This document shows positions 1 to 64,000 of a DNA stretch of 64,000 nucleotides, one piece after another. Below the pieces are notes generated by a model. That model was not told the origin of the DNA. It made no database searches and worked only from the letters and a program-made list of their open reading frames with translations. Origin of the DNA: Minisyncoccota bacterium. Its GTDB lineage: Bacteria > Patescibacteriota > Minisyncoccia > Phycocordibacterales > JAQTLZ01. Location of the stretch: positions 121,841 to 185,840 of the forward strand of contig JAQTLZ010000002.1 of NCBI GenBank assembly GCA_028714635.1. The letters run 5' to 3'. Every line of letters starts with the position of its first letter. Position 1 is the stretch's first letter. The position numbers were made by a program, and so were the translations under genes.

Positions 1-381
1 AACACTACGGTTATTGTTACCGATCCATCCGCGCCTATCATTACTGTGACTGCGCCAAATGGCGGAGAGAATTGGAAAATAAACGCTACGCGGGCGATAA
101 CATGGAGAGACAGTAACTATAATTCCAGCGCAAAAATTGATTTGTACTTGGGCAAACAATTGCCCGTCGTGTGCGTAAAAGCTCCCTGCGGACCTTTCTT
201 TGAATCATCTACGTACGTACTTGATAAAAATATTCCAAATACCGGTGTCTATAATTGGATCGTAGGAACAGACATCGTTAATAACCCTATTCCGCCAGAC
301 AGTTATGGTCTTCGAATTTGTGTAAGCGGGACTGACAATTGCGACTTGAGCGATGAGCCGTTTACACTTATTAATAATTAA
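1..381 (+). CDS. 3' fragment of a secreted/cell-surface protein (beta-sandwich surface repeat); start lies upstream of the window
   Basis: Frame 1 is open from nt 1 to the stop at 379-381; track ORF 46..381 is its tail. The NGGENW..ITW..IDLYL pattern is typical of surface Ig-like repeats. Confidence 0.6.
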
Positions 382-392
382 TTATTCATAGT

Positions 393-1151
393 ATGCCCCT
401 TTTTTTTCTCGTTTTTGTCGTCGTCGTATTATTGTTTCTCTCGCTTAAGGTTTTGAAGGAGTACGAGCGGGGAGTCATTTTCTTTCTTGGAAAATCTACT
501 GGTATGCGAGGTCCCGGACTTATTATTCTCGTCCCCATTTTGGAAAAGATGACGCGAGTGGAGCTTCGTACTATCACGATGAATATTCCGTCCCAGAAAA
601 TTATTACCAAAGATAATGTGTCTATTGATATCGCCGCTGTCGCTTATTATCACGTCGTCGATTCAATAAAATCTGTCATTGCTATTGAAAATGTTGCAAG
701 CGCAGTCAATCAAATCAGTCAGACTACGGTGCGAAATGTCGTCGGGCGATTCAAGCTCGATGAGCTTCTTTCGCAGACTTCAGAGATCAATATAGACATA
801 AAAGATACGATAGACAGCCATACCGAGCCGTGGGGAGTGCAGGTCACCGCCGTAGAAATCAAAGACATTACGCTTCCTGATAACATGCAAAGAGCGATGG
901 CAAAAGAAGCTGAAGCAGAACGAGAAAGACGGGCAAAAATTGTTGCGGCAGAAGGAGAATTTCAGGCGGCGGTAAAGCTTGGCGAAGCGGCAGATATTAT
1001 TTCGGCTCACCCCGTAGCATTGCAACTGAGGACACTTCAAACAATGGCAGAGATTGCTACCGAGAGAAATTCTACAATTATTTTCCCAGCGCAATTCATG
1101 ACGACTGTTGCGGATGCGATGGCGACAATTCGACAGGATAACAAGAAATAG
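393..1151 (+). CDS. SPFH/band-7 (stomatin/prohibitin-like) membrane protein
   Basis: 252 aa. N-terminal TM helix, then [27 protein letters not shown] and an [11 protein letters not shown] coiled region, which are SPFH domain hallmarks. Confidence 0.9.
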
Positions 1152-1220
1152 ATCGATTCTCCTAGATTAAAGCTCGTAACTCTGGTATAACAAAGGGGCT
1201 CATTTATTGAGTTTTTAAAT

Positions 1221-1292
1221 GGTGGCTATGGTGTAGCGGCAGCACAAGAGCTTGTGGAGCTTTTAGTCTGGGTTCAACTCCCAGTAGCCACC
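1221..1292 (+). tRNA. tRNA-His (anticodon GTG) with genomically encoded G-1
   Basis: Manual cloverleaf: G-1 at 1221, acceptor GTGGCTA/TAGCCAC, D arm GTGT-AGCGGCA-GCAC, anticodon loop TTGTGGA, T arm CTGGG-TTCAACT-CCCAG, C73. CCA is not encoded (CAA follows). Confidence 0.9.
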
Positions 1293-1325
1293 CAAGGAAA
1301 CAAAACAGCCGAAAGGCTGTTTTGT

Positions 1326-1467
1326 CTTGGGTGGCTAAGTGAGCAACCAAGGTTGCTCACGTCTGGGAGTTGAAGCCCGATTGAGCACACCGCCCTTTTA
1401 AAACAAAAGGGCGGGGTCCAATCGGGGTACTGCTTCTGTAAGAAGCGACATCCCCAGTAGCCACCCA
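1326..1467 (+). ncRNA. tRNA-His-derived structured element containing copy A of the GUACWG/UGUAA motif
   Basis: Outer helix GGGTGGCT(1329-1336)/AGCCACCC(1459-1466). Hairpin 1339-1360. CTGGG(1363-1367)/CCCAG(1453-1457). P-a helix CCCGATTG(1376-1383)/CAATCGGG(1419-1426) enclosing hairpin 1391-1415. GTACTG 1427-1432. Hairpin CTTC-TGTAA-GAAG 1433-1445. Confidence 0.6.
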
Positions 1468-1545
1468 AACAAAACATGTAACCAGTCTCTCGGTATTTCG
1501 TCATTTTGAGTAAAGGTCGCATTACTCAATTCTTAGAAAAAAACT

Positions 1546-1803
1546 ATGTTGGGATATTGCGGAGGATATGGCGGGTATAGTTTTGATCTCTTCGGGCTGT
1601 TTTTGTGGATAATGGTCTGGGTGCTCATCATCGGTCTCGTCGTGAGACTTGTCCGCGAGCATCACTGGTTCCATTGGTTCGGCGCGCATCATTTGACTCT
1701 GAAAAATTCAGCCGCTCTTGAAATTCTAGATTCTCGATACGCGAAAGGCGAGATCAGTAAAAACGAATACGAAGAAAAAAAGGCCGACATTATGAAACAA
1801 TGA
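1546..1803 (+). CDS. SHOCT-domain small membrane protein
   Basis: 85 aa. Gly/Tyr-rich N-terminus, one TM helix, and C-terminal ALEILDSRYAKGEISKNEYEEKKADI typical of the SHOCT domain. Confidence 0.7.
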   Translation: MLGYCGGYGGYSFDLFGLFLWIMVWVLIIGLVVRLVREHHWFHWFGAHHLTLKNSAALEILDSRYAKGEISKNEYEEKKADIMKQ

Positions 1804-1952
1804 ATTTGACGACTATGATCCAGAAAAGAAAAAGCGGATATTACGTGCTTTCGGAAAAAACAAAAAAGAATCTCGGAGGTCCGTATAAAACTCATGGAGA
1901 AGCGGTGAAAAGATTGCGGCAGGTCGAGTTTTTCAAGCACAGAGGGAAGTGA
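1800..1952 (+). CDS. small basic hypothetical protein (50 aa), below the ORF-track cutoff
   Basis: Hand translation gives MNLTTMIQKRKSGYYVLSEKTKKNLGGPYKTHGEAVKRLRQVEFFKHRGK. Its ATG overlaps the SHOCT stop (ATGA at 1800-1803). A hairpin plus T-run follows at about 1998-2040. Confidence 0.45.
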   Translation: MNLTTMIQKRKSGYYVLSEKTKKNLGGPYKTHGEAVKRLRQVEFFKHRGK

Positions 1953-2042
1953 TCTTGGATTCTGCCTGTGAACAACTCATTTCGCTTGAAAAAAGTCTTG
2001 ATTTTCAAGCACTTTTTGAAGTGCCTTTTGCACTTTTCTTTT

Positions 2043-2071
2043 TTGACATACAGATGCTATAGGCATACAAT
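2043..2071 (+). promoter_or_regulatory. sigma70-like promoter of high-GC cassette 1
   Basis: TTGACA (2043-2048), 17-nt spacer, TACAAT (2066-2071). Downstream 5' UTR has an AGGAGGG Shine-Dalgarno site at 2129-2135. Confidence 0.6.
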
Positions 2072-2142
2072 TTTTTTGGGCGTCCCTAGAACAACTGTGT
2101 TCCGGGACATAGCGGGGGTTAGTTTTGCAGGAGGGTTCGGAG

Positions 2143-2610
2143 ATGGACAATGGAACAGAGGCAAAGTACGTGGACGTGGCTGATCGGCTTTGGGAGGAGA
2201 GGAATGCAAAAGACACCATTGTCAGGGACGATGGGTCTGTGATGGCGGTCTTCCGCGTCCTCGAAATCAATGCCCGTCGCAAGGCTCGCCGGGTGATCCT
2301 CGGGATCAAGTTTGTCGGCGGGAAGATTTTCCAGCAGCTCTTCGTGGTCAAGAAGGAGAAGGGTGCCACGGATATCTGTCACGGCGACCGCCTGATCGCG
2401 GTTCATTCCAGTTTCATGGACATCGCCGGGCTCGCCAAGGCTTCGTTGTCAGAGCGTCTCGAGAAGGCACTGGCAATTCTCGAAAACGTCGCTCACAGCA
2501 TCAGGCGCGATCCGGGCCTTCTGGAGAAGATTCGCAATCCCAAGGATTGCCGTTCGGTCAACACAGTGGGCGGGCAAAGGTGGGACAGGCGGCGGATAGC
2601 ATACGCCTAA
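2143..2610 (+). CDS. hypothetical protein (orphan, high-GC cassette 1)
   Basis: ATG at 2143 lies 7 nt after AGGAGGG. 155 aa with protein-like composition. The overlapping alternative-frame ORFs are Arg/Gly/Ser-rich off-frame products of GC-rich DNA. Confidence 0.6.
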   Translation: MDNGTEAKYVDVADRLWEERNAKDTIVRDDGSVMAVFRVLEINARRKARRVILGIKFVGGKIFQQLFVVKKEKGATDICHGDRLIAVHSSFMDIAGLAKASLSERLEKALAILENVAHSIRRDPGLLEKIRNPKDCRSVNTVGGQRWDRRRIAYA

Positions 2611-2653
2611 TTCGACTCAACCCTTCGGAGGGAACAGATTTTCGTTTCAGTCT

Positions 2654-2695
2654 CCCACGGCGGTCCGCAAGGATTGTCCGTGGGTTTTTATTTTT
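2654..2695 (+). terminator. rho-independent terminator
   Basis: Stem CCCACGG(2654-2660)/CCGTGGG(2678-2684) followed by TTTTTATTTTT. Confidence 0.7.
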
Positions 2696-2726
2696 CATGG
2701 GGTATACTTCTTTATATAGATAATCT

Positions 2727-3809
2727 ATGCATCTTCACAGGATTACCCACACTCTCGAGAAATATGAACGGCATATCTCATCAGGAATGCTCGTTTTTGG
2801 ATTTATTTTCGATTCGCTGACGCTTACTCGAATCGATAAATCTCGCGATCATATTATTCTTGCTTTCTATCTACTTCTCGTTCTTCTCTGTATATTTTTT
2901 GTAAATCTTTTTGAAGAGCGCCAATTAAAGGCGGGATTCCTGGAGAAAGCCCAGCCGTGGCTTCTCTTTGCAATCCAGTTTTCTTTCGGAGGACTTTTCA
3001 GCAATTTTATAATTCTTTACGCAAGAAGCGCTTCTTTTCTCTCAAGCTGGCCTTTTCTTCTCCTGCTTTTCGGGCTTCTTGTTGGAAATGAATTTTTCAA
3101 ACGACATTACGCTCGTTTTGCCTTTCACATGAGCGTGTTTTTTGTCGCTCTTTTTTCCTTCCTTATCTTCTTCATTCCTGTTGTCCTGAAACAGATGAGC
3201 GGAAGCATTTTCTTTTTGAGCGGACTTACTACTGTCGTCCTCTTTTTATTTGTCATGTACGAACTGTCTCGGTTTTTTCCGGAAAGGATTGAAGACAGCA
3301 AGAGGACGCTTACATTTAGCATAAGCATCATTTTTCTTCTCATTAACGTTCTTTATATTACAAATATCATCCCGCCTATTCCGCTTTCTTTAAAGGAGAT
3401 TGGTGTTTTTCATTCCATCTATCGCAAAAGCAGTACTGAATTTATAGTGCTTAGCGAAGAGCAAAAAGGATATGCATTCTTGCGTTCCTCCGACACGGTG
3501 AGTTTGAAGGAGGGCGAACCCGCGTATGTGTTATCGGCCGTTTTTGCCCCGACTGGCCTGTCTGTGAAAATCATCCATGATTGGCAATATTATGATGAGA
3601 AAGAGGGATGGGTATCTTCCGCGAAAATTCCTCTTACTGTGGTCGGAGGTCGGGAAGGAGGGTACCGTGTTTATTCAAAAAAGGAGAACATTTCACCAGG
3701 ACTTTGGAGAGTGAACGTAGAGACAGAGCGCGGGCAGGTGGTCGGTAAGATGAAATTTCTTGTTGAAAGAGTAACGACAAGCCCGCAACTCGAGTCTTCT
3801 TTGCGTTAA
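2727..3809 (+). CDS. polytopic membrane protein with a C-terminal DUF2914-like beta domain
   Basis: 360 aa. About 7 hydrophobic helices, then a soluble tail (IHDWQYYDEKEGW..GGYRVYS..PGLWRVNVETERGQVVG) resembling DUF2914. Confidence 0.6.
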   Translation: MHLHRITHTLEKYERHISSGMLVFGFIFDSLTLTRIDKSRDHIILAFYLLLVLLCIFFVNLFEERQLKAGFLEKAQPWLLFAIQFSFGGLFSNFIILYARSASFLSSWPFLLLLFGLLVGNEFFKRHYARFAFHMSVFFVALFSFLIFFIPVVLKQMSGSIFFLSGLTTVVLFLFVMYELSRFFPERIEDSKRTLTFSISIIFLLINVLYITNIIPPIPLSLKEIGVFHSIYRKSSTEFIVLSEEQKGYAFLRSSDTVSLKEGEPAYVLSAVFAPTGLSVKIIHDWQYYDEKEGWVSSAKIPLTVVGGREGGYRVYSKKENISPGLWRVNVETERGQVVGKMKFLVERVTTSPQLESSLR

Positions 3810-3851
3810 TTTGAGTATTCAAGAACTATTCAATAGGATATACTTTCTCTC

Positions 3852-5030
3852 GTGAAAGATTTCATTCGCATTCTTAAATCGCTCATCTCGAAAAGAAATA
3901 TTGCCGGGATGTGCGGATTATTTCTCTTCGGCCTTTTTTTCTTTGGTTTTAGCGCGTTTCATCCGAAAGTTCCTGTGGTAGCGGAGCAAAAAGAAATTGA
4001 TCTGGAAAAAGAAGATCCGAAAACGCTTGTGAAAGCGGTGCGATCCGCCCAAGCTGTTAAAAAGGAAAAATATCTGGTTTCAGCCTCTACTCCGCAATTT
4101 GTACTCCTTTCTTTTGATGGTTCGAAATCAGTAGATATGCTTCGCGAGACCTTGGATTTTGAAAGTCTTCTCTCTCAAGAAGGAAAACCGCTTCACTTCA
4201 CCTATTTCATCAACGCTGCCTATTTTCTAGGCCAGGGTTCCGCGTACTTGTATCAAGCTCCGGGACAGCCGGCGGGGAAATCGCTCATCGGTTTTTCTGA
4301 TTACGTGGCAGACATCTCCCTGCGAGTGGAGGGGTTTAATAAAGCGCTTGAGATGGGAAATGAAGTCGGCTCGCATCTTGCCGGGCATTTCAACGGCACG
4401 AGCTGGTCTGAAGCAGATTGGAAGCAGGAATTCAATTCTTTCAATCTGCTTCTTATAAATATGCAGAAAAATAATCCTTCAGTTTCCATACCGCAGGTGA
4501 ATTTCGGTCCCGATACTATCGTCGGACTTCGGGCGCCTGATTTGGGCGTGAATGCATCGCTCTATAAAGTGCTTCATGAGTATCATTTTCTGTATGACGC
4601 GAGCGGAGTAGCGTCGCTTTTGTCCCGAGATAATTGGCCGAAGAAAGATGGCTATGGGCTTTGGCATTTTCCGCTTGGCCGCGTATCTCTGGGGAAAAAT
4701 CATGTTTCGACGATTTCAATGGATTATAATTTATGGATGATGCAGTCCAATGTTCAGGAAGAGGCGGTAAAGGGGACAGAGCTTTGGCAAAAATATAAGG
4801 ATGATGTTGTTTCTGCCTATATGGATTATTTCAATTCTAATTTCGCCGAGAATCGCGCACCTGTTATTATTGGGCACCACTTCAATAAATGGAATGACGG
4901 GGTCTACTGGGAAGCGATGAAGACATTCGCCGAGAGTGTGTGCGGGCGGGAGAATGTGCGCTGTGTGACTTTTAAAGAGCTCGTAGAGTATTTAAATACA
5001 GAAGGTCCTCCACCTCTCGCAACTCAATAA
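3852..5030 (+). CDS. polysaccharide deacetylase-like (NodB/CE4-type) secreted protein
   Basis: 392 aa with a GTG start. N-terminal TM/signal, FVLLSFDGSKS and VGSHLAGHF motifs. TATACT at 3839-3844 lies 7 nt upstream of the start. Confidence 0.6.
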   Translation: MKDFIRILKSLISKRNIAGMCGLFLFGLFFFGFSAFHPKVPVVAEQKEIDLEKEDPKTLVKAVRSAQAVKKEKYLVSASTPQFVLLSFDGSKSVDMLRETLDFESLLSQEGKPLHFTYFINAAYFLGQGSAYLYQAPGQPAGKSLIGFSDYVADISLRVEGFNKALEMGNEVGSHLAGHFNGTSWSEADWKQEFNSFNLLLINMQKNNPSVSIPQVNFGPDTIVGLRAPDLGVNASLYKVLHEYHFLYDASGVASLLSRDNWPKKDGYGLWHFPLGRVSLGKNHVSTISMDYNLWMMQSNVQEEAVKGTELWQKYKDDVVSAYMDYFNSNFAENRAPVIIGHHFNKWNDGVYWEAMKTFAESVCGRENVRCVTFKELVEYLNTEGPPPLATQ

Positions 5031-5037
5031 AGAGCGG

Positions 5038-5046
5038 TGGTATACT
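5038..5046 (+). promoter_or_regulatory. extended -10 promoter giving a leaderless mRNA
   Basis: TGGTATACT ends 6 nt before the ATG at 5053. No Shine-Dalgarno sequence in between. Confidence 0.55.
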
Positions 5047-5052
5047 TCCGTA

Positions 5053-6720
5053 ATGACTCAAGCAGAAGCGCTGAAAATTTTAAAAACGGGAGCAAATATT
5101 TTTCTCACGGGAGAGCCAGGGAGTGGCAAGACGCATACTATAAATGAATATACGCGCTATTTGCGTCAATGCGGGATTGAGCCCGCTATTACCGCTTCGA
5201 CAGGCATTGCCGCGACCCATATCGGAGGAATGACCATTCATTCGTGGAGCGGGATTGGAATTCGGAAATTTCTCAATGGATATGATCTGGATAAAATTGC
5301 GACCAGCGAATATGTGGCAAAGAGGGTCCGCAAAGCCAAAGTGCTGGTGATAGACGAAGTCTCGATGCTTTCTCCGGAAACTCTCTCGATGGTTGACGCG
5401 GTGTGTCGGGAAGTGAAAGGGAATACTGACGCGTTCGGAGGAATGCAAGTGATTTTTGTCGGAGATTTTTTCCAGCTTCCGCCGGTTGTGAAAGCAGATG
5501 TGGAATCTGAAAGCCAGTTATTTGAAGAAGAAGCTCCTCCTCGCTTTGCATATGGTTCGCCTTCGTGGAGAAACGCGAAAGTGCTTACCTGCTATTTGAG
5601 CGAGCAGTACCGCCAGGATGATAGTGATTTTCTCTCGCTTCTCTCTGCGATTCGGCAAAATACTTTCGGCGACGCGCATAAAGAACATCTTGAAGCGAGA
5701 AAGATTGGAGAGAAGAAAATTTCAAAAGATGTGCCTCGGCTTTTTTCTCATAATGCGAATGTTGATCTTTTGAATGACCAGATGCTCGGAGCACTCTCTG
5801 AAGAACCGCATGTATATCTCATGACCTCGAGTGGGAAACCCTTTTTAATTGAGGCGTTAAAAAAGGGATGTCTCTCTCCCGAAAAACTTTCACTGAAAAT
5901 CGGCGCATCGGTGATGTTTACCAAAAATAATCCCAAAGAAGGATTTGTAAATGGAACACTCGGTACTGTTTCCGGATTTGAGTCGAGTTCAAATTTTCCT
6001 ATTGTACAACTTCGAAATGGAAAAAAGATCGTGGTAACTCCGCTCGAATGGTCCGTGGAAGAAAATGGAAAAGTGCGAGCGCAAATTTCACAGCTTCCTC
6101 TTCGTCTTGCATGGGCGATTACGGTGCATAAAAGCCAAGGGATGAGCCTGGACGAGGCGGTGATGGATCTTTCGCAGGTGTTTGAATACGGACAAGGATA
6201 TGTGGCCCTTTCCCGCGTGCGCCGACTTTCAGGATTGCATCTTCTCGGTTGGAATGCAAAAACATTTCAGGTGCATCCGGAAGTGCTCTCGAAAGATGAG
6301 TCATTTCGAATTGCGTCGGATGAGGCGGCAGAAATTTTCGGGAAAATTTCTGCCGCCGAGCTCGACAAAATGCACGACAATTTTGTGAAAATATCTGGAG
6401 GGAACAGGCCAAAGCCAAAGATCGGTAGCTCGGAAGTGAAAGGTGACCCCAGTAGCGAAGCTATGCTCGCTACGGGGCAAGGAAAGAAAACGCTCGAAAA
6501 AATAAGAGAAAAACATCCGAATGCCTATCGTAAATGGGATGAAGCCCAAGATAAACAACTCAAAGATTTATTTGCAGAAAAGAAATCAATCCCTGATCTT
6601 ATGAAATTGCTCGGAAGGAAAAAGGGTGCAATTCAGATGCGTCTTTTGAAATTCGGACTTATCGAGGATGATGGTTTTTCTTTAGCCTTTCAGAAGAAAA
6701 AAGCAAAAAAGAATGGATAA
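5053..6720 (+). CDS. PIF1/RecD-like SF1 DNA helicase with a C-terminal HTH-like tail
   Basis: 555 aa. Walker A GEPGSGKT, VLVIDEVSM, FVGDFFQLPPV, and TVHKSQG near the C-terminal core. Confidence 0.85.
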   Translation: MTQAEALKILKTGANIFLTGEPGSGKTHTINEYTRYLRQCGIEPAITASTGIAATHIGGMTIHSWSGIGIRKFLNGYDLDKIATSEYVAKRVRKAKVLVIDEVSMLSPETLSMVDAVCREVKGNTDAFGGMQVIFVGDFFQLPPVVKADVESESQLFEEEAPPRFAYGSPSWRNAKVLTCYLSEQYRQDDSDFLSLLSAIRQNTFGDAHKEHLEARKIGEKKISKDVPRLFSHNANVDLLNDQMLGALSEEPHVYLMTSSGKPFLIEALKKGCLSPEKLSLKIGASVMFTKNNPKEGFVNGTLGTVSGFESSSNFPIVQLRNGKKIVVTPLEWSVEENGKVRAQISQLPLRLAWAITVHKSQGMSLDEAVMDLSQVFEYGQGYVALSRVRRLSGLHLLGWNAKTFQVHPEVLSKDESFRIASDEAAEIFGKISAAELDKMHDNFVKISGGNRPKPKIGSSEVKGDPSSEAMLATGQGKKTLEKIREKHPNAYRKWDEAQDKQLKDLFAEKKSIPDLMKLLGRKKGAIQMRLLKFGLIEDDGFSLAFQKKKAKKNG

Positions 6721-7771
6721 AGCGCTTATTCAAAGATTGGAAAAAGCAATTTCAGAAAAAACATTTCCCGGATGCGTCTTGGGAATTGTTTCTCGTGATG
6801 GCAAAAGGAGCATTTTTCCAGTTGGGAATTTTACTTATGAAAAAGATTCTCCAAAAGTTACAGAAAACACGATATATGATCTGGCTTCAATTACGAAATC
6901 AATCCCAACTTCTTGTGTTCTTCTGAAACTCCTTGAAAAAGGGAAGGTGAATATCGAGGATAAAGTTACGGATTTCATTCCCGAATTCGGAAATTTTCCT
7001 GAAAAAAAAGAAGTTACAATCAAAAATCTTCTCACCTATACATTGGAGCTTCAAGTTCCTGGACTTTCGTCGCTTAAAGATAAGACTTCGGAAGAAATTG
7101 TTGCGGAAGTCGTGAATGCACCTCTCAAGTCTCGGCCCGGTTCAAGATTTTTCTACAACAACGCAACAGCGCTTCTCATCGGTTTTGTCATCCAGAAAAT
7201 TATAAAAGAACCGCTCGATATCTATGCTGAAAGGGAATTTTTTGCACCGCTCGGTATGAGTCGGACGACATTCCATCCGGAGCGATTTCCGAAAATGGAA
7301 ATCGCTCCAACAGAAATAGACGACTGGCGGGAGAGAGTAATTCAAGGTGAAGTTCATGATGAAAGCACCTTCACGCTCCAGAAAAAATATTTTTTTGGCA
7401 TTGCCGGAGCTTTTTCTACGGTTCCCGATTTTCTCAATTTTCAAGAGATGCTTTTGAATGGGGGAGTCAAAAACGGAAAAAGATATTTCTCTGAAAATAT
7501 GATTCAAAAAATGCATACCAACATGATGCCGGACGCGAAAGGTGAGCCAGTAGGCCTCGGCTGGAATATTTATAATCCTCTGTATATGGGCACCAAAACA
7601 AGCAAAGAAGTATTCGGCAAAACTGGTTTTACCGGCACTCTTGTTCTGACCGATCCAGTGAAAGGTGTTGGATTTACACTTCTTTCAAACAGAACTTTTC
7701 CAAAACGCCCAAAAGATTCAAATCTCATAAACGCCGTCAGAGGCGATATTGCAGACATAATTTTTTCATAA
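6713..7771 (+). CDS. serine hydrolase, beta-lactamase/transpeptidase-like family
   Basis: 352 aa. SxxK motif (ASITKS) and YxN motif (FYNNAT). Overlaps the helicase stop by 8 nt. Confidence 0.8.
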   Translation: MDKALIQRLEKAISEKTFPGCVLGIVSRDGKRSIFPVGNFTYEKDSPKVTENTIYDLASITKSIPTSCVLLKLLEKGKVNIEDKVTDFIPEFGNFPEKKEVTIKNLLTYTLELQVPGLSSLKDKTSEEIVAEVVNAPLKSRPGSRFFYNNATALLIGFVIQKIIKEPLDIYAEREFFAPLGMSRTTFHPERFPKMEIAPTEIDDWRERVIQGEVHDESTFTLQKKYFFGIAGAFSTVPDFLNFQEMLLNGGVKNGKRYFSENMIQKMHTNMMPDAKGEPVGLGWNIYNPLYMGTKTSKEVFGKTGFTGTLVLTDPVKGVGFTLLSNRTFPKRPKDSNLINAVRGDIADIIFS

Positions 7772-7872
7772 AAAAACAGCTGAAACTAAACTGTTATCTT
7801 GTCGTGTTATACTAAGGGCCGTTCTGTCCTTTTTGCTGTTTGGCCTCGGAATCTCTCTTGAAAGGAGGGGTT

Positions 7873-8958
7873 GTGAAGAATAAAAGTGTCACACACCCTT
7901 CGGAAAGGGTGGTTTTGAAGCGTGTCGCTTCTGTTGTGCTTCATGTTTACGCTCTCATCATGCTTATTGCGGTGGGGCTTAGCATGCAAGCAGTGCTTTC
8001 CGCTGTTTCAGCGTATCTTTTCATAAGATGCGTTATCGTCATCGTCCAGTTCGAGCGTGAAATAAGAAGAACTGACGAGGGCAAGGAGCGCAAGCATTTG
8101 AAAAAAGGAGACCGGGCAAAGCTCGCTCCCATTAACTGGGTGCGCAGTATCGGTTTCTTTAGCGTACACGTCGTCGGAATTGCAGGGCCTTTTGTGGTTG
8201 GCTGGAGTTGGTGGGCGACAGGCCTTGCGGTCTTTCTCTACTACCTCCGGATGTTTTTCATCACCGGTTTTTACCATCGGTATTTTAGCCACAAAAGTTT
8301 CAAGTCATCTCGTCGATTCGTTTGTATTATGGCGCTCTGCGGGGCAAGCGCTCTTCAGAGGTCCGCCACTTGGTGGGCAGCGGTGCATCGATGGCATCAT
8401 GCTCATTCGGATCAAGATGAGTCAGACAGGCACTCTCCAGTCGTTTGGAATATATTTGAGACGCATTTCGGCTGGCTCAACAGAAAGGGCGCAAAAATAT
8501 TCAAGCCTCTTTCTGATGAGTTCATGCAGGACCCAGTCTTTGTGAAAAGTCAGAAGTATCCATGGGTGTATCTCCCGGCCGTCATTATGGCCCTGGGGTG
8601 TTACATCTTGGGCGTGGTCCTTTCACACTGGTTCTATGATGTGAGCGGTGGGCAATTGCTTATCGCGTTCTTCACAAGCACGACAGCTCTCTATCACGGC
8701 ACAGCCTTTGTGAACTCTATCACGCACATGATGGGCGAACGGTCTCATGATACGAAGGACAACAGCGGAGATGTGTGGTGGCTCGTACTCTTCGTTCTCG
8801 GAGAGTGGAAGCATAATAAGCATCATCACGATCCGAGTGCCGCAAAAGAGAGTGAATGCGATCCGACCTATTGGGGGCTCCTTGTCCTCGAAAGGCTGGG
8901 GCTCATTTGGGATTTGATCCCGGAAAAGGAGGAAAGAGATAAGTTAAGGGCTGCTTGA
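7873..8958 (+). CDS. membrane fatty-acid (acyl-CoA/acyl-lipid delta-9 type) desaturase, high-GC cassette
   Basis: Three His boxes: HRYFSH, HRWHHAHSD and HNKHHH. GTG at 7873 is preceded by AGGAGGGG (7863-7870). The track start at 7840 is less likely. Confidence 0.8.
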   Translation: MKNKSVTHPSERVVLKRVASVVLHVYALIMLIAVGLSMQAVLSAVSAYLFIRCVIVIVQFEREIRRTDEGKERKHLKKGDRAKLAPINWVRSIGFFSVHVVGIAGPFVVGWSWWATGLAVFLYYLRMFFITGFYHRYFSHKSFKSSRRFVCIMALCGASALQRSATWWAAVHRWHHAHSDQDESDRHSPVVWNIFETHFGWLNRKGAKIFKPLSDEFMQDPVFVKSQKYPWVYLPAVIMALGCYILGVVLSHWFYDVSGGQLLIAFFTSTTALYHGTAFVNSITHMMGERSHDTKDNSGDVWWLVLFVLGEWKHNKHHHDPSAAKESECDPTYWGLLVLERLGLIWDLIPEKEERDKLRAA

Positions 8959-8975
8959 AAAAGCGCCCTTTTTTC
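8946..8975 (+). terminator. rho-independent terminator overlapping the desaturase stop
   Basis: AAGGGCTGC..GCGCCCTT stem followed by TTTTTT (8969-8974). Confidence 0.6.
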
Positions 8976-8996
8976 ATTCTCTTTATGATATTCTAA

Positions 8997-9632
8997 ATGC
9001 ATATTTTCATTACTATGCCGGAGAAGAAAAAGAAAAAATCGAAACATATCCACGTCAAAGATGTCTATTTTGCGGATATGGGCGGGAAGATGAAAAAGGG
9101 ATTTGGACGCTCTCTCGTTAGGAAAATTTTTCATCGGCCTGTTTTTAAGCGCGAAATTCATCACAAGACTTTCTCGGCAGATTTTAGCGCTACAAAACTT
9201 CGTTGGTACTCCAATCTTTTGAATATGTTCTACTTGAAGCTCGATGGTACCGCTTCCTGTTTTTTTACCGATGAAGGAACGCTCGTGATTATTTTCATGG
9301 TTTGGGGAGATCCCGATGCGGAAGAATTTTTCGAAATGCCGGAGATGAAAGGTGAATTTGTGGAGGATAGGGAAGCGACCCAGAAGAAAAAGAAAAAGAG
9401 TTTGAAGGTGGATAAGGATTCAGTGAAGGAGGAAGTGAAAGATGACGGGTATCACCTTCAATATGAAGAGACGTATAAAGATCACGGAAAAGAAGTGAGA
9501 ATGTTTGAGCATGTGATTTATTCCGGAATTGATAAGCTGGTTTTCCGGGCGATTGTCCCACCGAAAGTTTTGCCGGAGACTCTTGATGATATTTTGGCGA
9601 TTGCAAAGTCGCTTAGAATAAAGGTAACTTAA
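8997..9632 (+). CDS. hypothetical Lys-rich protein
   Basis: 211 aa with no recognisable motif. TATGAT at 8984-8989 lies 7 nt before the ATG (leaderless layout). Confidence 0.6.
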   Translation: MHIFITMPEKKKKKSKHIHVKDVYFADMGGKMKKGFGRSLVRKIFHRPVFKREIHHKTFSADFSATKLRWYSNLLNMFYLKLDGTASCFFTDEGTLVIIFMVWGDPDAEEFFEMPEMKGEFVEDREATQKKKKKSLKVDKDSVKEEVKDDGYHLQYEETYKDHGKEVRMFEHVIYSGIDKLVFRAIVPPKVLPETLDDILAIAKSLRIKVT

Positions 9633-9646
9633 TAAAAGACAGAGAA

Positions 9647-9689
9647 GCCCTGCCCGACGAAGTCGGGCAGGGCTGTTGCGTTTTTTTTT
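9647..9689 (+). terminator. rho-independent terminator
   Basis: Perfect 12-bp stem GCCCTGCCCGAC/GTCGGGCAGGGC with a GAA loop, then a T-run at 9681-9689. Confidence 0.8.
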
Positions 9690-9770
9690 CGTAACGAGTA
9701 GGGTAAAGAGCGGAAGGTAACGGCGAAAACCTTTAATTTCGCTACTGTTTTTTGTGGGAGGGCTAGTAAT

Positions 9771-10526
9771 ATGTCGCCTGTGAATAGTGATAGGGCATAC
9801 GTGCCAATTTACTTGGCACTGGACAAGAAGGACTGGGAGCAAGCATCTCCGCTCCTTCGCACGCTCGGCAATCGCATTGATGGAGTCAAGATCCATCGCA
9901 TCTGGGATGAGCTTGGCGCGAAATCTGTTTCGATGATTCGCGACCTTGGTGTCCCTGATGCCTGGGTTGATCTCAAGCTTTTTGATACGCCGGACACCGC
10001 GGCCGAACGCGCCGAACAGGTCAAGAAAGCTGGCGCCAAAATTTTGACCGTACACGCCAAGGGCGAAGTCGAAATGATGATGGCTGCGGTCAAGAACGGT
10101 CCGGAACTGGTTCTCGCCATCACGGAACTTACTTCGCTTACGGCGGAGCAGGTGGAAGTGGGCGGTGGCCTCACGCCTAAATCGGCCGTGCTTCATTGGG
10201 CGCGTGTTGCCAAGCTGGGGACTGTTGGTGGAGTCGTTACTTCCGCACTGGAAGTGGGCATGCTCTCGAAACGACCGGAACTCAAGGGTTTCGTTCTGGC
10301 TGTCCCGGGCACGCGCTCTGCGGGCGTGGACGTCAACGACCAGAAGCGTTCGGATACGCCTTACAACGCGGTGCTTGCGGGCGCAGGACTTATCGTCGCT
10401 GGTCGGCAGGTGACTGCCGCGGAAGACCCCGTTACCGCTATCGAAGCGCTTCGGGAAGAAGTCAACAAGGCGAGTGATGAGCGGCTTCGTCTCTTGCAGG
10501 AGATGGGAAAGAAGAAAGTCGCGTAA
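9771..10526 (+). CDS. pyrF: orotidine 5'-phosphate decarboxylase
   Basis: 251 aa. LALD, VDLKLFDTPDT (DxKxxD), ITELTS, VPGTR..NDQKR..TP and VAGRQVTAAEDP align with type-1 PyrF. GGGAGGG Shine-Dalgarno site lies 8 nt upstream. About 67% GC in a spot count. Confidence 0.85.
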   Translation: MSPVNSDRAYVPIYLALDKKDWEQASPLLRTLGNRIDGVKIHRIWDELGAKSVSMIRDLGVPDAWVDLKLFDTPDTAAERAEQVKKAGAKILTVHAKGEVEMMMAAVKNGPELVLAITELTSLTAEQVEVGGGLTPKSAVLHWARVAKLGTVGGVVTSALEVGMLSKRPELKGFVLAVPGTRSAGVDVNDQKRSDTPYNAVLAGAGLIVAGRQVTAAEDPVTAIEALREEVNKASDERLRLLQEMGKKKVA

Positions 10527-10539
10527 CAACCCGGCTCAC

Positions 10540-10570
10540 CCCGCCCATCGGCATTGTGCCGACGGGCGGG
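10540..10570 (+). promoter_or_regulatory. GC-rich intercistronic stem-loop between pyrF and the PRTase gene
   Basis: 14-position stem CCCGCCCATCGGCA/TGCCGACGGGCGGG (one mismatch) with a TTG loop and no U-tract. The track start at 10556 lies inside it. Confidence 0.55.
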
Positions 10571-10606
10571 AAAGCCGAAGACAGAAGACAAAGAAAGGAG
10601 AGTACC

Positions 10607-11431
10607 TTGCATAAGGACCAAATAAGTCAGACGGCGACGTCTCTGATCCATTTCGATCGAGACACGCCTGTGCTGGAAATCCTCCGTCTCTGTGGTGGAG
10701 TCTACCTCTGCCCTAAGGATGCGGCGGGGAAACGTGTCGGCCCGCTCGTTGGGTACGCTGGAAAAAGCCCGCGCCTGAAGACTAATCTCGTGGGGGATAT
10801 CTACGCGAATTTCTCCACGGCCGAGCGCTACTGGCACGTCATGGCTGAGTTCGCGCGGCGTCTCGTCGAGAACCCGAGATTCCAGGAGATTCTTCCGAGA
10901 CTGGACGGTCTCTGTGGGATGCCCATGGGCGGGATTACATATTCGTCGCACCTTGCGCGAGCATGTGATCGTACGGGGATCTTTCTGGAAAAGCTGGTCA
11001 CCGCGGTGGCGAACCCGATCGAGGGGACGAAGGAAGAGTCCATTCTGGTGGCCGGTCGCTGCGAGATTATCCTTGGAGCCAACTACGCGATCGTCGAGGA
11101 CGTTACCAATAACTTTTCCACCACGCTGAAAGCGATCGGTCTGATCGAAAAAGCTGGCGGAAAGGTCATTGCCATCTGCAGTATCCTGAACCGTTCACCG
11201 AAGCATACGTCTGACTTTCCGCTTCCGGACGGTCGGGAAATTCCGGTCATCTCGGCTTACCAAGAGCCGTTCCCGGAATTTGAGACGGATGACGAGGCCG
11301 TTGCGGCGGACATTGCCGCTGGAAACGTGATCTGGAAGCCAAAGGAAAATTGGCCCAAGCTCATGACCGCGATGGATGCTGCGCGTGAGACGGCGCTAGC
11401 GAATCAGTCGGACAAGCCGTCCGGTTCGTAA
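10607..11431 (+). CDS. type I phosphoribosyltransferase (orotate-PRTase-like)
   Basis: PRPP-binding loop YAIVEDVTNNFST. TTG at 10607 lies 6 nt after AAAGGAGAG. Substrate is not determinable by eye. Confidence 0.6.
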   Translation: MHKDQISQTATSLIHFDRDTPVLEILRLCGGVYLCPKDAAGKRVGPLVGYAGKSPRLKTNLVGDIYANFSTAERYWHVMAEFARRLVENPRFQEILPRLDGLCGMPMGGITYSSHLARACDRTGIFLEKLVTAVANPIEGTKEESILVAGRCEIILGANYAIVEDVTNNFSTTLKAIGLIEKAGGKVIAICSILNRSPKHTSDFPLPDGREIPVISAYQEPFPEFETDDEAVAADIAAGNVIWKPKENWPKLMTAMDAARETALANQSDKPSGS

Positions 11432-11459
11432 GTTGTATTCGAATCAATTGTTTCTTAGT

Positions 11460-11493
11460 GCAGAGTCGCTCGCCCGGACTCTGCGCTTTTTTA
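11460..11493 (+). terminator. rho-independent terminator
   Basis: GCAGAGTC(11460-11467)/GACTCTGC(11477-11484), then GCTTTTTTA. Confidence 0.75.
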
Positions 11494-11522
11494 TTTGTCT
11501 GAATTTTGTTACAGTTGCCAGC

Positions 11523-12434
11523 ATGAAATCAGAACTCATGAGTTTCCACACGAAAGACAAGCTTGAATTGCCGGGGCTTTTATATGAACCAGCACGAAAG
11601 AGTAATAAAGTAGCCATATTTCTTCATGGAAACGGCAATGGATCTGTTTTTAATAATCCTGTTTTGCAAAATACTATTGGTGACGCGCTGACGAAAAAGG
11701 GTATTGCTTATTTCCCATTCAACAATCGCGGGTCTGGGTATATCAGGAGTTTCAAAAAAATGGTGGACGGAAAGAAAGTCCGCCGGAATCTTGGCATGGC
11801 ATTTGAGCTTATTAAGGATTGTGTGATTGATATAGATGCCGCGCTTGCGGCCCTGCGCAAGCGCGGCTACTCCGAATTCTACTTACTCGGTGTTTCGACG
11901 GGAGCGAACAAAATCTGCGTCTACAACTACTACAAACCGAAAAATATTTTCTCAAAATTTATTTTACTCGCTCCAGGCGACGATGTCGGCGGGTATCTCG
12001 ATATGTGGGGTCCGCAGAAATTCGGCGCAATGCTTAAGATGTCGAAAGATAAGATCAAAGCAGGGAAGGGCGACGAGCTTGTTCCGCAAAATCTTTCCAG
12101 CTACAACTTTATTTCATTTAAATCTCTGTATGACATGATCAATCCCGATGGGAACTACAATGTTTTTCCGTATTTTGAAGTTTTGCATAATCTCGACCTA
12201 ACGAAAAAGAAAAAAATTTGGCGAGAATACCGGAGTCTCAAAAAACCAACCCTTGTTCTTATGCCAGGAAGGGACGAGTATTGTTATGGAAAGATAAAAG
12301 AAGTAGTGAAAATGCTCAAAGGAAATGGCAGCGCCACGAATTTCAATTTCAAAATTCTTCCCGGCTCATTGCACGGATTCTGGAAAAAAGAAAAAGAATT
12401 GGCAAAAATTCTCGCAGATTGGATTTTTGGGTAA
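11523..12434 (+). CDS. alpha/beta hydrolase
   Basis: FLHGNGNG oxyanion region and GVSTG nucleophile elbow (GxSxG). ATG at 11523 chosen because the track start at 11433 runs through the preceding terminator. Confidence 0.7.
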   Translation: MKSELMSFHTKDKLELPGLLYEPARKSNKVAIFLHGNGNGSVFNNPVLQNTIGDALTKKGIAYFPFNNRGSGYIRSFKKMVDGKKVRRNLGMAFELIKDCVIDIDAALAALRKRGYSEFYLLGVSTGANKICVYNYYKPKNIFSKFILLAPGDDVGGYLDMWGPQKFGAMLKMSKDKIKAGKGDELVPQNLSSYNFISFKSLYDMINPDGNYNVFPYFEVLHNLDLTKKKKIWREYRSLKKPTLVLMPGRDEYCYGKIKEVVKMLKGNGSATNFNFKILPGSLHGFWKKEKELAKILADWIFG

Positions 12435-12437
12435 AAA

Positions 12438-12482
12438 TAAAGCGCGCATAAACATCTGGGAACGTAAGGTGCGCGCTTTTTC
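12438..12482. terminator. bidirectional terminator hairpin
   Basis: AAAGCGCGCA(12438-12447)/TGCGCGCTTT(12470-12479) with A-run and T-run flanks, between convergent genes. Confidence 0.55.
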
Positions 12483-12613
12483 GGAGTTGTGGCCGCGGGG
12501 GCCTCTCGTCCGGTCATAATACGACTGCAAGCTGATCGAGTGGGACTCGATGGGTCTTGCATTTCTATAAAGTACGAAGTCGCGGCGCTCGTAGCTGGGC
12601 TGCTGTGGGTCAT

Positions 12614-13201
12614 TCAGGCCAGAACGACTTGACCGCGGCGGGCCGTCTCGATTGAGATCGGCTCGCACCTTTGCGTCGGCGCGTCTTCAGGCAACCTCGC
12701 ACAGGTGTCTTCCGGGGGCATCGGGATCGTCTCCACCTTGTAATTCTGGTGGAAGACCACCGATTTAGGCTGAATGATCGTGTCGTCGTCGATGGTGATT
12801 GTCGTCTTCGTGGCCGTGACCGACAACTTCGCATTTACGATCGAGATGAGGACCCAATGGAACTCTGCACCCTGTGGCATGAGAGCGATCCCTCGCTTCA
12901 TGATGGCGTCCAGTTCGGCGTGGAAGCTGGACTTTGCCACGATGAAGACCGGTGGCAACTCCTTCGGCTGAACGGCATTGGACGGCTGATGCGGGTTCCA
13001 GTGTGCGATTTCAACCTGGCACATCCTCGCTTCAGCGGGGACCGTTTCTCCGGCTGCGACCCGAATAGGATCCAGGGTGATGCTTCCCCCTGCACCGACG
13101 CCGATGTGGCGCTCTCCGAGCTTCTTTTGCAGCACTACTGCTTGCTGCGATACGGCTAACGATCGTTCCCGCATAACTGCCTGCCTTTCTCCCCATGTCA
13201 A
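12614..13201 (-). CDS. hypothetical protein (orphan, high-GC cassette); start may be the ATG at 13174
   Basis: 195-aa ORF with protein-like composition. The opposite-strand ORF 12671..13159 is Arg-rich and off-frame-like. Upstream on the minus strand are hairpin CCCCGT-CGAT-ACGGGG and GGGGAGAAAGG. Confidence 0.5.
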   Translation of the reverse strand: MTWGERQAVMRERSLAVSQQAVVLQKKLGERHIGVGAGGSITLDPIRVAAGETVPAEARMCQVEIAHWNPHQPSNAVQPKELPPVFIVAKSSFHAELDAIMKRGIALMPQGAEFHWVLISIVNAKLSVTATKTTITIDDDTIIQPKSVVFHQNYKVETIPMPPEDTCARLPEDAPTQRCEPISIETARRGQVVLA

Positions 13202-13301
13202 GCATGAGGTACTGTAATCTCCCCGTATCGACGGGGCAAACTTCTCTCATAATTCTATCTTTTTATCTCGCCTCACGCTATAGTAGGGGAAATAAATTTT
13301 T

Positions 13302-13889
13302 ATGCACACGCTTCTTGTTTTTGTTCTCCAGTGGAGTTACCTCGGTATTTTTGTCGTTGTCTTTGCCGAATCAGGATTTCTTCTGGGATTTTTTCTTCCT
13401 GGTGACTCACTTCTTTTTACCGCAGGACTTCTCGCTTCGCAGGGAATTTTTAATATTTGGATTCTCGTTCCTCTGATTGTCATCGGCGCAATTCTCGGAG
13501 ACAGTTTCGGTTATTACATGGGCAACAAATTAGGCCCGAAAATTTTCGTGCGGAAAGATTCATTTTTTTTCAAACAAGAGAATGTTGAAAAGACAAATCA
13601 TTTTTATGAAAAATATGGAGTGAAGACGATCATTCTCGCGCGATTCGTGCCGATTGTTCGCACTTTCGCTCCCATCTTTGCTGGTGTGGGTGGAATGAAA
13701 TACGCGACATTTCTTTCTTATAACGTGATTGGAGGATTTCTTTGGGGTGCTGGAGTGACTCTTGCCGGCTTTTTTCTCGGGCGAGCCTTCCCAGGAATTG
13801 AGCACTATCTCACTTATATTATTATCGCGATTATCCTCCTCTCTTTTGTTCCAATTCTCTTAGAGTATTTCAAGAAGCGAACAGCTTGA
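13302..13889 (+). CDS. DedA/SNARE-associated family membrane protein
   Basis: 195 aa. VFAESGFLLGFFLPGDSLLFTAG signature and multiple TM helices. Confidence 0.85.
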   Translation: MHTLLVFVLQWSYLGIFVVVFAESGFLLGFFLPGDSLLFTAGLLASQGIFNIWILVPLIVIGAILGDSFGYYMGNKLGPKIFVRKDSFFFKQENVEKTNHFYEKYGVKTIILARFVPIVRTFAPIFAGVGGMKYATFLSYNVIGGFLWGAGVTLAGFFLGRAFPGIEHYLTYIIIAIILLSFVPILLEYFKKRTA

Positions 13890-13950
13890 AAAGTTTTATA
13901 AAAGTTGTATAATAATCTCTTCAAAGAGTCCTTTCAGGAGGGTTGAAGAC

Positions 13951-14166
13951 ATGCCAGTAGACAAAGCGAAGTTGGAAAGAGAGATTCTCGCGGCTCTCCT
14001 CTTCAATCGTTGCATGATGACTGAGGGAGCGCTTCGCCAGAAACTTGGCACCTCTATTCCGTTGCCCGACCTTCTTGAGGTCAAACAAGACCTCATCGAG
14101 CGCGGTCTCATTGAAGAAGATCTGGGTGGGAGAAGTCCTACACTCATCCTTCTCGATGGGAAATAG
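13951..14166 (+). CDS. small winged-helix-like hypothetical protein
   Basis: 71 aa. AGGAGGG (13936-13942) lies 8 nt before the ATG. GC is elevated relative to neighbours. Confidence 0.5.
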   Translation: MPVDKAKLEREILAALLFNRCMMTEGALRQKLGTSIPLPDLLEVKQDLIERGLIEEDLGGRSPTLILLDGK

Positions 14167-14235
14167 TTTCCTCGCCATTCCAGGAGCCTCACCGCTTCTG
14201 GATTTTTGTTTTTAGCGTTATACTGGTATAAATTT

Positions 14236-14937
14236 ATGACCACTTTCGGCCTCATCCTTCTTTGTTTTTTTCTTTTTGTCGGCTACATTTCTATTTATCG
14301 AAGAAAAGATCTGTTTACTCCTACGCAGGATCGTATATTTTTCACGCATCTCGTTATCATCGTCTTATTTATTGCAGTGAGTATTGTGAATGCCTTTCAT
14401 CTCGTCGATTCGGTGAATGTGGGAGTCCACGATTTTCTGCAAACGTTTTGGAATTCGAGCTTTGATACGCCGATGATAATGGCTAGTTTCCTCGCCAGTC
14501 CTGAAACGCTTGCGATCCTTTCCTGCCTTCTCCTTATCGTCCTTCACTTTAGGCACGAGCGTACACTTTTCTTTTTCACTTTCATTTCGCTAGTAGGTGC
14601 CTTGGTTTCTAATCTCATTTTGAAAGATCTTTTCAAATTGGTTCGCCCTGCAGTTTCTCTCATTCCTGAAACTTTTTGGAGTTTTCCAAGCGGACATTCG
14701 ACGATGATCGTCGTGTTTCTTTCTTGTTTGTATTACTGCTGGACTCGGATGTATCCGAATGTGGGGAAATGGAAAAAGCAGGCCGCGCTCTTTGCCGTTT
14801 TTCTCCTTTCTCTCCTCGTTGGCTTCAGCAGGCTTTATCTCGGTGTTCATTGGCTCTCTGACGTCGTCGCCGGCTTTCTTCTCGGGCTTTTCTGGGTGAC
14901 TTTTGCATATTTGAGTCCTAGGCCAAAGTCTGTATAA
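14236..14937 (+). CDS. PAP2-family lipid phosphatase (undecaprenyl-diphosphatase/PA phosphatase-like)
   Basis: KLVRP, SFPSGHS and SRLYLGVHWLSDV motifs. ATG at 14236 is in frame with the track ORF starting at 14206. Confidence 0.8.
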   Translation: MTTFGLILLCFFLFVGYISIYRRKDLFTPTQDRIFFTHLVIIVLFIAVSIVNAFHLVDSVNVGVHDFLQTFWNSSFDTPMIMASFLASPETLAILSCLLLIVLHFRHERTLFFFTFISLVGALVSNLILKDLFKLVRPAVSLIPETFWSFPSGHSTMIVVFLSCLYYCWTRMYPNVGKWKKQAALFAVFLLSLLVGFSRLYLGVHWLSDVVAGFLLGLFWVTFAYLSPRPKSV

Positions 14938-14946
14938 TCTGGCTCA

Positions 14947-15813
14947 ATGATCCTTCTCGACGGAAAAAAAGTAAGTAAAGACAGGGCTCTTGAGCTGAAA
15001 GCGCAAGTTTCGGCTTTTAGAGTTGCTCCAACACTTGCCATTCTTCAAGTGGGGGATGATGAACGTTCGAGCGCCTATATCCGCCAGAAGAAACTTTTTG
15101 GAGAGAAAATTGGGTGCAAAGTGTTGCATGTTACATTTGAAAGCACTGTCTCGCATTCTGACATTATTGAAAAGGTAAGGGAATTGAATGCTGATATATC
15201 TGTCCATGGAATTATTTTGCAGTTGCCAATTCCTACTAATCTCGATTCGCGCTCTATTATTGAGGCGATTGATCCGAAGAAAGATGTAGACGGACTCCAC
15301 TCTGAAAACGCGAAAAAACTTACGGATGGAGATGTAAGCGGATTTATTCCTGCAACAGCCAAAGGGGTGATATCACTTCTTGATGCGTATAAAATTCCAA
15401 TTGCGGGAAAGAAGGCAACGGTAGTGGGACGCTCGGCTCTCGTGGGTACTCCGACAGCACTTTGTCTTACAAATCGCGGCGCGAATGTGACAGTGGTACA
15501 TCGCGCAACTGTGAATATTCCCGCAAAAACAAAACAAGCTGACATCCTTGTGGTTGCGGCAGGACATGCAAAGCTTATCGACGCTCGTCACGTTTCGGCA
15601 GGTCAGAGCGTTATTGATGTAGGAATCAATTTGGTGACGGGAGAAAAACTTGAGGATGAAATTCCCAAGAAAAAGTTGGTGGGTGATGTGGATTTTGATG
15701 AGGTGAAAGATATCGTTGGGGCTATTTCTCCGGTACCGGGAGGAGTGGGGCCGATGACTGTTCTTTCTTTGTTTGAAAATCTTATCCTCGCCTACGAAAG
15801 GGCTATTAATTAG
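14947..15813 (+). CDS. folD: bifunctional methylenetetrahydrofolate dehydrogenase/cyclohydrolase
   Basis: 288 aa with full-length FolD-like sequence (YIRQKKK-type N-terminus, GIILQLPIP, PVPGGVGPMT). TATAAT at 14933-14938 lies 8 nt before the ATG. Confidence 0.9.
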   Translation: MILLDGKKVSKDRALELKAQVSAFRVAPTLAILQVGDDERSSAYIRQKKLFGEKIGCKVLHVTFESTVSHSDIIEKVRELNADISVHGIILQLPIPTNLDSRSIIEAIDPKKDVDGLHSENAKKLTDGDVSGFIPATAKGVISLLDAYKIPIAGKKATVVGRSALVGTPTALCLTNRGANVTVVHRATVNIPAKTKQADILVVAAGHAKLIDARHVSAGQSVIDVGINLVTGEKLEDEIPKKKLVGDVDFDEVKDIVGAISPVPGGVGPMTVLSLFENLILAYERAIN

Positions 15814-15816
15814 TCG

Positions 15817-15825
15817 TGGTATAAT
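15817..15825 (+). promoter_or_regulatory. extended -10 promoter (TGGTATAAT)
   Basis: Perfect TGnTATAAT, 88 nt upstream of the ATG at 15914. Confidence 0.55.
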
Positions 15826-15852
15826 AGGAGAAAATATATTAGTAGTTAATTC

Positions 15853-15905
15853 ACCCTGTTAAATATCGCACTTCGCGCGATCCCGTAGACGGGATTTAAC
15901 AGGGT
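15853..15905 (+). ncRNA. compact three-way-junction RNA in the 5' UTR of the SIMPL gene (candidate cis-regulator)
   Basis: P1 ACCCTGTTAAAT/ATTTAACAGGGT (12 bp). P2 ATCGC-ACTTCGC-GCGAT. P3 CCCG-TAGA-CGGG. No unpaired junction nucleotides. Ends 8 nt before the start codon. Confidence 0.45.
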
Positions 15906-15913
15906 AAAAAAAT

Positions 15914-16726
15914 ATGGACGAAAATAAAATAGGAAGTGGAACGAGTGTAGATCACTCACGAGTAAAAAAAGCTCTCGCGCTTTTTCTGGTAATTGTTTCG
16001 ATATTCTTTGTTATAAAAACAGTCAATGAAGTAAAGAAGGGTGAGCTTATCGGAAGCGGTACAACAGCGACGAATCTCATTTCAGTTTCAGGAACGGGGG
16101 ATGTTTCGGCAGTTCCAGATATCGCAACTTTTTCTTTGACGGTTACGAACTCGAATAAATCCGTATCTGTCGCGCAAGGAGCAACCACAGAAAAAATGAA
16201 TTCGGTTCTCAAAGTTTTGAAGGATACCTATAAGATTGATGAGAAAGATATTAAAACGACGGGCTACGATATTCAGCCGAATTATGATTATGTCCAAAGC
16301 CTTTGTATTCAAGGAGATTGTACTTCAGGGCGGCAAATTCTTCGAGATTATTCAGTATCACAGAGCATAACGGTGAAGGTGCGTGATACTGCGAAGGCAG
16401 GAGATATTATTGCAGCTGTCGGACAACTCAATGTGAATTATCTAAGTGGCCTTACATTTAGCATCGATAACCAAGATGCGCTTAACGAACAGGCTCGAAA
16501 GAAAGCGATTGATCAGGCGAAAGCGAAAGCAGAAGTATTGGCGGGGGATTTGGGCGTGAAGCTTGTGCGAATCGTGAACTTTAGCGAGAACGGAAATTAT
16601 CCGATTGCATTTGATAGAGGAATGATGGCATCTGCGCCGATGATGGAGAAAGCAGTGGCACCCGACATTCCAAAAGGGGAGAACAAGATCACTTCAAACG
16701 TGACGATTACGTACGAGATACGCTAG
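15914..16726 (+). CDS. SIMPL/DUF541 family periplasmic protein
   Basis: 270 aa. TM anchor, then the SIMPL pattern (TFSLTV..., QARKKAIDQAKAKAEVLA, ITSNVTITYEI). Confidence 0.8.
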   Translation: MDENKIGSGTSVDHSRVKKALALFLVIVSIFFVIKTVNEVKKGELIGSGTTATNLISVSGTGDVSAVPDIATFSLTVTNSNKSVSVAQGATTEKMNSVLKVLKDTYKIDEKDIKTTGYDIQPNYDYVQSLCIQGDCTSGRQILRDYSVSQSITVKVRDTAKAGDIIAAVGQLNVNYLSGLTFSIDNQDALNEQARKKAIDQAKAKAEVLAGDLGVKLVRIVNFSENGNYPIAFDRGMMASAPMMEKAVAPDIPKGENKITSNVTITYEIR

Positions 16727-16749
16727 AACTAAGGATATTTTTGATAAGA

Positions 16750-16778
16750 AAAACTGCCGGTTCTGGCAGTTTTTCTTT
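16750..16778 (+). terminator. rho-independent terminator
   Basis: AAAACTGCC/GGCAGTTTT stem with a 6-nt loop, T-rich tail. Confidence 0.75.
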
Positions 16779-16847
16779 GTTGACTTCTTTTTTGAAAAGA
16801 GTACTATATATACGAACCCCGCGGGGTGTTTTTTAATCCAAAAAAAT

Positions 16848-17027
16848 ATGTCAAAACTCACTGAATATGTTAAAGACACACAAGCAGAATTGAAGCATGT
16901 AAGCTGGCCGACACGAAGCCAAGCTATTGCTTTTACTGTTGTTGTTATTCTCATTTCTATCGTCGTATCATTTTTCCTTGGACTTTTCGATTCACTTTTT
17001 CAGTATTTGCTTTCACAAATCGTTTAA
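16848..17027 (+). CDS. secE: preprotein translocase subunit SecE (59 aa, below the ORF-track cutoff)
   Basis: Hand translation gives MSKLTEYVKDTQAELKHVSWPTRSQAIAFTVVVILISIVVSFFLGLFDSLFQYLLSQIV. Canonical position upstream of nusG. Confidence 0.85.
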   Translation: MSKLTEYVKDTQAELKHVSWPTRSQAIAFTVVVILISIVVSFFLGLFDSLFQYLLSQIV

Positions 17028-17042
17028 CTTTTCCTCATAACT

Positions 17043-17588
17043 ATGGCAAAACAAAAAATAGACGAAGGGCGAAATTGGTATGTCATCCACACCTATGCTG
17101 GATATGAAAATGCCGTTGCTCGAAACCTAAAACAGCGCATCGAATCTCTTGGAATGGAGAACAAGATTTTCAACGTGCTCGTTCCAACAGAAAAGAAGAT
17201 CAAAATTAAAGGAGGGAAGCGAGTAGAGGAGGAAGAGAAAATTTATCCCGGATACATTCTTGTGGATATGATCGTGACTGATGATTCTTGGTACGTAGTT
17301 CGAAACACTCCTCGTGTGACCGGCTTCGTCGGCTCTGGAGTATACCCAGTTCCAATCGATCAGAAAGAAGTAGACGCGCTCTTCAAGAGAATGCAATCCG
17401 ATACCGTAAAGCACACGATTGATCTTGCTCCAGAAGACCATGTGATGATCGTTGACGGCCCATTCAAGGATTTGGACGGCAAGGTAAACGAGGTTGATCA
17501 GGAAAGAGGCAAGGTGAAAGTGCTTGTTTCGATGTTCGGACGAGAGACGCCAGTAGAACTCGACTTCCTTCAGGTCAAAAAGGCTTAA
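17043..17588 (+). CDS. nusG: transcription termination/antitermination factor NusG
   Basis: 181 aa. WYVIHTYAGYENAV N-terminal domain and a KOW motif (VDGPFKDLDGKV). Confidence 0.95.
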   Translation: MAKQKIDEGRNWYVIHTYAGYENAVARNLKQRIESLGMENKIFNVLVPTEKKIKIKGGKRVEEEEKIYPGYILVDMIVTDDSWYVVRNTPRVTGFVGSGVYPVPIDQKEVDALFKRMQSDTVKHTIDLAPEDHVMIVDGPFKDLDGKVNEVDQERGKVKVLVSMFGRETPVELDFLQVKKA

Positions 17589-17616
17589 AAAAGTTTAGCT
17601 GAAGCAAACTTTTTTA

Positions 17617-17658
17617 ACGTCGGGCTTTTTTCCTGAAATAATGAAAAAAGCCCGACGT
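17617..17658. terminator. 15-bp inverted repeat between nusG and rplK (terminator/attenuator)
   Basis: ACGTCGGGCTTTTTT/AAAAAAGCCCGACGT with a 12-nt loop. Preceded by a second hairpin, AAAAAGTTT..AAACTTTTT. Confidence 0.55.
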
Positions 17659-17709
17659 AAACTAGTTCAGTTGCAAATAAGAAGAAATTAAGATAACCTA
17701 CACACACTT

Positions 17710-18132
17710 ATGGCAAAGAAAGTAACAAAAAAATTGAAGCTTGTGATCGCCGGGGGAAAGGCAAACCCAGCTCCACCAATTGGCCCTGCGCTTGGTCAGG
17801 CTGGTATTAACATTGGGGAGTTCGTCACCAAGTTCAACGCTGCAACCAAGGATATGATCGGAGACCTCGTTCCCGTACAGGTTTTTGTATACGAAGACCG
17901 AACATTCTCTTTTGTCACCAAGACTCCTCCCGCATCGAGCCTTATCATGAAGGCGATCAAGATCGACAAAGGTTCAGGCAAGCCAAACACCTCAAAAGTA
18001 GGAAAGATCAGCCGAGCGCAGATCAAAGCAATTGCAGAAAAGAAACTTCCTGATTTGAATGCGAATGATTTGGCTGGGGCTATGAAGATTATTGAGGGAA
18101 GCGCCCGCTCAATGGGGGTTGATGTGATCTAA
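17710..18132 (+). CDS. rplK: 50S ribosomal protein L11
   Basis: 140 aa. [19 protein letters not shown] signature. Confidence 0.95.
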
Positions 18133-18224
18133 ATCACATCAACCGACCTTTTGAGACAGAATTCCGCGTATGCGCGGAAATTATGTCCAAAAGGTGTACT
18201 GCTCCTGTAAGGAGTTGATGTGAT
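18118..18224 (+). ncRNA. copy B of the GUACWG/UGUAA motif with flanking triple repeat
   Basis: GTTGATGTGAT (18118-18128, end of rplK), its complement ATCACATCAAC (18133-18143), P-a ACCTTTTG/CAAAAGGT (18146-18153/18188-18195), inner hairpin TTCCGCG..CGCGGAA, GTACTG 18196-18201, CTCC-TGTAA-GGAG 18202-18214, then GTTGATGTGAT again (18214-18224). Confidence 0.6.
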
Positions 18225-18240
18225 TGGATAAATAATGATA

Positions 18241-18278
18241 AAAAGCCCCGCGCCGTAAGGAGCGGGGCTTTTCTTTTT
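18241..18278 (+). terminator. rho-independent terminator
   Basis: GCCCCGC(18245-18251)/GCGGGGC(18262-18268), then TTTTCTTTTT. Confidence 0.8.
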
Positions 18279-18297
18279 CCTGTGATATAGTATTTTC

Positions 18298-20943
18298 ATG
18301 GAAAATTTTACTCCTAAAAATCCAGCCGAACTCGAACTTCAGCTCCAGAAGGCCAGCCAAACTCTTGGAGAATCTATTGCCGTTCCTTCTAAAATAGCAG
18401 ATACGCTTGGTATTTCTTTAGAAGACCTTAAGGTCAAGTTTCCTCGACGATACGAGGCGTATCTCAAGCTTATCCGAGCTGAGAAAAACAACCAGGAAAT
18501 TCCGCAAGAAGATCTCGAACATTTTCAAAAATGGATTCGAGCACTTAACAATCTTGATCGTTATATAGAATCACAAAAGACCGAAATCGGCAGAACCCTT
18601 CGTGAAAAACAAGTAGGCGTTTTCGAGGATATGAGGGATTTCGTGGAAGAGGGTGGCCAGGCTGGTTACGTTAAATTACCTACGGGATTTGGTAAGACTG
18701 TCATTTTCTCTCAATTCGTAGAGGCTCTTGGCTTACGTACACTTATCGCAGTCCCCAAGAAGAATCTTGTCCACCAAACAGCAAAAAGCCTTGAACGGTT
18801 CACTGATCTTGATGTTGGAAAACTGTATCAATATGCCAAAGAGCACGATAAGCCAGTGACGGTTAGTACATACCAATCGATGATAAAGGAAACTGAAGAT
18901 GGAGGATTAAAGCCGGAAGAGTACGACTGCCTTATCTTGGACGAAGCGCATAAAGCACTTGGGCCAAAAAGTGTTCACACCATTGAAAAGTTTGATCATG
19001 CGCTCCGGCTCGGATTCACAGCCACTCCGCAATATTCTGAAACAAAAGGAGTGCAAGATCTTTTGGAAACAGAAATCCACAGCATCTCGATCAAAGAGGC
19101 TGTGGACGATGGGGCGCTTTCCTCCTTTTCGGTCATTTTAGCAAGAACTAAAGTAGACCTTTCGAAAGTAAAGGTGAAATCTGACGGAGAATATGATGAA
19201 AAAGATTTGGAAAAAGCCATAAACGTAGCTTCCCGCAATATGGCTGCAATCAATCTTTATAAAAAGATGTTTAATGGAAAACACGCAATGGCCTATTGCG
19301 CTGGTGTCGAACATGCCCGGGAAGTTGCACGACTTTTCAACGAAGCTGGCATCAAAAGCGTAGCGGTCGCAGGTGAAGACCATCTTTCGGAAGAAGAAAT
19401 GTTGGATATCTTTGAAAAATTCCGTTCAGGAGAGATCAAAGTGATTACCAATGCTGATATTTTTGTCGAAGGATTCGATGAGCCGAAAGCTTCTGTGTGT
19501 CTCAATTTGCGCCCAACCGCATCACCGGTCGTGGCAGAACAGCGGGGCGGTAGAGTTTTGAGACTAGATCCTTCCGATGAGAATAAGCACGCGTTTATCG
19601 TTGACTTTGTTGATGAGGATGAGAAGGCAGATTCCATAAATATTTCTTTTGCAGAAGTTGCGGAAGCTTCTGAATTTCCTCCGAGGACAAACTCGCGTCT
19701 CGGAGAGGTCACTCCAGATCAAACTGAATCAGTTTCTCGCGAGAAAAGCGATATTGTCATCGAAGGGCTGGAGCTTGTAACTGATCCGAATGAAGTTATG
19801 AGGCTCGTACAGAACAAGGCGTCCAGAAAAAAAGGAACAAATGCCGAGCTAGAAGCTCAGGAAATACCGAAATGCCCGGAAGGATGGCTTGCCGTTTTGT
19901 ATTTTTCTGATGACCAACATAAAAAATATGGTTTAAAAAGATATATGGAACGTTCCATAATTTCTAGGGTAGAGCGCAAAAACGCGCATCTCTTCGGTCA
20001 ATTTAGAAGCGAGCGAAAAACGCAAGATACAGAGTGGTTTTTGTCGCCTGAAGCGCAGGCTCTTATTGAAAAGGATATGGCTTATCATGCGGGGTGGGAC
20101 TTGAAAGAGAGAGGATATACTTCTGGGCTTGAGCTCAGTAAAAGATTCGCTCTTTTTAGAGAAAAATTTCGACATTTGGAAGATGAAATATCAGAGGCGG
20201 ATCCGCAAGCGATAATTACCCGTACCTATCAGAGATTTTATTCTGCGGATGCAATAAAAGAAATTGAGGCTGTTTATGGCAAGTTTGCTCCAGAGGGATG
20301 GATTTATCGGGCGGATATCTTCCGTAAATATTTTGGCGGTAGTAAAACTGGGGGTGACGCAGGGAACAAGTTGGTGGAAAAGTTGAAGAAAGAGATGCCT
20401 GATGAAGTCGATGTGTTTGTGAATAGGCCAACTGGCCATAGTTTAGAGTTCTATTCGCCTCGTTTTGTTGAAGAGTTTGGGAAGAGAGATATAACCAGTG
20501 TCTACAAAAGCAAAGAAGAAAAAGCAAAGCGCATCGAGGATAAGAAGCGGGAAGGTCCTCCTTCGGGGTGGTTTCCTGTGAAAGATATTGTTATTTTGTG
20601 TCGAATTAAGGAACCTTTCCTCAGGCGCAAATTGAATGATATGGAGTTTTTGCACGATAATGAAATTAAAAATCTCGCTTTCGGCTTTAAGACGAACATA
20701 CTCTGTGCCACGGCAAAAATAATTCGCCAAATTATCCTGGATGATTGTAAACGTATCAAAACGGGAGAGCCGCCAGCTGGCTGGCAATCAACAGATGAGA
20801 TTTTACAGGCAAGAAGCTTAGAACTGCAAGATTTCTACTATAAACTTCTTTCTTTGCTGCCGACTCCAGAGACTATGAAGAGATATACAAAGAAAGGTGT
20901 CACTGACTACTATTTCAGTCCTGATTTTTTGGCAAAGTTATAA
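18298..20943 (+). CDS. SF2 DEAD/DEAH-box (ResIII-type) helicase with a repeat-containing C-terminal extension of about 430 aa
   Basis: Motif I PTGFGKT, motif II LDEAHKA, motif III FTATPQ, plus a helicase-C region. TGATATAGT -10 box ends 6 nt before the ATG. Confidence 0.8.
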   Translation: MENFTPKNPAELELQLQKASQTLGESIAVPSKIADTLGISLEDLKVKFPRRYEAYLKLIRAEKNNQEIPQEDLEHFQKWIRALNNLDRYIESQKTEIGRTLREKQVGVFEDMRDFVEEGGQAGYVKLPTGFGKTVIFSQFVEALGLRTLIAVPKKNLVHQTAKSLERFTDLDVGKLYQYAKEHDKPVTVSTYQSMIKETEDGGLKPEEYDCLILDEAHKALGPKSVHTIEKFDHALRLGFTATPQYSETKGVQDLLETEIHSISIKEAVDDGALSSFSVILARTKVDLSKVKVKSDGEYDEKDLEKAINVASRNMAAINLYKKMFNGKHAMAYCAGVEHAREVARLFNEAGIKSVAVAGEDHLSEEEMLDIFEKFRSGEIKVITNADIFVEGFDEPKASVCLNLRPTASPVVAEQRGGRVLRLDPSDENKHAFIVDFVDEDEKADSINISFAEVAEASEFPPRTNSRLGEVTPDQTESVSREKSDIVIEGLELVTDPNEVMRLVQNKASRKKGTNAELEAQEIPKCPEGWLAVLYFSDDQHKKYGLKRYMERSIISRVERKNAHLFGQFRSERKTQDTEWFLSPEAQALIEKDMAYHAGWDLKERGYTSGLELSKRFALFREKFRHLEDEISEADPQAIITRTYQRFYSADAIKEIEAVYGKFAPEGWIYRADIFRKYFGGSKTGGDAGNKLVEKLKKEMPDEVDVFVNRPTGHSLEFYSPRFVEEFGKRDITSVYKSKEEKAKRIEDKKREGPPSGWFPVKDIVILCRIKEPFLRRKLNDMEFLHDNEIKNLAFGFKTNILCATAKIIRQIILDDCKRIKTGEPPAGWQSTDEILQARSLELQDFYYKLLSLLPTPETMKRYTKKGVTDYYFSPDFLAKL

Positions 20944-21024
20944 TTCTCGTCTTCGTCTATACTTATATAGACCAAGAATTTATCGTATATGTTAAACTAA
21001 TTCCATTATCATCTCTTTATTTTT

Positions 21025-22878
21025 ATGAACAAAAAAGGATTTTTGCCGGTTCTCATTGGAATAATTATCGCACTTCTTTTAGTCGGCGGGGGAATATTCT
21101 ATTTTGTTAAAAAACAGCAAACGGTATCTTCCTCTGTTGATGCTGTTTCTACTGCTGATTGGAAAACATATGGAAACGAGAAAGACGGTTTTGAATTTCA
21201 GTATCCCCCAAAATTTAAAATTGACCCAAATGCTTCCGAAGTATTTTTCGACATAACAGGAGAAGATAATCAGGTATTTTTTAGTGCTTCTGCTGACCCG
21301 ATCGTGGATGCACATGGAGTACCTTTGACTTTCGAAAAGTGGCTCAAATATTATGGCTTTGACGAGGGGTACAAAAGAGAAAACAGAACAATCAACGGGA
21401 ATTCATGGCTACGTTTAGAAGGTTCGGGTCGCGGTAGGACTTTTTATATTCTCGTGAAAGGAAATATGATGTACAGCTTTATTATGGGCTATGGAGCTCA
21501 GAATCGGCCGGACTTGCTTTTGTTGCAGGATAAAATTGTTACCACTTTCAAATTTACCTCTAATTCCATCTCCACTTCCGATTGGAAAACATACAGAAAC
21601 ATAAAAGAAAGATTTCAAATGCAGTATCCTCCCAGTTGGAAGGTGGTTGAAAATGTTTCTGCTCCATATCTTGTAAAATTTGTTGATCCTCTTCGTGAAG
21701 CAAAGCCGGGTACCGATCAGTCGGAAGATATGGTCTTAGTAGGTACGGGCACAATAAAACCCGCTGACTGGGAGAAAGGCTCCGGTTCGGTTTTCTGGAA
21801 GCAGGATTATGTAACGGGGGAACGCTACGTAAGAATGTCAGCCTTTGATGAAACTTCAGAAAAAATTGAAGAAAAAATTCAGTCTAGTTTTAGATTTTTA
21901 GAAGAAAAGGCGGGATGGTCTAGCTATCGAAGTACAACAGATCAATTTGATATATCTTATCCCGGCCTCTCGGCTCTGAATTTTTGGAAATTAAAGCAAG
22001 AACCCATAGAAGTTTATACCAATAAGTTACTTTTCGATTCAAGAGGGTGTCTTATAAGTAATCAAAAAAATCCTCTTGAATATATTGGAAGCCCTCTTCT
22101 TGGTGGTATTCAATTTTGTCTTAATCAAAGCATTGATCGTTCGATGGGAAATGTTTCTCTCGATTATTACTACACTACATTTAAATTCGGGAAATTTTAT
22201 GTAATTCACCTCAAGTCTGAAGGTCTTTGCACAGCCGATTCTTCAAAATCCTCTGATATTTGCAGTCTTGATAACCCCTCTGTCCAGTCGCGCATAAGGC
22301 AAGATGGGGATGAAGTTGCACTGTCTTTCAAATTTTTGGAGCCAGATCAATCAAAAGCTGATTGGGATACGTCCCCGGCAGATTGGTTGGTTTATAAGCA
22401 CCCGATTTATGGGTATTCTCTCAAATATCCTAGGAGTTTCTCGAACCATGATAGAGGAGAATCAGGAGAGAATTTAATTCCGCCCAATGATTATTTTGAG
22501 GGAACCACATTTCATGGCGGAGCCAGTTTTATAACCGGTATAAATGATGTTGATGAAAAAAACTGTTCAATGATACCTTATCGTTCCACTCAAGAGCTGG
22601 CCCGTGTTGTGAAGGATGGGCAAGTCTATTATAAAATTCAAACGAGCACTATCATGGCGGGAGATCCAAGGGACAGAGATCTCACTATTCAATACAGCGC
22701 GTTTAAGAATAGGGTATGCTATCAACTTACATTGAGCATGTATATCGTGAATCCTTCATCTGTTTATTCCAATCCTGAAGAAATTCTCAATGCCCAAAAA
22801 CAGAATATTATAGTGGAAGAGAAGTTGAAAAAACTATTTGATGTGATTGCTCAGACTTTTGTTGTACCGGCTAATTAG
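21025..22878 (+). CDS. membrane-anchored extracellular repeat protein
   Basis: 617 aa. N-terminal TM, and four modules each opened by (D)W..Y.....F...YP (DWKTYGNEKDGFEFQYP, DWKTYRNIKERFQMQYP, GWSSYRSTTDQFDISYP, DWLVYKHPIYGYSLKYP). Confidence 0.7.
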   Translation: MNKKGFLPVLIGIIIALLLVGGGIFYFVKKQQTVSSSVDAVSTADWKTYGNEKDGFEFQYPPKFKIDPNASEVFFDITGEDNQVFFSASADPIVDAHGVPLTFEKWLKYYGFDEGYKRENRTINGNSWLRLEGSGRGRTFYILVKGNMMYSFIMGYGAQNRPDLLLLQDKIVTTFKFTSNSISTSDWKTYRNIKERFQMQYPPSWKVVENVSAPYLVKFVDPLREAKPGTDQSEDMVLVGTGTIKPADWEKGSGSVFWKQDYVTGERYVRMSAFDETSEKIEEKIQSSFRFLEEKAGWSSYRSTTDQFDISYPGLSALNFWKLKQEPIEVYTNKLLFDSRGCLISNQKNPLEYIGSPLLGGIQFCLNQSIDRSMGNVSLDYYYTTFKFGKFYVIHLKSEGLCTADSSKSSDICSLDNPSVQSRIRQDGDEVALSFKFLEPDQSKADWDTSPADWLVYKHPIYGYSLKYPRSFSNHDRGESGENLIPPNDYFEGTTFHGGASFITGINDVDEKNCSMIPYRSTQELARVVKDGQVYYKIQTSTIMAGDPRDRDLTIQYSAFKNRVCYQLTLSMYIVNPSSVYSNPEEILNAQKQNIIVEEKLKKLFDVIAQTFVVPAN

Positions 22879-22912
22879 AGTCTCTCCAGTGTTACCCTAT
22901 ATCTATCAACAG

Positions 22913-22940
22913 AAAATACTATCATATATGATAGTATTTT
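22913..22940. terminator. perfect palindromic bidirectional terminator
   Basis: AAAATACTATCATATATGATAGTATTTT, between convergent genes. Confidence 0.75.
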
Positions 22941-22976
22941 AGGAAAGGGAAAGGTCTACGTATAAGTGCTTTTTGA

Positions 22977-23906
22977 TTACATAGTGAAACCAGATGCAAT
23001 CATCTCACTAAGTTTCTTGCGCAGTATCTCATAACCATCGGGGATTTTTCTTCCTTGTTTTGTCTCCAGCATATGTTTTATGGGTCTTATAAGACCTGGG
23101 AATTTCGATCTTCTCAAGAGATCTTTGTCCTTTTGACCACTATAGAATGAGAAAGTCTGCTCTGCGAAAAGATTTCCATAATCCCACAAGCCAGCAAAAT
23201 CTGCTGCCGGATCTGCGATGTCGATATCTGAAAAATCAATAATGCCGGTTAAGGCTCCTGTGGTTTGGTCAAAAAGTATATGTTTGTTGTTTAAATCATA
23301 ATGAATTATTTTTGGTTCAAAGTCGAAAGACAGACCGAGATATTCATTGAACTGGTGTTCAACCCAGTCAACCTCTTTGTTTGTCAATTCAGGAAAAACT
23401 TTCTCTCGTAACTCTTTTAAAATTGATTCGATATTTCGCTTTCCCCACCAGTGCCCTTTCGGATCAGCCTTGAAACCGCAGTTTCTCAATATCTCCGTCG
23501 GCGTCGAATGTAAATCCGAAATAAATTTTCCTAATGCTTTGGCGATATCAGTTTTTTGAATTTCACTTTGTGAATTGAAAAGTTCAGGTTGCATTTCAGT
23601 ACCAGTCAGCATTTGATATCCACCAAAGCTCCTGTCTTTAGAAAGATAGATATATTTGGGAATGGGTAGCGTTACTTTTGTGAGTAGGTGTTCTAGGAAT
23701 TTTACCTCCACTTGAAAACGTCGAATATAATTCTCCGATTTAGGAAAACGGAAAATGAGCCTATCGTCCAAGACGATCACATTGTTATCCCATCCATGAG
23801 TGATCAATCTGGAATTTTGAAACGAAACTTCGGGGAATTCCTTTTTTATAAGCTCCAGATATTCTTCTTTTGTTCTTTCCATAACTATTTTTCCAAAGTG
23901 ACCCAA
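22977..23906 (-). CDS. aminoglycoside/choline-kinase-like phosphotransferase (APH family)
   Basis: 309 aa. Brenner motif IIHYDLNNKHILF and IIDFSDIDIADP. Confidence 0.75.
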   Translation of the reverse strand: MGHFGKIVMERTKEEYLELIKKEFPEVSFQNSRLITHGWDNNVIVLDDRLIFRFPKSENYIRRFQVEVKFLEHLLTKVTLPIPKYIYLSKDRSFGGYQMLTGTEMQPELFNSQSEIQKTDIAKALGKFISDLHSTPTEILRNCGFKADPKGHWWGKRNIESILKELREKVFPELTNKEVDWVEHQFNEYLGLSFDFEPKIIHYDLNNKHILFDQTTGALTGIIDFSDIDIADPAADFAGLWDYGNLFAEQTFSFYSGQKDKDLLRRSKFPGLIRPIKHMLETKQGRKIPDGYEILRKKLSEMIASGFTM

Positions 23907-24376
23907 GAATATTTCAAATCGCCAAACATTTTTTCTTCTCGGAAAGTTTCTTTCTTGAATTCGTTTTCGTATTCTGGGAAAAATGTGTCGGCTGGGATTT
24001 CAGAGTGAATGATTGTGAGGTAGAGCCTGTCTGCGAAGGGGAGTGCTTGTTTGTAAATTTCTCCTCCACCGATGACGAAGATTTCGGCCGCGCCTCCTTC
24101 AGAGGCGCGGCCTTTTTCGAGCGCCTCTTCGATCGTATTTGTCACAATGCACCCTTCCGCTTTGAAATCTTTATTTCTGGTGACGATGATATTTGCACGG
24201 CCGGGGAGCGCCCGTCCTATGGACTCATACGTTTTTCGTCCCATGATAATGGGATGCCCCATCGTAAGCGCTTTAAACCGCTTCAAATCCTCTGGAATCC
24301 GCCACAGAAGCTTATTTTCCGTGCCGAGGCCACGGGTTTTCTCGCTTATTCCAGCTATCATGTTTACTTTTGACAT
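23885..24376 (-). CDS. folA: dihydrofolate reductase
   Basis: 163 aa. LLWRIPEDLKRFKALTMGHPIIMGRKTYESIG and VIGGGEIY motifs. Its 3' end overlaps the APH gene start by 22 nt. Confidence 0.9.
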   Translation of the reverse strand: MSKVNMIAGISEKTRGLGTENKLLWRIPEDLKRFKALTMGHPIIMGRKTYESIGRALPGRANIIVTRNKDFKAEGCIVTNTIEEALEKGRASEGGAAEIFVIGGGEIYKQALPFADRLYLTIIHSEIPADTFFPEYENEFKKETFREEKMFGDLKYSWVTLEK

Positions 24377-24446
24377 AGTAGGGTAATTTCTTTTCTTATT
24401 ATTTTCAAACTGTAAACCTCTTACGAAATACTATATACTATTATCT

Positions 24447-25040
24447 ATGTCAGAAGCTAATATAAAAAAGATCTTAAGCAATACTGCTGATCTGAAAACT
24501 CGTTTTATCGGTGATTACAAGGAATTAAAGAAAATCGTCGACACATTTAAAAAAATCGGTTATCGAATTGTTTTGACTCAAGGCGTGTATGACCTTATCC
24601 ACGAAGGCCACGCAGCTTATCTTGAAAAAGCTCGCTCTTACGGAGATCTTTTGATTGTCGGCGTTGATTCTGATGAACTCACGAAGCAGAGAAAGGGGCC
24701 GAATCGCCCTATAGTTCCGCAACAAGAAAGAATGAAGATGCTTGTTCATTTACGGCACGTTGATATTGTGACGATACGCGAAGCGCATCACAAGATCGGC
24801 GATCTTATCCGTCTCGTGAAGCCTGATGTGCTCATTGTTTCGAAAAGCACCAGCGATTTTACGAACAAAATGGTCAACGAATATACGCCGTATTGCAAAA
24901 AAATTGTCTCTCTTATGCCGCAGGCAACCACTTCGACATCAGCTCGCGTTAGAAATCTTACTCTCGAAGGAGCAGAGAAACTGGCCGGAGAGATCTCCAA
25001 ACTCACTGAAAATTTCATATTTAAGATCAGGCAAGCGTAA
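24447..25040 (+). CDS. cytidylyltransferase-like nucleotidyltransferase (TagD/RfaE-domain-II type)
   Basis: 197 aa. GVYDLIHEGHAAYL (HxGH) and GVDSDE. TATACT at 24434-24439 lies 7 nt before the ATG. Confidence 0.75.
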   Translation: MSEANIKKILSNTADLKTRFIGDYKELKKIVDTFKKIGYRIVLTQGVYDLIHEGHAAYLEKARSYGDLLIVGVDSDELTKQRKGPNRPIVPQQERMKMLVHLRHVDIVTIREAHHKIGDLIRLVKPDVLIVSKSTSDFTNKMVNEYTPYCKKIVSLMPQATTSTSARVRNLTLEGAEKLAGEISKLTENFIFKIRQA

Positions 25041-25903
25041 TGAAAAAGGTTCTCGTCGCTTTTGTTCCGGTTATCCATCTCGGGTATCTCGATTTTTTCA
25101 AGAAGCATAACTGTCCGCTCTATGTCATTGGGTCGGAATTTTATGCTGAATTTCCAAAGTTGGAACGAGATGTCCGCGCTCTTTCTCCGGAAATAATTTC
25201 TACGGCACTTAAAGCGATAAAAATTCCGAGAGAAGTAGTTCTTCTTACCAAAAAGGATCTTGGAGATTTGAAAAAAGTTTCAATTGTCATGCCGGATGAT
25301 GAGCTCTCGAGGGAATTTGCAGAAAAGTATCTGAAGGGCACGAAAATTGATTTCGAATCAATCTTTTTGCGCTGGAATAAAATTATTACTACGTCGGAAT
25401 TTACAGTGCCTCCCAATCGAACTATTTCCTACGAAACTTTCGATAGAGAAATGTTTCCAAAGGTAAGAAAGGAAGCAAAAAAAAGTTCTGATTGGTGGAG
25501 GCAAAACGGCGCCATCCTTCTTCGAGACGGGAAAATCCTTGTGGAGAGCCATAATCGTCATCTTCCAACGGATTTAAGCATGGATGTTTTCGGCGATCCG
25601 CGGAGCAATTTTGATGCAGGGGAGAAGCTTACGAAAAAAATCGGAGGAATGGAGATAACTCCGAATGATCTCTCCACCGTCATCCATGCAGAAGCATCTG
25701 TTATTGGGATTGCAGCGAAAAAAGGGATTCCTCTCGAAGGGACATCGCTTTATTGCACCACTTTTCCTTGCCCCACTTGCGCGAAATTAGTTGCCGAAGC
25801 CGGAATTAAAAAAGTTTTCTATGAAAAAGGGTATTCAATTCTCGATGCCGAAAGAATTCTCCAGGCTTTCGGGATTGAAATAATTTTAGTAAAAGAAAAG
25901 TAA
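25040..25903 (+). CDS. dCMP deaminase with an N-terminal extra domain of about 150 aa
   Basis: C-terminal VIHAEASVI..TTFPCPTCAKLV zinc motifs (HAE / PCxxC). The N-terminal VPVIHLGY resembles a degenerate HxGH fold. TAATG overlap with the upstream gene. Confidence 0.8.
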   Translation: MKKVLVAFVPVIHLGYLDFFKKHNCPLYVIGSEFYAEFPKLERDVRALSPEIISTALKAIKIPREVVLLTKKDLGDLKKVSIVMPDDELSREFAEKYLKGTKIDFESIFLRWNKIITTSEFTVPPNRTISYETFDREMFPKVRKEAKKSSDWWRQNGAILLRDGKILVESHNRHLPTDLSMDVFGDPRSNFDAGEKLTKKIGGMEITPNDLSTVIHAEASVIGIAAKKGIPLEGTSLYCTTFPCPTCAKLVAEAGIKKVFYEKGYSILDAERILQAFGIEIILVKEK

Positions 25904-25905
25904 TC

Positions 25906-26358
25906 TCACTCCTTCTCTTCCCATTTGAACCCAAATTGTTTTTCCGCTTTCAGGTCGGGAGAAATAAGATGAGCGTGCAGATGTTGCACCGATGCTCCCG
26001 TGTATCTCGTGTCCCCGAATCTCATATGAAGTATGCCGCCGGGGGTTTTCTTTTTCTGTATAAAATCTTTCATCATACTGCGCAGTTCCTCCCACGCTTC
26101 TTTGGACATTTCTGTTATATCCGAGATATGTTTTCTATGGATAAAAAGGAGGTGAACTTTGGTATTTTTGTACGGATACATATTATCAGTGGCAATCCAG
26201 TAGGCGCCTTTTTGATGTATCGGCCTCTCGTGATGTTTATGGAGTTCTTCTTCGCAAAAAGGGCACACTTTTTGCTTAGCGATCTTTTTGATCACCTCCT
26301 CGTATACTCCACGCTTTGAGTTCGCGATATTTACGAAAGATTTTTTCGTTTTTGCCAT
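25906..26358 (-). CDS. HIT (histidine triad) family nucleotide hydrolase/transferase
   Basis: 150 aa. VQHLHAHLI histidine triad and an N-terminal CPFC. Confidence 0.8.
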   Translation of the reverse strand: MAKTKKSFVNIANSKRGVYEEVIKKIAKQKVCPFCEEELHKHHERPIHQKGAYWIATDNMYPYKNTKVHLLFIHRKHISDITEMSKEAWEELRSMMKDFIQKKKTPGGILHMRFGDTRYTGASVQHLHAHLISPDLKAEKQFGFKWEEKE

Positions 26359-26369
26359 ACAGATGATTT

Positions 26370-27281
26370 TTAAACTGGGGTCGGAATAATCATCGCTGGG
26401 TGAGGCTCGTAGTCGGAGAGCGTGAAATGTTCAGGTTTGAAATCAAAAATGTCTTTTATATTTGGGTCGAGTGTTACTGTTGGGAGTCGCTTTGGTTCTC
26501 GTTTCAAAAGTTCCTCGACATAGCTGTATTGGCTTTCGTAAATATGGGCGTCAGAAAAAGTGTGTACCAATTCTTTCATGGTGTAGCCGAGAAGCTGTGC
26601 CACCATCATACCGAATCCTGCATACTGAATGATGTTAAATGGCACTCCGACAGGGAAGTCCGCGCTTCTTTGGAAGTGATGAATAACAATTTCTTTTGTT
26701 TCGGGGAAAGCAAGAATGTGAATCCAGCCGTGGCATGGTGCAACCACTACTTTTCTTTTGAGGGTACTGTGCTGGATGGCGTATTGCGGGATCCATGGGC
26801 TTATAAAATGGGTTCGCAGGTATGGGCGTTCTTTCAGCTGTTTAATTACGTTTTCAATCTGGTTAAAGGGTGTTCCTTCTTTGGTAGGGAAGCTTGCCCA
26901 TGCCGCTCCGTATGAACCGTCTCCCAAATCTCCTTCGGGAAGTCCGAAGATGTCGCACTTTTCTTTGGTTACCCATCGTCCCCACCATTTACAGCCGAAT
27001 TTTTTCAACTCCTCATTGGTGCGAGCACCGTGAAGGAAAGCAATGTGTTCTGCGAGAGCTCCCTGGAAAAATTTTCCAGACAAGTCGCGTTCGGTGATAA
27101 CAGGAAAGCCGTTCTCGATAGGGTAGCGAAGCTGGACTCCCACGAGCATTTTCGCTTTTTCTCCCATTTTTCCGGTAGGAAGCCGGCTATGAATAGGAAC
27201 AATCTCGCGCCCCTCTTTCATTATCCTCCTTAGAATATCTTGATACTGGCTATCAGGAGTTCGGTCTTTGAGTGGTTTCAT
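26370..27281 (-). CDS. thyA: thymidylate synthase (ThyA family, somewhat divergent)
   Basis: VVAPCHGW catalytic Cys, QRSADFPVGVPFNIIQY and SDAHIY motifs. ATG at 27281 chosen (MKPLKDRTPDSQYQDILRRI). The upstream 33 codons of the track ORF look non-coding. Confidence 0.8.
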   Translation of the reverse strand: MKPLKDRTPDSQYQDILRRIMKEGREIVPIHSRLPTGKMGEKAKMLVGVQLRYPIENGFPVITERDLSGKFFQGALAEHIAFLHGARTNEELKKFGCKWWGRWVTKEKCDIFGLPEGDLGDGSYGAAWASFPTKEGTPFNQIENVIKQLKERPYLRTHFISPWIPQYAIQHSTLKRKVVVAPCHGWIHILAFPETKEIVIHHFQRSADFPVGVPFNIIQYAGFGMMVAQLLGYTMKELVHTFSDAHIYESQYSYVEELLKREPKRLPTVTLDPNIKDIFDFKPEHFTLSDYEPHPAMIIPTPV

Positions 27282-27345
27282 TGCAAGTATTATAGAGGGT
27301 TTTAAAAAGAAAAGAAAATCGCCACAATGGGTGCCCTCGCTATAC

Positions 27346-27373
27346 TTGACAATATAATCATATATGTTAAAAT
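27346..27373 (+). promoter_or_regulatory. sigma70-like promoter of the high-GC protease cassette
   Basis: TTGACA (27346-27351), 16-nt spacer, TAAAAT (27368-27373). Followed by hairpin TTCCGT..ACGGAA (27384-27403) and Shine-Dalgarno site GGAGGT (27424-27429). Confidence 0.6.
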
Positions 27374-27434
27374 AATACAAGATTCCGTCCTTTCAAAACG
27401 GAACATTTTGGGGAAACAAACGTGGAGGTGGAGC

Positions 27435-28235
27435 GTGAGAAAGATTCCGTTTGCTGTTGTCATTATTATGGTGGTTGTGGGGTTTGGTGCAGGCGCTTTC
27501 CTGCTCATCTCCCACGACATGGAGCGCGTGGAGAAAATACAAGCATTGGGGTTCAAGGGAAGGCTTGTTGGGGCAGATCGGCACATCGAAATTGCCGAGC
27601 ATCCGCCGGGCCAGTTTCTTCCAGGCTACACGGTCGGCCATATCATGTGCCGATCCTATTTTGAAAAGGACTGGCGTGTTGCTGGGACAGGCACGCAGTT
27701 TCCCGACGAGAGCGTCGTAACCGCTATGCATGTTTTCGGCAAGTGCGAGGAACAGAAGCGCTATTGGGGATTTCGCCCCCTAACTTCGGATACTATTCGA
27801 GGGAAGGGGCTAATCATACCAATCGTCTCGATGTCTCCTACGAAGGCAGGAGACGATTCAGCAATCTGTGTTCTCGGCAAGCCGGGCGAAGACGAATACC
27901 GAAATCCTTTTTGCGGCCTCTTCTCCGAGAAAGAGGACTTGACGGAGTTTCAAGAAGGTAAGGACGGCAAAATCAACGCCGTACCGTACCAGGTCAAAGT
28001 TCGGTTTCTCTCTCGTCCAGATGTCGTCCTACAGGGGCAATATCTCATGGATGCACGCCCTGGAGCACAGTATCTCCTGTTTCCCGTGCAGGGCGGGGTG
28101 GCATCTGGGGAGAGTGGCACTCTCGGTATCATCGAGGGCGATCAAACCAAGTTCCTTTTGCTTACACAGCAAAGGGCGCGTCGGTTTGGGGTCGCGTTTG
28201 TGGTGAACCGAAACCAACTTGTTCCGAAGAAGTAA
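27435..28235 (+). CDS. membrane-anchored trypsin-like serine peptidase candidate (high-GC cassette)
   Basis: GTG at 27435 after the Shine-Dalgarno site. TM helix. Putative triad contexts VVTAMHVF (His), GDDSAICVL (Asp) and ASGESGTLG (Ser). Confidence 0.5.
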   Translation: MRKIPFAVVIIMVVVGFGAGAFLLISHDMERVEKIQALGFKGRLVGADRHIEIAEHPPGQFLPGYTVGHIMCRSYFEKDWRVAGTGTQFPDESVVTAMHVFGKCEEQKRYWGFRPLTSDTIRGKGLIIPIVSMSPTKAGDDSAICVLGKPGEDEYRNPFCGLFSEKEDLTEFQEGKDGKINAVPYQVKVRFLSRPDVVLQGQYLMDARPGAQYLLFPVQGGVASGESGTLGIIEGDQTKFLLLTQQRARRFGVAFVVNRNQLVPKK

Positions 28236-28249
28236 GAAAGTAGAATAAA

Positions 28250-28293
28250 ATCCGCTAAACAGACATCCGATTTGTTTAGCGGATGTTTGTTTT
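28250..28293 (+). terminator. rho-independent terminator
   Basis: Perfect 12-bp stem ATCCGCTAAACA/TGTTTAGCGGAT, then GTTTGTTTT. Confidence 0.8.
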
Positions 28294-28396
28294 CCGGCGT
28301 TTTTTTATACAAAAAACATGCTAATATGGAAGAAATTAAGCATTTCTATGATTTAACTCCCGAAAGCCGAATATTACTCGATAATCAGCCATTTCT

Positions 28397-29668
28397 ATGA
28401 CTCAAAATTTAAAATTCATAAAGAAACAAGATCCGGCGGTCTATAAAGCGATAGTGGGGGAGGAAAAACGGGAAGCGGAAGGGCTTGAGCTCATTCCTTC
28501 GGAAAACTATGTTTCGCAGGCTGTGCTTGAAGCGAATGGCTCTGTTTTCACCAATAAATATTCTGAAGGATATATCGGGCGAAGATATTATGGCGGACAA
28601 GAATTTACTGATACAGTAGAGAAAATTGCTATCGAAAGAGCTTGCAAACTTTTTGGCGCAAAATATGCGAATGTTCAGACGCATTCTGGCGCACCGGCAA
28701 ACATCGGTCTCTATTTTGCTCTCATGAATCCGGGCGATACGATTCTCGGAATGGATCTCTCACACGGAGGGCACCTCACTCACGGACATCCTGTGACTTC
28801 GATTTCGAAAATTTTCAAATTCGTCCGCTACCAGATGAAAAATATCGAGACAGGTGAGATTGATTACGTGGGACTTCGGGAGACTGCGCTCAAAGAAAAA
28901 CCGAAAGTCATTCTCGCCGGCTATTCTGCATATCCGCGTGAGCTTGATTATGCGAAGTTTGTAGAAATTGCACGCGAAGTCGGCGCAGTCTGTGTGATGG
29001 ATATCGCTCATATCGCAGGACTCATTGCAGGCAAGGCGGTCAAGAATCCTTTTGATTATGGATTTGATGTGATGACGAGTACGACACACAAAACTTTGCG
29101 TGGTCCTCGCGGCGGTTTGATTTTGGTACGCGAGAATGAAGAGCTCGCAAAGAAAATTGATAAATCGGTTTTCCCCGGGCTTCAAGGTGGACCGCACATG
29201 CATACTGTCGCAGCAAAAGCAGTAGCGTTTGGTGAAGCACTGAAACCCGCTTTCAAAAAATATGCCGAGCAGATTCTCAAAAACGCGAAAGCAATGGAGG
29301 CGGTTTTCAAGCGAGAAAAAATTCGAATGATTACAGGTGGAACTTCAAATCATCTCATTCTCGCCGATGTGTGGGGCTCGCTCGACGTTTCTGGTAAAGA
29401 AGCGCAAACAGTACTCGATGAAGTGGGAATTACGCTCAATATGAATATGATCGCGGGGGATACAAGAAAGCCAATGGACCCATCAGGAATTCGCTTTGGT
29501 ACGCCAGCAATCACAACACGAGGATTTAAAGAAAAAGAATGTGCACGTGTCGCCGAATTGATTATTGAAACTCTAAAAAATAAAAGTGACGAAAAGAAAA
29601 AGAAAGCAATTCACACGGAAATAATAAAACTGGCAAAAAAGTTTCCGATACCAGATACATTCGTATGA
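28397..29668 (+). CDS. glyA: serine hydroxymethyltransferase
   Basis: 423 aa. LELIPSENY, GGHLTHG and TSTTHKTLRGPRGG (PLP-Lys) motifs. Confidence 0.95.
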   Translation: MTQNLKFIKKQDPAVYKAIVGEEKREAEGLELIPSENYVSQAVLEANGSVFTNKYSEGYIGRRYYGGQEFTDTVEKIAIERACKLFGAKYANVQTHSGAPANIGLYFALMNPGDTILGMDLSHGGHLTHGHPVTSISKIFKFVRYQMKNIETGEIDYVGLRETALKEKPKVILAGYSAYPRELDYAKFVEIAREVGAVCVMDIAHIAGLIAGKAVKNPFDYGFDVMTSTTHKTLRGPRGGLILVRENEELAKKIDKSVFPGLQGGPHMHTVAAKAVAFGEALKPAFKKYAEQILKNAKAMEAVFKREKIRMITGGTSNHLILADVWGSLDVSGKEAQTVLDEVGITLNMNMIAGDTRKPMDPSGIRFGTPAITTRGFKEKECARVAELIIETLKNKSDEKKKKAIHTEIIKLAKKFPIPDTFV

Positions 29669-29715
29669 TGTTATGATTTATAAGTCACTTTAATAACTAA
29701 TAAGTCAAATTAAAC

Positions 29716-30000
29716 ATGGAAGGTTATGAAATGGATCCAAAAGGATATTTAAAGCCCACGAAAGACCCTGGAGCGCCGTATTATATTCCCGGTCAGACGC
29801 CAAGTGGTGTAAAGTTTTTTATAAGTATGCCACTCAGCCCAGATGAACGAGTAGAAGTTCTCATACCAAAAGGAACAAGAGAGGAGGTGGAAGGTTGTAT
29901 TGAAAAGGTCTTTGCCGATATGAAGACTAAGGGAGTAACGATTAATGCTTATGTGATTCGCGAAATGGATTCGGAGCCTGAATCAAAAAAGCGCTTTTAG
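29716..30000 (+). CDS. hypothetical protein
   Basis: 94-aa ORF between glyA and tmk. No motif recognised. Confidence 0.5.
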   Translation: MEGYEMDPKGYLKPTKDPGAPYYIPGQTPSGVKFFISMPLSPDERVEVLIPKGTREEVEGCIEKVFADMKTKGVTINAYVIREMDSEPESKKRF

Positions 30001-30048
30001 ATTATTTCTTTTTTCCCAAGAAGTGTCCATTTTGCTAGTATTTTAGGT

Positions 30049-30723
30049 ATGAACAAACTCGGACGACTTATCATAATCGAAGGGCTTGATGGGGCAGGGA
30101 AAGCTGTTCAGACTAAGCTTCTTACCGAAGCTCTGCAAAAAGCTGGTAAAGAAGTGACGCTTTTTGATTTTCCTCGCTACACCACTTCGATGTTTGGAAA
30201 GTTGACCGGCGAAGCGCTTCAGGGCATGTACGGGGATTTCCGGAATATGTCCCCATTTCTTTCTTCGCTTCCGTTCGTGCTTGACCGAGCGACTGCAAAA
30301 AATGATATTGAGAAAGCGCTCGAGAAAGGAGATGTTATTTGCAATCGCTATACGCCTTCGAATCTCGCCTATCAATCTGCGAAACTCCCACCATCGCAGA
30401 GGAAAAAATTTGTAGACTTTTTAGAGAAAGCGGAATACGGGGAAATTGGAATTCCCAAGCCGGATGTTGTTTTCTATCTCTCCGTTCCCGTTGAGACCGC
30501 ACTTGGGCTCAATGCTCAAAAGCCAAAACGGGTGTATTTGAAAAAAGCTGGAGATAAAGACCAGCATGAAGACGACGAAATGTATCAAAAACAAGTAATT
30601 GAAGTTTATATGTCTTTCGCAAAAGAGAAAAAGAACTGGCATATCGTAGAATGTCTGAAGGGAGGCAAGCTTCTTTCACCGGAAGAAATTCATCTGAAAA
30701 TAATGGCAACACTCGCAAATTAA
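30049..30723 (+). CDS. tmk: thymidylate kinase
   Basis: 224 aa. P-loop IIIEGLDGAGKAV. TGCTAGTAT -10 box ends 7 nt before the ATG. Confidence 0.85.
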   Translation: MNKLGRLIIIEGLDGAGKAVQTKLLTEALQKAGKEVTLFDFPRYTTSMFGKLTGEALQGMYGDFRNMSPFLSSLPFVLDRATAKNDIEKALEKGDVICNRYTPSNLAYQSAKLPPSQRKKFVDFLEKAEYGEIGIPKPDVVFYLSVPVETALGLNAQKPKRVYLKKAGDKDQHEDDEMYQKQVIEVYMSFAKEKKNWHIVECLKGGKLLSPEEIHLKIMATLAN

Positions 30724-30738
30724 AGGTATCATCTAGCA

Positions 30739-31329
30739 ATGTCAGACCAAAATCTTCGATTCTTATTTGAAATAGCGACGCTCCGAAATCTCGACCGCTC
30801 ATGGAGGCAGTATATCGGTATGGATGTTGAAAGTGTTCTAGAACATATTGTTCGTGTGATGTTTCTCGCGCTTCTTATCGCCCGTAAAGAAGGGGTGAAG
30901 AATGAAGAGAAAATTATGAAAATGGTGCTTGTTCACGATCTTGCGGAAACGAGAACGAGCGATCATATGTATGTTCATAAGGTATATGTGAAAGCGGACG
31001 AGAAAAAGGCCGCCGACCATCTCTTTTTCGGAACGCTTTTTGGAGATTTGCGAAAAGATATCCTTCATGAGTATGAAGAGCGGAAATCTATTGAGGCGAA
31101 AATTGTAAAAGATGCCGATAATCTTGAATGCGATATGGAACTCAAAGAATTGGAAGCGAGGGGGTCTACAGTGCGAAAGAAACTCGCTTCTGGGAGGAGA
31201 CTGGTGCGAGACAAGAAACTCTACACCAAAACCGCACGGAAGCTTTGGGATGCGATTCAAAAAGCAGATGTGGATGAGTGGCATCTTACGAGTAATAAGT
31301 GGCTTAAGATTCCGAATGCTGGGAAATAA
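30739..31329 (+). CDS. HD-domain phosphohydrolase (YfbR-like 5'-deoxynucleotidase type)
   Basis: 196 aa. H..(V)HDLAETRTSD HD motif. Confidence 0.7.
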   Translation: MSDQNLRFLFEIATLRNLDRSWRQYIGMDVESVLEHIVRVMFLALLIARKEGVKNEEKIMKMVLVHDLAETRTSDHMYVHKVYVKADEKKAADHLFFGTLFGDLRKDILHEYEERKSIEAKIVKDADNLECDMELKELEARGSTVRKKLASGRRLVRDKKLYTKTARKLWDAIQKADVDEWHLTSNKWLKIPNAGK

Positions 31330-31332
31330 ACA

Positions 31333-33036
31333 ATGAAAGAGAAATTAGAAATTTCGGTAAAGAAAGCTCTGAAAACACTTTCTATTGAAGCGGAAAGTGT
31401 TTCTTTCGAGCACCCAACAGAAATTTCTCACGGGGATTATTCGACGAATATTGCTCTTGCACTTTCGAAACATTCAAAAGAAAATCCTCGGGTTTTGGCG
31501 GAAAAAATTGTGGGGGAAATTAATAAAAAACTTCCCAAAGAGATTCACAAAGTTGAAGTTGCCGGGGCGGGATTTATTAATTTTTTTCTTTCGAAGGAAT
31601 TTTTTGTAGAGCAAACGGCCGAAATTTTGGCGGAAGGCCAAAATTTCGGCCGAAACAGCTCTCTTAAAAAAGAAAAAGTAGTTATTGAATACACAAACCC
31701 AAATCCTTTCAAGCAATTTCATATCGGTCATTTGATGAATAATGCTATAGGCGAATCACTCTCGAGAATCGTCGATGCAAGCGGAGCTAAACTCACTCGC
31801 GTGAATTATCAGGGAGATGTTGGGCTTCATGTGGCGAAAGCTCTTTATGGAATGATGCACTCTTCACGCCCCCTTCCCAAAGAAGAATCACTCGAAAAGC
31901 AGATCGCATATCTTGGTGAATCCTATGTCGCAGGCGCGACTGCATATGAAGAAAATGAGGAAGCAAAAAAAGAAATTCAGGAAATAAATAAAAAAGTTTT
32001 TGAAAAAAGTGATAAGGAAATAAATAAGCTCTATGAATGGGGGAGAAAAATCAGTCTTGAAGATTTTGAGCGTCTGTATCAGAAACTCGGGACAAAGTTT
32101 GAGCATTATTTTTTTGAAAGCGAAGCTGGGGCGATAGGAAAGAAAATTGTGCTTGAATATCTTGAAAAAGGCGTTTTTGAGAAAAGTGATGGAGCTATTA
32201 TCTTTCCTGGTGAGAAACATGCCCTGCATACACGCGTTTTCATTAATTCACAAGGCTTGCCGACATATGAGGCAAAAGAGCTCGGAGTTTCGCAGATGAA
32301 ATATGACATGTATCGTTACGATCTTTCCTTGGTGGTTGCGGGAAACGAGATCAATGATTATTTCAAGGTACTTACAAGAGTGATCGCAATTTTGTACCCA
32401 GAACTTGCAGACAAAATAAAACATATACCAAATGGAATGCTTCGCCTTGCCAGCGGGAAAATGTCCTCTCGAAAGGGAAATGTGATATTAGGGAATGATT
32501 TGATTTCCGATGTCGAGAAATTAGTGGAAGAAAAAATGAAAGACCGCGAACTTCCAGCTGGTCAGAAAAAAGAAATTGTAGAAAAAGTGGCGATCGGCGC
32601 TATCAAGTATTCGATTCTTCGCCAATCACCCGGCAAAGATATTATTTTTGATCTTGATAAATCACTTTCATTCGAAGGAGATTCGGGACCATATCTGCAA
32701 TACACAGCAGTCCGCGCAAATTCTGTGCTAGAAAAAGCGAAAGAGATGAAAATCAAATCGAGCGCTAAAGATGGAGAAGGAGAAGTGAATCTTGTTGAAA
32801 AAATGTTGTATCGTTTTCCCGAAATTGTCGAGCTTTCTCTTAAAGAATACGCTCCACAATACATTGCGACATATCTCATCGAACTTGCGGGAGCTTTCAA
32901 TTCATATTATGGAAATACAAAAATTATCAATACCGATCCGGGTGTGTCATACAGACTTTCCCTTACGGAAGCTGTAAAAATAGTTCTCGCCAACGGCCTT
33001 AACCTTCTAGGCATACAAGTGCCTGAAAAAATGTAA
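31333..33036 (+). CDS. argS: arginine--tRNA ligase
   Basis: 567 aa. NPNPFKQFHIGH (HIGH) and MSSRKG (KMSK-like). C-terminal anticodon-binding domain ends in M. Confidence 0.95.
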   Translation: MKEKLEISVKKALKTLSIEAESVSFEHPTEISHGDYSTNIALALSKHSKENPRVLAEKIVGEINKKLPKEIHKVEVAGAGFINFFLSKEFFVEQTAEILAEGQNFGRNSSLKKEKVVIEYTNPNPFKQFHIGHLMNNAIGESLSRIVDASGAKLTRVNYQGDVGLHVAKALYGMMHSSRPLPKEESLEKQIAYLGESYVAGATAYEENEEAKKEIQEINKKVFEKSDKEINKLYEWGRKISLEDFERLYQKLGTKFEHYFFESEAGAIGKKIVLEYLEKGVFEKSDGAIIFPGEKHALHTRVFINSQGLPTYEAKELGVSQMKYDMYRYDLSLVVAGNEINDYFKVLTRVIAILYPELADKIKHIPNGMLRLASGKMSSRKGNVILGNDLISDVEKLVEEKMKDRELPAGQKKEIVEKVAIGAIKYSILRQSPGKDIIFDLDKSLSFEGDSGPYLQYTAVRANSVLEKAKEMKIKSSAKDGEGEVNLVEKMLYRFPEIVELSLKEYAPQYIATYLIELAGAFNSYYGNTKIINTDPGVSYRLSLTEAVKIVLANGLNLLGIQVPEKM

Positions 33037-33045
33037 TATACATAT

Positions 33046-33378
33046 ATGACTGAAGCAATTCCAGGACAAAATAGTGGGAATCCAAGATCGGCGGATAGAC
33101 AGGAGAAAATTAACGAGATGATTTTGGCACGCAATGGGGTGTTAGGATTAGTGAAAACTCCAAAGCAGAGAGAGATTGTTCGAGAAGAGAATCAGCAATT
33201 TATTATTCAACTCAGGAAAAACAACCCAGGGCGCGACACCCTTGCAAAATATCAAGCATGGCAGATTTTCTCAAGTGGCACAGATATCCAGGATGAGAAA
33301 GCTCCGGAGCTTGATTTCCCGGGAGAAGATTCTCTTATTGAATTTTATAAAAGACTTGAAGAAAAGTTGAAATCATGA
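33046..33378 (+). CDS. hypothetical protein
   Basis: 110 aa. TAATAT at 33034-33039 lies 6 nt before the ATG. ATGA overlap with maf. Confidence 0.55.
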   Translation: MTEAIPGQNSGNPRSADRQEKINEMILARNGVLGLVKTPKQREIVREENQQFIIQLRKNNPGRDTLAKYQAWQIFSSGTDIQDEKAPELDFPGEDSLIEFYKRLEEKLKS

Positions 33379-33953
33379 GAAAAATAATTCTCGCATCAGG
33401 TTCTCCGCGCCGGAAAGAAATTTTAGGAAGGCTCGGCATTCCTTTTGAGGTCGTGCAAAGCGATTTCCAGGAGTTTATTGATCCCAAAATATCTCCGGGT
33501 GCGTTAGCAGAAAAGCTCGCGATCGGAAAAGCAAAAGCGGTCGCTTTCAAATACCCCGACGCAATTATTATCGGAGCGGATACTGTCGTAGCGCTTCATG
33601 GCGAAGCGATGGGGAAACCCAAGACGCCAGAGGAGGCTGTGGCTATGCTCACGCGCCTTTCGGGAGAAACCCATTCGGTATTTACAGGCTTTACCATCAT
33701 GAGTACAAAGACAGGGAGATCAATCACTGACGTTTGTGAATCAAAAGTTACTTTCAAACAGCTTGATCCCGCTAGTATTGAAAAATATGTTATAAGCGGA
33801 GAACCATTAGAGATGGCTGGAGGCTACGCGATACAGAGTGGAGCGAAAGATTTCGTGGAAAAATACGAAGGAGATTACAATAACATTGTCGGACTTCCTC
33901 TTACTCTCGTGCGGAACGCTCTCAAGATGTTTGATGTCAGTGTGTCCTCATAA
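33375..33953 (+). CDS. maf: Maf-like nucleoside triphosphate pyrophosphatase
   Basis: 192 aa. ILASGSPRRKEIL, GADTVV and GGYAIQ motifs. Confidence 0.9.
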   Translation: MRKIILASGSPRRKEILGRLGIPFEVVQSDFQEFIDPKISPGALAEKLAIGKAKAVAFKYPDAIIIGADTVVALHGEAMGKPKTPEEAVAMLTRLSGETHSVFTGFTIMSTKTGRSITDVCESKVTFKQLDPASIEKYVISGEPLEMAGGYAIQSGAKDFVEKYEGDYNNIVGLPLTLVRNALKMFDVSVSS

Positions 33954-34000
33954 TATTTTTCTTGTTTGCGCAAGAGGTATAACTTGCTACTATTAATGCT

Positions 34001-34450
34001 ATGGAAGGAGATTACGAAAGAGAAGATGTGGAGAAATCGCTCCAGCCGGAGACGCCTCATTACCCTGCACGACCTCATTACTATGGCGATATTGTAAGGC
34101 AGGCACTTTTTGCTATCGGCATCATTATGATCATCGGCATGCCGATTTTTTCAGACAAAATCAGTTTCAGCGGTTTCTTCATCATTTTGGGAATTCTTGG
34201 CGTAAATCTTTTTGCCGGACTTACCAATCCCAAGCAGGCTGTGAGCATCTGGGGTGATTTCATCATCTCTTTTCTCGGTCTTGTTTTCTTTGAGCTCATC
34301 GCTTTTTTTTACTACGCGGCATATCACAGCGTTCTCGATCTCTATTTCTGGTTTAACCAGGTCATCAGCATTCTTTTCTTCGTTTCTCTATATTTTAGTG
34401 TCAAAACGCTCCGCGGAATGCTCACCGGCTCAATTGAGGAGGATAACTAG
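34001..34450 (+). CDS. small polytopic membrane protein, hypothetical
   Basis: 149 aa with four hydrophobic helices. Confidence 0.6.
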   Translation: MEGDYEREDVEKSLQPETPHYPARPHYYGDIVRQALFAIGIIMIIGMPIFSDKISFSGFFIILGILGVNLFAGLTNPKQAVSIWGDFIISFLGLVFFELIAFFYYAAYHSVLDLYFWFNQVISILFFVSLYFSVKTLRGMLTGSIEEDN

Positions 34451-34513
34451 TTTTACCTCGTAGAGAGGCTGTTCTTGTGCTAAAATTGCCTAATTGCAGG
34501 CGATTTTTCATCT

Positions 34514-37500
34514 ATGTCCGAGAAAGAAACAGACAAAAAAGTGAAAAGCCCTTTAGCTCTCCGTGAAGAGGAGATTCTTCGATTTTGGCAGGAAAAGAAA
34601 ATTTTTGAGAAGACAGAAGAGGCAGGCAGAGGGCAGAAGGAATTTGTTTTCTATGAGGGACCGCCGACCGCGAATGGTCGGCCGGGAATCCATCATCTCG
34701 AAGCTCGGGCATTTAAAGACATCATTCCTCGCTATAAAACGATGCGAGGATATCACGTGCGCAGAAAAGGCGGCTGGGATACGCATGGGCTTCCGGTTGA
34801 GCTTGAAGTTGAGAAAAAACTCGGTCTCAAATCAAAAAAAGAGATCGAACAGTACGGCATCGCTAGATTTAACGCGGAGTGCAAAGAAAGTGTTTGGAAA
34901 TACGTGGACGAATGGAAACAATTTACCGAGCGAATGGGGTATTGGATCGATCTGAAAAATCCCTACATCACTTACGAGCCTTCGTATATGGAATCGCTTT
35001 GGAATGTGATGAAGACGGTGGATGAGAAAAAACTTCTCTACAAAGATTATCGAATTGTACCGTGGTGTCCGCGTTGTGGAACTGCGCTGTCGAGTCATGA
35101 ACTTGCCCAAGGCTATGCAGAAGTAAAAGATATTTCGGTTTACGCGAAATTTGAGCTCGTCGATGAGCCGGGTACATTTGTGTTGGCGTGGACGACGACA
35201 CCTTGGACATTGCCGGGGAATGTTGCTCTCGCAGTTGGGCCGAAAATCAAATATGTGAAAGTAAAGATTGGGAATGAGTTCTTTATTTTGGCGAAAGAGA
35301 GGCTTTCAATTCTGAAAGACAAAGCGCACGAAATGGTGGAGGAGTTTGATGCCGGAAAGATTATCGGGAAATCCTACAAACCGCTTTTCAATGCTTTTTC
35401 TGACCCAAAAATCCTAAACAAAGAAAATGCGTGGAAAATTTATGGAGCGGATTTTGTCACAACAACTGACGGAACCGGAGTGGTGCATATCGCGCCCATG
35501 TATGGAGCAGACGATTTCGCACTTGCGACGAAAGTAAATTTGCCGAAATATCATACGGTTACTCCAGCAGGCGCTTTTAATGCAGATAAAAATCTTCCGG
35601 GAAACATTTCAGGCATTTCTATTTCTTCCGAAGAGGATCGTAAAAAAGGGAACATTGAGATCCTTAAATATCTTCAGGAAAAAAATCTCTATTTCGATAA
35701 AGAATCTCATGCGCATGAATATCCTTTTTGTTGGCGCTGTAAAACCCCGCTTATCTATTACGCCCGCGATTCCTGGTATATCAAAATGTCTTCTCTTCGC
35801 GACAAATTGGTAAAAGAAAATGAAAAGATAAATTGGGAGCCAGACTATATCAAAGAGGGACGTTTCGGAGAATGGCTTCGCGAAGTGAAAGATTGGGCGA
35901 TCTCCCGCGAGCGCTATTGGGGCACACCTTTGCCTGTGTGGGAGTGCCAAAAATGCAAAAAACGCGAAGTGATCGGCTCAATCGAGGCTCTCAAAGAAAA
36001 AACATCTCGAAAAAATAAATACTTTCTTGTCCGTCATGGGGAAGCGGAATCGAATTTGACTGGGAAGGTAAGCTGTCGGCCAGATGATCCTTACAAGCTT
36101 ACTGACAAGGGAAGGGAACAAGTCGAGACCACAGCTAAGGCCCTTAAAAAGAAAAAAATCGATGTCATTTTTGTTTCTGATTACATTCGGACAAAAGAGA
36201 CAGCAGAAATTATCCGAGAAGCTTTGAATATTTCTCCTGACAAAGTCATCATCGATGCCCGGCTTCGCGAAGATAATATCGGAGTGTACCAAGGCAAGAC
36301 CTGGAAAGAATATCAGGATGAATATCCGTATCTCGAGCGATTCGTAAAAACTCCAGAAGGCGGAGAGACGCTTGCGGAAGTAAGAAAAAGATCTGGAGAT
36401 TTTCTGTTTGATATTGATTCTCGCTTTGCCGGAAAAAATATTCTGATTGTAAGCCATGATACCCCGATGACTCTGATTCTGGCAGTGGCGCAAGGCTGGA
36501 CGAAGGAAAGAATTCTGCTCGGTCACGAGAGAAAAACTCCCGAACCTTTCTATTTTCTGCCAGCAGAGCTTCGAGAGATTTCTTTTTCTCCCTATCCTCA
36601 CAATGATGACTATGAACTCGATCTTCACCGCCCGTTTATCGATGAAATAAAATTTCCTTGCGACTGTGGCCTGCCCCCTGGCCGGGCAGGCGGCCAGGGC
36701 GGAGAGATGAAACGAGTGAATGAAGTAATGGATGTCTGGTTTGATTCAGGCGCAATGCCGTTCGCCGAGGACCACTATCCATTCGAGAATAAAAAGTGGG
36801 TGGAGAAAGAAGGATTTCCGGCAGACTATATTTCTGAAGCGATTGATCAGACTCGCGGATGGTTTTATACGCTTCATGCTGTGGGAGTGCTTATGGGTTT
36901 CGGCAAGGCGTATAAAAATGTTATTTGTCTCGGGCATATTTTGGATAAGGACGGACAAAAAATGTCCAAATCAAAAGGTAACACGGTAAATCCGTGGGAG
37001 ATGATGGACAAGTATGGCGCTGATCCCCTTCGCTTTTGGATGTATGGCGTCAATCAGCCGGGCGAATCAAAAAACTTCGACGAGAAAACAGTTGATGAGG
37101 GAGTGAAAAAAGTATTCAATTTGCTTTTGAACGTTCTTTCTTTTTACGAGATGAATTCTCCCCAAGAGTTCGAAGTAAGCAAGCCGGGCGCAAGCGAGAA
37201 TGTCTTGGATAGATGGATCGAAGCGAAATTTGCCGAGCTCCTCGCTACAGTAGAAACCGGACTCGATGCGTATCGAGTATTTGAGCCTGCCCGCGCAATT
37301 CGCGATTTTATGGCTGACCTTTCGCAGTGGTATTTGAGGCGTTCTCGTGATCGATTTAAAAGTGATGACGTCTTAGATAGGACGAATGCAGTCCAAACAA
37401 CGCGCACGGTCCTTCTTCAATTGGCGAAACTTATGGCTCCGTTCACTCCGTTTGTTGCGGAAGATGTCTATCGAAGACTCAGGGGCGAGAAGGAGAGTGT

Positions 37501-37984
37501 GCATATGGAAAGCTGGCCAAAGAGAGAAAAAATAGATTCCAAACTTCTGAAAGAAATGGAAGCGGTGAGAAATCTTGTGTCACTCGGGCTCGAAGCTCGC
37601 TCGAAAGCGCTTATCAAGGTCCGCCAGCCGCTCGCGAAGATAACAGTGAAGGCCGAGAAAATGTCTCCAGAACTCGTCGGACTTATGAAAGATGAATTGA
37701 ATGTGAAGGAAGTGATGTTTGATGCGAAACTTTCTTCGAATGTTCTTCTCGATATTGTCATAACTCCTGCGTTAAAAGAAGAAGGAGAATATCGAGAACT
37801 TCTGCGAGTTATCCAAGATTTTAGAAAAGAAAAGAAGCTTCAAGCGAGCGACAAAATTTCGCTTTTTCTGACTGCACCGAAAGAGATCCTGGCAATTGTA
37901 AAAAAATTTGAAACTGAAATAAAAAAGGTTTGCAATGTTACCGGCTTTGAAACGAGGGAAGGCGAGTTTGAGCTTAAGCTGTAA
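34514..37984 (+). CDS. ileS: isoleucine--tRNA ligase with an inserted histidine-phosphatase (PGAM-type) domain
   Basis: 1156 aa. PPTANGRPGIHH (HIGH), KMSKSKGN, and WCPRCGT / CWRCKT zinc knuckles. Insert LVRHGEAESN...LIVSHDTPM at about 36017-36616. A 10-aa GC-rich insert lies at 36671-36700. Confidence 0.9.
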   Translation: MSEKETDKKVKSPLALREEEILRFWQEKKIFEKTEEAGRGQKEFVFYEGPPTANGRPGIHHLEARAFKDIIPRYKTMRGYHVRRKGGWDTHGLPVELEVEKKLGLKSKKEIEQYGIARFNAECKESVWKYVDEWKQFTERMGYWIDLKNPYITYEPSYMESLWNVMKTVDEKKLLYKDYRIVPWCPRCGTALSSHELAQGYAEVKDISVYAKFELVDEPGTFVLAWTTTPWTLPGNVALAVGPKIKYVKVKIGNEFFILAKERLSILKDKAHEMVEEFDAGKIIGKSYKPLFNAFSDPKILNKENAWKIYGADFVTTTDGTGVVHIAPMYGADDFALATKVNLPKYHTVTPAGAFNADKNLPGNISGISISSEEDRKKGNIEILKYLQEKNLYFDKESHAHEYPFCWRCKTPLIYYARDSWYIKMSSLRDKLVKENEKINWEPDYIKEGRFGEWLREVKDWAISRERYWGTPLPVWECQKCKKREVIGSIEALKEKTSRKNKYFLVRHGEAESNLTGKVSCRPDDPYKLTDKGREQVETTAKALKKKKIDVIFVSDYIRTKETAEIIREALNISPDKVIIDARLREDNIGVYQGKTWKEYQDEYPYLERFVKTPEGGETLAEVRKRSGDFLFDIDSRFAGKNILIVSHDTPMTLILAVAQGWTKERILLGHERKTPEPFYFLPAELREISFSPYPHNDDYELDLHRPFIDEIKFPCDCGLPPGRAGGQGGEMKRVNEVMDVWFDSGAMPFAEDHYPFENKKWVEKEGFPADYISEAIDQTRGWFYTLHAVGVLMGFGKAYKNVICLGHILDKDGQKMSKSKGNTVNPWEMMDKYGADPLRFWMYGVNQPGESKNFDEKTVDEGVKKVFNLLLNVLSFYEMNSPQEFEVSKPGASENVLDRWIEAKFAELLATVETGLDAYRVFEPARAIRDFMADLSQWYLRRSRDRFKSDDVLDRTNAVQTTRTVLLQLAKLMAPFTPFVAEDVYRRLRGEKESVHMESWPKREKIDSKLLKEMEAVRNLVSLGLEARSKALIKVRQPLAKITVKAEKMSPELVGLMKDELNVKEVMFDAKLSSNVLLDIVITPALKEEGEYRELLRVIQDFRKEKKLQASDKISLFLTAPKEILAIVKKFETEIKKVCNVTGFETREGEFELKL

Positions 37985-37991
37985 GTCTCTC

Positions 37992-38585
37992 ATGCATCAT
38001 ATCTACCAAACAGAAGGGTTTGTTATCGGCGGGACGAATGCCGGCGAGGCAAATCGATATCTCAAAATTTTCACACTTGATTTCGGCATGATCTCTGGTT
38101 CTGCTCAAGGAATCAGACATTTAAAATCAAAACTTCGCTACAGCCTCCAGGATTTTTCCTACAGTTCAGTTTCTTTGGTGAAAGGGAAAGATGTTTGGAG
38201 AGTGGTGAACGCAGAAAAAAAGGAAAATCTCTGGGAACTTTTTCGCAAAGAAAAAAGGAAACTTGAAATTTTCGCCCGCTCTCTTTCGCTTCTCAAAAGA
38301 TTTTTACACGGAGAAGAGAAAAATGAGGCATTGTTTCGTCTTTTTTCTTCCAGCTGTTTCTACCTTGCGAAATCAGAGACTCTTTCTCCAGAGGACCTGC
38401 GTAATTTCGAGTATGTTTTAGTGCTTCGAATTTTGCATAATCTCGGCTATCTCAAAAAACTTCCCATACTTTCGCCTTTTTCGGAGACGGACGCGTGGAA
38501 TCAAGACATTCTTCGAGAAATGGAAGGACACAAAGCGCTTGCACTCGCCGAGATAAATCGCTCATTTACAGAAAGTCACCTCTAG
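37992..38585 (+). CDS. recO: DNA repair protein RecO
   Basis: ATG at 37992 (MHHIYQTEGFVIG...). OB-fold N-terminus typical of RecO. Confidence 0.75.
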   Translation: MHHIYQTEGFVIGGTNAGEANRYLKIFTLDFGMISGSAQGIRHLKSKLRYSLQDFSYSSVSLVKGKDVWRVVNAEKKENLWELFRKEKRKLEIFARSLSLLKRFLHGEEKNEALFRLFSSSCFYLAKSETLSPEDLRNFEYVLVLRILHNLGYLKKLPILSPFSETDAWNQDILREMEGHKALALAEINRSFTESHL

Positions 38586-38624
38586 ATTTGTGGTATAATC
38601 CACTACAATCGTTTCTTATTCCCC

Positions 38625-40565
38625 ATGAACCAAGAAAAAGAAGAGAAAAGCAAAATAGATCTGCTTGAGAAAAAGCTCTACAATCGCGATGCGAAACCAT
38701 GGGTTCCGCGCCGAAGAGTTTTACCGCACGAATCTTCAGAAACTCCGAAGGAATGGGATGATTCAAAAGACATAGAGCCGGAGCTCGATTCTCGTGAAGA
38801 TACGCCTGATATGACGCACCGAATTCCAATCTTCCAGAAGATATTCATCGCTTCCGTTCTTTTTTTTATTGTTGCCTCCGCTTTTGGATTTTATATGTAT
38901 TTTCTTGGAGGAAATACTGTTTCTGCGGATAATATTTCCATTTCGGTACTCGGCCCCGTATCAGTCGGAGGGGGAGAGCCGCTTCCGCTCGATGTTACAA
39001 TACAAAACAGGAATAAATCGCCCCTGGAAGCTACAAGTTTGGTCATCACCTATCCTGACGGAACAAAATATGCCAAAGATCTCAGCATCGATTTGCCTCG
39101 GGAGCGCGATGATATCGGTGACCTGGCATCGGGAGACATCTCACATTTTAGAATAAATCCGGTTCTTTTCGGCGAAGAGGGCTCAACGAAAGCGATAAAA
39201 TTCAGTCTCGAGTATCGCATCCGGGATTCGAACGGAATTTTCAACAAGGATTTTACGTATAATGTTGGAATCACTTCGACTCCGATCACCCTTACCATCG
39301 ATTCTTTGAAAGAAATAAATTCCGGCCAGAGCGTGGAAATTACCGCAACTTTGGTTTCAAACTCGCCAGGAGTCATTAATCATTTGCTTTTGAGCGCGAG
39401 CTACCCATTCGGTTTCAGTTTCCAAAGCGCAAATCCAAAGCCGGTGTATCAGAATGCTCTGTGGGATTTGGGTGATGTTGAAACTGGCGGGAAGAGAACA
39501 ATAAAGATACGAGGACAATTGGACGGCCAAGATGGCGAAGAAAGGATTTTTAAGTTCAGTGCCGGACTTCCAAGCGGAAAAAATAATAAATCGATTGGAG
39601 TCGCTTTTCTTTCGGCGTCCGATTCGATAACTATCCAGAAGCCGTTCATCGGTCTTAGCTTAGCTCTCGATGGAAACACATCCAAAGACGCGGTTGTGAA
39701 AAGCGGGCAAACAGTCCGGGCGAAAATAAGTTGGTCAAATAATCTCGCTTCTCAAGTGTTGAGCGGTGCGGTGATAGTGAAATTCAGCGGGAATCTTTTG
39801 AACAAGTCTTCCGTGATTCCGGAACAGGGTTTTTATCGCTCGAGCGATAATACGATTACTTGGGATAAAACAACGAACAACGAACTCCTTGCTCTGGATC
39901 CCGGCGCAGAAGGAAGTCTCGCCTTTCAATTTTCAACATTGCCCCTTGTGCAGGGCGGCGTCTCGATAAGAAACCCTGAGCTTCGCATTGAGGTGAGTGC
40001 GAAGGGGAGCCGCGTTTCCGACAGGGATGTTCCGGAAGAAGTTGATGCGCTCGTTACTCGCAATATAAAAATTTCTACTGATTTGAATCTTTCTTCCCGT
40101 CTCGTGTATTCAATCGGTCCGTTTGAAAATTCCGGACCTCTTCCTCCTCGGGCTGATCAGAAGACCACCTATACCGTGCTTTGGGGCGTGACCAATTCTT
40201 CCAACTCGGTATCTGGAGCGAAAGTTTCTGCTGTTCTGCCTTCGTATGTGGATTGGAAAAATTTGGTAAATCCTTCTTCTGAACAGGTCTCTTTCAATCC
40301 CGTGAGCCGTGAGGTAGTATGGAACCTCGGGAATGTGAAAGAAAATACCGGCGTAACCGCTTCGCCTCGTTCTGTCGCTTTCCAAGTTTTTTTCCTTCCA
40401 AGTGTGAGCCAGATCGGTGCAAGCCCCGTCATGATAGGGGACGCGACTCTTTCTGGAGTTGATGACTGGAATGGAGATGATGTTGGTTCAAGAAACAGAG
40501 CGTTGACCACCGAAATCGTAAGCGATCCAAATTATTCCGAGGGACAGCAGAAAGTGGAGCAATAA
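38625..40565 (+). CDS. large membrane-anchored extracellular protein, hypothetical (beta-rich)
   Basis: 646 aa. Charged N-terminus, one TM helix, then a long Ser/Thr/Val/Asn-rich region suggestive of tandem beta-sandwich domains. Confidence 0.65.
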   Translation: MNQEKEEKSKIDLLEKKLYNRDAKPWVPRRRVLPHESSETPKEWDDSKDIEPELDSREDTPDMTHRIPIFQKIFIASVLFFIVASAFGFYMYFLGGNTVSADNISISVLGPVSVGGGEPLPLDVTIQNRNKSPLEATSLVITYPDGTKYAKDLSIDLPRERDDIGDLASGDISHFRINPVLFGEEGSTKAIKFSLEYRIRDSNGIFNKDFTYNVGITSTPITLTIDSLKEINSGQSVEITATLVSNSPGVINHLLLSASYPFGFSFQSANPKPVYQNALWDLGDVETGGKRTIKIRGQLDGQDGEERIFKFSAGLPSGKNNKSIGVAFLSASDSITIQKPFIGLSLALDGNTSKDAVVKSGQTVRAKISWSNNLASQVLSGAVIVKFSGNLLNKSSVIPEQGFYRSSDNTITWDKTTNNELLALDPGAEGSLAFQFSTLPLVQGGVSIRNPELRIEVSAKGSRVSDRDVPEEVDALVTRNIKISTDLNLSSRLVYSIGPFENSGPLPPRADQKTTYTVLWGVTNSSNSVSGAKVSAVLPSYVDWKNLVNPSSEQVSFNPVSREVVWNLGNVKENTGVTASPRSVAFQVFFLPSVSQIGASPVMIGDATLSGVDDWNGDDVGSRNRALTTEIVSDPNYSEGQQKVEQ

Positions 40566-40571
40566 AAAGAA

Positions 40572-41876
40572 ATGGCTGATTCAAAAAAAGAGAATAATAA
40601 AATGGAAAATATTATCGCGCTTTGCAAGCGGCGTGGTTTTGTCTATCAGAGTTCAGAGATTTACGGTGGACTTGCTGGGATGTGGGATTATGGACCCTAT
40701 GGAGTGGCACTTCGAAATAATATAAAAAAGCTCTGGTGGAAGAGGTTCGTGGACGATAGAGAGGATATGTATGGAGTCGATGCTTCTATTTTAATGCGAC
40801 AAGAAGTCTGGCAAGCATCTGGGCATGCCCGTGGATTCGCGGATATGCTTGTTGATTGCACGAAATGCAAGCGCCGTTTCCGTGTTGATCATCTCGAAAA
40901 CAAAGAAGTGTGCCCTGAATGTGGAGGGAAGCTCGGTGAAGCGCGCCAATTCTATATGATGCTCGAAACTCATCTTGGGGCAGTGCAGGACGAATCTTCG
41001 CTGTCGTATCTTCGTCCAGAAACTGCCCAGGGGATGTTTGTGAATTTCAAAAACATTGTTGATTCATTTCATCCAAAACTTCCTTTTGGAATGGCACAAA
41101 TTGGAAAAGCTTTCAGGAATGAAATTGCCCCAAGGGACTTCATTTTCCGTCTTCGCGAACTTGAACAAATGGAAATCGAATATTTTGTCAGGCCTACTGA
41201 TTGGGAAAAATATTTCGAAGAATTCCGCCTACAAATGCACGAGTGGGTAAAAGATATCGGTTTGCAAAAACCTCACGTCCATGAGATTGAGATTAACGCA
41301 GAAGATCGAGCCCACTATTCAAAACGCACGATTGATTTTGAGTTCGATTTTCCTTTTGGCCAGAAAGAACTCTATGGCCTCGCATATCGAACGGATTATG
41401 ATCTTACTGCTCATAAGCTGGATTATTTAGATGAAGAGACAAAAACACGCATTATTCCTCATGTAATTGAACCATCTTTTGGACTTGATCGCACGATGCT
41501 TGCCATTCTTTCTGATGCCTATACTGAAGATGAACTTGGCGGGGAAGTGCGAACGTATTTGAAACTTTCGCCAAAAATCGCACCGGTCAAAGTGGCCGTC
41601 TTTCCGCTTCTCAAAAATAAGCCGGAATTGGTGGCGAAAGCACGAGAAGTATTTGCGATGCTTAAAAAAGAAATCGGCGCAGTTGAATTTGACGACAACG
41701 GCAATATCGGCAAGCGCTACCGCAGGCAAGATGAGATCGGCACTCCGTACTGTATCACGATCGATTTTGATACTATTGAAAAAGATGCTGGCGTAACAGT
41801 TCGCGATCGCGATACTGGAAAGCAAGAAAGAGTCGCACTCGAAGAAATTAGCAAAAAATTACAAGGTATTGTATAA
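40572..41876 (+). CDS. glyQS: glycine--tRNA ligase (homodimeric class II type)
   Basis: 434 aa. RRGFVYQSSEIYGG, RPETAQG and FRNEIAPR motifs. Confidence 0.95.
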   Translation: MADSKKENNKMENIIALCKRRGFVYQSSEIYGGLAGMWDYGPYGVALRNNIKKLWWKRFVDDREDMYGVDASILMRQEVWQASGHARGFADMLVDCTKCKRRFRVDHLENKEVCPECGGKLGEARQFYMMLETHLGAVQDESSLSYLRPETAQGMFVNFKNIVDSFHPKLPFGMAQIGKAFRNEIAPRDFIFRLRELEQMEIEYFVRPTDWEKYFEEFRLQMHEWVKDIGLQKPHVHEIEINAEDRAHYSKRTIDFEFDFPFGQKELYGLAYRTDYDLTAHKLDYLDEETKTRIIPHVIEPSFGLDRTMLAILSDAYTEDELGGEVRTYLKLSPKIAPVKVAVFPLLKNKPELVAKAREVFAMLKKEIGAVEFDDNGNIGKRYRRQDEIGTPYCITIDFDTIEKDAGVTVRDRDTGKQERVALEEISKKLQGIV

Positions 41877-41941
41877 CTACTCTAGTTAGTCGTTCCTGTG
41901 ATTTTCCTTCCGTTTACCCGTCTTCTTAAGGAGATTCAAGC

Positions 41942-42484
41942 ATGCCTGCCGCATTTTCCGCTCCAGTAAAGTTTGATCAAAAGCTTTGGTTATACCGCCT
42001 AACCGAATGTGTTCTCGGGGAGATTGGGGCTAACGAAGGCGGAGTAGATACCATAATGGATCAGCAGCTAGCGTTTGTGGCGGCCTTAAAAGAGGTCTGT
42101 CTCACGCACTCTGTGAAGTTTGCTCCCGAACTTAATCTTGTTCGGTCGTTTGAAGTCCTCATATCTGGGCGCTTCTACATTTGTGAAATATTTCGGCTCC
42201 TCTCTAATATCGGAACCGAAGGATTGCTCGAAATCGCCCGGGAATACGAGCGCATCCCCACCGGAATGTTGGGTGCCGGGCTTGTAGCGTTGAAACACGC
42301 TCCACAAGTGCCCACCGACAATTGGGTTGTGTGTCCGGGAGAAAGGGAGTCAGCGCCCGAAGAGGGTGGTCATCTTATGACTTATGTGATTCACCGTGAT
42401 GGTGATGGCGCAGAAGTCTACTTGAACTCTCTTGGTAACGGTTGTACCAGAGGCGCTTACGCGATGTTTCTGCGTGAAAAATAA
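41942..42484 (+). CDS. hypothetical protein (orphan, high-GC cassette)
   Basis: 180 aa. AAGGAG (41928-41933) lies 8 nt before the ATG. No motif recognised. Confidence 0.6.
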   Translation: MPAAFSAPVKFDQKLWLYRLTECVLGEIGANEGGVDTIMDQQLAFVAALKEVCLTHSVKFAPELNLVRSFEVLISGRFYICEIFRLLSNIGTEGLLEIAREYERIPTGMLGAGLVALKHAPQVPTDNWVVCPGERESAPEEGGHLMTYVIHRDGDGAEVYLNSLGNGCTRGAYAMFLREK

Positions 42485-42580
42485 CGTGCTTGACTGTTAC
42501 ATGGCTCTCCCATTCCCGGCAAAAGGATTGAGAGAGTTTTTTTCTTGTCTCTTTCTCTATTTTTCTGTAAGCTGAACACT

Positions 42581-43849
42581 ATGAAATATTCTAAAAAAGT
42601 ACTGCCGAACGGTCTTCGGATTATCACAGTGCCGATGAAAGATAATCCCACCGCGACAGTTATGGTGCTTGTTGAAGCCGGCTCGAAATATGAAACGAAA
42701 GACAAAGCCGGGATTTCTCATTTTCTCGAACACATCTGTTTCAAGGGCACGGAAAAACGCCCATCCTCTTTTCACATCACTCGCGAGCTTGATCAGATCG
42801 GAGCGACGTATAATGCATTCACCAGCCAGGAATTTACCGGCTACTACGCCAAAGCTCGTGCTGAAAATCTTCCAGAGATTCTAGATATTATTTCCGATCT
42901 CTATTTGAATCCTGTTTTTCCCGAAAAAGAAATTGAAAAAGAAAAAGGCGTTATCGTCGAGGAGATTAATATGTACGAAGATACTCCTCAAGATCATGTG
43001 CAGGATATGTTCGTAAAGCTCTTGTACGGTGATCAGCCCGCGGGATGGAATGTCGCCGGGACAAAAGAAGTCGTCACGCGCCTTAAACGCGATGATTTTG
43101 TGAAATATCGGAATAAACATTATGTCTCGAGCGCGACGACCATTGTGGTTGCGGGGCATATTGATGAAGAGAAGGTTATCTCCGAAATAGAAAAGTTATT
43201 TAAAAATATTTCTCGTACTCAAAAAGATGGAAAGCAAAAAGTTATAGAGAAACAAAAAGCGCCGGCAATTTTACTCAAAGAAAGAAAAGGCGATCAAGCG
43301 CATCTTGTGCTCGGCGTGCGCACCTTTGATGTGTATGATAAAAAAAGCAGAGTGGCGAATCTCTTGGCAGGAGTCTTGGGCGGGGGAATGAGCTCGCGTC
43401 TTTTCCAGAAACTTCGGGATGATTTGGGAATTTGTTACTACGTTCACGCCGGGAACGACGCTTCGACTGATCATGGGTATTTTTCTGTCTCGGCTGGGGT
43501 AGATGTGAACAGAGTTGAAGAAGCAATCGGAGCCATACTTGCTGAACTCAAAAAAGCAAAAGAGGAGCTTGTCTCTCTCGAGGAATTAAACCGCGTCAAA
43601 GAATACATCATCGGGCATCTCTATCTCGGACTCGAATCCTCGAATTCTCTTGCGAATTTCTATGGTTTTCAGGAGGTCCTCAAGCGTTCAATCCTTCGTC
43701 CAGAGGAAGTAGTGGCAGAACTCAAAGCCATAACGCCAGAACAGATCCAAACTATCGCAAAAGAAATTTTCCGTGATGAGAGGCTCAACCTCGCTCTCAT
43801 TGGTCCATACTCGGATTCCAAAAAATTCTCTTCGGTTGTAAAGTTCTAA
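42581..43849 (+). CDS. M16-family (pitrilysin/insulinase-like) zinc peptidase
   Basis: HFLEHICFKG inverted zinc motif (HxxEH). ATG at 42581 (MKYSKKVLPNGLRI). Confidence 0.9.
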   Translation: MKYSKKVLPNGLRIITVPMKDNPTATVMVLVEAGSKYETKDKAGISHFLEHICFKGTEKRPSSFHITRELDQIGATYNAFTSQEFTGYYAKARAENLPEILDIISDLYLNPVFPEKEIEKEKGVIVEEINMYEDTPQDHVQDMFVKLLYGDQPAGWNVAGTKEVVTRLKRDDFVKYRNKHYVSSATTIVVAGHIDEEKVISEIEKLFKNISRTQKDGKQKVIEKQKAPAILLKERKGDQAHLVLGVRTFDVYDKKSRVANLLAGVLGGGMSSRLFQKLRDDLGICYYVHAGNDASTDHGYFSVSAGVDVNRVEEAIGAILAELKKAKEELVSLEELNRVKEYIIGHLYLGLESSNSLANFYGFQEVLKRSILRPEEVVAELKAITPEQIQTIAKEIFRDERLNLALIGPYSDSKKFSSVVKF

Positions 43850-43890
43850 ATACCTTTGAAAAGGCCTGTCTTGGGTGATATGATACCCGT

Positions 43891-44961
43891 ATGAACAATG
43901 AGCCCCAAAATACCCTCATTCATATCTCCACGGGCACGATCATTAAAAGTCTCCTGTTTATTATCCTTGTCCTCGCCCTCTATTTTTTAAGAGATATCGT
44001 TCTCATTATTTTGACGGCGATCGTCATTGCATCAGCTATTGAACCAGCGACTCGATATCTTGTAGAGAAAAAAATTCCTCGGACGTTCTCTGTCGTTATT
44101 CTCTATGTACTTGTTATTTTTGCTCTTGCAGCTGTCTTTTATTTCCTTCTACCGACCCTTCTTTCAGAGACGACAAGTTTCTTGGAGAGAATAAACTCCA
44201 TCGATGTCCTCGGATCTTTGAAAGAACAAGGAATACTCTCTCCTGACAATCCGCTCCAAGGCCTTTCTTCGCAGTTTAATCTGCAAGGAGTTATCGGCTC
44301 TGTTCGGGGAGTGGTGAACCAGTTTTCGAGCGGGTTCTTTAATACTGCAAGCATCCTTTTCGGTGGAGCGCTTTCTTTCATTCTCATATTCGTGCTCTCT
44401 TTCTATTTTGCGGTGCAGGAAGACGGAGTGGAAGATTTTCTTCAAGTAGCATCGCCTATTCGGTATAAAAATTATGTAACGGATTTGTGGAAGCGTTCAC
44501 AGAAGAAGATTGGCCTCTGGCTTCAAGGCCAGCTTCTTCTCGGGCTTCTTGTCGGAGTTTTGGATTTTCTTGGCCTTACTATTTTCGGAATTAAGCATGC
44601 GCTTCTTCTCGCGGTCCTCGCAGCACTTTTGGAGATCATTCCGCTTTTCGGCCCAATTCTCTCTGCAATTCCAGGTGTTGCTATCGCGTTTGTGAGCGGA
44701 GGTACCCCGCTTGCGCTTTTAGTGCTTGCTTTGTACGTCATTGTTCAGCAGTTTGAGAATCATCTCATCTATCCTTTGGTGGTAAACAAAATAGTGGGTA
44801 TTTCGCCGATTCTTGTTATCATTTCGCTCCTTGTCGGTTGGAGACTTGCGGGATTCCTTGGGGTGCTTCTTTCTGTCCCGGTCGCGGCGGTATTCATGGA
44901 ATACTATTCTGATGTGCGAAAGAATAAATTCGGGCACCTCACCAAGGTGAGGGAAGGGTAG
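43891..44961 (+). CDS. AI-2E/PerM (UPF0118) family transporter
   Basis: 356 aa, 7-8 TM helices, LLEIIPLFGPILSAIP signature. TGATATGAT -10 box ends 6 nt before the ATG. Confidence 0.8.
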   Translation: MNNEPQNTLIHISTGTIIKSLLFIILVLALYFLRDIVLIILTAIVIASAIEPATRYLVEKKIPRTFSVVILYVLVIFALAAVFYFLLPTLLSETTSFLERINSIDVLGSLKEQGILSPDNPLQGLSSQFNLQGVIGSVRGVVNQFSSGFFNTASILFGGALSFILIFVLSFYFAVQEDGVEDFLQVASPIRYKNYVTDLWKRSQKKIGLWLQGQLLLGLLVGVLDFLGLTIFGIKHALLLAVLAALLEIIPLFGPILSAIPGVAIAFVSGGTPLALLVLALYVIVQQFENHLIYPLVVNKIVGISPILVIISLLVGWRLAGFLGVLLSVPVAAVFMEYYSDVRKNKFGHLTKVREG

Positions 44962-44977
44962 GGACCCGTCCCGCAAG

Positions 44978-45030
44978 ACCTTGAGTGTTTTGTAATCAAA
45001 AAGCGAAAGGTGTACAGCTCCTGTAAGGAG
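44978..45030 (+). ncRNA. copy C of the GUACWG/UGUAA motif, upstream of metG
   Basis: P-a ACCTT(44978-44982)/AAGGT(45007-45011) enclosing hairpin TTTTG-TAAT-CAAAA. GTACAG 45012-45017. CTCC-TGTAA-GGAG 45018-45030. Confidence 0.55.
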
Positions 45031-45051
45031 GAATATCAAAGACATAATTTC

Positions 45052-46482
45052 ATGGCAGAAAAGAAATCCTTTTATATCACGACGACTCTTCCGTACGTGA
45101 ATTCTGATCCACATATCGGTTTTGCCGCGGAAATTGTACACGCTGATATTCTGGCTCGCTACGCGCGTCTCATGGGCCAAAGCGTTTTCTTTAATACCGG
45201 TACGGATGAACATGGCATAAAAGTGTATCGAAAGGCCGAGGAAGAGGGAATTTCTACTCAAAAATATGTTGATGAAAAAGCAACGCATTTTGAAAGCCTA
45301 AAACTTTCTCTCAACTTGAGTTTCAATAGTTTTATTCGCACTACGGACGCGAAGCATAAAAAAGCGGCGGGAAGCTTTTGGGAGGCCTGTGCTGCTTCCG
45401 GCGACATCTACAAAAAAGCCTACAAAATTAAATATTGCGTCGGCTGTGAACTTGAAAAGACAGAATCGGAACTTATAAACGGCAGATGCGCGATACACCC
45501 GAATTTAGAGCTCGAGATTATTGAAGAAGAAAATTATTTTTTTAGATTTTCAAAATATCAGAAAGTGCTTCTGGATTTGTATGAAAAAAATCCAGAATTT
45601 GTTGTTCCGGCAACGCGTCTACACGAGATAAAAGCATTTGTTGAAAGGGGACTTGAAGATTTTTCAATTTCCCGTTTAAAAAGCAAAATGCCGTGGGGAG
45701 TGGATGTTCCTGGAGATGAAGAGCATGTTATGTACGTTTGGTTTGATGCACTTGTGAATTATATTGATGTTATCGGCTGGCCAGAAAATGAAACCGAATT
45801 TGCAAAATGGTGGCCAGGAATTCAAATCGCTGGGAAAGACAACCTTCGTCAGCAATCGGCAATGTGGCAGGCGATGCTTCTCTCCGCGGGGCTTCAAAAT
45901 TCAAAACAAATAATCCTTCGCGGGCACATAATTAGCGGCGGGCAAAAAATGTCCAAGTCCCTAGGCAATGTCATAAGCCCTACTGATCTGGTAAAAGAAT
46001 ACGGCACGGATGCTGTGCGCTATTTCCTTGCTAGGGAAGTGAATCCGTTTGAAGATAGTGATGTAACGCTCGAGCGTATTAAAGAAGCCTATAACGCGAA
46101 TCTTGCGAATGGCTTGGGGAATCTCGTCGCTCGAATAATGAAAATGGCACAAACAAATTTAGAAAAGGCGCCGAAAATTCCAGAGGATCCAATCCCAGAA
46201 ATATTTAAAAAAGCCATTGAAAAATACGATATAAAAACCGCGGCGGACTACGTATGGAAAGAAATCGCGGTGCTTGATTCGATCATTCAAGAAGAAGAGC
46301 CGTTCAAGCTTATAAAAACGAACAAAGCAGAGGCGATAACCATTATTGAAGATCTCTGCGTCCGTCTCTACACAATCGGCAGAATGTTAAATTCAATATT
46401 GCCCGAAACGTCAGAAAAAATTAAATCCGCGGTGAAGGCAAACAAAATGCCCGAAGTTTCTCTTTTTCCGAGGAAGGAATAA
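45052..46482 (+). CDS. metG: methionine--tRNA ligase (short form)
   Basis: ATG at 45052 (MAEKKSFYITTTLPYVNSDPHIGF = HIGH region), and KMSKSLGN. The track start at 45010 reads through the RNA motif. Confidence 0.95.
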   Translation: MAEKKSFYITTTLPYVNSDPHIGFAAEIVHADILARYARLMGQSVFFNTGTDEHGIKVYRKAEEEGISTQKYVDEKATHFESLKLSLNLSFNSFIRTTDAKHKKAAGSFWEACAASGDIYKKAYKIKYCVGCELEKTESELINGRCAIHPNLELEIIEEENYFFRFSKYQKVLLDLYEKNPEFVVPATRLHEIKAFVERGLEDFSISRLKSKMPWGVDVPGDEEHVMYVWFDALVNYIDVIGWPENETEFAKWWPGIQIAGKDNLRQQSAMWQAMLLSAGLQNSKQIILRGHIISGGQKMSKSLGNVISPTDLVKEYGTDAVRYFLAREVNPFEDSDVTLERIKEAYNANLANGLGNLVARIMKMAQTNLEKAPKIPEDPIPEIFKKAIEKYDIKTAADYVWKEIAVLDSIIQEEEPFKLIKTNKAEAITIIEDLCVRLYTIGRMLNSILPETSEKIKSAVKANKMPEVSLFPRKE

Positions 46483-46490
46483 AGCGAATA

Positions 46491-46519
46491 TTGACAACAC
46501 TTTCTTTTTTCTATCTAAT
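46491..46519 (+). promoter_or_regulatory. sigma70-like promoter of a high-GC cassette
   Basis: TTGACA (46491-46496), 17-nt spacer, TCTAAT (46514-46519). Then hairpin AGCTGA..TCAGCT (46530-46545) and Shine-Dalgarno site GAGGAAGGG (46557-46565). Confidence 0.55.
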
Positions 46520-46572
46520 CTATCCAGTGAGCTGATGAATCAGCTTTGGCCTTTTGAGGAAGGGATTCCCCC

Positions 46573-47199
46573 ATGTTAGATAATTGGATCGCGGTGCTTT
46601 TCGTGGTAATGGCTGTTGTTCTATGTCTCGTCGTTCTGTACATTACGATCCTTGCCGTGAAGAATCCGAAGCTTACACTGAAGGCAACATTACGATTCCG
46701 GGAGTACGCAGATCTCGGGGTTCTGCAGGTACCGGCGGATTACAATCATAGGACGTATTTGGCATCCTGTGTTCAAAGGAATGGAGACGAGTGGGATTTC
46801 GATTCAGGTGCAACAGACGCTAATTTCCCGACGCCGAGTCGTATCTTGCGTCCAGGAGACAGGCTTCGTGTCCGAATTTGGGAGCAGATAGGAGGTACCA
46901 ACTCCCATACACGGATGGAGTTTCTCGATAGTCTCGGCGCCGTCTATCCGGGCGTTCAGGGTATTTGTCTCTTGTGTGAGGAGATGGAGCCGAAGTTGCC
47001 ACATCACCATTCCAATTTGTGGTTCGGCTCGTATGATCGGCCGGAGAACCTTTTTCAAGACGAGCGTGGTAATCAGATGTTTATGCGCGCGCTTGTCGTG
47101 AAAGATCCCGATTCGATCTTTCTGTGTCTCTGCTCATTCGGTTCCCCTTCGGATGACAATGAGATGGGACTTATCGTTTGTTTTACCGAAGCGGGCTAA
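46573..47199 (+). CDS. membrane-anchored hypothetical protein (orphan, high-GC cassette)
   Basis: 208 aa with an N-terminal TM helix. No motif recognised. Confidence 0.6.
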   Translation: MLDNWIAVLFVVMAVVLCLVVLYITILAVKNPKLTLKATLRFREYADLGVLQVPADYNHRTYLASCVQRNGDEWDFDSGATDANFPTPSRILRPGDRLRVRIWEQIGGTNSHTRMEFLDSLGAVYPGVQGICLLCEEMEPKLPHHHSNLWFGSYDRPENLFQDERGNQMFMRALVVKDPDSIFLCLCSFGSPSDDNEMGLIVCFTEAG

Positions 47200-47340
47200 G
47201 TGTCGCTTTGTGCACGAAACGTTTACTACTGAACCGCCTTTCCGAAAGGAATAGGAGGTTCTTTTATTTATTGGACAAAACTTCAGTTAGATCCTAGTAT
47301 TCTTAATAGGAAACGTGGTGTTTCCGGAAAGGAGTTTGCA

Positions 47341-47619
47341 TTGGAATACGAAATACAGTTGAAAGACAACTCGGTTCCTGGAACGCATCTGACATTACCA
47401 GGTTCCTACGAGTTCTTTGGCCCGTTCGGTTCCATCCAACAGGCTGAAGATCTTCTGAGAGCAAAAGGTTGGAGGCGGACAGAGCGTCTTGATCCCAACA
47501 TTTTGTGCGAGCCGATTATTGTGGAATGGCTGGGGTTGGCACCTCATTTGGTGATGACCATCAATACTATTCCAGAACGGTCTCGCAAATCTCCGGAAGT
47601 TTTGCCTGCTGCCGCGTGA
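47341..47619 (+). CDS. small hypothetical protein (orphan, high-GC cassette)
   Basis: 92 aa. TTG start 6 nt after GGAAAGGAG. Upstream TTGGAC-18 nt-TAGTAT (47271-47300) and hairpin GGAAAC-GTGGT-GTTTCC (47309-47325). Confidence 0.5.
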   Translation: MEYEIQLKDNSVPGTHLTLPGSYEFFGPFGSIQQAEDLLRAKGWRRTERLDPNILCEPIIVEWLGLAPHLVMTINTIPERSRKSPEVLPAAA

Positions 47620-47634
47620 AGTCTCAATTTTTCG

Positions 47635-47674
47635 AATGCCTGGCGTGAGTTCATCGCGCTAGGCATTTTATTTT
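47635..47674 (+). terminator. rho-independent terminator
   Basis: AATGCCTGGCG/CGCTAGGCATT stem (one G-U pair), then TTTATTTT. Confidence 0.7.
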
Positions 47675-47689
47675 GTTAAAATTGAGCGA

Positions 47690-48529
47690 ATGAAATTTCA
47701 ATTTGTAGATATTCATACTCATGTCAATTTTGTTGCGTTTGAGAAAGACCGTGAGGAGGTTATTCAACGTGCCTCGGATGCGGGAGTTGCGATGATAAAT
47801 GTTGGTACGCAGGTTGATACTTCAAAAAAGGCTATTGAGATGGCTGAGAAATATGAGAATTGTTACGCAATTGTCGGGCTTCACCCAGTTCATACTTCCA
47901 GATCTTTTCATGATGAAAAGGAACTAGGTGAAGGTGGAAAAGAATTTACTTCAAGAGGTGAGCAATTTGATACGAGCGTTTATCGAAGCATGCTGAAGCA
48001 TCCGAAAGTAGTGGGGATAGGGGAATGCGGACTCGACTACTATCATCTCGATGAGGAATCAATAAAAATCCAGCGGGAGAATTTCGAAATGCAGATTGAT
48101 TTGGCGAATGAAGCGGGGAAGTCCCTGATGCTTCATGTTCGCTCGAATAAAGAATCGGGGAAAAGTGCTTATAAAGATGCACTGGAGATTTTGAAAGCTC
48201 GGGCAAAAGTAAAAGGAAATTTTCATTTCTTTGCTGGCTCATGGGAAGAAGCAAAAGAAATTCTTGATTTTGGTTACACAATTTCTTTTACGGGGGTAAT
48301 TACGTTTGCCAGAGACTATGACGAAGTGATAAAAAACGCTCCGCTCGATATGATTATGTCCGAAACGGATGCTCCGTACGTTTCTCCCGCGCCATTTCGT
48401 GGAAAAAGAAACGAGCCTGCTCATGTGAGGGAAGTGGTGAAGAAAATTGCTGAAATTCGGGGAGAGGATTATGAGAAAGTACCAGCCCAGCTTGCCGAAA
48501 ACGCGGGACGCGTTTTCGGTCTTTGGTAA
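47690..48529 (+). CDS. TatD-family metal-dependent hydrolase/DNase
   Basis: 279 aa. VDIHTHVNF and GECGLDYYH motifs. TGTTAAAAT -10 box ends 7 nt before the ATG. Confidence 0.9.
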   Translation: MKFQFVDIHTHVNFVAFEKDREEVIQRASDAGVAMINVGTQVDTSKKAIEMAEKYENCYAIVGLHPVHTSRSFHDEKELGEGGKEFTSRGEQFDTSVYRSMLKHPKVVGIGECGLDYYHLDEESIKIQRENFEMQIDLANEAGKSLMLHVRSNKESGKSAYKDALEILKARAKVKGNFHFFAGSWEEAKEILDFGYTISFTGVITFARDYDEVIKNAPLDMIMSETDAPYVSPAPFRGKRNEPAHVREVVKKIAEIRGEDYEKVPAQLAENAGRVFGLW

Positions 48530-48672
48530 TTGCAATAGGCCATTTCCTATGCTAATCTAGTGCCAACTCTCGCTAGATACGCCCTTACAGACGTATCTCA
48601 AAGGTCCATGGTGAGGGTCTTTGTTTTGCCAAAATTCTTGTCAAAACAAAATTAATCTTAACGATAAAACTC

Positions 48673-49182
48673 ATGAGTGAAATAGAAAAAGATGAAGCGG
48701 TAGAAAGTGAGGCGCGGATCTACGAAGTGGGCTACCACATCGTTCCGCTTGTAGCAGAGGAAAATGTTCCCAAAGAAGCAGGAGATGTAAAATTTCTTAT
48801 TGAAAAGCAAAAAGGAGTTATAATCTCTGAAGAGCTTCCAAGACTTCATCCTCTTGCGTACACGATTGCAAAAACGGTAGCAGGAAAGAAGCGTATCTTC
48901 GACAAGGCATATTTCGGTTGGATAAAATTTGAAGCAGACGCGACAGCGCTTCCAGCAATTAAGGAGGCGATGGAAGCAAATGAAAACGTGCTTCGGTTCT
49001 TACTTATTAAGACTGTTCGAGAGAACACGCTTGTATCTATGCAGAAAATCATTTCCCAAGCTCGAATGGATAAGGAAGGAGGGGAGAAGAAAGCTCCGGG
49101 AGTTGGCGCTACGGCGGAAAAAGACAAAAAGCCAGTTTCTGTAGAAGAATTGGATAAATCTATCGACGAACTCCTTAAATAA
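48673..49182 (+). CDS. rpsF: 30S ribosomal protein S6 with a C-terminal acidic/Lys-rich extension
   Basis: YEVGYHIVP...HPLAYTI...GWIKFEA S6 core. Operon context rpsF-ssb-rpsR. Confidence 0.85.
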   Translation: MSEIEKDEAVESEARIYEVGYHIVPLVAEENVPKEAGDVKFLIEKQKGVIISEELPRLHPLAYTIAKTVAGKKRIFDKAYFGWIKFEADATALPAIKEAMEANENVLRFLLIKTVRENTLVSMQKIISQARMDKEGGEKKAPGVGATAEKDKKPVSVEELDKSIDELLK

Positions 49183-49321
49183 GTATGTATCCCGTAGTAG
49201 AATTTCAGGTTGTTCCAAGTTACTGGCAATAATCTACCACGGGAGTACAATGATGTTATTAAACATAAATTGATTTTGGGGAAGTTTTTGGAACAAAAAC
49301 GACCTAAAATTTCACTACGGG

Positions 49322-49798
49322 ATGTATCTCAACAAAGCATTCGTCATTGGAAATCTTACTCGCGATCCAGAAGTGCGTGCGCTTCCTTCAGGAATTCAGG
49401 TTTGCAGTTTCTCTGTAGCTACCAACTCTCGTTTTAAAGATAAAAGCGGAGCGTGGCAGGATAAAGCGGAATATCACAATATTGTGGTCTTCGGTAGATC
49501 TGCAGAGACAAGCGCACAGTATCTCAAAAAGGGAAGTAATGTGCTTGTGGAAGGCAGAATGCAGACACGAAGCTGGGATGACAAGGCAACAGGAGCAAAA
49601 AAGTATCGAACAGAGATCGTTGCAGAAAGAGTGCAGTTTGGGAATCGGCCAGCTGGCGGTGCAGGTGCTCCAATGGGAGGCTCTGCAGCAAGTACGGTCG
49701 CGCCAAAAGGCAAAGCTCCGGCAGGGGATGATGCTCCACCACTCGATACCATTCAGTATCCAGAAGAAGACATCAATACGGAAGATATTCCGTTCTAG
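49322..49798 (+). CDS. ssb: single-stranded DNA-binding protein
   Basis: 158 aa. MYLNKAFVIGNLTRDPE OB fold, Gly/Ala-rich linker and an acidic tail ending in DIPF. Confidence 0.95.
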   Translation: MYLNKAFVIGNLTRDPEVRALPSGIQVCSFSVATNSRFKDKSGAWQDKAEYHNIVVFGRSAETSAQYLKKGSNVLVEGRMQTRSWDDKATGAKKYRTEIVAERVQFGNRPAGGAGAPMGGSAASTVAPKGKAPAGDDAPPLDTIQYPEEDINTEDIPF

Positions 49799-49821
49799 TA
49801 TTAAAAATTAAATTTCAGATT

Positions 49822-50025
49822 ATGAATAAGCAATGTTTTTTCACCAGTAACAATATTAAATATATTGATTACAAGGATACAGAAATTCTCAAGAAATTTT
49901 TGAATCCTCATGCTCGAATGATTTCTCGAAAGAAATCAGGGGTGTGTTCAAAGAGCCAGAGACAGCTTGCAGAGGCTATTAAGCGAGCTCGATTTATGGC
50001 GCTTTTGCCGTATTTGACTCGATAA
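49822..50025 (+). CDS. rpsR: 30S ribosomal protein S18
   Basis: 67 aa. IDYKD..LKKFL..ISRKKSGVC.KSQRQLAEAIKRARFMALLPY. Confidence 0.95.
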   Translation: MNKQCFFTSNNIKYIDYKDTEILKKFLNPHARMISRKKSGVCSKSQRQLAEAIKRARFMALLPYLTR

Positions 50026-50050
50026 TCGTCAAGAGTAGTGAGAGAAAAAG

Positions 50051-50080
50051 AAAACGGCACTCAGACGAGCTGCCGTTTTT
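50051..50080. terminator. bidirectional terminator hairpin
   Basis: AAAACGGCA..TGCCGTTTTT, between convergent rpsR and the CDP-alcohol transferase gene (overlaps the latter's 3' end). Confidence 0.65.
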
Positions 50081-50684
50081 CGATTTCTTCTGCCCATTTT
50101 TCGTAATGTGCTAGGAGAAGTCCGTCTGCCTTTTTATAGTACCAGAATTGACTGTAGAGAGTTAAAACTATTGCTATGACTCCTCCAATCACGCTGGTCC
50201 AGAATGCGGCAGTATGAATGTACTCTGGCGCGGTACTTCGTAGGACACCAACTGCTCCGATGAAAAGGTATTGAAATACTGCTTTCACTTTTCCCGGCAT
50301 GTCAGCATCGAAACTAATTCCGAGCTTCTCCATTCTCCACCTAAGTACCCCTATCTCTACTTCACGCTGCATTATGATTAGCGCAGTAGGTATTACCGGA
50401 AGGGGGTACTCCCAAGAGTAGTCATACAAGAGTTCAGCAGTGAAGATTTTATCCGAAATGGAATCAATCTGACCGCCAGACTTGCACTTTCCTCCCAGGC
50501 GCTTTGCGACTACGCCATCCAGTATGTCGCTCACCACAACTCCGAGCATTACCAGCAACACTTCCTTCCAACCTGCTTTGTGCAGGTTGAGGTAAATCAT
50601 GTAAGGCCCGAAGAAGACGGGCCGAGAGGCTGAGAGCACGAATGCGATCATTACAGCCACTATCCTGCCCGTCTTCCTTAGCAT
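50061..50684 (-). CDS. CDP-alcohol phosphatidyltransferase family protein
   Basis: 207 aa. DGVVAKR..G..IDSISD (DGxxAR..G...D...D), polytopic. GGAG lies 8 nt upstream of the ATG. Confidence 0.75.
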   Translation of the reverse strand: MLRKTGRIVAVMIAFVLSASRPVFFGPYMIYLNLHKAGWKEVLLVMLGVVVSDILDGVVAKRLGGKCKSGGQIDSISDKIFTAELLYDYSWEYPLPVIPTALIIMQREVEIGVLRWRMEKLGISFDADMPGKVKAVFQYLFIGAVGVLRSTAPEYIHTAAFWTSVIGGVIAIVLTLYSQFWYYKKADGLLLAHYEKWAEEIEKRQLV

Positions 50685-50745
50685 TTTTTGGTCTCCGTGG
50701 GTTTTCTGAAAACTAATGTATCACAACAAAAAAATTAGTAAAATG

Positions 50746-50779
50746 AAAAAGCCCCGCCCTGAAAAGGGCGGGGCTTTTT
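50746..50779. terminator. bidirectional terminator
   Basis: GCCCCGCCCT-GAAA-AGGGCGGGGC perfect 10-bp stem flanked by A-run and T-run. Confidence 0.8.
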
Positions 50780-50786
50780 GTTCGTG

Positions 50787-51359
50787 TTAGTTATTAGCTC
50801 GCTCTACATAATCTCCTGTCTCGGTATTCACTCGGATAGTTTCACCTTCTTTAATAAAGAGGGGAACATTCACGGTTGCGCCATTCTCCAAAATCGCGAT
50901 CTTATTCGCACCGCTTGAGGTATTGCCTCGCACTGCATCAGGAGCTTCTTTTACTTTGAGTTCCACTTTGATAGGGAGCTTCACTCCGATAATCTTTTCA
51001 TCAAAAACCATCGCTTCAATAGTGGAGTTAGCTTTGAGAAATCTCCCGCCAGGGCCGATCATGTCAGCTGCAAGCTGGAATCGCTTTGAGGGGTCGTTTA
51101 CCTCGCAGAACCAGTACTCGCCCTTGTTCAAATAGAGGAATTTTACATCCTTGTAATCAATTTCCGCCTCTTCCACCTTATCTGTGGTGTGGTAGGAAAC
51201 TTCCGTTACTCGGCCGTTGATAAGGCTTTTGATCTTCACAGCATTCACCGGCTTTCGCTGTTGTTTACGGAAAACGTGAGAATCAATCACTTCAAAAGGC
51301 TCACCATCGTGAATAATGTATTTGTGAACTGTCGCTTCGTTGTATTCAAGCATTGCCAT
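50787..51359 (-). CDS. efp: elongation factor P
   Basis: 190 aa with full-length EF-P-like sequence (three OB/KOW-like domains). Confidence 0.9.
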   Translation of the reverse strand: MAMLEYNEATVHKYIIHDGEPFEVIDSHVFRKQQRKPVNAVKIKSLINGRVTEVSYHTTDKVEEAEIDYKDVKFLYLNKGEYWFCEVNDPSKRFQLAADMIGPGGRFLKANSTIEAMVFDEKIIGVKLPIKVELKVKEAPDAVRGNTSSGANKIAILENGATVNVPLFIKEGETIRVNTETGDYVERANN

Positions 51360-51472
51360 GGGAATAGGGTAGGCTTAATTCGTAATGCCAAGAGTTTACA
51401 GGAAAAACAGAAAAAGTCCATTAAAAACTCAAACCCAAGCCTTTTTGAATCCGCCGAGTTTGAAACCGGATT

Positions 51473-51748
51473 TCAGAAAAGGGGAAGTGCACTTGTACAC
51501 TCGAAAGCTCCATAAATCGACGTTTCGATAACTCCAAGTATTAAGAAAAAAAGCACTACACTAAGAAGTCCATAGGCAATGGACGTCGGTATATCTTTTC
51601 TCGAAGAGAACATTCCAAAGAAAACTATACCTAAACTCAAACAAGCAGCGAACACTGGCCAACTTGCACAGGAATGAAAAAAGAATTCTATACTTAAGAA
51701 AATCAATGACAATAATCCTCCAATAACTATCACTATCTTGCCTTTCAT
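51473..51748 (-). CDS. small membrane protein, hypothetical
   Basis: 91 aa with three hydrophobic helices. Confidence 0.5.
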   Translation of the reverse strand: MKGKIVIVIGGLLSLIFLSIEFFFHSCASWPVFAACLSLGIVFFGMFSSRKDIPTSIAYGLLSVVLFFLILGVIETSIYGAFECTSALPLF

Positions 51749-51781
51749 AAATATGCACGTGAATTACATTCCTCTAATAAA

Positions 51782-52852
51782 CTACTCTTCCTTCTCTTCT
51801 GTACCCGTTGTCGGAGCTCCGTGCATCAAGAGGTAATTCTCATCAGCGAGATTTTTTGTGATTTCTTTGAGGATCGCTCCAGAGACTTTTTTGTTTTCTT
51901 TCAGAAATTGCCTTGTTGCATCATATCCTCGTCCGAGCTTTTCCTCGCCGTAGTTGTAGGATGTTCCGCTTTTTTTGATGATTCCCATTTTCTCTCCGAG
52001 TGCGATAAGTTCGCCTTCACGAGAAATTCCTTCATTGTACATAAGGTCGAATTCTGTTTGTTTGAATGGTGCCGCTACTTTATTCTTTACTACCTTTGCT
52101 CGCACGCGTCCTCCGACGATTTCCTCACCTTTTTTGATCTGGGCGATTCGGCGGATATCGATTCGTACCGATGTGTAGAATTTGAGCGCCTTTCCTCCCG
52201 GAGTTGTCTCTGGATTTCCAAACATGACTCCGATCTGCATTCGGATTTGGTTTATGAAAATGACGATGGTCTTTGAGTGGGCGACAATAGCGGTCAATTT
52301 GCGGAGCGCTTGCGACATAAGTCGAGCTTGCTTGCCGACGTGAGATTGTCCCATGTCTCCTTCAATTTCGTCTTTCGGTGTAAGAGCAGCGACAGAGTCG
52401 ATGACAATGACATCGATCTTTCCGCTTCGCACCAGCGATTCTACAATCTCGAGCGCTTGCTCTCCTGTGTCCGGCTGTGAAAGAAGAAGCTCTTTGATGT
52501 TTACGCCAAGCCGAGCAGAGTACTGTGGGTCCATCGCGTGTTCAGCGTCGATGAATGCGCAGATTCCGCCTTTCTTTTGCGCCTCTGCAATAACGTGAAG
52601 CGAGAGGGTGGTCTTTCCAGATGATTCGGGGCCGAAAATTTCGATGATTCTTCCTCGAGGAAGTCCTCCAATACCAAGTGCTGCATCAAGCCCGATAGAG
52701 CCGGTAGAGATAGCGTCTACGCTCACTTTAGGCCTGTCGCCAAGCTTCATGATCGCCTCATCGCCGAATTTGGTGCGAATCGCGTCCAATGTGTCTTCAA
52801 TATTCACCCCTATCTGTTTTGCCTCCTTTTTCTCCTTTTTTACGAATGCCAT
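51782..52852 (-). CDS. recA: recombinase RecA
   Basis: 356 aa. GPESSGKTT Walker [10 protein letters not shown] and the L2 loop region. Confidence 0.97.
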
Positions 52853-52949
52853 GTGTTTGTATGATCTGATAATGATAATAAAAGCTGTCGTTACAATCTT
52901 CCACTATTCTATCAAACGCTCGGTTTACCCGCCATAAATTTTTTCGTAT

Positions 52950-53309
52950 TTAATTTACGGCGGGTTTGTAAACTATTTGCAAAATTTTCTCTGCTGTTTT
53001 CTTAAATTGGTTCTCTACGCGGATTTTTATGATATTCAGTCCAGGCATAAGTACCCGCTCTTCTTTGAAGTTTCCGGCTTCGTCCATAACAATCGGATTA
53101 TCGTCGAGAGAAATATTTGTCGCGTCGGACACTTGTCCGGAAATAGTAATGGTCGAAGAGGCAACGGTCTCTCCGTCAATGGGGGAGGAGATTCTGATCT
53201 CGGGCCCGCTTAAAAGTTTTCTTGATTGATACCCTGCGTAGCCGAGAAATCCTGCCAAGAAGAGTATGACAAGGATCAATTTCACATAGAATTCTATCCC
53301 ACGTTTCAT
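52950..53309 (-). CDS. membrane-anchored hypothetical protein (small beta domain)
   Basis: 119 aa. TM helix plus an Ig-like segment. TAATG overlap with the ftsK stop. Confidence 0.55.
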   Translation of the reverse strand: MKRGIEFYVKLILVILFLAGFLGYAGYQSRKLLSGPEIRISSPIDGETVASSTITISGQVSDATNISLDDNPIVMDEAGNFKEERVLMPGLNIIKIRVENQFKKTAEKILQIVYKPAVN

Positions 53310-55558
53310 TACAGTAGTTCTTTGGGAGTGGCTTCTTCCGAAGTATCGTCTTCTCCGATTTCTTCTCCTGCATCACTCGCGTCTCCTCCCATTACTTCTC
53401 TGGCCTTTGCTCCGCTTCCCGCGCCGATTACTCCGTTTTCTTCAAGCATGTCGATGAGGCGCGCTGCTCTCGCATACCCGACTCGCAGTTTCCTTTGGAG
53501 GTATGAAGTGGAAGCTTTCCCAGCTTTGAGCACTATCTCGCGCGCCTCTTCGTAGAGAGGATCTTCGTCGGCAGGATTTTCACCGTCTTCGAGATTAGAA
53601 GAAAAGGCAACATTTTTTTCAAGAGCTTCCGGAGAAAGGTTTATCTCGTTCGGCAATTCATCTTTGTATTGATCGACGATAAATTTCACCACATTCTTCA
53701 CTTCGCTTTCTGAAATAAAAGGAGATTGAAGCCGGAGCGGTTTGGACATTTCTCCTGAAAGATAGAGCAGGTCTCCGGCACCAAGGAGTTTCTCTGCTCC
53801 TCCCGTATCAAGAATGGTTCGAGAGTCAATTTGCGACGAGACCTGGAGTGCTACTCGAGCGGGGATGTTCGCTTTGATAAGTCCTGTGATGACGTCTACC
53901 GAAGGACGTTGGGTGGAAAGTATAAGGTGAATTCCAACAGCTCGGCTCATTTGCGCGAGGCGAACAATAGACGCTTCAAGTTCTCGTGGATAGGTGGTCA
54001 TGATGTCAGCGAGTTCGTCGAGAACAATGACGATATACGGCATTGTTTCTGGGAGCTGACCCGATTCGACTGGAGCTGTTTCGCCTTTATGTGCTTCCAG
54101 CATTTTTTTCTGTGCTGGAGCAAGGATATTTTTATGGTATGACTCAATGTCACGCACAGACTCCGCCTCAAGAATGTCATAACGGCGATCCATTTCTTTC
54201 GCTGCCCATTTGAGGGAGAGGATGGCTTTCTTCGCTTCGGTAATTACGGGAGTGAGAAGGTGGGGAATTTTGTTATACAAAGTGAGCTCAACACGCTTCG
54301 GGTCTATCATAATAAATCGAAGGCTTTCAGGAGAGTTCCGGTAGAGAAGGGAAGTGATGAGCGCGTGGATCGCCACTGATTTTCCAGAACCAGTCGAACC
54401 GGCGAGGAGGAGGTGTGGCATTTTTGCGATGTTTCCAAAATGTGCTTTTCCAGAAACGCTTTTCCCGAGGCCGACGAGAAGAGCTTTTTCAGAAGACTGA
54501 AATTCTTCCGTGCCGAGAATGGTCCCAAGTCCGACAGTTGTCTTATCGCGGTTTGGTATTTCAATTCCAACGAGCGATTGGCCGGGAATCGGTGCTTCGA
54601 TACGGATGCTTTTTGCTGCAAGCGAGAGCGCAAGATCATTCTGAAGTGCGACGATCTTCGAGAGCTTTACTCCTTCGGCGGGCTTGAGTGAATATCGAGT
54701 GACCGAGGGGCCGATCGATATTTCATCCATCTCCACAGTGATTCCAAAGTTTTGGAGGGTTCTTTTTATGATATTCGCATTCGCTTTTATATCTCCCACT
54801 CCAGGCTTTCCCTTGTCCTCCTCAAGAAGAGAGAGTGGGGGAGGGGTGAAGGGTCGCATGCTTATGTATGACTTATGAGGAGCATCCATTTCCTCCTTTA
54901 CTTTTCGCGATAGTGGAGGAGTGTCTCCGGGCTTTTCAATTTTGTAAACCTTCTCGGCGTCATCATCATTTGGCACTTCTTTCGCGAGCTTCATCCGCAT
55001 TTCGTCCTTTTTGGTGAGTCCAAGCACGCTTACCTTAACTTCCTTCTCCTGCACCTCTCTTTTTTTGAACAAAGAAACAAACCAAGACCACTGAAGCGGA
55101 GTATCGAGAATTACGAGAAGGGAAATAATAATGACCACAAAGAGAAGGAAGACGCTTGCGTAGAAGTCAAAAAATGTAAGGAATGGGGTTGAGACGATTT
55201 TCCCGACGATCCCAGCTCGAAAAGGAGCGAGGAGATCGAGGACTCCGAGACCTGCGAAAAAGAAAAAGAGCGAACCAAGTATTCTCGAAAGGACAAAATG
55301 CCCGGTAGCTTTTTTGATCGAAGAAAATCCGAGAAGGATAAAGAGAAGGGGAATAAGAAAATATCCGATGCCGAGGAGGAAGGCGAAGAGTTCATAGATT
55401 GCTTTGCCTACGGGCCCGGCTTTATCCGCACTCGCGAGCAAAAAGAATACAGCTATAGCAAAAAAAACAAGACCAAGTATTGTTTGGGAGGTCTCTTCCT
55501 TTAATCGCAAGGAAGATCTTTTTTCCTCATTTTTTTTCGCCATAATTCTCATCATCAT
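53309..55558 (-). CDS. ftsK: DNA translocase FtsK/SpoIIIE
   Basis: 749 aa. N-terminal TM helices, AGSTGSGKS Walker A, VIVLDELADIM, and a C-terminal gamma winged helix (YLQRKLRVGYARAARLID). Confidence 0.95.
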   Translation of the reverse strand: MMMRIMAKKNEEKRSSLRLKEETSQTILGLVFFAIAVFFLLASADKAGPVGKAIYELFAFLLGIGYFLIPLLFILLGFSSIKKATGHFVLSRILGSLFFFFAGLGVLDLLAPFRAGIVGKIVSTPFLTFFDFYASVFLLFVVIIISLLVILDTPLQWSWFVSLFKKREVQEKEVKVSVLGLTKKDEMRMKLAKEVPNDDDAEKVYKIEKPGDTPPLSRKVKEEMDAPHKSYISMRPFTPPPLSLLEEDKGKPGVGDIKANANIIKRTLQNFGITVEMDEISIGPSVTRYSLKPAEGVKLSKIVALQNDLALSLAAKSIRIEAPIPGQSLVGIEIPNRDKTTVGLGTILGTEEFQSSEKALLVGLGKSVSGKAHFGNIAKMPHLLLAGSTGSGKSVAIHALITSLLYRNSPESLRFIMIDPKRVELTLYNKIPHLLTPVITEAKKAILSLKWAAKEMDRRYDILEAESVRDIESYHKNILAPAQKKMLEAHKGETAPVESGQLPETMPYIVIVLDELADIMTTYPRELEASIVRLAQMSRAVGIHLILSTQRPSVDVITGLIKANIPARVALQVSSQIDSRTILDTGGAEKLLGAGDLLYLSGEMSKPLRLQSPFISESEVKNVVKFIVDQYKDELPNEINLSPEALEKNVAFSSNLEDGENPADEDPLYEEAREIVLKAGKASTSYLQRKLRVGYARAARLIDMLEENGVIGAGSGAKAREVMGGDASDAGEEIGEDDTSEEATPKELL

Positions 55559-55759
55559 ATCATATTTTCTTTTTCTTTTGGCGCGGATTTGCTTTATAAC
55601 TTTAAAACTTTACAACTTTATAACAAAATCTCGTCAATAGACGGGTTTGTTTGTCCGATATATAATGGACACTAAGAATCAGAAAAAAATCTCCAAAAAT
55701 CTCCAAAAATTGATAAAGGACAGGTAAGGGAAGTGTAAAAGACAATAAAAGACACAAGA

Positions 55760-56617
55760 ATGGAAGAAAAAAACAATAGTAATTCAAATAACCGAAGTTA
55801 CGATTCTTCACCCAGGAATGAAGAAAATAAGGGATTTTCGGGTAATGAGATTAAAACGCAAGATGGGCACTTTGATTTCTTGTCTCAGAAGTCTCAAAGA
55901 CTTTCCACTGCCCTTTATATGCTCACTAACCTTTTTGAGCAAAACGACCCTCTTCGTTTCAAGCTCCGGGAGATGGCCGTAAAGCTCGTATCGGACACAA
56001 TGTGTCTCATACATTTATCAATAAAAGAAAGAGATCAGAAAATAAAAACAACATATTTTCTCGCGACAGAGATACTCTCTCTGTGCGAGATTGGTTATGC
56101 ATCCGGAATGATGTCGGAGATGAATCACCTCATCTTGAAGAAGGAATTTGGGCTTTTTACAGAGACTTTGCAGTCGAAAAGAGTTCGAAAAGATGAAGAA
56201 AATACTTTCACTATTCCAAGCAATTTTTTCAGCGTGAATGAAATATCGGACAATCATTCCGGGACGCTTCTGAAAGGAGGCAGTTTCGAAAAGGATATAA
56301 TCAAGAATCTTTCCACGGGAGACAAAAGACCCCTCTTGGGTTATAAAGGACATTATAAAAGACATATAGATGTAAAAGACAATAATGTCCTTTATAAAGA
56401 CATCCAAAGGACAGCGCCTGCTGTTGATAGAAGAGAAATGATATTAAAGGCTTTTAGAGATAGAAAAGAAGGCTCGTTGACCATAAAAGACATTGGGGAG
56501 GTTATAAAGGACTGCAGCGAAAAAACTATTCAGAGACAGCTCATTGATATGGTTAAGAATGGTGTCCTAGAGAAACATGGCGAAAGACGATGGAGTTCTT
56601 ATTCTATTAAGAAATAG
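55760..56617 (+). CDS. hypothetical DNA-binding protein (helical N-domain plus C-terminal winged HTH)
   Basis: 285 aa. C-terminal LTIKDIGEVIKDCSEKTIQRQLIDMVKNGVLEKHGERRWSSY resembles a wHTH. Confidence 0.5.
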   Translation: MEEKNNSNSNNRSYDSSPRNEENKGFSGNEIKTQDGHFDFLSQKSQRLSTALYMLTNLFEQNDPLRFKLREMAVKLVSDTMCLIHLSIKERDQKIKTTYFLATEILSLCEIGYASGMMSEMNHLILKKEFGLFTETLQSKRVRKDEENTFTIPSNFFSVNEISDNHSGTLLKGGSFEKDIIKNLSTGDKRPLLGYKGHYKRHIDVKDNNVLYKDIQRTAPAVDRREMILKAFRDRKEGSLTIKDIGEVIKDCSEKTIQRQLIDMVKNGVLEKHGERRWSSYSIKK

Positions 56618-57399
56618 GATAGCTTAGAATAAACATCTTGATTGCGCGCTCCCTACCATACATGTTCAAAAGTGATCTTGGTCACAATTTACTCTGTTCT
56701 ACGTCATTAAGGGTAGTCATACCCTATTTGGATTGACTTTAAGCCCCTAAATGAGTAGAATCATTGAATGTTGAAATACAACAAAAAAAGGGCCACATAA
56801 GGCCATTTTGGCGTTTTTCAACAATCCTTCTACGGGTGGTTTAATAAGGTCTTATTTTGGGGAAACTGCAGAAATCAGTTATCCACATAAGCCTTATTTT
56901 ACAGCTACGATATGGGGATATATAATTGAGCGGTGAGATAATTTCGCATTCAATTTGCGCAATTTATCCGGATACTGTTCTGTTATATTTGTCCGAGAGA
57001 ACGAAACAGATCATTGACATTTTCATAGAGAGTCCTATTTACAGAATTCCTTATTCTTCCACTCTTTCTATATGAAAGAGGGACACGACATGTTTACGGT
57101 AAGTATTTCAGACCAAAATTCGTTAACTACTTTTTTCATCTTGTGTCGATATATGAGATGGGGAAAATAGTGTAGTTAGAGAGAGTGCTTTGCAAGAAAT
57201 TGCAAAGTTACATATTGAATCATTATCGTTTCCGCATTGAAAAATGTTGAGACGAGATTGATTAAAAGCGCAAATGCATTTTTAGTTCTTAAGTCGAGAC
57301 TGAAATGTGTTTCGCACATTACGCAATCAGGAATAATTTTTTTCTTCATTCATTATTAATAATCTGAAGAGAAAGGTATTTCCAAAAAATTAATAAAAT

Positions 57400-59343
57400 A
57401 TGAATTATAAAACAAAGAGAGTAGTTGCAGGAGTTCTCGGTTTGGCAATGGCAGTCTCAATGGTTGCTGCTGCTGGAGGAGCTCTTACAGCTTTGGCTTC
57501 GTTCGACGTAAACCTTACTGTCGGCTCAACAGGAGCAGATGTAACGGCACTTCAAAACTGGCTTATTGAGAACGGATTTCTCAGTATCCCAGCTGCGACT
57601 GGCTACTTCGGTCCTTTGACCCAATCAGCAGTTGCTGCTTATCAGACAAGTGTTGGTATTACACCAGCAGCTGGTTATGTAGGTCCAATCACTCGAGCTA
57701 AGCTCAACGCGGGCGGTTCAGTTTCTGGAAACTTCCCAGCAGGTTGTACAAGCGCTTCAGGTTACAGCAGTGTAACAGGATTGCCTTGCGCACCGATTGG
57801 TTTCCCAGCAGGATGTACTTCAGCTTCAGGATTTAGTTCAACAACTGGACAGCCATGTTCGGGTGGTGGATCTTTCCCAGCAGGATGTACTTCAGCTTCA
57901 GGATTTAGCACAACAACCGGAATGTCATGTTCTGGCGGTTCATCAGGAGGTGGTTCACTTTCTGGTGGCGCAGGTGAAATAACAGTAACTGCTAAGACAG
58001 CTGGTACAGAAACCACTGTTGGCGAAGGAAAAGAGGAAAAGGTCCTCGGTATGGAGATAGAGGCTGATGATAACTCTGATGCTGAAATCACTTCTATGCG
58101 ACTTATCGCTACTGTTGACACCGATGGAGCAACAAGATTCAACCGATATGTTGACGAAGTAAAGGTATATATGGGAAGCAAAGAGGTAGGTTCATTGGAT
58201 TCATCTGATTTCTCACGAGATGCAGCTGAATTCACTGGAACCATTTCTCTCCATGGTGCCGTCGTACAGAAAGGCGAGAAAGTTCGATTCTATGTCGCTT
58301 TTGTCGCTAACAACATTATTGATTCTGATGATCTAGACAATACGATCAATCTCGTCGTAAGTCGAATCCGATTTACTGACGCTACAGGAGCAATCCTCAC
58401 AAATGAGGACATTGATACTGATGATGTGACCGTATCTTTCGAAGACGCAACAGAAAGTGATGGAGCAAAGGTGCAATCAGACTCTTCTACACCTGATGCA
58501 CAGATTTTGAAAGTTGAAGATAATAGTAGTTCAGAAGAATACCATATCTTCTCATTCAAGATTAAGTCAGACTCAGGCGCATCTGATATGGAGGTCACAT
58601 CGCTTCCTATCAACCTCTCAATCTACAACGCATCTACTACAGCTATCAACACGGAAGACTTGATTGATGATATGTATGTGATGATTGGTGGAAAGAAGTA
58701 TGATGATTACACATTCGACAACACAAGTATTGCTACAGCTAGTACAGAGACCGCTATAGCTACCTTCACCATAGACGAAGGAGATCTAACAGTTGACGGT
58801 GGTACTACTGAGCAAGCTAAGGTGTACGTCAAATTCGGTAGACAAGAAGACAAATACGCTGCTGCTGATACAACAGTTACAGCTTCTGTCGTCGGTTCTA
58901 CTATTGACGCAGAAAACTCTAACGGTGATACCATTGACTTGACTGGTACTGTCACTGGAAAGACAATGACAGCTGCTATTTCTGCTGCTGAAGTCACAGA
59001 CTTCACTTGGGCAGTAGGAACTGGCGGAACATACATAGACTTCTTCTTCACAGTAACAGCTGGCGATGAAGACTTCGATGTTCTTACAGCAAGCATTGCT
59101 TCTTCTACATCTGGTAATGCAACAACATCTTCTGGAACTCTCACAAAGAGCTCTGGCGATGATGTAACTAGCATTTCAGGAGGATTCACTGTCGCTTCTG
59201 GAGATACAACAACGTTCAAAGTTAGATACTTGGTAACAGGTTCTAACGGAACAATCTCAACAGTAACGATTACTTCTGTGGCTGGACAAGAGGTACCTGA
59301 CAACAAACAGGAATCTCCTACAGCAACAAGAAACGTTTACTAA
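57400..59343 (+). CDS. secreted peptidoglycan-binding-domain protein with Cys-repeat and Thr/Ser/Asp-rich beta region
   Basis: 647 aa. Signal/TM, PG_binding_1-like segment (GADVTALQNWL..GYFGPLTQSAVAAYQ), and three FPAGCTSASG(F/Y)S..TG..C repeats. Confidence 0.75.
   Translation: MNYKTKRVVAGVLGLAMAVSMVAAAGGALTALASFDVNLTVGSTGADVTALQNWLIENGFLSIPAATGYFGPLTQSAVAAYQTSVGITPAAGYVGPITRAKLNAGGSVSGNFPAGCTSASGYSSVTGLPCAPIGFPAGCTSASGFSSTTGQPCSGGGSFPAGCTSASGFSTTTGMSCSGGSSGGGSLSGGAGEITVTAKTAGTETTVGEGKEEKVLGMEIEADDNSDAEITSMRLIATVDTDGATRFNRYVDEVKVYMGSKEVGSLDSSDFSRDAAEFTGTISLHGAVVQKGEKVRFYVAFVANNIIDSDDLDNTINLVVSRIRFTDATGAILTNEDIDTDDVTVSFEDATESDGAKVQSDSSTPDAQILKVEDNSSSEEYHIFSFKIKSDSGASDMEVTSLPINLSIYNASTTAINTEDLIDDMYVMIGGKKYDDYTFDNTSIATASTETAIATFTIDEGDLTVDGGTTEQAKVYVKFGRQEDKYAAADTTVTASVVGSTIDAENSNGDTIDLTGTVTGKTMTAAISAAEVTDFTWAVGTGGTYIDFFFTVTAGDEDFDVLTASIASSTSGNATTSSGTLTKSSGDDVTSISGGFTVASGDTTTFKVRYLVTGSNGTISTVTITSVAGQEVPDNKQESPTATRNVY
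57733..57945 (+). repeat. three tandem 69-72-nt coding repeats
   Basis: Units start at 57733, 57802 and 57874. Units 2 and 3 share an identical 35-nt stretch, TTCCCAGCAGGATGTACTTCAGCTTCAGGATTTAG. Confidence 0.85.
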
Positions 59344-59385
59344 TCTCTTGTGACTTATTGGGCCCAAAAGCCTAATGAGATGATT

Positions 59386-59417
59386 ACAAAACCGCCCTTC
59401 GGGGCGGTTTTGTTTTG
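59386..59417 (+). terminator. rho-independent terminator (first of a tandem pair)
   Basis: AAAACCGCCC-TTCG-GGGCGGTTTT, then GTTTTG. Confidence 0.8.
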
Positions 59418-59450
59418 TCTGGTTTCTCATATAAAGTTGGAAAGGCCTTA

Positions 59451-59487
59451 AAAGCCCCGCCGAGCTTGCTCTCGGCGGGGCTTTTTT
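59451..59487 (+). terminator. rho-independent terminator (second of a tandem pair)
   Basis: GCCCCGCCGAG/CTCGGCGGGGC 11-bp stem, then TTTTTT. Confidence 0.8.
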
Positions 59488-59526
59488 GTGGATGTTTTCT
59501 TCCGAGATGGATGGTACACTATTCGT

Positions 59527-59685
59527 ATGTGGAAATACTTCGATAAGACCTTTTTTAAGTTTCTGATAGGTTTTTTGGTCATTCTGACCGCCAGTTTTCT
59601 CCTCCTCATTTTCACCAACGCCTATAAGATAAAAATCGAAGCGCAATCCCAATTCGCCAATCCTCCTTTAGTGCAAGATCAATGA
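59527..59685 (+). CDS. small membrane protein (52 aa), hypothetical
   Basis: The ATG at 59527 lies 6 nt after TGGTACACT (59512-59520). One TM helix. ATGA overlap with the next gene. Confidence 0.5.
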   Translation: MWKYFDKTFFKFLIGFLVILTASFLLLIFTNAYKIKIEAQSQFANPPLVQDQ

Positions 59686-62600
59686 GACGGCGAGGGTTAC
59701 AAATTTTTCTCCTCATTTTTTCTTCTCTCTGCATTTTCAATATAAACTCTGTAAAAGCGGAGACCGTCATCACCGATTCAGAAATTTCTGTCGATACCAC
59801 ATGGACAAAAGTAAATAGCCCCTATATTATTTCAGGCGATTTGATTATCGATTCAGGCGTGACTCTCACAATTGAACCAGGAGTTATTGTGAAAATGGAA
59901 AACAGCGCTTTGTATGTAGATGGGAAAATCGTCGCGGAAGGCACTGAAAACGAGAAGATATACTTCACCTCGTTTGCAGACGATTCTCTCGGAGGAGACA
60001 CGAATGGCGACGGTGCTCTCACGACACCATCGGAATTCGATTACGACGGCATCAGGTTGTGGGGAAGCGACCCTGGATCACATTTCTCTCATGCAGTTTT
60101 CCAGTATGCTTCAATAGCTCTCGATTTCGATACCACTACTGCCACACTGGATGCTGTCTCCATCGAGCATGGCAATGGAGGAATCTCTGCCTTTAATGCA
60201 GATATTTCTCTTAAAAATTCTCATCTTTTCGATCTTTCATTTGATGCAGTTGATGGATATGGCGCGAGTAAGATACTCGTTGCTTCAAGCATTATCGAAG
60301 ATCTTCAGGGCTCTGCTTTTGGCATGTATAACGACTCGATGCTCATACTCAAAGACTCGACGATAAAAAATCTTCAAGATGGAACTGGTGTGATCTTATT
60401 CGATTCTTTTGCGGATATTCAAGATTCGACTTTTGAAAATATTACTCGGGATGCGGTGGGTGTCTACAATTCGAAGCTTACTTTCAAGGATTCTTCAGCC
60501 AAAGATAATGATTGGGGTTCTGCAATTTATGCGCAAGGCACAAGCGATGTCACCATTTCAGGAAGTTCATTCGACGGCGGTTTCAATTCGGGCGTTGAAT
60601 TTTATGGAAACAGCTGGAGCGGACAACATTCTTCTTTTTCTGTATCAAACTCGACTTTTCAAAATTATCTTTATGCCGGAATAAGTGCGGGGGATATTGT
60701 TTCCGGGAGTATCGCTTCAAGCACAATTCAGAAAAATTTTATCGGTCTTGATGTGTGGAATATCCCGTTGCTCATAAGCGGAAGTGCAATAAAAGAGAAT
60801 GATCTTCTGGGACTTTGGAATGAATCGGATGAAAAAGTAGTTGATGCAAAAAATAACTGGTGGGGAGATGTAGGAGGCCCGTACGAAGAAGTTGGGAATC
60901 CGCTTGGATTTGGAAATGAGGTAATGGGAGCTGTTAATTACACGCCATGGCTTAGCGAAGATCCATTTTTAGTAATAGAGCCGGAGTGCTGTTCAAGCGT
61001 TGCATTTTTGCCGGGAATCGAGGGAAGTAGGTTGTATAAGCAGGGCCTGATTTTTGAAGACCAGCTTTGGGAGCCGAATTACTATAGCGATGTAGAGGCT
61101 CTTCATTTAGATGCAAATGGAAAAAGCAAAGACCCTTCGGTTTACACAAAGGACGTTATTGATAGTGTAAATATTGCGGGTACAAAAATTTACCGAAGTT
61201 TCATGGATGAGATGGATGGTTTGAAAACCGCAGGCACAATATCAGATTGGGAACCGCTTCCGTATGATTGGCGGCTTTCCGCGGATGATACGGTGGCGAA
61301 TCCTGTGAAGCTCGCAGGCGGGGGTACATATTCGATGGTTGCCCAAATTGAAAATCTGGCGGCAAATTCGAAAACGGGGAAAGTCACGCTCATCGCGCAC
61401 AGTATGGGAGGAATTGTAAGCAAAGCGCTTATCAAAGCACTTGAGGCAAAAGGGGAGGCGGGACTTATCGATAAGTTAATTCTGGTCGCCTCTCCGCAGA
61501 TCGGTACGCCACAGACAATTGGTTCGCTTCTGCACGGATACGGAGAAGAACTTTTCCACGGACTTCTGGCGGGCGCAGCCACAATGCGAACATTTGGCGA
61601 GAATCTTTCCGGAGCGTATCAGCTTTTGCCTTCTGCAGAATATTTTACAAAAGTGTCGGATCCGGTTGTTACATTTGATCCATCAATCGATACCGTTTCA
61701 GATTTCAGACAAAAATATGGAGAAAGTATTTCCACCAAAGCAGGACTTCAGAATTTTCTTCTTGGAGCAGATGGCAGAGCAAAACCATCGGCAGAAGATA
61801 TTACCTTGCCGAATATTTTGAATTCTACAATTCTCACAAATGTAAATACACTTCATGACAATATCGATTCATACCAAATTCCGTCGGACATTGCAGTAAC
61901 GCAAATTGCCGGTTGGGGATTGGATACGATAAAAGGAATTAAATATCAGACGAAAGATGTAACAGTCTGCGCCGATAAAGGAGCCTGTCAGACGAATAAA
62001 GAATTGGACATGCGACCAATCTTTACGGAAGATGGAGATGGGACGGTGGTGGTGCCAAGTGCGGCGAAGTTGAATACGAGTAAATATTTTTTTGATTTTC
62101 CCCTCTATAACTCGCAATTTAATATATCTCTTGAACATAAGAACATTCTCGAGTCTTCTGTAATTCTCGATTTTCTAAAAAACAAAATTATCGAAGCGAC
62201 AAGTTCTGCTGATTTCATTACTTCCACAGAACCAGATCCAGTTGATCTTGGCAAACAGATTCGTCTTTCTGGTCACTCGCCGATTTCACTAGATCTCTAT
62301 GATAGCGACGGTCATCACACGGGCCTTATCTCTATTCCTAATTCAGATTTTAATTACGCAGAAGAACAAATTCCGAATAGTTATTATTTTGAACTTGGCG
62401 ATGGGAAGTATGTAGGATTCCCAGATGATAATTCCACAAATGTAAAAATATCTGGCACTGGTATTGGAACTTTTACCCTCGATATTGAACGAGTGGTAGG
62501 AGGCCAGACAACCACAACTTCTTCATACGCGGATATTCCCGTTTTCCCAACAACGCAAGCCTCTCTTCTCGTATCTGCGACTTCCACCACGCTTTCACTA

Positions 62601-62924
62601 GATCTCGATGGGAATGGTGCAGTGGATTTCAATCTAGCTCCGACGCAAGAGCTTGATTCAATCGCGTATTTCAAAGTAATGAAGAATATCATTGCTTCTC
62701 TCAACTTATCTCCTGGCGTTACCAAGCCTCTTCTTGCTAAAATTGATAATGCGATAAAGATGCTTCAGAAAAGCAAGGTGTCAAATGTCCAGAAAAGAAT
62801 TTCTAGTATGTTGCATCAGATAGAAATAAAAAATAAAAAGAAAGTGAATAAAAAAATTGATTCTATCGACGCACAATTCTTGGTTACTATGCTTACTAAT
62901 TTATTAGATAATCTCCCAAAATAA
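59682..62924 (+). CDS. secreted beta-helix (PbH1-repeat) protein fused to an LCAT-like alpha/beta-hydrolase (phospholipase/acyltransferase) domain
   Basis: 1080 aa. Signal peptide. Repetitive Ser/Asp/Gly-rich beta-helix-type turns at residues about 30-400. PYDWR and IAHSMGG (GxSxG) motifs typical of the LCAT/PDAT lipase family. Confidence 0.7.
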   Translation: MRRRGLQIFLLIFSSLCIFNINSVKAETVITDSEISVDTTWTKVNSPYIISGDLIIDSGVTLTIEPGVIVKMENSALYVDGKIVAEGTENEKIYFTSFADDSLGGDTNGDGALTTPSEFDYDGIRLWGSDPGSHFSHAVFQYASIALDFDTTTATLDAVSIEHGNGGISAFNADISLKNSHLFDLSFDAVDGYGASKILVASSIIEDLQGSAFGMYNDSMLILKDSTIKNLQDGTGVILFDSFADIQDSTFENITRDAVGVYNSKLTFKDSSAKDNDWGSAIYAQGTSDVTISGSSFDGGFNSGVEFYGNSWSGQHSSFSVSNSTFQNYLYAGISAGDIVSGSIASSTIQKNFIGLDVWNIPLLISGSAIKENDLLGLWNESDEKVVDAKNNWWGDVGGPYEEVGNPLGFGNEVMGAVNYTPWLSEDPFLVIEPECCSSVAFLPGIEGSRLYKQGLIFEDQLWEPNYYSDVEALHLDANGKSKDPSVYTKDVIDSVNIAGTKIYRSFMDEMDGLKTAGTISDWEPLPYDWRLSADDTVANPVKLAGGGTYSMVAQIENLAANSKTGKVTLIAHSMGGIVSKALIKALEAKGEAGLIDKLILVASPQIGTPQTIGSLLHGYGEELFHGLLAGAATMRTFGENLSGAYQLLPSAEYFTKVSDPVVTFDPSIDTVSDFRQKYGESISTKAGLQNFLLGADGRAKPSAEDITLPNILNSTILTNVNTLHDNIDSYQIPSDIAVTQIAGWGLDTIKGIKYQTKDVTVCADKGACQTNKELDMRPIFTEDGDGTVVVPSAAKLNTSKYFFDFPLYNSQFNISLEHKNILESSVILDFLKNKIIEATSSADFITSTEPDPVDLGKQIRLSGHSPISLDLYDSDGHHTGLISIPNSDFNYAEEQIPNSYYFELGDGKYVGFPDDNSTNVKISGTGIGTFTLDIERVVGGQTTTTSSYADIPVFPTTQASLLVSATSTTLSLDLDGNGAVDFNLAPTQELDSIAYFKVMKNIIASLNLSPGVTKPLLAKIDNAIKMLQKSKVSNVQKRISSMLHQIEIKNKKKVNKKIDSIDAQFLVTMLTNLLDNLPK

Positions 62925-63337
62925 TGAGTCATCGAAAAATTCTAGGGACACTGGTAGTCATAATAACTTTATTGTTTGGCATCGGTTTGTCATTGATGTA
63001 TCCGAATAATATTGGATTGTGTTCTATTGGAGAAAGGTGTGTTTACGATTCAGTATTTTATCTCTGGAAACCTCTACTCTTCAGTCTAATACCTGTTCTT
63101 TTAGTATTGATCTTATTCCTATTTCTTTCAGATAAATTTTTCAATATTTGGTGGAAATTTGCCCTTGTTTATTTTATTCTCGCTTTTTTGTGGATTTCGA
63201 CAACACCCATAATGTGCCGCAGTCTTATCTGTTTTGACCGTGAATATGTGGCGATAGTTTCTGGAGTCGGATTTCTTATCGTTAGTTTCATTATAATCAT
63301 TACAAAAACTGTTCTTCTTCGCAGGAAAAAGATTTAA
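62924..63337 (+). CDS. polytopic small membrane protein, hypothetical
   Basis: 137 aa with four TM helices. TAATG overlap with the upstream gene. Confidence 0.6.
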   Translation: MSHRKILGTLVVIITLLFGIGLSLMYPNNIGLCSIGERCVYDSVFYLWKPLLFSLIPVLLVLILFLFLSDKFFNIWWKFALVYFILAFLWISTTPIMCRSLICFDREYVAIVSGVGFLIVSFIIIITKTVLLRRKKI

Positions 63338-63390
63338 AACTCGTACCAAACTTTTGCGCTCAAAGGTTCTTTGTTTGGGTGGGTGAGCGT

Positions 63391-63438
63391 AGTTAACATA
63401 TGTTAACTATTGCAATCTTAGTTAACATAGCATATAAT
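63391..63438 (+). promoter_or_regulatory. operator palindromes plus -10 box of the HTH-Doc operon
   Basis: 18-bp perfect palindrome AGTTAACATATGTTAACT (63391-63408). Half-site repeat AGTTAACATA (63420-63429). TATAAT (63433-63438) lies 6 nt before the ATG. Confidence 0.6.
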
Positions 63439-63444
63439 CGACCC

Positions 63445-63711
63445 ATGGAAAATAAAGGAACCAAGAAACTCTTATCGACCGCTGAAGTGGCTAAAATCCT
63501 TGGAATTAGTCGTGTTGCTGTATTTAAGAAGATTCAAAGTGGTGAAATAAAAGCCCAAAAAATCGGCCGAAATTATGTTATCGAAAGCACTGATTTGAGT
63601 GCAGCTCTCGGTGTTATTTTATCTCCTGAAAGGAAAAAAGAGATTGAGAAATCAGTTGACAAAACAGTGAAAGAATACGGTGAAGCTCTCAAGATGCTGG
63701 GTAAAGAATAA
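63445..63711 (+). CDS. excisionase-type HTH DNA-binding protein (putative antitoxin)
   Basis: LLSTAEVAKILGISRVAVFKKIQSGEIKAQKIGRNYVI is an HTH_17/MerR-like motif. Start taken at the ATG at 63445. Confidence 0.7.
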   Translation: MENKGTKKLLSTAEVAKILGISRVAVFKKIQSGEIKAQKIGRNYVIESTDLSAALGVILSPERKKEIEKSVDKTVKEYGEALKMLGKE

Positions 63712-63716
63712 TTGCC

Positions 63717-64000
63717 ATGAGAATACTTTCAGTCGCCGATGTTGAATATATTGGTTACGATCTGGCAAAGAAGCTTATGGCGTTTGATGAGCCCATTCCC
63801 GATTTTGTCACTCGTTATCCAGATGTTTTGGAACGATGTCTTATTGCCCCTTTCCAAACATATGATAATCGAGATTTGTATCCGACCCTCATAAAGAAAT
63901 CAGCCATTCTTTTTTATCTCATGATTAAAAATCATCCTTTTCAAAATGGGAATAAAAGAATTGCTGTAGCAACATCACTTTTCTTTTTAGCTGATAACGA
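63717..64000 (+). CDS. Fic/Doc family toxin (death-on-curing type), 3' end outside the window
   Basis: Hand translation gives MRILSVADVEYIGYDL...IKNHPFQNGNKRIAVA, which contains the Doc-type Fic motif HPFxxGNKR. The ORF runs off the window. Confidence 0.75.
   Translation, partial: MRILSVADVEYIGYDLAKKLMAFDEPIPDFVTRYPDVLERCLIAPFQTYDNRDLYPTLIKKSAILFYLMIKNHPFQNGNKRIAVATSLFFLADN

Follow-up and report, generated by a model that had tools for sequence, protein, structure and literature searches.

A small structured element of Patescibacteria bordered by antisense and sense copies of neighbouring tRNA gene ends

Downstream of the tRNA-His gene in the 64-kb stretch of DNA analysed here (the window), the 3' part of the gene is repeated in antisense and then in sense orientation on the two sides of a conserved structured core. 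The sequence-only reading had treated this arrangement as an oddity of a single locus, but it belongs to a large family spread across Patescibacteria (CPR): an exact-pattern scan of public genomes gave at least 120 core loci, nearly all of them in this group. The element is uncatalogued. In the explanation that we favour with moderate confidence, the segment at approximately 1297-1452, together with the repeat at 1453-1476, represents one copy of a proliferating insertion element with its target duplication, and the antisense and displaced sense segments of the tRNA close the core into a tRNA-like four-way junction.

Organisation of the tRNA-His locus

The tRNA-His (GTG) gene is intact and is the sole tRNA gene in the window (plus strand, 1222-1293, with G-1 at 1221; ARAGORN and Rfam, 59.4 bits). 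The expectation that nothing else at the locus would score as a tRNA was borne out, as the element (1326-1468) was called by neither RF00005 nor ARAGORN on either strand. The segment of the gene that is both mirrored and duplicated downstream, designated X or X1 (TTCAACTCCCAGTAGCCACCCAAG, 1273-1296), comprises the T loop, the 3' strands of the T stem and of the acceptor stem, C73 and the trailer CAAG. It is followed by a terminator-like hairpin, ACAAAACAGCC-GAAA-GGCTGTTTTGT (1300-1325), whose 11-bp stem (arms 1300-1310/1315-1325), already noticed in the sequence-only reading, was found by repeat search and folding. This hairpin consists of a GC core with an A tract on its 5' side and a U-rich tract on its 3' side, forms the midpoint of a long palindrome (1273-1374), and has counterparts in loci L150, L127, L030, L028 and L086. 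It was not called by a simple terminator scan, and a promoter and terminator consensus scan of positions 1100-1700 returned no match, including no sigma-70-like promoter.

The inverted copy of X is divided into two 12-nt blocks, both 100% complementary to it. The first block, S0', CTTGGGTGGCTA (TAGCCACCCAAG), at 1326-1337, is the exact reverse complement of the acceptor 3' strand, C73 and the trailer, and provides the 5' strand of the predicted acceptor-like closing helix. The second, S1', CTGGGAGTTGAA (TTCAACTCCCAG), at 1363-1374, is the exact reverse complement of the T loop and the T-stem 3' strand; its CTGGG would pair with 1453-1457 in a T-stem-like helix. Between the two blocks lies hairpin H, GTGAGCAACC-AA-GGTTGCTCAC (1339-1360), an element-derived branch at the acceptor/T-stem junction that is found in the same place in most tRNA-linked copies. 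Its position had been given correctly before, but its length had been put at 8 bp, while the arms (1339-1348/1351-1360) are 10 nt each.

The conserved core, motif copy A (1375-1446), is recognised by covariance model R1 with 54.2 bits (E = 2.7e-15) and by its covariation. It contains the helix P1 (1376-1383/1419-1426), which encloses P2, the junction GUAC (1427-1430) and the hairpin P3, GCUUCU-GUA-AGAAGC (1432-1446). A linker, GACATC (1447-1452), precedes X2 (CCCAGTAGCCACCCAA, 1453-1468), a direct copy that matches 1280-1295 in 16 of 16 positions and includes the T-stem 3' strand, the acceptor 3' strand and CAA. These are the only two occurrences of CCCAGTAGCCACCCAA in the 64 kb, and two matches were found in none of 100 shuffles. 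The duplication runs on into the trailer, with ACAAAACA (1469-1476) repeating 1301-1308 after a 3-nt gap. All of these parts lie on the plus strand, and no ORF is present in the insert of about 160 nt. The layout described from the sequence alone (X, the GAAA hairpin, the two-block reverse complement, the core and the direct copy) was reproduced base for base. By analogy with L150 and L168, we read X2 (1453-1476) as the probable original 3' end of the tRNA-His gene, displaced downstream.

Predicted folding

The RNA spanning 1321-1476 is predicted to form a four-way structure with an energy of -83.2 kcal/mol (z = -8.8), and none of 200 shuffles was equally stable. In this model copy A adopts a tRNA-like shape, in which S0' and S1' pair with X2 and close the core as a four-way junction. 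The forward acceptor-like helix (S0'/X2) proposed earlier is thus recovered, although with 11-12 bp, extendable to about 16 bp, rather than 8 bp; the T-stem-like helix has 5 bp. Of 28 copies, 23 have a closing helix in their minimum-energy fold, and one is also predicted in the window. When the co-transcript 1215-1480 is folded, the minimum-energy structure places the mirrored segment on the tRNA 3' half, and both of the alternative pairings that had been suggested, forward and backward, are therefore available in the models. The suggestion of a tRNA-mimic non-coding RNA finds support only in the predicted shape; ARAGORN and Rfam do not call the element a tRNA.

In 109 of 118 copies the motif strand is the one that folds better, and this strand is richer in G-U pairs, an argument that fits RNA and single-stranded DNA alike. 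A tRNA-like gene on the minus strand was rejected, being disfavoured by the fold energies and G-U counts.

A family of structured elements in Patescibacteria

Model R1 yielded 126 matches in 100 loci. The elements are structured, multi-copy and about 100-175 nt long, and their core is a three-part fold in which the junction GUAC stands between the long hairpin P1/P2 and hairpin P3 (CUCCU-GUA-AGGAG). The structure of the core covaries strongly across the family, which bears out the structural conservation on which the sequence-only reading had staked its proposals: 90.6% of cells are paired versus 74% in shuffles, with 168 two-sided changes, a level reached by 0 of 500 shuffles, and the free N/N pair of P3 is C-G in 44 cases, U-A in 12 and G-C in one. 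A Shine-Dalgarno role for the AAGGAG of P3 was rejected, since start codons are 11-25 nt away and the pair covaries to AAGAAG/AAGCAG.

Three copies of the core were identified in the window by model R1, all on the plus strand. Copy B (18118-18224, 68 bits) is located at the 3' end of rplK. Its X1 (GTTGATGTGAT, 18118-18128) is made up of the last codons of rplK, whose stop codon (18130-18132) falls within the copy; X' (ATCACATCAAC, 18133-18143), the core (18145-18215) and X2 (GTTGATGTGAT, 18214-18224) follow, and a terminator lies downstream (18240-18272). The same architecture recurs behind rplK in L011, L023, L032, L108 and L114. Copy C (44946-45031, 53.7 bits; core 44977-45031) belongs to the 'GGUGAG-hairpin-CGCAAG' class and is situated between a permease gene and metG, with the last five codons and the stop codon of the permease gene inside the element. 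From the window and 366 kb of tRNA-His loci, the density of the element is roughly estimated at one per 20-70 kb. Nested and tandem copies exist, and one contig (L041) carries near-identical copies at two loci; the unit common to this pair, GUGAG...AAGRAG, has no terminal inverted repeats.

Rfam 15 at gathering score detected only the tRNA in the whole window. In E-value mode nothing credible was obtained for copies A, B and C; the top match, trpB (29 bits vs 59), was discarded as it aligns merely a generic hairpin and terminator. The search of 19 further loci returned only tRNAs and RNase P. There were no Rfam matches to small self-cleaving ribozymes (hammerhead, twister, pistol, hatchet, HDV-like), and on inspection by eye the strand lengths fit no permutation of a hammerhead-type junction. 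Zero matches to the pattern were found in 2.9 million viral contigs (IMG/VR), and a viral origin was rejected on this ground. Full-text literature searches, including a query by sequence strings, yielded no description of the element.

Mirroring of neighbouring genes

A tRNA gene is located within 500 nt of 53 of the 125 copies (about 40%), and tRNAs near copies are on the same strand in 54 cases versus 10 on the opposite strand. At least 12 isotypes are represented, including Lys, Thr, Arg, Val, Leu, His, Tyr, Trp, Gln, Gly and Ser. The mirrored tRNA is in each case the copy's own neighbour: reverse-complement matches to it have a median length of 12 nt versus 5 nt in cross-locus comparisons (95th percentile, 9), and T-loop variants are mirrored in the His, Leu, Thr and Val copies. 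Direct matches between a copy and its own tRNA reach 27 nt, and direct repeats of the tRNA 3' end around the insert also occur in L003, L004, L021, L073, L077 and L120.

Direct - inverted - direct triplication is typical of fold-back template switching, and the locus might be imagined as a one-off replication error, that is, a template switch at the tRNA terminator, unique and biologically meaningless. This is extremely improbable, given that the same architecture and core stand behind dozens of different tRNAs in different genomes; as a stand-alone account it is refuted, although template switching may be the route by which copies arise. Plain snap-back copying of the tRNA end was likewise rejected, as it cannot put hairpin H between two host-specific segments.

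Beyond the tRNA genes, copies also occur where rplK ends and at the 5' ends of genes, with local duplications of 5-45 nt. Exact local direct repeats of 13-45 nt surround many copies. The sequence and length of the repeats (5-45 nt) differ from locus to locus, and the targets include gene starts, 5' parts of tRNAs and the end of rplK; the inverted and direct repeats around copies are host-derived and variable. In Class 1, the copied genes lie downstream and are repeated in sense rather than antisense orientation. Protein genes near copies show no orientation bias and have diverse functions, and a role as cis-regulatory leader of the downstream gene was rejected for these reasons.

Filled and empty loci

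The comparison of tRNA-His loci in relatives, proposed in the sequence-only reading, revealed both filled and empty sites. The 3' 24-mer is shared by 63 tRNA-His loci, of which about 57 lack the element; L127, L150 and L168 carry it in the arrangement seen in the window. Relatives retain the synteny of Band_7 and tRNA-His but not the downstream genes; at this syntenic locus, the sequence of L184 does not differ from that of the window, L188 has a decayed copy, and the element is absent from L189 and L192. Only within the same species (L184) were the flanks found to be identical both 5' and 3' of the locus. The rplK locus is filled in L108 versus empty in L128, with collinear flanks. The element is present behind rplK in seven of the eight loci compared (truncated in one of the seven), a count in which six of the loci, spanning Saccharibacteria and Paceibacterota, were retrieved via the motif itself. 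Target duplications decay with time, and the flanking duplicates and closing strands are decayed in L168, L188, L108, L018 and L083.

Empty sites could also stem from precise loss via recombination between the direct repeats. Behind rplK, the X:X' hairpin covaries with the C-terminal codons of L11 in six loci, which belong to Saccharibacteria, Paceibacterota and unclassified MAGs, and some partial copies track tRNA-Ser across genomes (L001, L094, L112), staying identical to their own tRNA-Ser; the rplK occupancy pattern and these partial copies resemble conservation or selection more than selfish mobility. The covarying hairpin and the partial copies would suit a host regulatory or processing device, in which the antisense segment pairs alternately with the sense copy downstream and with the end of the gene, be it the 3' half of the tRNA or the region around the rplK stop codon, while the fold of the core reports on or controls the maturation, termination or stability of the upstream RNA. 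Such a device, of which the processing switch for tRNA-His proposed earlier is one form, would also be consistent with the predicted thermodynamic availability of both pairings and with the co-orientation of copies and tRNAs, but we regard it as rather unlikely. It is disfavoured because the terminator-like hairpin separates the tRNA from the mirror, because the element is absent from most tRNA-His genes with an identical 3' half as well as from one rplK locus, and because the same core adjoins protein genes of unrelated function in either orientation; the decay of flanking duplicates and closing strands also speaks against it.

Relation to known classes of mobile elements

Direct repeats of a tRNA 3' end that start in the T loop and flank an insert restoring the tRNA are a textbook integrase signature, and direct repeats of the tRNA 3' end flank the insert at copy A (1280-1295 = 1453-1468). 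Copy A could accordingly be a remnant of integrase-mediated integration, the two tRNA 3'-end copies being attL and attR of an element deleted to about 160 nt; the repeats of L107, which enclose about 930 nt with an ORF, and a serine recombinase gene adjoining the empty site in L192 point in this direction. This origin is nevertheless very unlikely. The same core occurs amid duplications of unrelated sequences of 5-45 nt, so there is no constant att core; no recombinase gene recurs beside copies, and no integrase was found in or beside those examined. The inverted copy and hairpin H are foreign to att sites, and the pattern is missing from the viral contigs.

Membership in the MITE or IS-derived class is not indicated, as neither constant terminal inverted repeats nor a fixed-length target-site duplication were found. 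The only recurrent transposase-like neighbours are Y1_Tnp genes, which are enriched near copies and present at 6 of 120 loci. These genes carry their own, different palindromes (e.g. GTACGAGGTCCGACCTCGTAC), and model R1 matches, weakly, beside only one of them; mobilisation of the RAYT/REP type was rejected because of the difference between the palindromes and the element. No enzyme partner for mobility was found, and the element lacks an ORF, which counts against the insertion reading.

The conserved scaffold (H and core) between variable antisense (5') and sense (3') target matches, seen at 12 or more tRNAs and rplK, recalls an RNA- or single-stranded-DNA-guided self-targeting element, in which S0' and S1' would be guides around a scaffold hairpin, rewritten at each new site, comparable to IS110 bridge RNAs or the EBS-IBS pairing of group II introns; as with intron EBS/IBS, the antisense segment lies directly 3' of the matched sequence. 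We know of no mechanism for such rewriting. No reverse transcriptase or recombinase is adjacent; specifically, no DEDD/RuvC-like recombinase ORF was found near copies A-C, and none recurs across loci. The guide-like segments are predicted to be paired with X2 rather than exposed, and the sense copies of Class 1 do not fit antisense guides. There was no Rfam match to group I or II introns, the unit is only about 100 nt, and group II introns have been reported absent from Patescibacteria (PMC13011429). Guided targeting of this kind is therefore doubtful.

A model for the origin of the copies

Of the three explanations offered from the sequence alone, the one that fits best is a tRNA-targeting mobile element that carries a segment complementary to its target and duplicates the target, because the family is multi-copy, the own tRNA is mirrored at many isotypes, loci are filled or empty, and the duplications decay. 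According to the insertion model, the element would have inserted into the 3' region of the tRNA-His gene, giving the order intact tRNA, terminator-like hairpin, antisense S0'/H/S1', core and X2. In a transcript from the tRNA strand, S0' and S1' would pair with X2, forming an acceptor-like helix of 12-16 bp and a T-stem-like helix of 5 bp, and this pairing would hold the antisense segment away from the real tRNA. The upstream terminator-like hairpin would limit read-through into the element, a point against this model. The closing helix may serve as a scaffold for the core, which probably acts as RNA.

New copies would be made by copying, in the course of which 5-45 nt of the target are duplicated and, where the target is a gene 3' end, an inverted copy is written as well. 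Target- or hairpin-primed synthesis and template switching at the terminator palindrome are candidate routes; cut-and-paste transposition or a classical integrase is less likely. The order target - inverted target - insert - target, in which hairpin H, a part of the element, separates two antisense segments specific to the host, is to our knowledge produced by no described mechanism, which counts against the model. A bolder version of the insertion model, possible though unlikely, is a new mobile unit that copies its target into itself, antisense and sense, around a conserved RNA or single-stranded-DNA scaffold at each landing in a hairpin- or target-primed or RNA-guided manner, and so would act as a self-reprogramming, tRNA-shaped 'guide + scaffold'.

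A large part of bacterial diversity belongs to Patescibacteria, whose genomes are tiny, and it is in such genomes that a large structured family appears to have been left unannotated. If its features are a signature of mobility, they point to a new DNA- or RNA-copying insertion mechanism, possibly a programmable one, and the self-reprogramming version, if true, could be a programmable insertion system that occurs naturally in the smallest genomes of bacteria. If the element is functional, it would represent a new coupling of an RNA module to tRNA and mRNA ends. The family accounts for spurious partial tRNA and gene fragments in CPR assemblies, and supplies a covariance model for annotation as well as natural filled/empty pairs.

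Comparison with known systems

We know of no mobile element or non-coding RNA with neighbour-tailored antisense and sense copies of a tRNA 3' half around a conserved core and hairpin. Integrative elements that target tRNA genes share with it the insert that restores the tRNA 3' end, the displaced direct copy, usually starting in the T loop, that marks the far junction, and tandem and nested occupancy of tRNA loci. In contrast to them, the element is 100-175 nt long and has no integrase, its repeat varies with the locus, many of its targets are not tRNAs, and it has a further, inverted target copy and, as payload, a structured RNA core that is conserved. REP/REPIN, Correia, RPE and MITE-like repeats are likewise short and non-coding, occur in many hairpin-rich copies between genes, frequently at gene ends, and show compensatory variation; here too, Y1 (IS200-like) transposase genes are present in the same genomes. 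Unlike these repeats, the element has no constant terminal inverted repeats or fixed duplication length, its flanks are long copies of neighbouring gene ends, its link to tRNAs on the same strand is strong, and the Y1 genes accompany unrelated palindromes.

The coaxial acceptor- and T-stem-like helices with a side arm, and a 3' strand that is a real tRNA 3' end including the discriminator base, resemble tRNA-like non-coding RNAs (mascRNA/menRNA, YrlA, the tRNA-like domain of tmRNA and viral tRNA-like structures). However, the element escapes tRNA models, has no D or anticodon arm and has a two-hairpin core in place of the T loop, and its mimicry is copied from the adjacent tRNA gene and varies by locus. 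With the bridge (seek) RNAs of IS110/IS1111 and the EBS-IBS system of group II introns it has in common a structured RNA with target-matching segments split by a stem-loop and lying beside the target after insertion; it differs by the lack of a DEDD recombinase, reverse transcriptase and intron domains, and by locus-specific matches of 12-24 nt that are predicted to be paired within the RNA. Finally, fold-back and template-switch events (quasi-palindrome correction, DUP-INV-DUP) and HUH rolling-hairpin replication generate the same direct - inverted - direct order around a hairpin, with variable lengths and microhomology at the junctions, but those events are sporadic and without conserved payload, whereas here the same core and hairpin H are present each time.

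Structure of the tRNA-His locus

The only tRNA gene of the window found by ARAGORN and Rfam is tRNA-His(GTG), at positions 1222-1293 of the plus strand with G-1 at 1221; the sequence-only reading had correctly expected a single tRNA, but had placed it at 1221-1292. Its last 24 nt, including the trailer (X, 1273-1296, plus strand), are followed by an 11-bp GAAA-loop hairpin (1300-1325) and by the exact reverse complement of X in two 12-nt blocks (1326-1337 and 1363-1374), as had been described. The hairpin dividing the blocks (H) is likewise located at 1339-1360, but has arms of 10 nt rather than 8 bp. The proposed second copy of the tRNA 3' end is the direct repeat CCCAGTAGCCACCCAA at 1453-1468, a 16-mer that occurs only twice in the 64 kb, while none of the shuffles contained two matches. 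The trailer is also duplicated, with ACAAAACA at 1469-1476 repeating 1301-1308.

RNA 1321-1476 is predicted to fold with -83.2 kcal/mol (z = -8.8) into a four-way junction in which a closing helix and a 5-bp helix (CUGGG/CCCAG) are combined with hairpin H and two more hairpins. The anticipated forward pairing of the mirror with the downstream copy appears here as the closing helix and the T-stem-like 5-bp helix, although the former has 11-16 bp and not 8. In the minimum-energy fold of the co-transcript 1215-1480 the mirror pairs back onto the tRNA-His 3' half, also as foreseen. The idea of a tRNA-mimicking non-coding RNA is supported at the level of the predicted junction shape, but neither ARAGORN nor Rfam scores the element as a tRNA, and identity as a tRNA was rejected.

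Further downstream, region 2100-2700 is a GC island (55-58% versus about 42% around it) with an ORF (2125/2143-2610) having no Pfam match. An NCBI contig with the same Band_7/tRNA-His/SHOCT block terminates inside this island, which could represent foreign DNA or a stretch that is difficult to assemble. At 57801-57944 a 72-nt repeat occurs twice in tandem, the units being 86% identical.

A structured core family in Patescibacteria

Positions 1375-1446, enclosed by mirror and duplicate, contain a 22-nt signature, GGNGUACNGCUNCUGUAAGNAG, common to two other sites of the window. When one genome per species was scanned for the exact pattern, it was found at no fewer than 120 loci, with carriers, among the matches listed, almost all Patescibacteria (Paceibacterota/Parcubacteria lineages and Saccharibacteria). 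Since each scan of genomes, all metagenome-assembled, and of metagenomes used a single exact pattern and covered the matches listed, these counts are lower bounds skewed towards the searched signature.

Three parts make up the core: the long P1/P2 hairpin, a GUAC junction and a further hairpin, P3. Over 57 distinct copies, 90.6% of cells were paired versus 74% in shuffles, and 168 two-sided changes were counted, a level reached in 0 of 500 shuffles; the single P3 pair left free by the search pattern was C-G in 44 copies, U-A in 12 and G-C in one. The sequence-only reading had allowed for related sequences without structural conservation or covariation, and both are present. In 109 of 118 copies the fold is better for the motif strand than for its complement, and the former is also richer in G-U pairs; therefore the active form appears to be this strand, as RNA or single-stranded DNA. 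We infer that the core functions as RNA. An anticodon-loop pattern (U33, GUA, A37) is compatible with the invariant P3 loop CUGUAAG, but may serve only as a lead.

A covariance model of the core (R1) matched the window exactly three times, always on the plus strand: beside tRNA-His (copy A, 1375-1446), behind rplK (copy B, 18145-18215) and before metG (copy C, 44977-45031). Across the listed loci it gave 126 matches in 100 loci, commonly two or three per 8 kb. No family of Rfam 15 matches the element, the signature occurs in 0 of 2.9 million viral contigs, and no description of the element was found in the literature.

Association with tRNA genes

Among the listed copies, 53 of 125 have a tRNA within 500 nt, 54 such tRNAs being on the same strand versus 10 on the opposite one; usually the tRNA ends 85-145 nt upstream of the signature or starts 27-75 nt downstream. 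The layout of the window recurs downstream of the tRNA genes for Lys, Thr, Arg, Val, Leu, His, Tyr, Trp, Gln, Gly and Ser. The tRNA is followed by a terminator-like hairpin, an antisense block of the acceptor 3' strand and trailer (S0'), H, a second antisense block covering the T loop and the 3' strand of the T stem (S1'), the core, and the tRNA 3' end once more in direct orientation (X2), mostly beginning at T-loop position 57. This recurrence refutes a one-off replication error as the sole explanation, to which we give almost no credence.

The longest reverse-complement match of a copy to its own tRNA has a median of 12 nt, versus 5 nt cross-locus (95th percentile 9), and direct matches reach 27 nt. 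S1' is truly antisense, because non-palindromic T loops are mirrored: the His T loop UUCAACU appears as AGUUGAA, and the mirrored forms are ACUUGAA in Leu, AAUCGGA in Thr and AGUCGAA in Val copies. An RNA-guided self-targeting element, a reading that overlaps with that of a mobile unit copying its target into itself, is judged quite unlikely. The closing helix is present in the minimum-energy fold of 23 of 28 tRNA-linked copies. H, with its recurrent AG-UAAG...CUUAC-GU flavour, is element-derived; it always occupies the acceptor/T-stem junction, which in a real tRNA is the exit point of the D and anticodon arms.

In L107 (-985 to +40 of the motif) about 930 nt separate tRNA-Gly from the core and X2; this stretch, either larger cargo or stacked insertions, contains another pseudo-tRNA 3' end, the second, and a 105-aa ORF that matches nothing in Pfam. 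L028 (~3650-3900) contains a complete tRNA gene within another tRNA-like gene, surrounded by the inverted repeats ctgttaaat/atttaacag, with a motif copy just 3' of the nested genes.

Copies at rplK and other genes

The element also lies behind rplK in the window (copy B), L011, L023, L032, L108 and L114, and in truncated form in L029. There the last L11 codons and stop form a hairpin with their antisense copy (X'), followed by the core and a second copy of the L11 codons, decayed in some. A host regulatory or processing switch, proposed earlier for tRNA-His, draws on this recurrent position, on covariation with coding sequence and on the two predicted tRNA-His pairings, but the sporadic occurrence, decay and unrelated contexts make it rather unlikely. 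In the window (17043-20943) no rplA follows nusG and rplK, being elsewhere in the genome or missing; copy B comes next after rplK, then a terminator at 18240-18272 and an ORF for a helicase of ResIII/DEAD type. Three tandem X-X'-core units stand behind rplK in L023 (4760-5140, minus strand), the second core being split by about 100 nt exactly at AAGGU|UAC.

In class 1 copies (copy C and about 70 others) a 5' start GGUGAG-hairpin-CGCAAG replaces S1', and exact direct repeats of local sequence, 13-45 nt long, flank many of them. The duplicates include protein-gene starts (the initial 12 codons, from a glycosidase gene in L005 and from msrA in L095) and tRNA starts (leader and first 13-40 nt in L111, L048 and L112); the partial copy always adjoins the element, and a spacer separates the intact gene. 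Some duplicates are decayed (tRNA-Glu in L018 and L083; X2 in L108 and L114), others still identical (tRNA-Ser in L001, L094 and L112). Two copies on one contig (L041) are near-identical from GUGAG to AAGAAG and divergent directly outside, and tandem and nested copies occur (L023, L073, L082). Copies have no orientation bias relative to adjacent protein genes, which are varied (EF-G, LepA, KsgA, topoisomerase I, FolD, adenylate kinase). In several Saccharibacteria (L014, L041 and L109) the motif is followed after 10-40 nt by another conserved module, AUGUGAGGCGUA-loop-UACGAUGAACGUU.

Filled and empty sites

Of 63 metagenomic tRNA-His loci with the same 3' 24-mer, among the matches listed, the trailer and terminator are ordinary in about 57; the element occupies the site in L127, L150 and L168, arranged as in the window, and L148 has a lone additional acceptor copy. 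In L174 (~2590-2810, minus strand) the same flanks, GGGAGTTGAA ... CCCCAGTAGCCA, surround another cargo, GC-rich, about 150 nt long and unmatched in Rfam, so that more than one kind of payload may be held by the tRNA-mirroring frame. In L150 the antisense segment complements the trailer of the tRNA-proximal copy. The trailer after the distal copy differs, and a terminator-like hairpin of its own, taken here to be the native one, is present there. The inserted block thus appears to comprise a replacement 3' end, hairpin, antisense segment, H and core.

The syntenic Band_7/tRNA-His locus is kept in relatives (Band_7 protein 89-93% identical), and the empty and filled states that the sequence-only reading had thought to compare both occur: L184 matches the window exactly, the site of L188 holds a decayed element, and those of L189 and L192 are empty. 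The S1' and X2 relics of L188 fit the window-type T arm, not the present L188 tRNA. At rplK, L108 carries the element and L128 lacks it, with flanks otherwise collinear; from their alignment the downstream copy in L108 may derive either from the coding end or from native intergenic sequence. Empty sites may be losses by recombination between repeats. Around the empty site of L192 (1479-5042) lie a LAGLIDADG-like ORF upstream and a large serine recombinase gene directly downstream.

Possible origin and comparison with known elements

The data directly support a family with conserved, covarying structure, tRNA association, locus-specific mirroring, decaying duplications, and filled and empty loci. 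The multi-copy family, mirroring and filled/empty loci agree with the earlier suggestion of a mobile element with target complement and target duplication, and on balance we lean towards a proliferating element, with the three-part core as payload, inserted in the tRNA-His 3' region with its antisense paired to the displaced end. Insertion would keep the gene intact and leave the displaced 3' end downstream; by pairing with that end, the antisense segments would enclose the core in a tRNA-shaped junction and be held off the real tRNA. Duplications of variable length (5-45 nt), junctions that are G-rich ahead of UGAG, and the arrangement of direct, inverted and direct copies point to a copying process that would duplicate the target and, at gene 3' ends, also produce a hairpin-centred inverted copy, possibly by target- or hairpin-primed synthesis or by template switching.

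With neither a recombinase nor a constant att core among the copies examined, a leftover of integrase-mediated integration is highly improbable, and a classical integrative element was rejected on the same grounds. A MITE with constant inverted repeats and fixed duplication was not matched, and a group II intron was ruled out, such introns being reported absent from Patescibacteria (PMC13011429). Y1_Tnp (IS200-like, RAYT-like) genes occur at 6 of 120 listed motif loci (L075, L044, L097, L105, L078, L001); REPs of these transposase genes were rejected as an identity, the genes having palindromes of their own. In L075 (3060-4300) arrays of short palindromes, e.g. GTACGAGGTCCGACCTCGTAC, surround the Y1_Tnp gene, and this locus, with its upstream palindrome array, starts directly past a motif copy.

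What the first reader, a model, noticed from the sequence alone, without database searches (positions are those of the whole stretch)
2043..2695. High-GC, SD-led, self-contained gene cassettes scattered through a low-GC, SD-less core (pattern; cassette 1 shown)
At least eight short segments stand out compositionally from the core.

My 60-nt spot counts:
- Islands: 10141-10200 has 40/60 GC, 8341-8400 has 38/60, 28021-28080 has 32/60 and 46861-46920 has 32/60.
- Core: 9001-9060 has 19/60 and 31381-31440 has 25/60.

The segments are approximately 2043-2695, 7805-8975, 9756-11493, 12438-13300, 13930-14200, 27346-28293, 41928-42490 and 46491-47675. The segment 50061-50700 may be a ninth.

The best-resolved cassettes share one unit structure:
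- a sigma70-type promoter with a real -35 box (TTGACA at 2043, 27346 and 46491);
- a small 5' UTR hairpin;
- a strong Shine-Dalgarno site (AGGAGGG at 2129, AGGAGGGG at 7863, GGGAGGG at 9756, AGGAGGG at 13936, GGAGGT at 27424, AAGGAG at 41928, GAGGAAGGG at 46557, GGAAAGGAG at 47326);
- an ORF;
- a hairpin terminator.

Most cargo consists of orphan proteins. The surrounding housekeeping genes have no Shine-Dalgarno site and use a different promoter style. Two expression grammars that track two compositions suggest repeated acquisition of foreign single-gene cassettes, possibly from a high-GC partner or host. An alternative is a distinct regulatory class of genes.
Basis: partly seen in the sequence, partly recalled or inferred. 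Interest (0 to 1): 0.72.

Follow-up and report, generated by a model that had tools for sequence, protein, structure and literature searches.

The report
Variable gene slots with own grammar
In this tiny-celled (CPR/Paceibacterota) bacterial genome, about ten GC-rich genes that use a classic ribosome-binding site sit in fixed slots and differ greatly between close relatives, while the conserved backbone genes start translation with no leader; the pattern is real, but these are resident variable slots, not freshly imported self-contained foreign cassettes.

Summary
Eleven genes in nine segments are GC-rich: segment GC is 0.48-0.57 against 0.426 for the rest of the window, and GC3 is 0.49-0.72 against a core mean of 0.42. 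Nine of the 11 have a strong Shine-Dalgarno site, against 0 of 51 core genes.

The window is a Candidatus Paceibacterota (CPR) chromosome. Its backbone genes show leaderless geometry: the -10 box ends 6-7 nt before the ATG in 16 of 50.

Four related genomes add a third, independent property. The same intergenic slots exist in all of them, but the ORFs in them are hyperdivergent, replaced or present/absent:
- Hyperdivergent: C1, 34% identity against about 92% for the backbone.
- Replaced by unalignable genes, sometimes of the same function: pyrF, and the desaturase in STB_34.
- Present or absent: C4 and C9.

The promoter, 5'UTR and SD are conserved up to about 10-15 nt into the ORF at C1 and pyrF. 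They therefore belong to the recipient genome and did not arrive with a cassette.

The nearest pyrF homologues are other CPR bacteria. The orphan C1 has relatives only in its own clade, and no orphan matched a phage, defence or solved-structure library.

Two questions remain open: why GC3 is specific to each slot, and whether this lineage's 16S rRNA has an anti-SD.

The parts
2043..2071 (+). C1 promoter, TTGACA-17-TACAAT. An upstream terminator-like hairpin at 2018-2036 precedes it.
   Evidence: It lies in a stretch (2039-2153) that is 85% identical to relative STB_28 (locus L002).
2078..2142 (+). C1 5'UTR, about 64 nt, with a hairpin at 2082-2108 and the SD AGGAGGG at 2129-2135, 7 nt before the ATG.
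   Evidence: The SD and the first 11 nt of the ORF are identical in L002, while the 10 nt upstream of the SD differ. The fold is no better than shuffled sequence (z = 0.31).
2143..2610 (+). C1 ORF, 155 aa, an orphan cytoplasmic alpha+beta protein. GC 0.57, GC3 0.72.
   Evidence: The STB_28 allele is 34% identical with in-frame indels. The family has 4 members among 1.84e9 representatives. dN is 0.63; fourfold sites at conserved residues differ at 0.50, like the flanking genes. AlphaFold2 pLDDT is 68, with no fold match.
2654..2694 (+). C1 intrinsic terminator: stem CCCACGG...CCGTGGG followed by a T-run.
   Evidence: Almost identical to L002 across roughly 45 nt.
7808..8958 (+). C2. The -10 box TATACT is at 7808-7813. 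The 5'UTR has a 10-bp hairpin that sequesters the SD (7849-7872). The SD AGGAGGGG is at 7863-7870. The GTG-start fatty-acid desaturase ORF is 7873-8958.
   Evidence: The upstream 110 nt are 95% identical in L002. The protein is 88.5% identical in STB_28, and 31% identical and on the opposite strand in STB_34. dN/dS is 0.088.
9722..11431 (+). C3. A hairpin plus T-run lies at 9722-9752 and the SD GGGAGGG at 9756-9762. pyrF (OMP decarboxylase) is 9771-10526. A pyrE-like phosphoribosyltransferase is 10556-11431. GC is 0.57.
   Evidence: The same slot in L002 and L003 holds pyrF genes that cannot be aligned (336 and 361 aa), while the upstream region through the SD and the first roughly 15 nt is conserved between the window and L002. 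The strongest tetranucleotide outlier in the window.
12439..13190 (-). C4. A minus-strand orphan ORF, 12614-13174 (186 aa, GC 0.59, GC3 0.72). A GGGGAGAAAGG SD region lies upstream at 13178-13190. A bidirectional terminator hairpin lies at 12439-12479.
   Evidence: The whole unit is absent from L002 (48-nt gap) and L003 (180 nt). There are no target-site duplications or terminal repeats. NCBI annotators call the same 186-aa gene.
13886..14202 (+). C5. Promoter TTGAAA-16-TATAAT at 13886-13913. SD AGGAGGG at 13936-13942. A 71-aa ORF at 13951-14166. Terminator at 14179-14202.
   Evidence: The protein is 82% identical in STB_28, dN/dS 0.17. In STB_34 the promoter is conserved, but a different SD (GGGAGGG) and an unalignable 73-aa ORF follow it.
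27346..28284 (+). C6. Promoter TTGACA-16-TAAAAT at 27346-27373. SD GGAGGT at 27424-27429. A GTG-start 266-aa ORF at 27435-28235 with an N-terminal membrane anchor. A 14-bp terminator at 28250-28284.
   Evidence: No Pfam, NCBIfam, PADLOC or PDB hit, only a sub-threshold PHROG match (E = 0.0046), and nothing in viral contigs. No homologue in 80 metagenome loci carrying the neighbouring glyA gene. No close relative was available for this slot.
41928..42484 (+). C7 (slot A, between a class II aminoacyl-tRNA synthetase gene and an M16 peptidase gene). SD AAGGAG at 41928-41933. A 180-aa orphan ORF at 41942-42484.
   Evidence: Identity is 72% in STB_28 (neighbours 93-99%), 26% in JAWVGW (E = 1e-7) and undetectable in STB_34. 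In the three closer relatives the slot gene has an SD-like site (duplex -5.9 to -8.2 kcal/mol) and GC 0.50-0.52. dN/dS is 0.15.
46491..47668 (+). C8 and C8b (slot B, between metG and tatD). The -35 box TTGACA is at 46491. The SD GAGGAAGGG is at 46556-46564. A 208-aa membrane-anchored orphan is at 46573-47199. The SD GGAAAGGAG is at 47326. A TTG-start 92-aa orphan is at 47341-47619. A 15-bp terminator is at 47634-47668.
   Evidence: Relatives carry unrelated ORFs of 93, 145 and 214 aa here, each with its own SD-like site and a conserved TTGAC(A/T) just after the metG stop codon.
50061..50745 (-). C9. A PgsA-like CDP-alcohol phosphatidyltransferase, 50061-50684 on the minus strand, with a weak SD (ACGGAGA) and a short leader.
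   Evidence: Absent between rpsR and efp in all four relatives; one of them has a short-chain dehydrogenase gene there instead. GC 0.48, SD -6.6 kcal/mol. This is the weakest member.

Best explanation
The window is a stretch of a Candidatus Paceibacterota (CPR/Patescibacteria) chromosome that runs two modes of gene expression side by side.

1. The conserved, roughly 43% GC backbone is expressed mainly as leaderless or SD-less mRNA. A -10 box ends 6-7 nt before an ATG start codon.
2. At fixed intergenic slots sit one- or two-gene units of the flexible genome. Each has a resident promoter, in four cases a sigma70-type promoter with a good -35 box. Each has a 30-65 nt leader, a strong Shine-Dalgarno site and usually an intrinsic terminator.

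The ORFs in these slots are the fastest-changing part of the genome, and they change in three ways:
- Some diverge in place under weak constraint or diversifying selection: C1, C5 and C7.
- Some are swapped for unalignable genes, sometimes of the same function: pyrF/pyrE-like, the desaturase in STB_34, and the metG-tatD slot. This most likely happens by recombination anchored in the conserved flanks. The source is probably the wider CPR gene pool.
- Some are simple gains or losses: C4 and C9.

The proposed reason for the link is inferred, not shown. Leaderless initiation needs an exact promoter-to-ATG geometry that an incoming or rapidly remodelled ORF cannot bring with it. An SD-led leader works for whatever ORF follows it. 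Variable genes therefore persist where an SD-containing 'landing pad' exists.

Shown here: the composition, SD and -10 statistics; conservation of the slots; conservation of the promoter and UTR against divergence of the ORF; purifying selection on C2, C5 and C7; and CPR affinity of pyrF.

Inferred: leaderless transcription itself, use of the SD by this organism's ribosomes, the recombination route, and the landing-pad rationale.

The cause of the GC excess is not explained.
For: Organism and synteny:
- Relatives are Paceibacterota MAGs with a collinear backbone.

Leaderless geometry:
- In 16 of 50 core genes a TANNNT hexamer ends exactly 6-7 nt before the start, against 0-2 genes at most other distances. 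No island gene has a hexamer 4-12 nt before its start (0 of 11).
- Core genes start with ATG in 47 of 50 cases, island genes in 7 of 11 (p = 0.016).

SD class:
- 9 of 11 island starts against 0 of 51 core starts; p = 2e-11 against the islands' own composition.

Variability, compared with STB_28:
- Median identity is 17% for island genes and 92% for core genes (p = 1.6e-4). Seven of 10 island genes are absent or below 50%, against 2 of 30 core genes (data).

Resident signals:
- C1 promoter, UTR, SD and terminator are conserved while the ORF is 34% identical.
- The C2 leader is 95% identical.
- The C3 leader is conserved through the SD and about 15 nt of ORF, after which the pyrF genes cannot be aligned.
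- The C5 promoter is conserved in three genomes, with a different ORF in STB_34.
- The slot B -35 box is conserved in four genomes with four unrelated ORFs.

These are real genes:
- dN/dS is 0.09-0.17 for C2, C5 and C7. C1 has in-frame indels and 24 invariant residues across four members. NCBI gene calls are identical for eight of the units; the ninth checked, the pyrE-like protein as read here, is not in the collection.

Not an assembly artefact:
- Another assembly of the same strain and a Logan read-run assembly match at 99.95-100% across the C1, C6, C8 and C9 junctions.

Gene pool:
- pyrF hits are CPR.
- In a Komeilibacteria contig, pyrD and pyrF again form a GC-rich (0.57-0.64), SD-led (-11 kcal/mol) island in a 0.49 GC background.
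Against: - No transcript data exist, so leaderless and leadered starts are inferred from motif geometry only.
- The 16S 3' end could not be retrieved. The literature reports that only 48% of Parcubacteria 16S genes have a detectable anti-SD (PMC9297842), so use of the SD is not proven.
- The class is mixed. C2 is as conserved as the backbone. C9 and C3b have a weak SD or none.
- Other accessory genes carry the backbone grammar. These are SPFH/SHOCT at 393-1803, an extra 199-aa gene in STB_28, and the Bub-like/R-M defence island upstream. So 'variable' does not imply 'GC-rich and SD-led'.
- The GC excess is unexplained:
  - It is not the codon preference of ribosomal-protein and elongation-factor genes.
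  - Backbone genes that look recombined (aaRS-II, IleRS) are not GC3-enriched.
  - GC3 is specific to each slot even across unalignable genes (ANOVA p = 0.001). Neither simple import followed by drift towards backbone composition nor the landing-pad idea predicts this.
- In a more distant relative (76% MetRS identity) the slot genes are no longer SD-led.
- A crude survey of 1,512 ORFs in other CPR loci found no general coupling of GC3 and SD.
Confidence: 0.6

Rival explanations
1. Each segment is a self-contained foreign cassette (promoter, UTR, SD, ORF, terminator) acquired repeatedly from a higher-GC partner or host organism.
For: - Composition is atypical, and the pyrF/pyrE-like segment, C4 and C8 are tetranucleotide outliers.
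- C4 and C9 are present only in this strain, and the pyrF and slot-B contents are replaced between close relatives.
- The promoters and SD sites look like those of ordinary bacteria.
Against: - The promoter, UTR and SD lie outside the divergent tract and are shared with relatives at C1, C2, C3 and C5; at slot B the -35 box is shared.
- The nearest pyrF homologues are CPR and at most 53% identical.
- The C1 family is restricted to this clade.
- The orphans' 90%-identity clusters hold only this strain.
- There are no integrases, repeats or duplications at the boundaries.
- There are no significant phage, defence-system or viral-contig matches.
- C1 fourfold sites have diverged like those of its flanking genes.
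- GC3 shows no drift towards the backbone value in either lineage.
Confidence: 0.12
2. A purely resident regulatory class. These are native, vertically inherited genes kept under SD-dependent, leadered and possibly conditional translation. They are weakly constrained or under diversifying selection, so they drift beyond recognition. No lateral transfer is needed, and GC3 reflects a local equilibrium.
For: - Slots, promoters and SD sites are conserved across the three closer relatives.
- C1's dN/dS is about 0.8, with synonymous divergence equal to its neighbours'. At the observed dS of 0.6-0.8 this predicts about 35-45% identity, as seen.
- Slot A proteins are still detectably homologous at 26% identity.
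- GC3 is stable within each slot.
- SD-sequestering hairpins in the C2, C5 and C7 leaders would allow translational control.
Against: - pyrF is a constrained enzyme. It cannot become unalignable, and change from 251 aa to 336 or 361 aa, while the backbone stays 83-94% identical. The desaturase in STB_34 is inverted.
- C4 and C9 are clean presence/absence differences.
- Slot B ORFs differ in number and length.
- The hairpins are not statistically supported.
Confidence: 0.22
3. An artefact. The GC-rich pieces are mis-binned or chimeric insertions from other organisms in the metagenome, or they are not genes at all.
For: The genome is a metagenome-assembled one. Composition changes abruptly at the segment edges.
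Against: - Other assemblies of the same strain agree at 99.95-100% across the junctions.
- The same slots, in the same order, occur in four other MAGs from two projects.
- dN/dS is well below 1 and there are Pfam domains.
Confidence: 0.02

Closest known systems
Bacterial genomes rich in leaderless transcripts (GeneMarkS-2 'group C', for example Actinobacteria and Deinococcus; PMC6028130)
   Same: - A Pribnow box sits a fixed short distance from the start codon of first genes.
- A second set of leadered genes carries an SD ribosome-binding site.
- The share of predicted leaderless genes here (about one third of core genes) falls within the 25-50% that the paper reports.
   Different: - The SD set here is a small minority, about 15% of genes. 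It coincides with GC-rich, hypervariable genes.
- Genes internal to operons show no SD.
- That paper reports that atypical genes are usually lower in GC than the bulk. Here they are higher.
- I found no paper in the searchable library describing this partition in CPR bacteria.
Replacement-type flexible genomic islands, such as O-antigen or glycosylation islands at a fixed locus between conserved genes (from my own knowledge of the pangenome literature; not checked here)
   Same: - The chromosomal position between conserved flanking genes is the same.
- The contents are non-homologous or extremely divergent, yet sometimes functionally equivalent (pyrF, desaturase).
- The flanks are conserved enough to anchor homologous recombination.
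   Different: - The scale is a single gene.
- The units are GC-richer, not AT-richer, than the backbone.
- The divergent tract begins just inside the ORF, leaving a resident promoter and SD.
- Many contents are orphans and not surface-polysaccharide genes.
Parcubacteria with no detectable anti-SD in 16S rRNA (Tsurumaki et al. 2022, PMC9297842)
   Same: - The phylum is the same.
- An SD-less backbone is what such ribosomes would predict.
- In the window, rplK is not followed by rplA. The paper links anti-SD loss to the group that lacks ribosomal protein uL1.
   Different: - Here a conserved minority of genes keeps very strong SD sites at canonical spacing. That argues the anti-SD is present and used, or that the motif does something else.
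- Neither the uL1 status nor the 16S tail could be checked.
Bacteroidetes, where SD use is generally suppressed but a few genes such as rpsU keep a strong SD for regulation (from my own knowledge of work on Flavobacterium ribosomes; not checked here)
   Same: A small SD-bearing minority in a genome that otherwise avoids SD sites. This would allow a separate, conditional translation channel.
   Different: - The SD genes here are accessory orphans and metabolic genes, not ribosomal-protein genes.
- The backbone here is leaderless and does not use a non-SD leader.
- Occlusion of the anti-SD is untested.
Integron gene-cassette arrays
   Same: A resident promoter drives exchangeable ORFs at a fixed site.
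   Different: - No integrase was found.
- There is no attC-like repeat family at the unit boundaries.
- There are many single-gene slots, not one array.
- Each unit has its own SD and terminator.

Membership tests
Leaderless-rich bacterial genome (GeneMarkS-2 group C type) | A -10 (Pribnow) box at a fixed short distance upstream of the start codon of first genes in operons. | tested here: met
   The hexamer ends 6-7 nt before the ATG in 16 of 50 core genes, against 0-2 genes at most other distances. The same geometry appears in relatives, for example tatD, the AI-2E transporter gene and the M16 peptidase gene.
Leaderless-rich bacterial genome (GeneMarkS-2 group C type) | Transcription start sites coincide with the start codon, as shown by experimental 5'-end mapping. 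| not testable with these tools
   No transcriptome data are available through the tools.
Leaderless-rich bacterial genome (GeneMarkS-2 group C type) | Leadered genes use an SD ribosome-binding site that pairs with the 16S anti-SD. | tested here: inconclusive
   The SD motif is strongly enriched at canonical spacing on the leadered class. No 16S gene is in the window or in any fetched locus.
Horizontally acquired genomic island | Composition unlike that of the host genome. | tested here: met
   GC, GC3, codon usage and tetranucleotide frequencies all differ.
Horizontally acquired genomic island | Patchy presence among close relatives. | tested here: inconclusive
   Met for C3, C4, C8, C8b and C9. 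Not met for C2, C5 and C7, which have orthologues at 72-88%, or for C1, whose orthologue is hyperdivergent.
Horizontally acquired genomic island | Mobility hallmarks at the borders: integrase or transposase, flanking direct repeats, or insertion at a tRNA gene. | tested here: not met
   No such Pfam domains occur in or next to the units. No repeats lie at the C4 borders or are shared between units. Only C1 lies near tRNA-His.
Horizontally acquired genomic island | The closest homologues lie in a different, identifiable donor taxon. | tested here: not met
   pyrF's named hits are other CPR lineages, at no more than 53% identity. C1's relatives are in its own clade. The other orphans' 90%-identity clusters hold only this strain. 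They were not searched for distant homologues.
Integron cassette array | An IntI integrase together with attI and attC recombination sites. | tested here: not met
   No integrase domain in the window. No repeated imperfect-palindrome family at the unit ends.
Anti-phage defence island | Proteins match known defence-system families. | tested here: not met
   No PADLOC hit for eight slot proteins, comprising the seven orphans and the pyrE-like protein. A true defence island (Bub-like E1/multi-ubiquitin genes, R-M) lies upstream of the window, but it has the backbone grammar.
Target of a diversity-generating retroelement | A template repeat/variable repeat pair with adenine-specific differences, plus a reverse transcriptase nearby. 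| tested here: not met
   No reverse transcriptase domain in the window. No repeat pair involves the slot ORFs. Divergence spans the whole ORF and includes indels.

The most novel reading that the evidence does not exclude
This Paceibacterota clade may maintain a dedicated second expression channel. A set of fixed chromosomal 'expression slots' (resident promoter, leader, SD and first codons) would accept or tolerate almost any ORF. They would be read by SD-dependent initiation in a lineage whose backbone is leaderless. By phylum-level precedent the anti-SD may even be lost or normally occluded in this lineage.

Each slot would also impose its own GC3 equilibrium on whatever sequence occupies it: 0.62-0.65 in three unalignable pyrF genes, and 0.54 three times at C5. 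That would imply a local mutational, repair or selective process that has not been described.

If true, it would be an integrase-free functional analogue of an integron platform in ultra-small symbionts. The accessory proteome would be translated conditionally.
Probability: 0.12. Interest if true: 0.8.

Novelty: new variant of a known kind. Interest (0 to 1): 0.5.

Why it matters
CPR/Patescibacteria make up a large share of bacterial diversity. They are almost all uncultured, and their gene-expression rules are inferred from sequence alone.

If confirmed, a clean split between a leaderless conserved backbone and SD-led, GC-rich, hypervariable slot genes would help in three ways:
- It would give annotators a simple rule for start-codon calling and for flagging the flexible genome in these MAGs.
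- It would point to the orphan proteins most likely to mediate strain-specific interactions. Two are membrane-anchored (C6, C8) and one is evolving almost neutrally behind a near-consensus promoter (C1).
- It would make the reported anti-SD loss in Parcubacteria testable. Strong, conserved SD sites are only expected if the ribosome can still read them.

The slot-specific GC3 does not fit the usual picture in which imported genes drift towards the host's composition.

Tried and rejected
- Rfam scan of the window: only tRNA-His. No riboswitch or leader family in the cassette UTRs.
- Folding of eight leaders: hairpins exist, some sequestering the SD, but none beats shuffled sequence. I did not claim structured regulatory RNAs.
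- PDB sequence search for C4, C6, C7 and C8: nothing credible.
- Viral-contig scans for C4 and C6: nothing.
- Metagenome scan with the neighbouring glyA gene. Only distant relatives were found (77% identity or less). None had a C6 homologue, so the C6 slot could not be compared.
- Translational selection as the cause of high GC3. Rejected, because island genes prefer G-ending codons (CCG, ACG, AAG). The ribosomal-protein and elongation-factor genes prefer CGA, CCA, GGA and ACA.
- GC-biased gene conversion. Not supported, because the backbone genes that look recombined are not GC3-enriched. Not excluded either.
- 'Higher-GC CPR donors bring the SD with them'. Across 138 CPR loci SD use is low at all GC levels (rho = 0.20). 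In 1,512 ORFs SD frequency at starts barely exceeds a control position, 9.9% against 7.0%. The method is crude, so the result is inconclusive.
- Integron, MITE or DGR-type repeats: none.
- Search for a 16S 3' end in all fetched loci: none. Extending from the window edges gave only an upstream defence island, and the gene at the downstream edge was not on record.
- The Nei-Gojobori estimate suggested saturated dS for C1. Re-analysis at identical-residue fourfold sites showed it is not saturated (0.50, against about 0.70 expected at saturation). I therefore withdrew the 'ancient allele imported by recombination' reading for C1 in favour of fast in-place evolution.
Full report
**What the window is.** The window is 43.8% GC. 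It encodes a reduced cellular gene set:
- Transcription and translation genes: secE-nusG-rplK, IleRS, ArgRS, MetRS, a class II aminoacyl-tRNA synthetase, EF-P and S6-SSB-S18.
- DNA genes: RecA, FtsK and RecO.
- A thymidylate/folate cluster: ThyA, DHFR, dCMP deaminase, Tmk, SHMT and FolD.
- One tRNA-His.

A scan of species-representative genomes with the Pif1 helicase gene found Candidatus Paceibacterota MAGs at 94% (STB_28) and 83% (STB_34) identity. NCBI names the window's own proteins 'Candidatus Pacebacteria bacterium'. This is a CPR/Patescibacteria chromosome.

- All six spot GC counts are exact, and the SD strings and TTGACA boxes are where stated. One SD coordinate is off by one.
- The nine segments have GC 0.478-0.569 (pooled 0.521), against 0.426 for the rest of the window.
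- With curated gene models, GC3 averages 0.587 in the 11 island genes and 0.420 in 51 core genes (p = 8e-7).
- A duplex with the canonical anti-SD of -8 kcal/mol or stronger occurs at 9 of 11 island starts and 0 of 51 core starts. The background inside the GC-rich ORFs themselves is 4.3%, so base composition does not explain the result (p = 2e-11).
- Tetranucleotide profiles single out the pyrF/pyrE-like segment, C4 and C8.

Corrections are these:
- The unit in 12438-13300 is on the minus strand.
- The pyrE-like gene has no SD.
- C9 is marginal.
- The leader hairpins are not better than shuffled sequence.
- Four of the eleven proteins have recognisable functions.

**What the 'other grammar' of the core is.**
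- Upstream of core genes a TANNNT hexamer ends exactly 6-7 nt before the start codon in 16 of 50 genes. At most other distances the count is 0-2 genes. Examples are tatD (TAAAAT, then 7 nt, then ATG), folD (TTGAGT-16-TATAAT, then 8 nt, then ATG) and thyA.
- This is the geometry of leaderless transcripts that GeneMarkS-2 describes for 'group C' bacteria (PMC6028130).
- In line with this, 47 of 50 core genes start with ATG, while 4 of 11 island genes use GTG or TTG (p = 0.016).
- Genes internal to operons also lack an SD.
- The literature reports that only 48% of Parcubacteria 16S genes have a detectable anti-SD. The lineages without it largely overlap the group that lacks ribosomal protein uL1 (PMC9297842).
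- In the window rplK is followed by a helicase gene and not by rplA. rplJ and rplL are not there either, so this does not establish that uL1 is missing.

**A third, independent property: variability.** I obtained syntenic loci from four genomes:
- STB_28: L002 and L084.
- STB_34: L003 and L085.
- Two contigs of the assembly GCA_040384425.1: L086 (MetRS 80% identical to the window's) and L167 (76%).

The backbone is collinear in all of them, at 75-99% protein identity. The island genes behave differently:

| Unit | Compared with relatives |
|---|---|
| C1 | 34% identical to the STB_28 gene in the same place |
| C2 (desaturase) | 88.5% in STB_28; 31% and inverted in STB_34 |
| C3 (pyrF) | No detectable similarity to the pyrF genes (336 and 361 aa) in the same slot in STB_28 and STB_34. 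Those two are only 24% identical to each other |
| C4 | Absent from both relatives |
| C5 | 82% in STB_28; unalignable in STB_34 |
| C7 | 72%, 26% and undetectable in three relatives |
| metG-tatD slot | Unrelated ORFs in all four genomes |
| C9 | Absent everywhere; L167 has a dehydrogenase gene there |

Against STB_28 the median identity is 17% for island genes and 92% for core genes (p = 1.6e-4).

In the three closer relatives the slot genes are again GC-richer and SD-led.

**The expression signals are resident, not imported.**
- At C1 the TTGAC(A/T) -35 box, TACAAT box, leader, AGGAGGG, ATGGACAA and the terminator are conserved, while the ORF between them is scrambled.
- The C2 leader is 95% identical, above the roughly 83% seen in coding DNA.
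- At C3 the similarity between the window and STB_28 runs through the SD and about 15 nt of ORF, then stops. It resumes at the start of the next backbone gene.
- At C5 the promoter is shared by three genomes, but STB_34 has a different SD and a different ORF.
- At the metG-tatD slot a TTGAC(A/T) directly after the metG stop codon is shared by four genomes that carry four different ORFs.

This is hard to reconcile with arrival of complete cassettes. It fits fixed slots whose ORFs diverge or are exchanged.

**How the ORFs change.**
- Backbone dN/dS against STB_28 is 0.01-0.09. C2 is 0.088, C7 is 0.15 and C5 is 0.17, so these are real genes under purifying selection.
- For C1 the standard estimate looked saturated. 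At residues that are identical in both alleles, however, fourfold sites differ at 16 of 32 (0.50). The adjacent genes give 0.55 and 0.57, and saturation would give about 0.70.
- C1 has therefore most likely co-diverged with its neighbours while evolving at a dN/dS of about 0.8. The ORF, the in-frame indels and 24 invariant residues are maintained across the four known members. Three of those members are named Paceibacterota MAG proteins or lie on such a contig, and the fourth has no name on record.
- pyrF cannot be explained this way, so it is a replacement. Its nearest relatives are at most 53% identical, and those with names are CPR lineages: Uhrbacteria, Komeilibacteria and Doudnabacteria.
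- In the Komeilibacteria contig, pyrD and pyrF again form a GC-rich (0.57-0.64), strongly SD-led island in a 0.49 GC background. The island lies between toxin-antitoxin pairs.
- This suggests that pyrimidine-synthesis genes circulate within CPR bacteria in this form.

**What it is not.**
- It is not an assembly chimera. Another assembly of the same strain and a Logan assembly agree across the junctions, and relatives share the slots.
- It is not a phage or defence module.
- It is not an integron, MITE or DGR target.
- It is not simply 'anything acquired'. The Bub-like/R-M defence island just upstream of the window is AT-rich and SD-less. So are the SPFH/SHOCT genes around tRNA-His and an extra gene in STB_28, and some of these have leaderless-type starts.

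**Unexplained.**
- The GC excess is a general shift. A at third positions falls from 0.26 to 0.16 and G rises from 0.21 to 0.31. GC1 and GC2 rise as well. It does not follow the codon preferences of ribosomal-protein and elongation-factor genes.
- GC3 is characteristic of the slot:
  - 0.62, 0.65 and 0.63 in three unalignable pyrF genes.
  - 0.54 three times at C5.
  - 0.72 and 0.66 at C1, despite 50% turnover at fourfold sites.
  - Between-slot ANOVA gives p = 0.001.
- Neither recent import followed by drift towards backbone composition nor a simple landing-pad model predicts this. GC-biased gene conversion is not supported by the recombined backbone genes, but it is not excluded.
- Whether the ribosome of this lineage has an anti-SD could not be tested.

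**Verdict.** The finding is a real and statistically solid pattern. The best reading has confidence of about 0.6. It is a leaderless CPR backbone interspersed with resident, SD-led expression slots that hold the flexible, fast-evolving part of the genome. Some slots turn over by replacement from the CPR gene pool, and others by rapid divergence in place.

Known concepts cover most of this: leaderless-rich genomes, replacement-type flexible islands and atypical-composition genes. The following go beyond them and are worth a clade-wide follow-up:
- the coupling of expression grammar to gene variability;
- the direction of the GC shift, which is upward;
- the boundary of divergence just inside the ORF;
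- the slot-specific GC3.

Noticed in passing
window 34514-37984: The isoleucyl-tRNA synthetase carries a histidine-phosphatase (His_Phos_1) domain at residues 504-666, inside the synthetase. The same architecture occurs in relatives L084 and L086.
   Followed up: partly
window 16848-18297: secE-nusG-rplK is followed by a helicase gene. rplA, rplJ and rplL are not adjacent. This bears on the Parcubacteria group that lacks uL1 and is reported often to lack the anti-SD (PMC9297842). It does not prove that uL1 is absent.
   Followed up: partly
window 34514-41876 compared with L084: The backbone genes IleRS (70% identity) and the class II aminoacyl-tRNA synthetase (68%; fourfold sites 0.67 different) are far more diverged from STB_28 than adjacent genes (93-99%). 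This suggests a mosaic, recombined backbone.
   Followed up: partly
window 393-1803: SPFH/Band-7 and SHOCT genes flank tRNA-His (1222-1293) and are missing from STB_28. They are accessory genes with backbone-like GC and no SD.
   Followed up: partly
L170 580-6484 (about 2-8 kb upstream of the window start, same strain): A defence-type island. It holds a Bub-like ubiquitin-system set (BubE, ThiF/E1, Multi_ubiq), an HTH/M78 pair, and a DNA methylase with a 414-aa partner. GC is 0.36-0.43 and no gene has a strong SD.
   Followed up: partly
window 9722-9752: A hairpin followed by a T6 run sits immediately upstream of the pyrF SD and is conserved in STB_28. It could be a transcription attenuator of the pyr unit.
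   Followed up: no
window 56618-57399: A 782-nt AT-rich stretch (GC about 0.35) with no ORF of 60 aa or more. It contains a TTGACT-17-TAGAAT promoter-like site at 56733 and has no Rfam match.
   Followed up: no
window 18190-18214, 45006-45030 and 1421-1445: A 25-nt motif, AAAGGTGTAC(T/A)GCTCCTGTAAGGAG, recurs at 96% identity upstream of the helicase and metG genes. A weaker copy (80%) lies after tRNA-His.
   Followed up: no
window 59536-59685: A small ORF of about 49 aa, probably a membrane protein, with TACACT 6 nt before its ATG (leaderless geometry). Its stop codon overlaps the ATG of the 1080-aa gene at 59682.
   Followed up: no
window 57801-57944: Two tandem 72-nt copies (86% identical) inside the PG_binding_1 protein gene. 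That gene is also a tetranucleotide outlier, with unusually high GC2 (0.52) and low GC3 (0.31).
   Followed up: no
L169 4803-10211 (Komeilibacteria contig MHKO01000019.1): GC-rich, SD-led pyrD and pyrF genes lie between a BrnT/CopG toxin-antitoxin pair and an NTase/HEPN pair. A 1.3-kb stretch with no called gene lies between pyrD and pyrF.
   Followed up: partly

Follow-up and report, generated by a model that had tools for sequence, protein, structure and literature searches.

Extended -10 promoters at start codons and predicted leaderless genes in Candidatus Paceibacterota

In the genome studied here, transcription from extended -10 promoters of the σ70 type likely begins on the AUG of the gene that follows or within a few bases upstream of it, giving leaderless mRNAs. 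In the window, by which we mean the whole stretch of 64,000 nucleotides that was analysed, about 15 of 68 genes and some 30% of transcription units are predicted to be leaderless on this basis. The host is a member of Candidatus Paceibacterota (Parcubacteria, CPR) in which roughly one fifth of the genes are probably leaderless. The leaderless reading of these genes, put forward in the original prediction and drawn from promoter geometry, is supported by the enrichment of the -10 box next to start codons, by the promoter features of the box and by its specificity for ATG. The spacing pattern between box and start codon is confirmed as real and well above chance.

Results

Box-proximal starts in the window

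The twelve -10-like boxes and start codons of the original prediction all proved to be correctly placed on re-examination. The gap, counted from the last T of the box to the start codon, is 6 nt at six of these sites, 7 nt at five and 8 nt at one; eleven of the start codons are ATG and one is GTG (position 3852). Four further candidates were identified, bringing the total to 16 sites in the window, of which 15 have ATG and eight have an extended TGn element. The sites described below lie on the plus strand except for thyA and ftsK.

Four boxes stand right behind strong terminator hairpins, which leaves no space for another promoter between hairpin and gene. TATGAT of a hypothetical 211-aa protein gene (8984-8999, gap 7, ATG 8997) is preceded by a hairpin at 8946-8970 (-13.9 kcal/mol, z -2.6) with a U-tract behind it. 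The extended -10 box TGATATAGT of an 881-aa helicase gene (18283-18300, gap 6, ATG 18298) has the rplK terminator immediately 5' of it (18241-18272, hairpin -24.2 kcal/mol, z -4.5), and the terminator at 47634-47668 (hairpin -25 kcal/mol, z -7.8) ends 5 nt before the extended -10 box of tatD, TGTTAAAAT (47674-47692, gap 7, ATG 47690). The fourth is the extended -10 box TGGTACACT (59512-59529, gap 6, ATG 59527) of a 52-aa ORF that is linked via ATGA to a 1080-aa gene at 59682; a terminator lies upstream at 59455-59480, and the alternative start codon GTG 59488 falls within its U-tract.

Sequences resembling a -35 element accompany two of the boxes. At folD, TTGAGT at 14911 is separated by a 16-nt spacer from a perfect TATAAT at 14933-14938 (site 14933-14949, gap 8, ATG 14947), a box that also includes the stop codon of the upstream gene. 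At the gene of an AI-2E family transporter, TTGAAA at 43856 is found 17 nt ahead of the extended -10 box TGATATGAT (43876-43893, gap 6, ATG 43891). The extended -10 box TGGTATACT of a RecD-like SF1 helicase gene (5038-5055, gap 6, ATG 5053) occupies the 22-nt spacer behind the upstream gene, TATACT precedes a cytidylyltransferase-family gene that is divergent from the DHFR gene (24434-24449, gap 7, ATG 24447), and tmk has the extended -10 box TGCTAGTAT (30033-30051, gap 7, ATG 30049). The gene of an HTH_17 DNA-binding protein is preceded by TATAAT (63433-63447, gap 6, ATG 63445), with operator-like repeats at 63390-63428. As neither 59527 nor 63445 is the first start codon of its ORF, both were chosen in the original prediction by means of the box.

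The four added candidates include thyA on the minus strand, where TATAAT at 27294-27289 is followed at gap 7 by ATG 27281 (27279-27294). The Pfam ThyA domain starts 11 residues past this ATG, and the TTG at 27380 that opens the longest ORF would add 33 residues, none of which match the profile. Also on the minus strand, TATGAT at 55564-55559 precedes ftsK at gap 6 (55550-55564), with ATG 55552 being the third ATG in a ATGATGATG run. The remaining two are TATCAT ahead of an HD-domain protein gene (30727-30741, gap 6, ATG 30739), with the tmk stop codon 15 nt upstream, and the extended -10 box TGCTACTAT of a gene for a hypothetical 149-aa protein (33985-34003, gap 7, ATG 34001).

Two sites are of lower standing. 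TATACT at 3839-3844 precedes the gene of a hypothetical 392-aa membrane protein at gap 7 (3839-3854); no earlier start codon precedes its GTG 3852 in the ORF, and the N-terminus has basic residues followed by a TM helix, yet confidence in this site is lower, given that -10 boxes in the clade show no enrichment ahead of GTG. TAATAT at 33034-33039, ahead of a hypothetical 110-aa protein gene (33034-33048, gap 6, ATG 33046), is ambiguous and possibly coincidental, since it is built in part from the argS stop codon TAA 9 nt upstream. The gene is absent in the relative L001.

Enrichment of the box next to start codons

For the window, each start was set blindly at the first start codon in its longest ORF (n = 69). 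TANNNT is found at gap 6-7 of 13 of these 69 starts, against 3.3 expected (Poisson P = 3.7e-5; background mean 1.63 per position over the other upstream positions), and TGNTANNNT at six, where 0.31 would be expected (P = 1e-6). The combinations TGNTANNNT-N6-ATG and TGNTANNNT-N7-ATG have eight matches in the window compared with 3.1 expected from shuffles, and in seven of the eight the ATG is that of a gene start (1964 ATGs, both strands; binomial P = 6e-10). By chance, about 3-5 of the 69 starts should have some TANNNT at gap 6-8, and single non-extended cases may therefore be coincidental, chiefly that at 33046. A generic two-hexamer σ70 scan of 60 kb gave promoter-like sites not in excess of shuffles; as the -35 element is too weak for such a scan, positional analyses were used instead.

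The comparison set consisted of 79 related Paceibacterota loci (1.25 Mb). Of the 657 genes in these loci that are preceded by 30 nt or more of sequence, 9.3% have TGNTANNNT at gap 6 against ~0.3% at other positions, and 54 of the 58 loci with at least six testable genes contain one or more box-proximal starts. After TGNTANNNT at gaps 6, 7, 8 and 9, ATG was counted 112, 62, 34 and 41 times in the relatives, with GTG, TTG and other codons at background.

Such a pattern might in principle be an artefact of AT-rich intergenic composition, upstream stop codons and a choice of starts guided by the box itself. An upstream stop codon does lie within two of the twelve originally predicted boxes, two of the starts were picked using the box, and the gene-centred TANNNT profile is inflated at the in-frame gaps 0, 3, 6, 9 and 12 because an in-frame TAA or TAG sets the ORF boundary. 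This inflation was handled by means of stop-free motifs and a promoter-centred count, and the peak persists in both. In the relatives, TATNNT, in which no in-frame stop is possible, is found at gap 6-7 in 7.3% of genes against ~1.2% elsewhere, and extended -10 boxes without a possible stop in 2.4% against ~0.1%. The promoter-centred count, which registers an ATG opening an ORF of at least 60 codons after TGnTAnnnT and uses neither gene-start calls nor ORF boundaries, gave 115, 65, 36 and 44 cases at gaps 6, 7, 8 and 9 versus ~10 at other spacings, a roughly 10-fold peak; across the tests on the relatives the peak stands 10- to 30-fold over background. The blindly defined window starts retain their significance, and the identical script applied to 100 kb of E. 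coli returned no peak. Taken together, the stop-free, promoter-centred, blind-start and E. coli tests largely refute an artefactual origin of the pattern, which we regard as highly improbable.

The box-before-ATG signal is clade-wide among related Paceibacterota: its sequence architecture, enrichment, promoter-like features, ATG specificity and recurrence in the clade are directly observed. The original prediction had named a lack of positional enrichment of the box beside starts as evidence against itself; such enrichment is present in the window and in the 79 related loci.

Start codons and orthologues

The boxes could also be true promoters that serve ordinary short leaders, with the real start codons farther downstream and the proteins correspondingly shorter. 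CPR proteins are divergent, and the genes at 3852, 8997, 33046 and 59527 have no family match by which to fix the N-terminus. Downstream starts would, however, leave unexplained why ATG is enriched exactly 6-7 nt from the box if that ATG is non-functional, and they are at odds with the protein evidence. Profiles of FolD and TatD align from residue 1 and the dTMP kinase profile aligns with the tmk product from residue 5; ThyA and the HTH protein likewise fit the box-proximal starts, and the N-termini of orthologues line up with the box-proximal ATGs. We therefore consider downstream starts to be quite improbable. Gene calls in GCA_028711105.1 give the same 224-aa tmk product and the same start for the gene at 34001.

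Boxes recur at gap 5-8 in the relatives, in 8 of 17 FolD orthologues and 8 of 10 orthologues of the AI-2E transporter. In L001, the closest relative, the orthologue of the gene at 30739 has TATGAT at gap 6 and that of the gene at 34001 has TGTTATTAT at gap 6. As judged from these orthologues, the box-start architecture is kept despite sequence turnover.

Promoter character of the box

The unconstrained positions of the aligned sites in the relatives yield a TATAAT consensus with T-15/G-14 and a weak T-35/T-34/G-33, this weak -35 TTG being placed at 17-nt spacing from the -10 box. Position -1, ahead of the A of ATG, is a pyrimidine in 73% of the aligned sites, and the modal position of the box places the canonical start site on that A. 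Box frequency varies with the spacer, from 3-6% of genes at spacers of up to 9 nt to 12-21% at longer ones. At spacers of 10-29 nt, where 13-14% of genes have a box, the promoters would have to lie inside the 3' end of the preceding gene.

This persistence at short spacers would also be compatible with a non-SD translation signal in the 5' UTR, such as an A/U-rich standby or S1-binding site of the Bacteroidetes "group B" type, with the promoters located farther upstream. Upstream regions in the relatives are generally A-rich and G-poor, and Shine-Dalgarno (SD) sites are essentially unused, which means that leadered genes need some other signal. Against a role in translation, the box has the features read by σ70 (TA...T, TG at -15/-14, TTG 17 nt upstream and Y-1/A+1), its modal position sets the canonical start on the A of ATG, and it is enriched before ATG only. 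Tightly coupled genes seldom have the box, in contrast to the group B motifs, which stand ahead of every gene (PMC6028130). Four boxes lie directly behind strong terminators, and the same motif is found 20-40 nt ahead of the starts of other genes, a position in which it is only explicable as a promoter. A translation signal thus appears improbable, and the evidence supports the motif acting as a promoter rather than a ribosome-binding site.

Leadered genes and use of Shine-Dalgarno sites

Highly expressed core genes had been cited in the original prediction as lacking GGAGG upstream. This is borne out, as the 20 nt ahead of the start codons of secE, nusG, rplK, recA, efp, rpsF, rpsR and glyA are free of GGAG, GAGG and AGGA, but these genes are not leaderless and have leaders without an SD site instead. 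The secE promoter, TTGACT-16-TACTAT at 16780-16807, is followed by an SD-free leader of ~35 nt and ATG 16849 (16780-16851, plus strand); nusG and rplK downstream of secE are likewise without SD. A hairpin in the secE leader was considered as an attenuator and dropped, being weak (z -0.3). A second SD-free leader, of ~19 nt, is predicted behind TGGTATAAT at 38591-38599, which lies 25 nt from ATG 38625 (38591-38627, plus strand); in the relatives, orthologues of this family have a -10 box at gap 5-8 in 28 of 33 cases.

In the window, SD motifs are no more frequent than chance would give, with three 5-mers found and 1.3 expected (P = 0.15). They are at chance level among the relatives too, where SD 4-mers precede 50 of 657 genes and a positional peak before operon-internal genes is absent. 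GGAG, GAGG and AGGA are missing from the 12 nt that lead up to each of the 16 box-proximal starts; at 3852, an AGGA abuts the upstream side of the -10 box (gap 13) and would be outside the predicted transcript.

The sharp contrast that had been drawn with SD-led high-GC cassettes stands in part: SD-led genes do occur there, but strong SD sites are also found outside the high-GC block. A block of 54% GC contains GGGAGG 9 nt ahead of ATG 9771 (9756-9773, plus strand), the start of an OMP decarboxylase/HUMPS family gene, and AAGGAGA at 10595 ahead of TTG 10607. The gene itself spans 9771-10526 on the plus strand, and a minus-strand ORF of 369 aa in the high-GC block (9420-10529) was rejected as spurious. 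Other SD-led genes are a fatty-acid desaturase family gene with AAGGAGG 4 nt ahead of GTG 7873 (7862-7875, plus strand), one with AAGGAG 8 nt ahead of ATG 41942 (41928-41944, plus strand), in which the motif is kept in L001, and a similar case with AAGGAG at 47329 ahead of TTG 47341. Given these few strong, conserved AAGGAG sites, the anti-SD of this organism may be intact.

In the window and in 40 relatives, inspection of the rplK neighbourhood shows rplK without an adjoining rplA, followed by a terminator and then unrelated genes. An E. coli L1 query (E ≤ 1) detected no uL1 homologue in the window and 80 rplK-neighbourhood loci, while an E. coli L11 query gave 41 matches. Searches for 16S rRNA, by Rfam in the window and by the conserved 1492 site in the fetched loci, were negative.

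The glyA upstream ORF and stop/start overlaps

A 24-codon upstream ORF at 28326-28400 does end in an ATGA overlap with the glyA ATG at 28397 as originally described, but it is probably untranslated. The extended -10 box TGCTAATAT at 28319-28327 (leader region 28319-28400, plus strand) overlaps the ATG of this ORF at 28326, which would thus lie upstream of the transcription start. The glyA leader is unstructured, with no match to an Rfam family and no riboswitch, and in the upstream regions of glyA from ~40 relatives the alignment offsets are too variable for conservation of the ORF to be judged.

The overlaps reported between internal genes were all recovered, with ORF distances of -4 and -1: ATGA at 1800-1803, 33375-33378 (plus strand) and 59682-59685, and TAATG at 25038-25042, 53307-53311 (minus strand) and 62922-62926, with the ATG of each TAATG numbered 25040, 53309 and 62924. 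In the relatives, distances of -4 in 27 and -1 in 14 make up 41 of 707 co-directional pairs. Stop/start overlaps here are real but of ordinary frequency, and are a general prokaryotic feature.

Discussion

In the mechanism that we propose, a σ70-type RNA polymerase holoenzyme would recognise TGnTAnnnT (consensus TGnTATAAT), the extended -10 element, largely or wholly without help from a -35 element and would start transcription 7 nt past the last T of the box. That start would be the A of ATG at gap 6 and would fall 1-3 nt before the ATG at gaps 7-9, so that the 5' end of the transcript is predicted to be 5'-AUG. A transcript that opens with AUG has no space for an SD site. By analogy with the leaderless mRNAs of E. 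coli, mycobacteria and Deinococcus, the ribosome and initiator tRNA would bind the 5'-terminal AUG directly. We place the transcription start by the canonical distance from a -10 box; both this position and the way in which ribosomes are recruited are inferred. The remaining genes of the window are of three kinds. Some are internal to operons and have short spacers or stop/start overlaps; others, namely secE-nusG-rplK, rpsF, recA, efp and glyA, have short, A/T-rich, G-poor and SD-free leaders; and a small minority have a strong AAGGAG(G), in several cases within DNA of atypical composition.

For Paceibacterota and other CPR genomes, the pattern offers a practical rule by which start codons can be assigned; in the window, reliance on the longest ORF misplaces the start of thyA, of ftsK and of the genes at 59527 and 63445 at the least. 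It also defines what the promoters look like, TGnTATAAT plus a weak -35, in a group without genetics and nearly without cultures, which should help in the design of expression tools and in reading operons in MAGs. A candidate answer is provided as well to how initiation sites are chosen after loss of the anti-SD, namely by the mRNA 5' end, which apparently serves about a third of transcription units.

In the uL1-lacking, anti-SD-poor branch of Paceibacterota, the streamlined ribosomes are often without bS21, have a short bS1 and are missing uL1 and uL30. We raise, tentatively and with more doubt than confidence, the idea that this branch may have dropped SD pairing almost entirely, the leaderless AUG 5' end being left as the main sequence-defined signal, with unstructured A/U-rich leaders or reinitiation serving the other genes. 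If this were true, the ribosomes of the branch would be natural counterparts of leaderless-specialised ribosomes, which to our knowledge are known from stressed E. coli only, and the group would serve as a living model of the proposed ancestral 5'-end-dependent initiation.

A comparison with known systems shows both likenesses and significant differences. Parcubacteria that lack uL1 and the anti-SD belong to the same phylum-level group as the genome studied here, in which SD motifs are likewise unused. In the work of Tsurumaki et al. 2022 (RNA 28:1041, PMC9297842), no more than 48% of Parcubacteria had the CCTCCT anti-SD, and its losses overlapped the uL1-lacking group; their study covers the rRNA and ribosomal-protein side only, and the selection of initiation sites is not described there. 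The Bacteroidetes-type group B resembles the present case in having little or no SD and A-rich, G-poor regions before starts. It differs in that its motifs are found ahead of every gene, operon-internal genes too, and do not qualify as promoters (PMC6028130); the box described here is promoter-like and is seldom seen before tightly coupled genes. Coupling by termination-reinitiation at ATGA and TAATG may operate at the six overlaps in the window, and the -4/-1 peaks recur in the relatives. For leaderless expression in CPR, we found no description in the open-access literature, only mentions in reference lists and a passing remark on YchF.

The closest parallel is with group C of the GeneMarkS-2 classification, the leaderless bacterial genomes, defined by a Pribnow box at a distance of 6-8 nt from the start codon (PMC6028130). 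In the group C genomes of Actinobacteria and Deinococcus-Thermus, the genes concerned are the first of their operons, with ~25-50% of operons leaderless (PMC6028130). Like the group C representatives studied by dRNA-seq, M. tuberculosis and Deinococcus deserti, the genes described here combine the same Pribnow spacing with absence of SD and, as predicted, an RTG at the 5' end. Unlike group C, in which the other genes use SD, SD motifs here are at chance level; the genome is a small CPR genome of 44% GC rather than that of a high-GC actinobacterium, and its promoters are mostly of the extended -10 type. GTG starts are common among mycobacterial leaderless genes and, in contrast, are not enriched in the clade of the window. 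As the mechanism is well known in Actinobacteria and Deinococcus, the advance made here is one of taxonomic scope and not of kind.

Promoter-like boxes at start codons

The original prediction that core genes here are frequently leaderless rested on twelve −10 boxes placed 6-8 nt before a start codon, and all twelve boxes and start codons lie exactly where they were placed, with that spacing. For a count that avoids this selection, we used blind starts, the first start codons of greedily chosen longest ORFs, of which 69 were usable. At 13 of these starts TANNNT ends 6 or 7 nt upstream, where other upstream positions average 1.63 each (P=3.7e-5), and the extended form TGNTANNNT stands at a gap (the nucleotides between the last T of the box and the start codon) of 6-7 before six, against 0.31 expected (P=1e-6). 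The literal pattern TGNTANNNT-N6/N7-ATG has eight matches on both strands versus 3.1 in shuffled sequence, and seven of the eight are gene-start ATGs, among 1964 ATGs (P=6e-10).

Further candidates are thyA (TATAAT 27294-27289, ATG 27281, minus strand), ftsK (TATGAT 55564-55559, ATG 55552, minus strand), and the genes starting at 34001 (TGCTACTAT at 33985) and 30739 (TATCAT at 30727). Two members are weak: gene 33046, which is missing from the closest relative, L001, and has the argS stop codon within its box, and gene 3852, which starts with GTG. By a scripted count supplemented with 8997 and 14947, which the script overlooked, about 15 of 68 genes have a strong box at gap 6-8, which corresponds to about 30% of the approximately 43 genes standing first in a transcription unit. 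Alignments to the FolD, TatD, and dTMP kinase profiles begin at residues 1-5 of the proposed products, the box-proximal ATGs are compatible with the ThyA and HTH_17 domains, and tmk, 33046, and 34001 have identical starts in the independent gene calls of assembly GCA_028711105.1, which encodes an arginyl-tRNA synthetase identical to that of the window. The window genes are housekeeping genes, with products far under the NCBIfam curated cut-offs for equivalent families; its RNA genes amount to one tRNA-His, and an Rfam search of the window returned no rRNA or further families.

Enrichment in related loci

Relatives were gathered via the window's arginyl-tRNA synthetase, giving 79 loci (1.25 Mb, 1081 genes) from species-representative genomes, the best at 75% identity. 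Loci with a named lineage are mostly Paceibacterota, Parcubacteria, or Patescibacteria, others are named only "bacterium", and a subset automatically labelled uncultured Saccharibacteria or Pseudomonadales was taken as mislabelled. On this basis the window is assigned to a Candidatus Paceibacterota (CPR) bacterium. A scan of these loci found the −10 motif positionally enriched next to starts, as the leaderless reading anticipated. TGNTANNNT stands at gap 6 in 9.3% of the 657 genes with at least 30 nt of upstream spacer, versus about 0.3% at other positions. Of all 2529 occurrences of TGNTANNNT, 115, 65, 36, and 44 are followed at gaps 6, 7, 8, and 9 by an ATG that begins an ORF of 60 codons or more, versus about 10 at other gaps. 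At least one such box-preceded start is present in 54 of the 58 loci having at least six testable genes, where TANNNT lies at gap 6-9 in 35% of genes and the extended form in 15.5%.

Longest-ORF starts inflate TANNNT at gaps 0, 3, 6, 9, and 12, because such a start necessarily has an in-frame TAA, TAG, or TGA upstream. That these stop codons are the sole source of the peak is ruled out by three observations. TATNNT, which cannot hold an in-frame stop, still peaks (7.3% at gap 6 versus about 1.2%), as does a stop-free extended −10 (2.4% versus about 0.1%); the peak persists in the promoter-centred count, which is independent of ORF boundaries; and the same script run on 100 kb of E. coli gave a flat profile with no peak.

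The architecture recurs in orthologues despite unconserved flanking sequence, being found for the AI-2E transporter (8/10), the 38625 family (28/33), FolD (8/17), ArgRS (20/56), and IleRS (13/33). The boxes of the L001 orthologues of 30739 and 34001 differ in sequence and keep the same position. For the 38625 family, a conserved 646-aa DUF11-containing family, nearly all relatives show a promoter close to the consensus TGTGnTATAAT; its leader measures 0-5 nt in most relatives and about 19 nt in L001 and the window (38591-38627, plus strand), a case of one gene changing between leaderless and leadered states during evolution. In L001 (4128-4130) maf directly follows argS; the 110-aa hypothetical gene that separates the two in the window (33046-33378) marks a recent gain by insertion, or a recent loss, at this operon junction. 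In the IleRS itself (gene 34514-37984, plus strand; 1156 aa), a His_Phos_1 histidine-phosphatase domain (residues 504-666) splits the class I catalytic domain into its two halves; GCA_028711105.1, which has an identical gene, is annotated with this arrangement as well, and the orthologue of L001 is of similar length (1166 aa).

A probable promoter rather than a ribosome-binding site

A conserved box so near the start could in principle serve the ribosome, and the evidence points instead to a promoter. When gap-6 sites are aligned on the box, the free positions are T/A/A, yielding TATAAT, with T at −15 and G at −14 (an extended −10), a weak T-T-G at −35 to −33 with a 17-nt spacer, and 73% pyrimidine at −1, ahead of the A of ATG; Y-R is the usual start-site dinucleotide. 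With a gap of 6, the hexamer spans −12 to −7 counted from that A, which is the canonical σ70 geometry. In the relatives, enrichment after the box is confined to ATG and does not extend to GTG, TTG, or near-cognate codons, as expected for translation from a 5'-terminal AUG. The box precedes 3-6% of genes that overlap the gene upstream or follow it at 9 nt or less, and 12-21% of genes with longer spacers, with a maximum at 30-59 nt. The window boxes at 8984, 18283, 47674, and 59512 lie directly 3' of strong hairpin terminators, each with a U-tract (z −2.6 to −7.8), so that any long leader would need terminator read-through. The same motif occurs 20-40 nt upstream of other genes, among them secE, IleRS, 38625, and glyA, where it can only be a promoter.

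Repeats accompany two of the promoters. Upstream of the HTH_17 gene (ATG 63445; region 63390-63438, plus strand) stand two copies of the decamer TAGTTAACAT, at 63390 and 63419, the first inside the palindrome GTTAACATATGTTAAC (63392); the copies overlap the −35/spacer of the TATAAT promoter and look like an autoregulatory operator. At a distance of about 35-60 nt upstream from the −10 box of ftsK, a tandem array of three and a half octamers, TAAAGTTG TAAAGTTT TAAAGTTA TAAAG (55598-55620, minus strand), may be a regulator-binding site or UP-like element.

Shine-Dalgarno sites and leadered genes

AGGAG or GGAGG occurs within −16 to −4 of three blind starts in the window versus 1.3 expected (P=0.15). 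Among the relatives, SD tetramers precede 50 of 657 genes with a positional rise of at most 2- to 3-fold, and with no such rise before operon-internal genes; a few loci (L030, L009, and L008) appear to use SD. Textbook sites in the window are AAGGAGG-4-GTG 7873, GGGAGG-9-ATG 9771, AAGGAGA-6-TTG 10607, AAGGAG-8-ATG 41942 (conserved in L001), and AAGGAG-6-TTG 47341. The contrast drawn with SD-led high-GC cassettes is thus borne out by 9771 and 10607, although SD sites also occur outside that block. The block (about 9646-12480; 54% GC versus a 44% background) is bounded by strong terminators, that at 9646-9674 being bidirectional, and was probably horizontally acquired. It holds an OMP-decarboxylase/HUMPS-family gene and an unknown gene with a TTG start, the two bearing the SD sites, along with an α/β-hydrolase; a long minus-strand ORF at 9420-10529 was rejected as spurious.

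As predicted, SD-like tetramers are absent before secE, nusG, rplK, recA, efp, rpsF, rpsR, and glyA. The expected high expressers secE-nusG-rplK, rpsF-ssb-rpsR, recA, efp, and glyA are not leaderless; their leaders lack SD.

The glyA leader and gene overlaps

The 24-codon ORF said to end on the glyA start is present. Its ATG (28326-28328) shares two bases with the end of an extended −10 box, TGCTAATAT (28319-28327), which lies just downstream of a terminator (28250-28284). If TGCTAATAT is the glyA promoter, transcription would start near 28334, inside the uORF, leaving the uORF ATG outside the mRNA. The leader of about 64 nt is unstructured and matched no Rfam family. The 10-mer ATTTCTATGA occurs in it twice (28342-28351 and 28391-28400, plus strand), the second copy including the glyA start and the first yielding a two-codon mini-ORF (ATG ATT TAA). 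Six ATGA or TAATG stop/start overlaps were likewise located as described, and termination-reinitiation at these junctions would be plausible; in the relatives, 41 of 707 co-directional pairs have distances of −4 or −1, no commoner than in prokaryotes generally.

Comparison with known systems

The leaderless interpretation of the boxes is supported at the level of sequence, every computational test able to refute it having come out in its favour. No description of leaderless expression in CPR bacteria was found in the open-access literature searched, and the predicted leaderless starts would extend a known gene architecture to Paceibacterota. Tsurumaki et al. (2022) detected an anti-SD motif in just 48% of Parcubacteria, with losses overlapping the uL1-lacking subgroup and bS21 often absent, and left the choice of initiation sites unaddressed (PMC9297842). 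In the rplK neighbourhoods examined, rplK has a terminator and unrelated genes downstream of it, not rplA, in the window (17710-18300; terminator 18241-18272, then a helicase) and in 40 relatives, including L004, L013, L002, and L010. An E. coli L1 query found no homologue (E≤1) in the window or in 80 loci; an E. coli L11 query found 41 sequences. This is consistent with the window genome belonging to the uL1-lacking Parcubacteria subgroup, and leaderless starts would offer a mechanism to a lineage in which loss of the anti-SD has been reported.

Bacterial leaderless transcription has a published signature, GeneMarkS-2 group C, in which a Pribnow box lies 6-8 nt ahead of an operon's first gene; it is frequent in Actinobacteria and Deinococcus-Thermus and covers 25-50% of operons (PMC6028130). 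The window genome has this signature in common with group C and, unlike group C, its remaining genes do without SD use.
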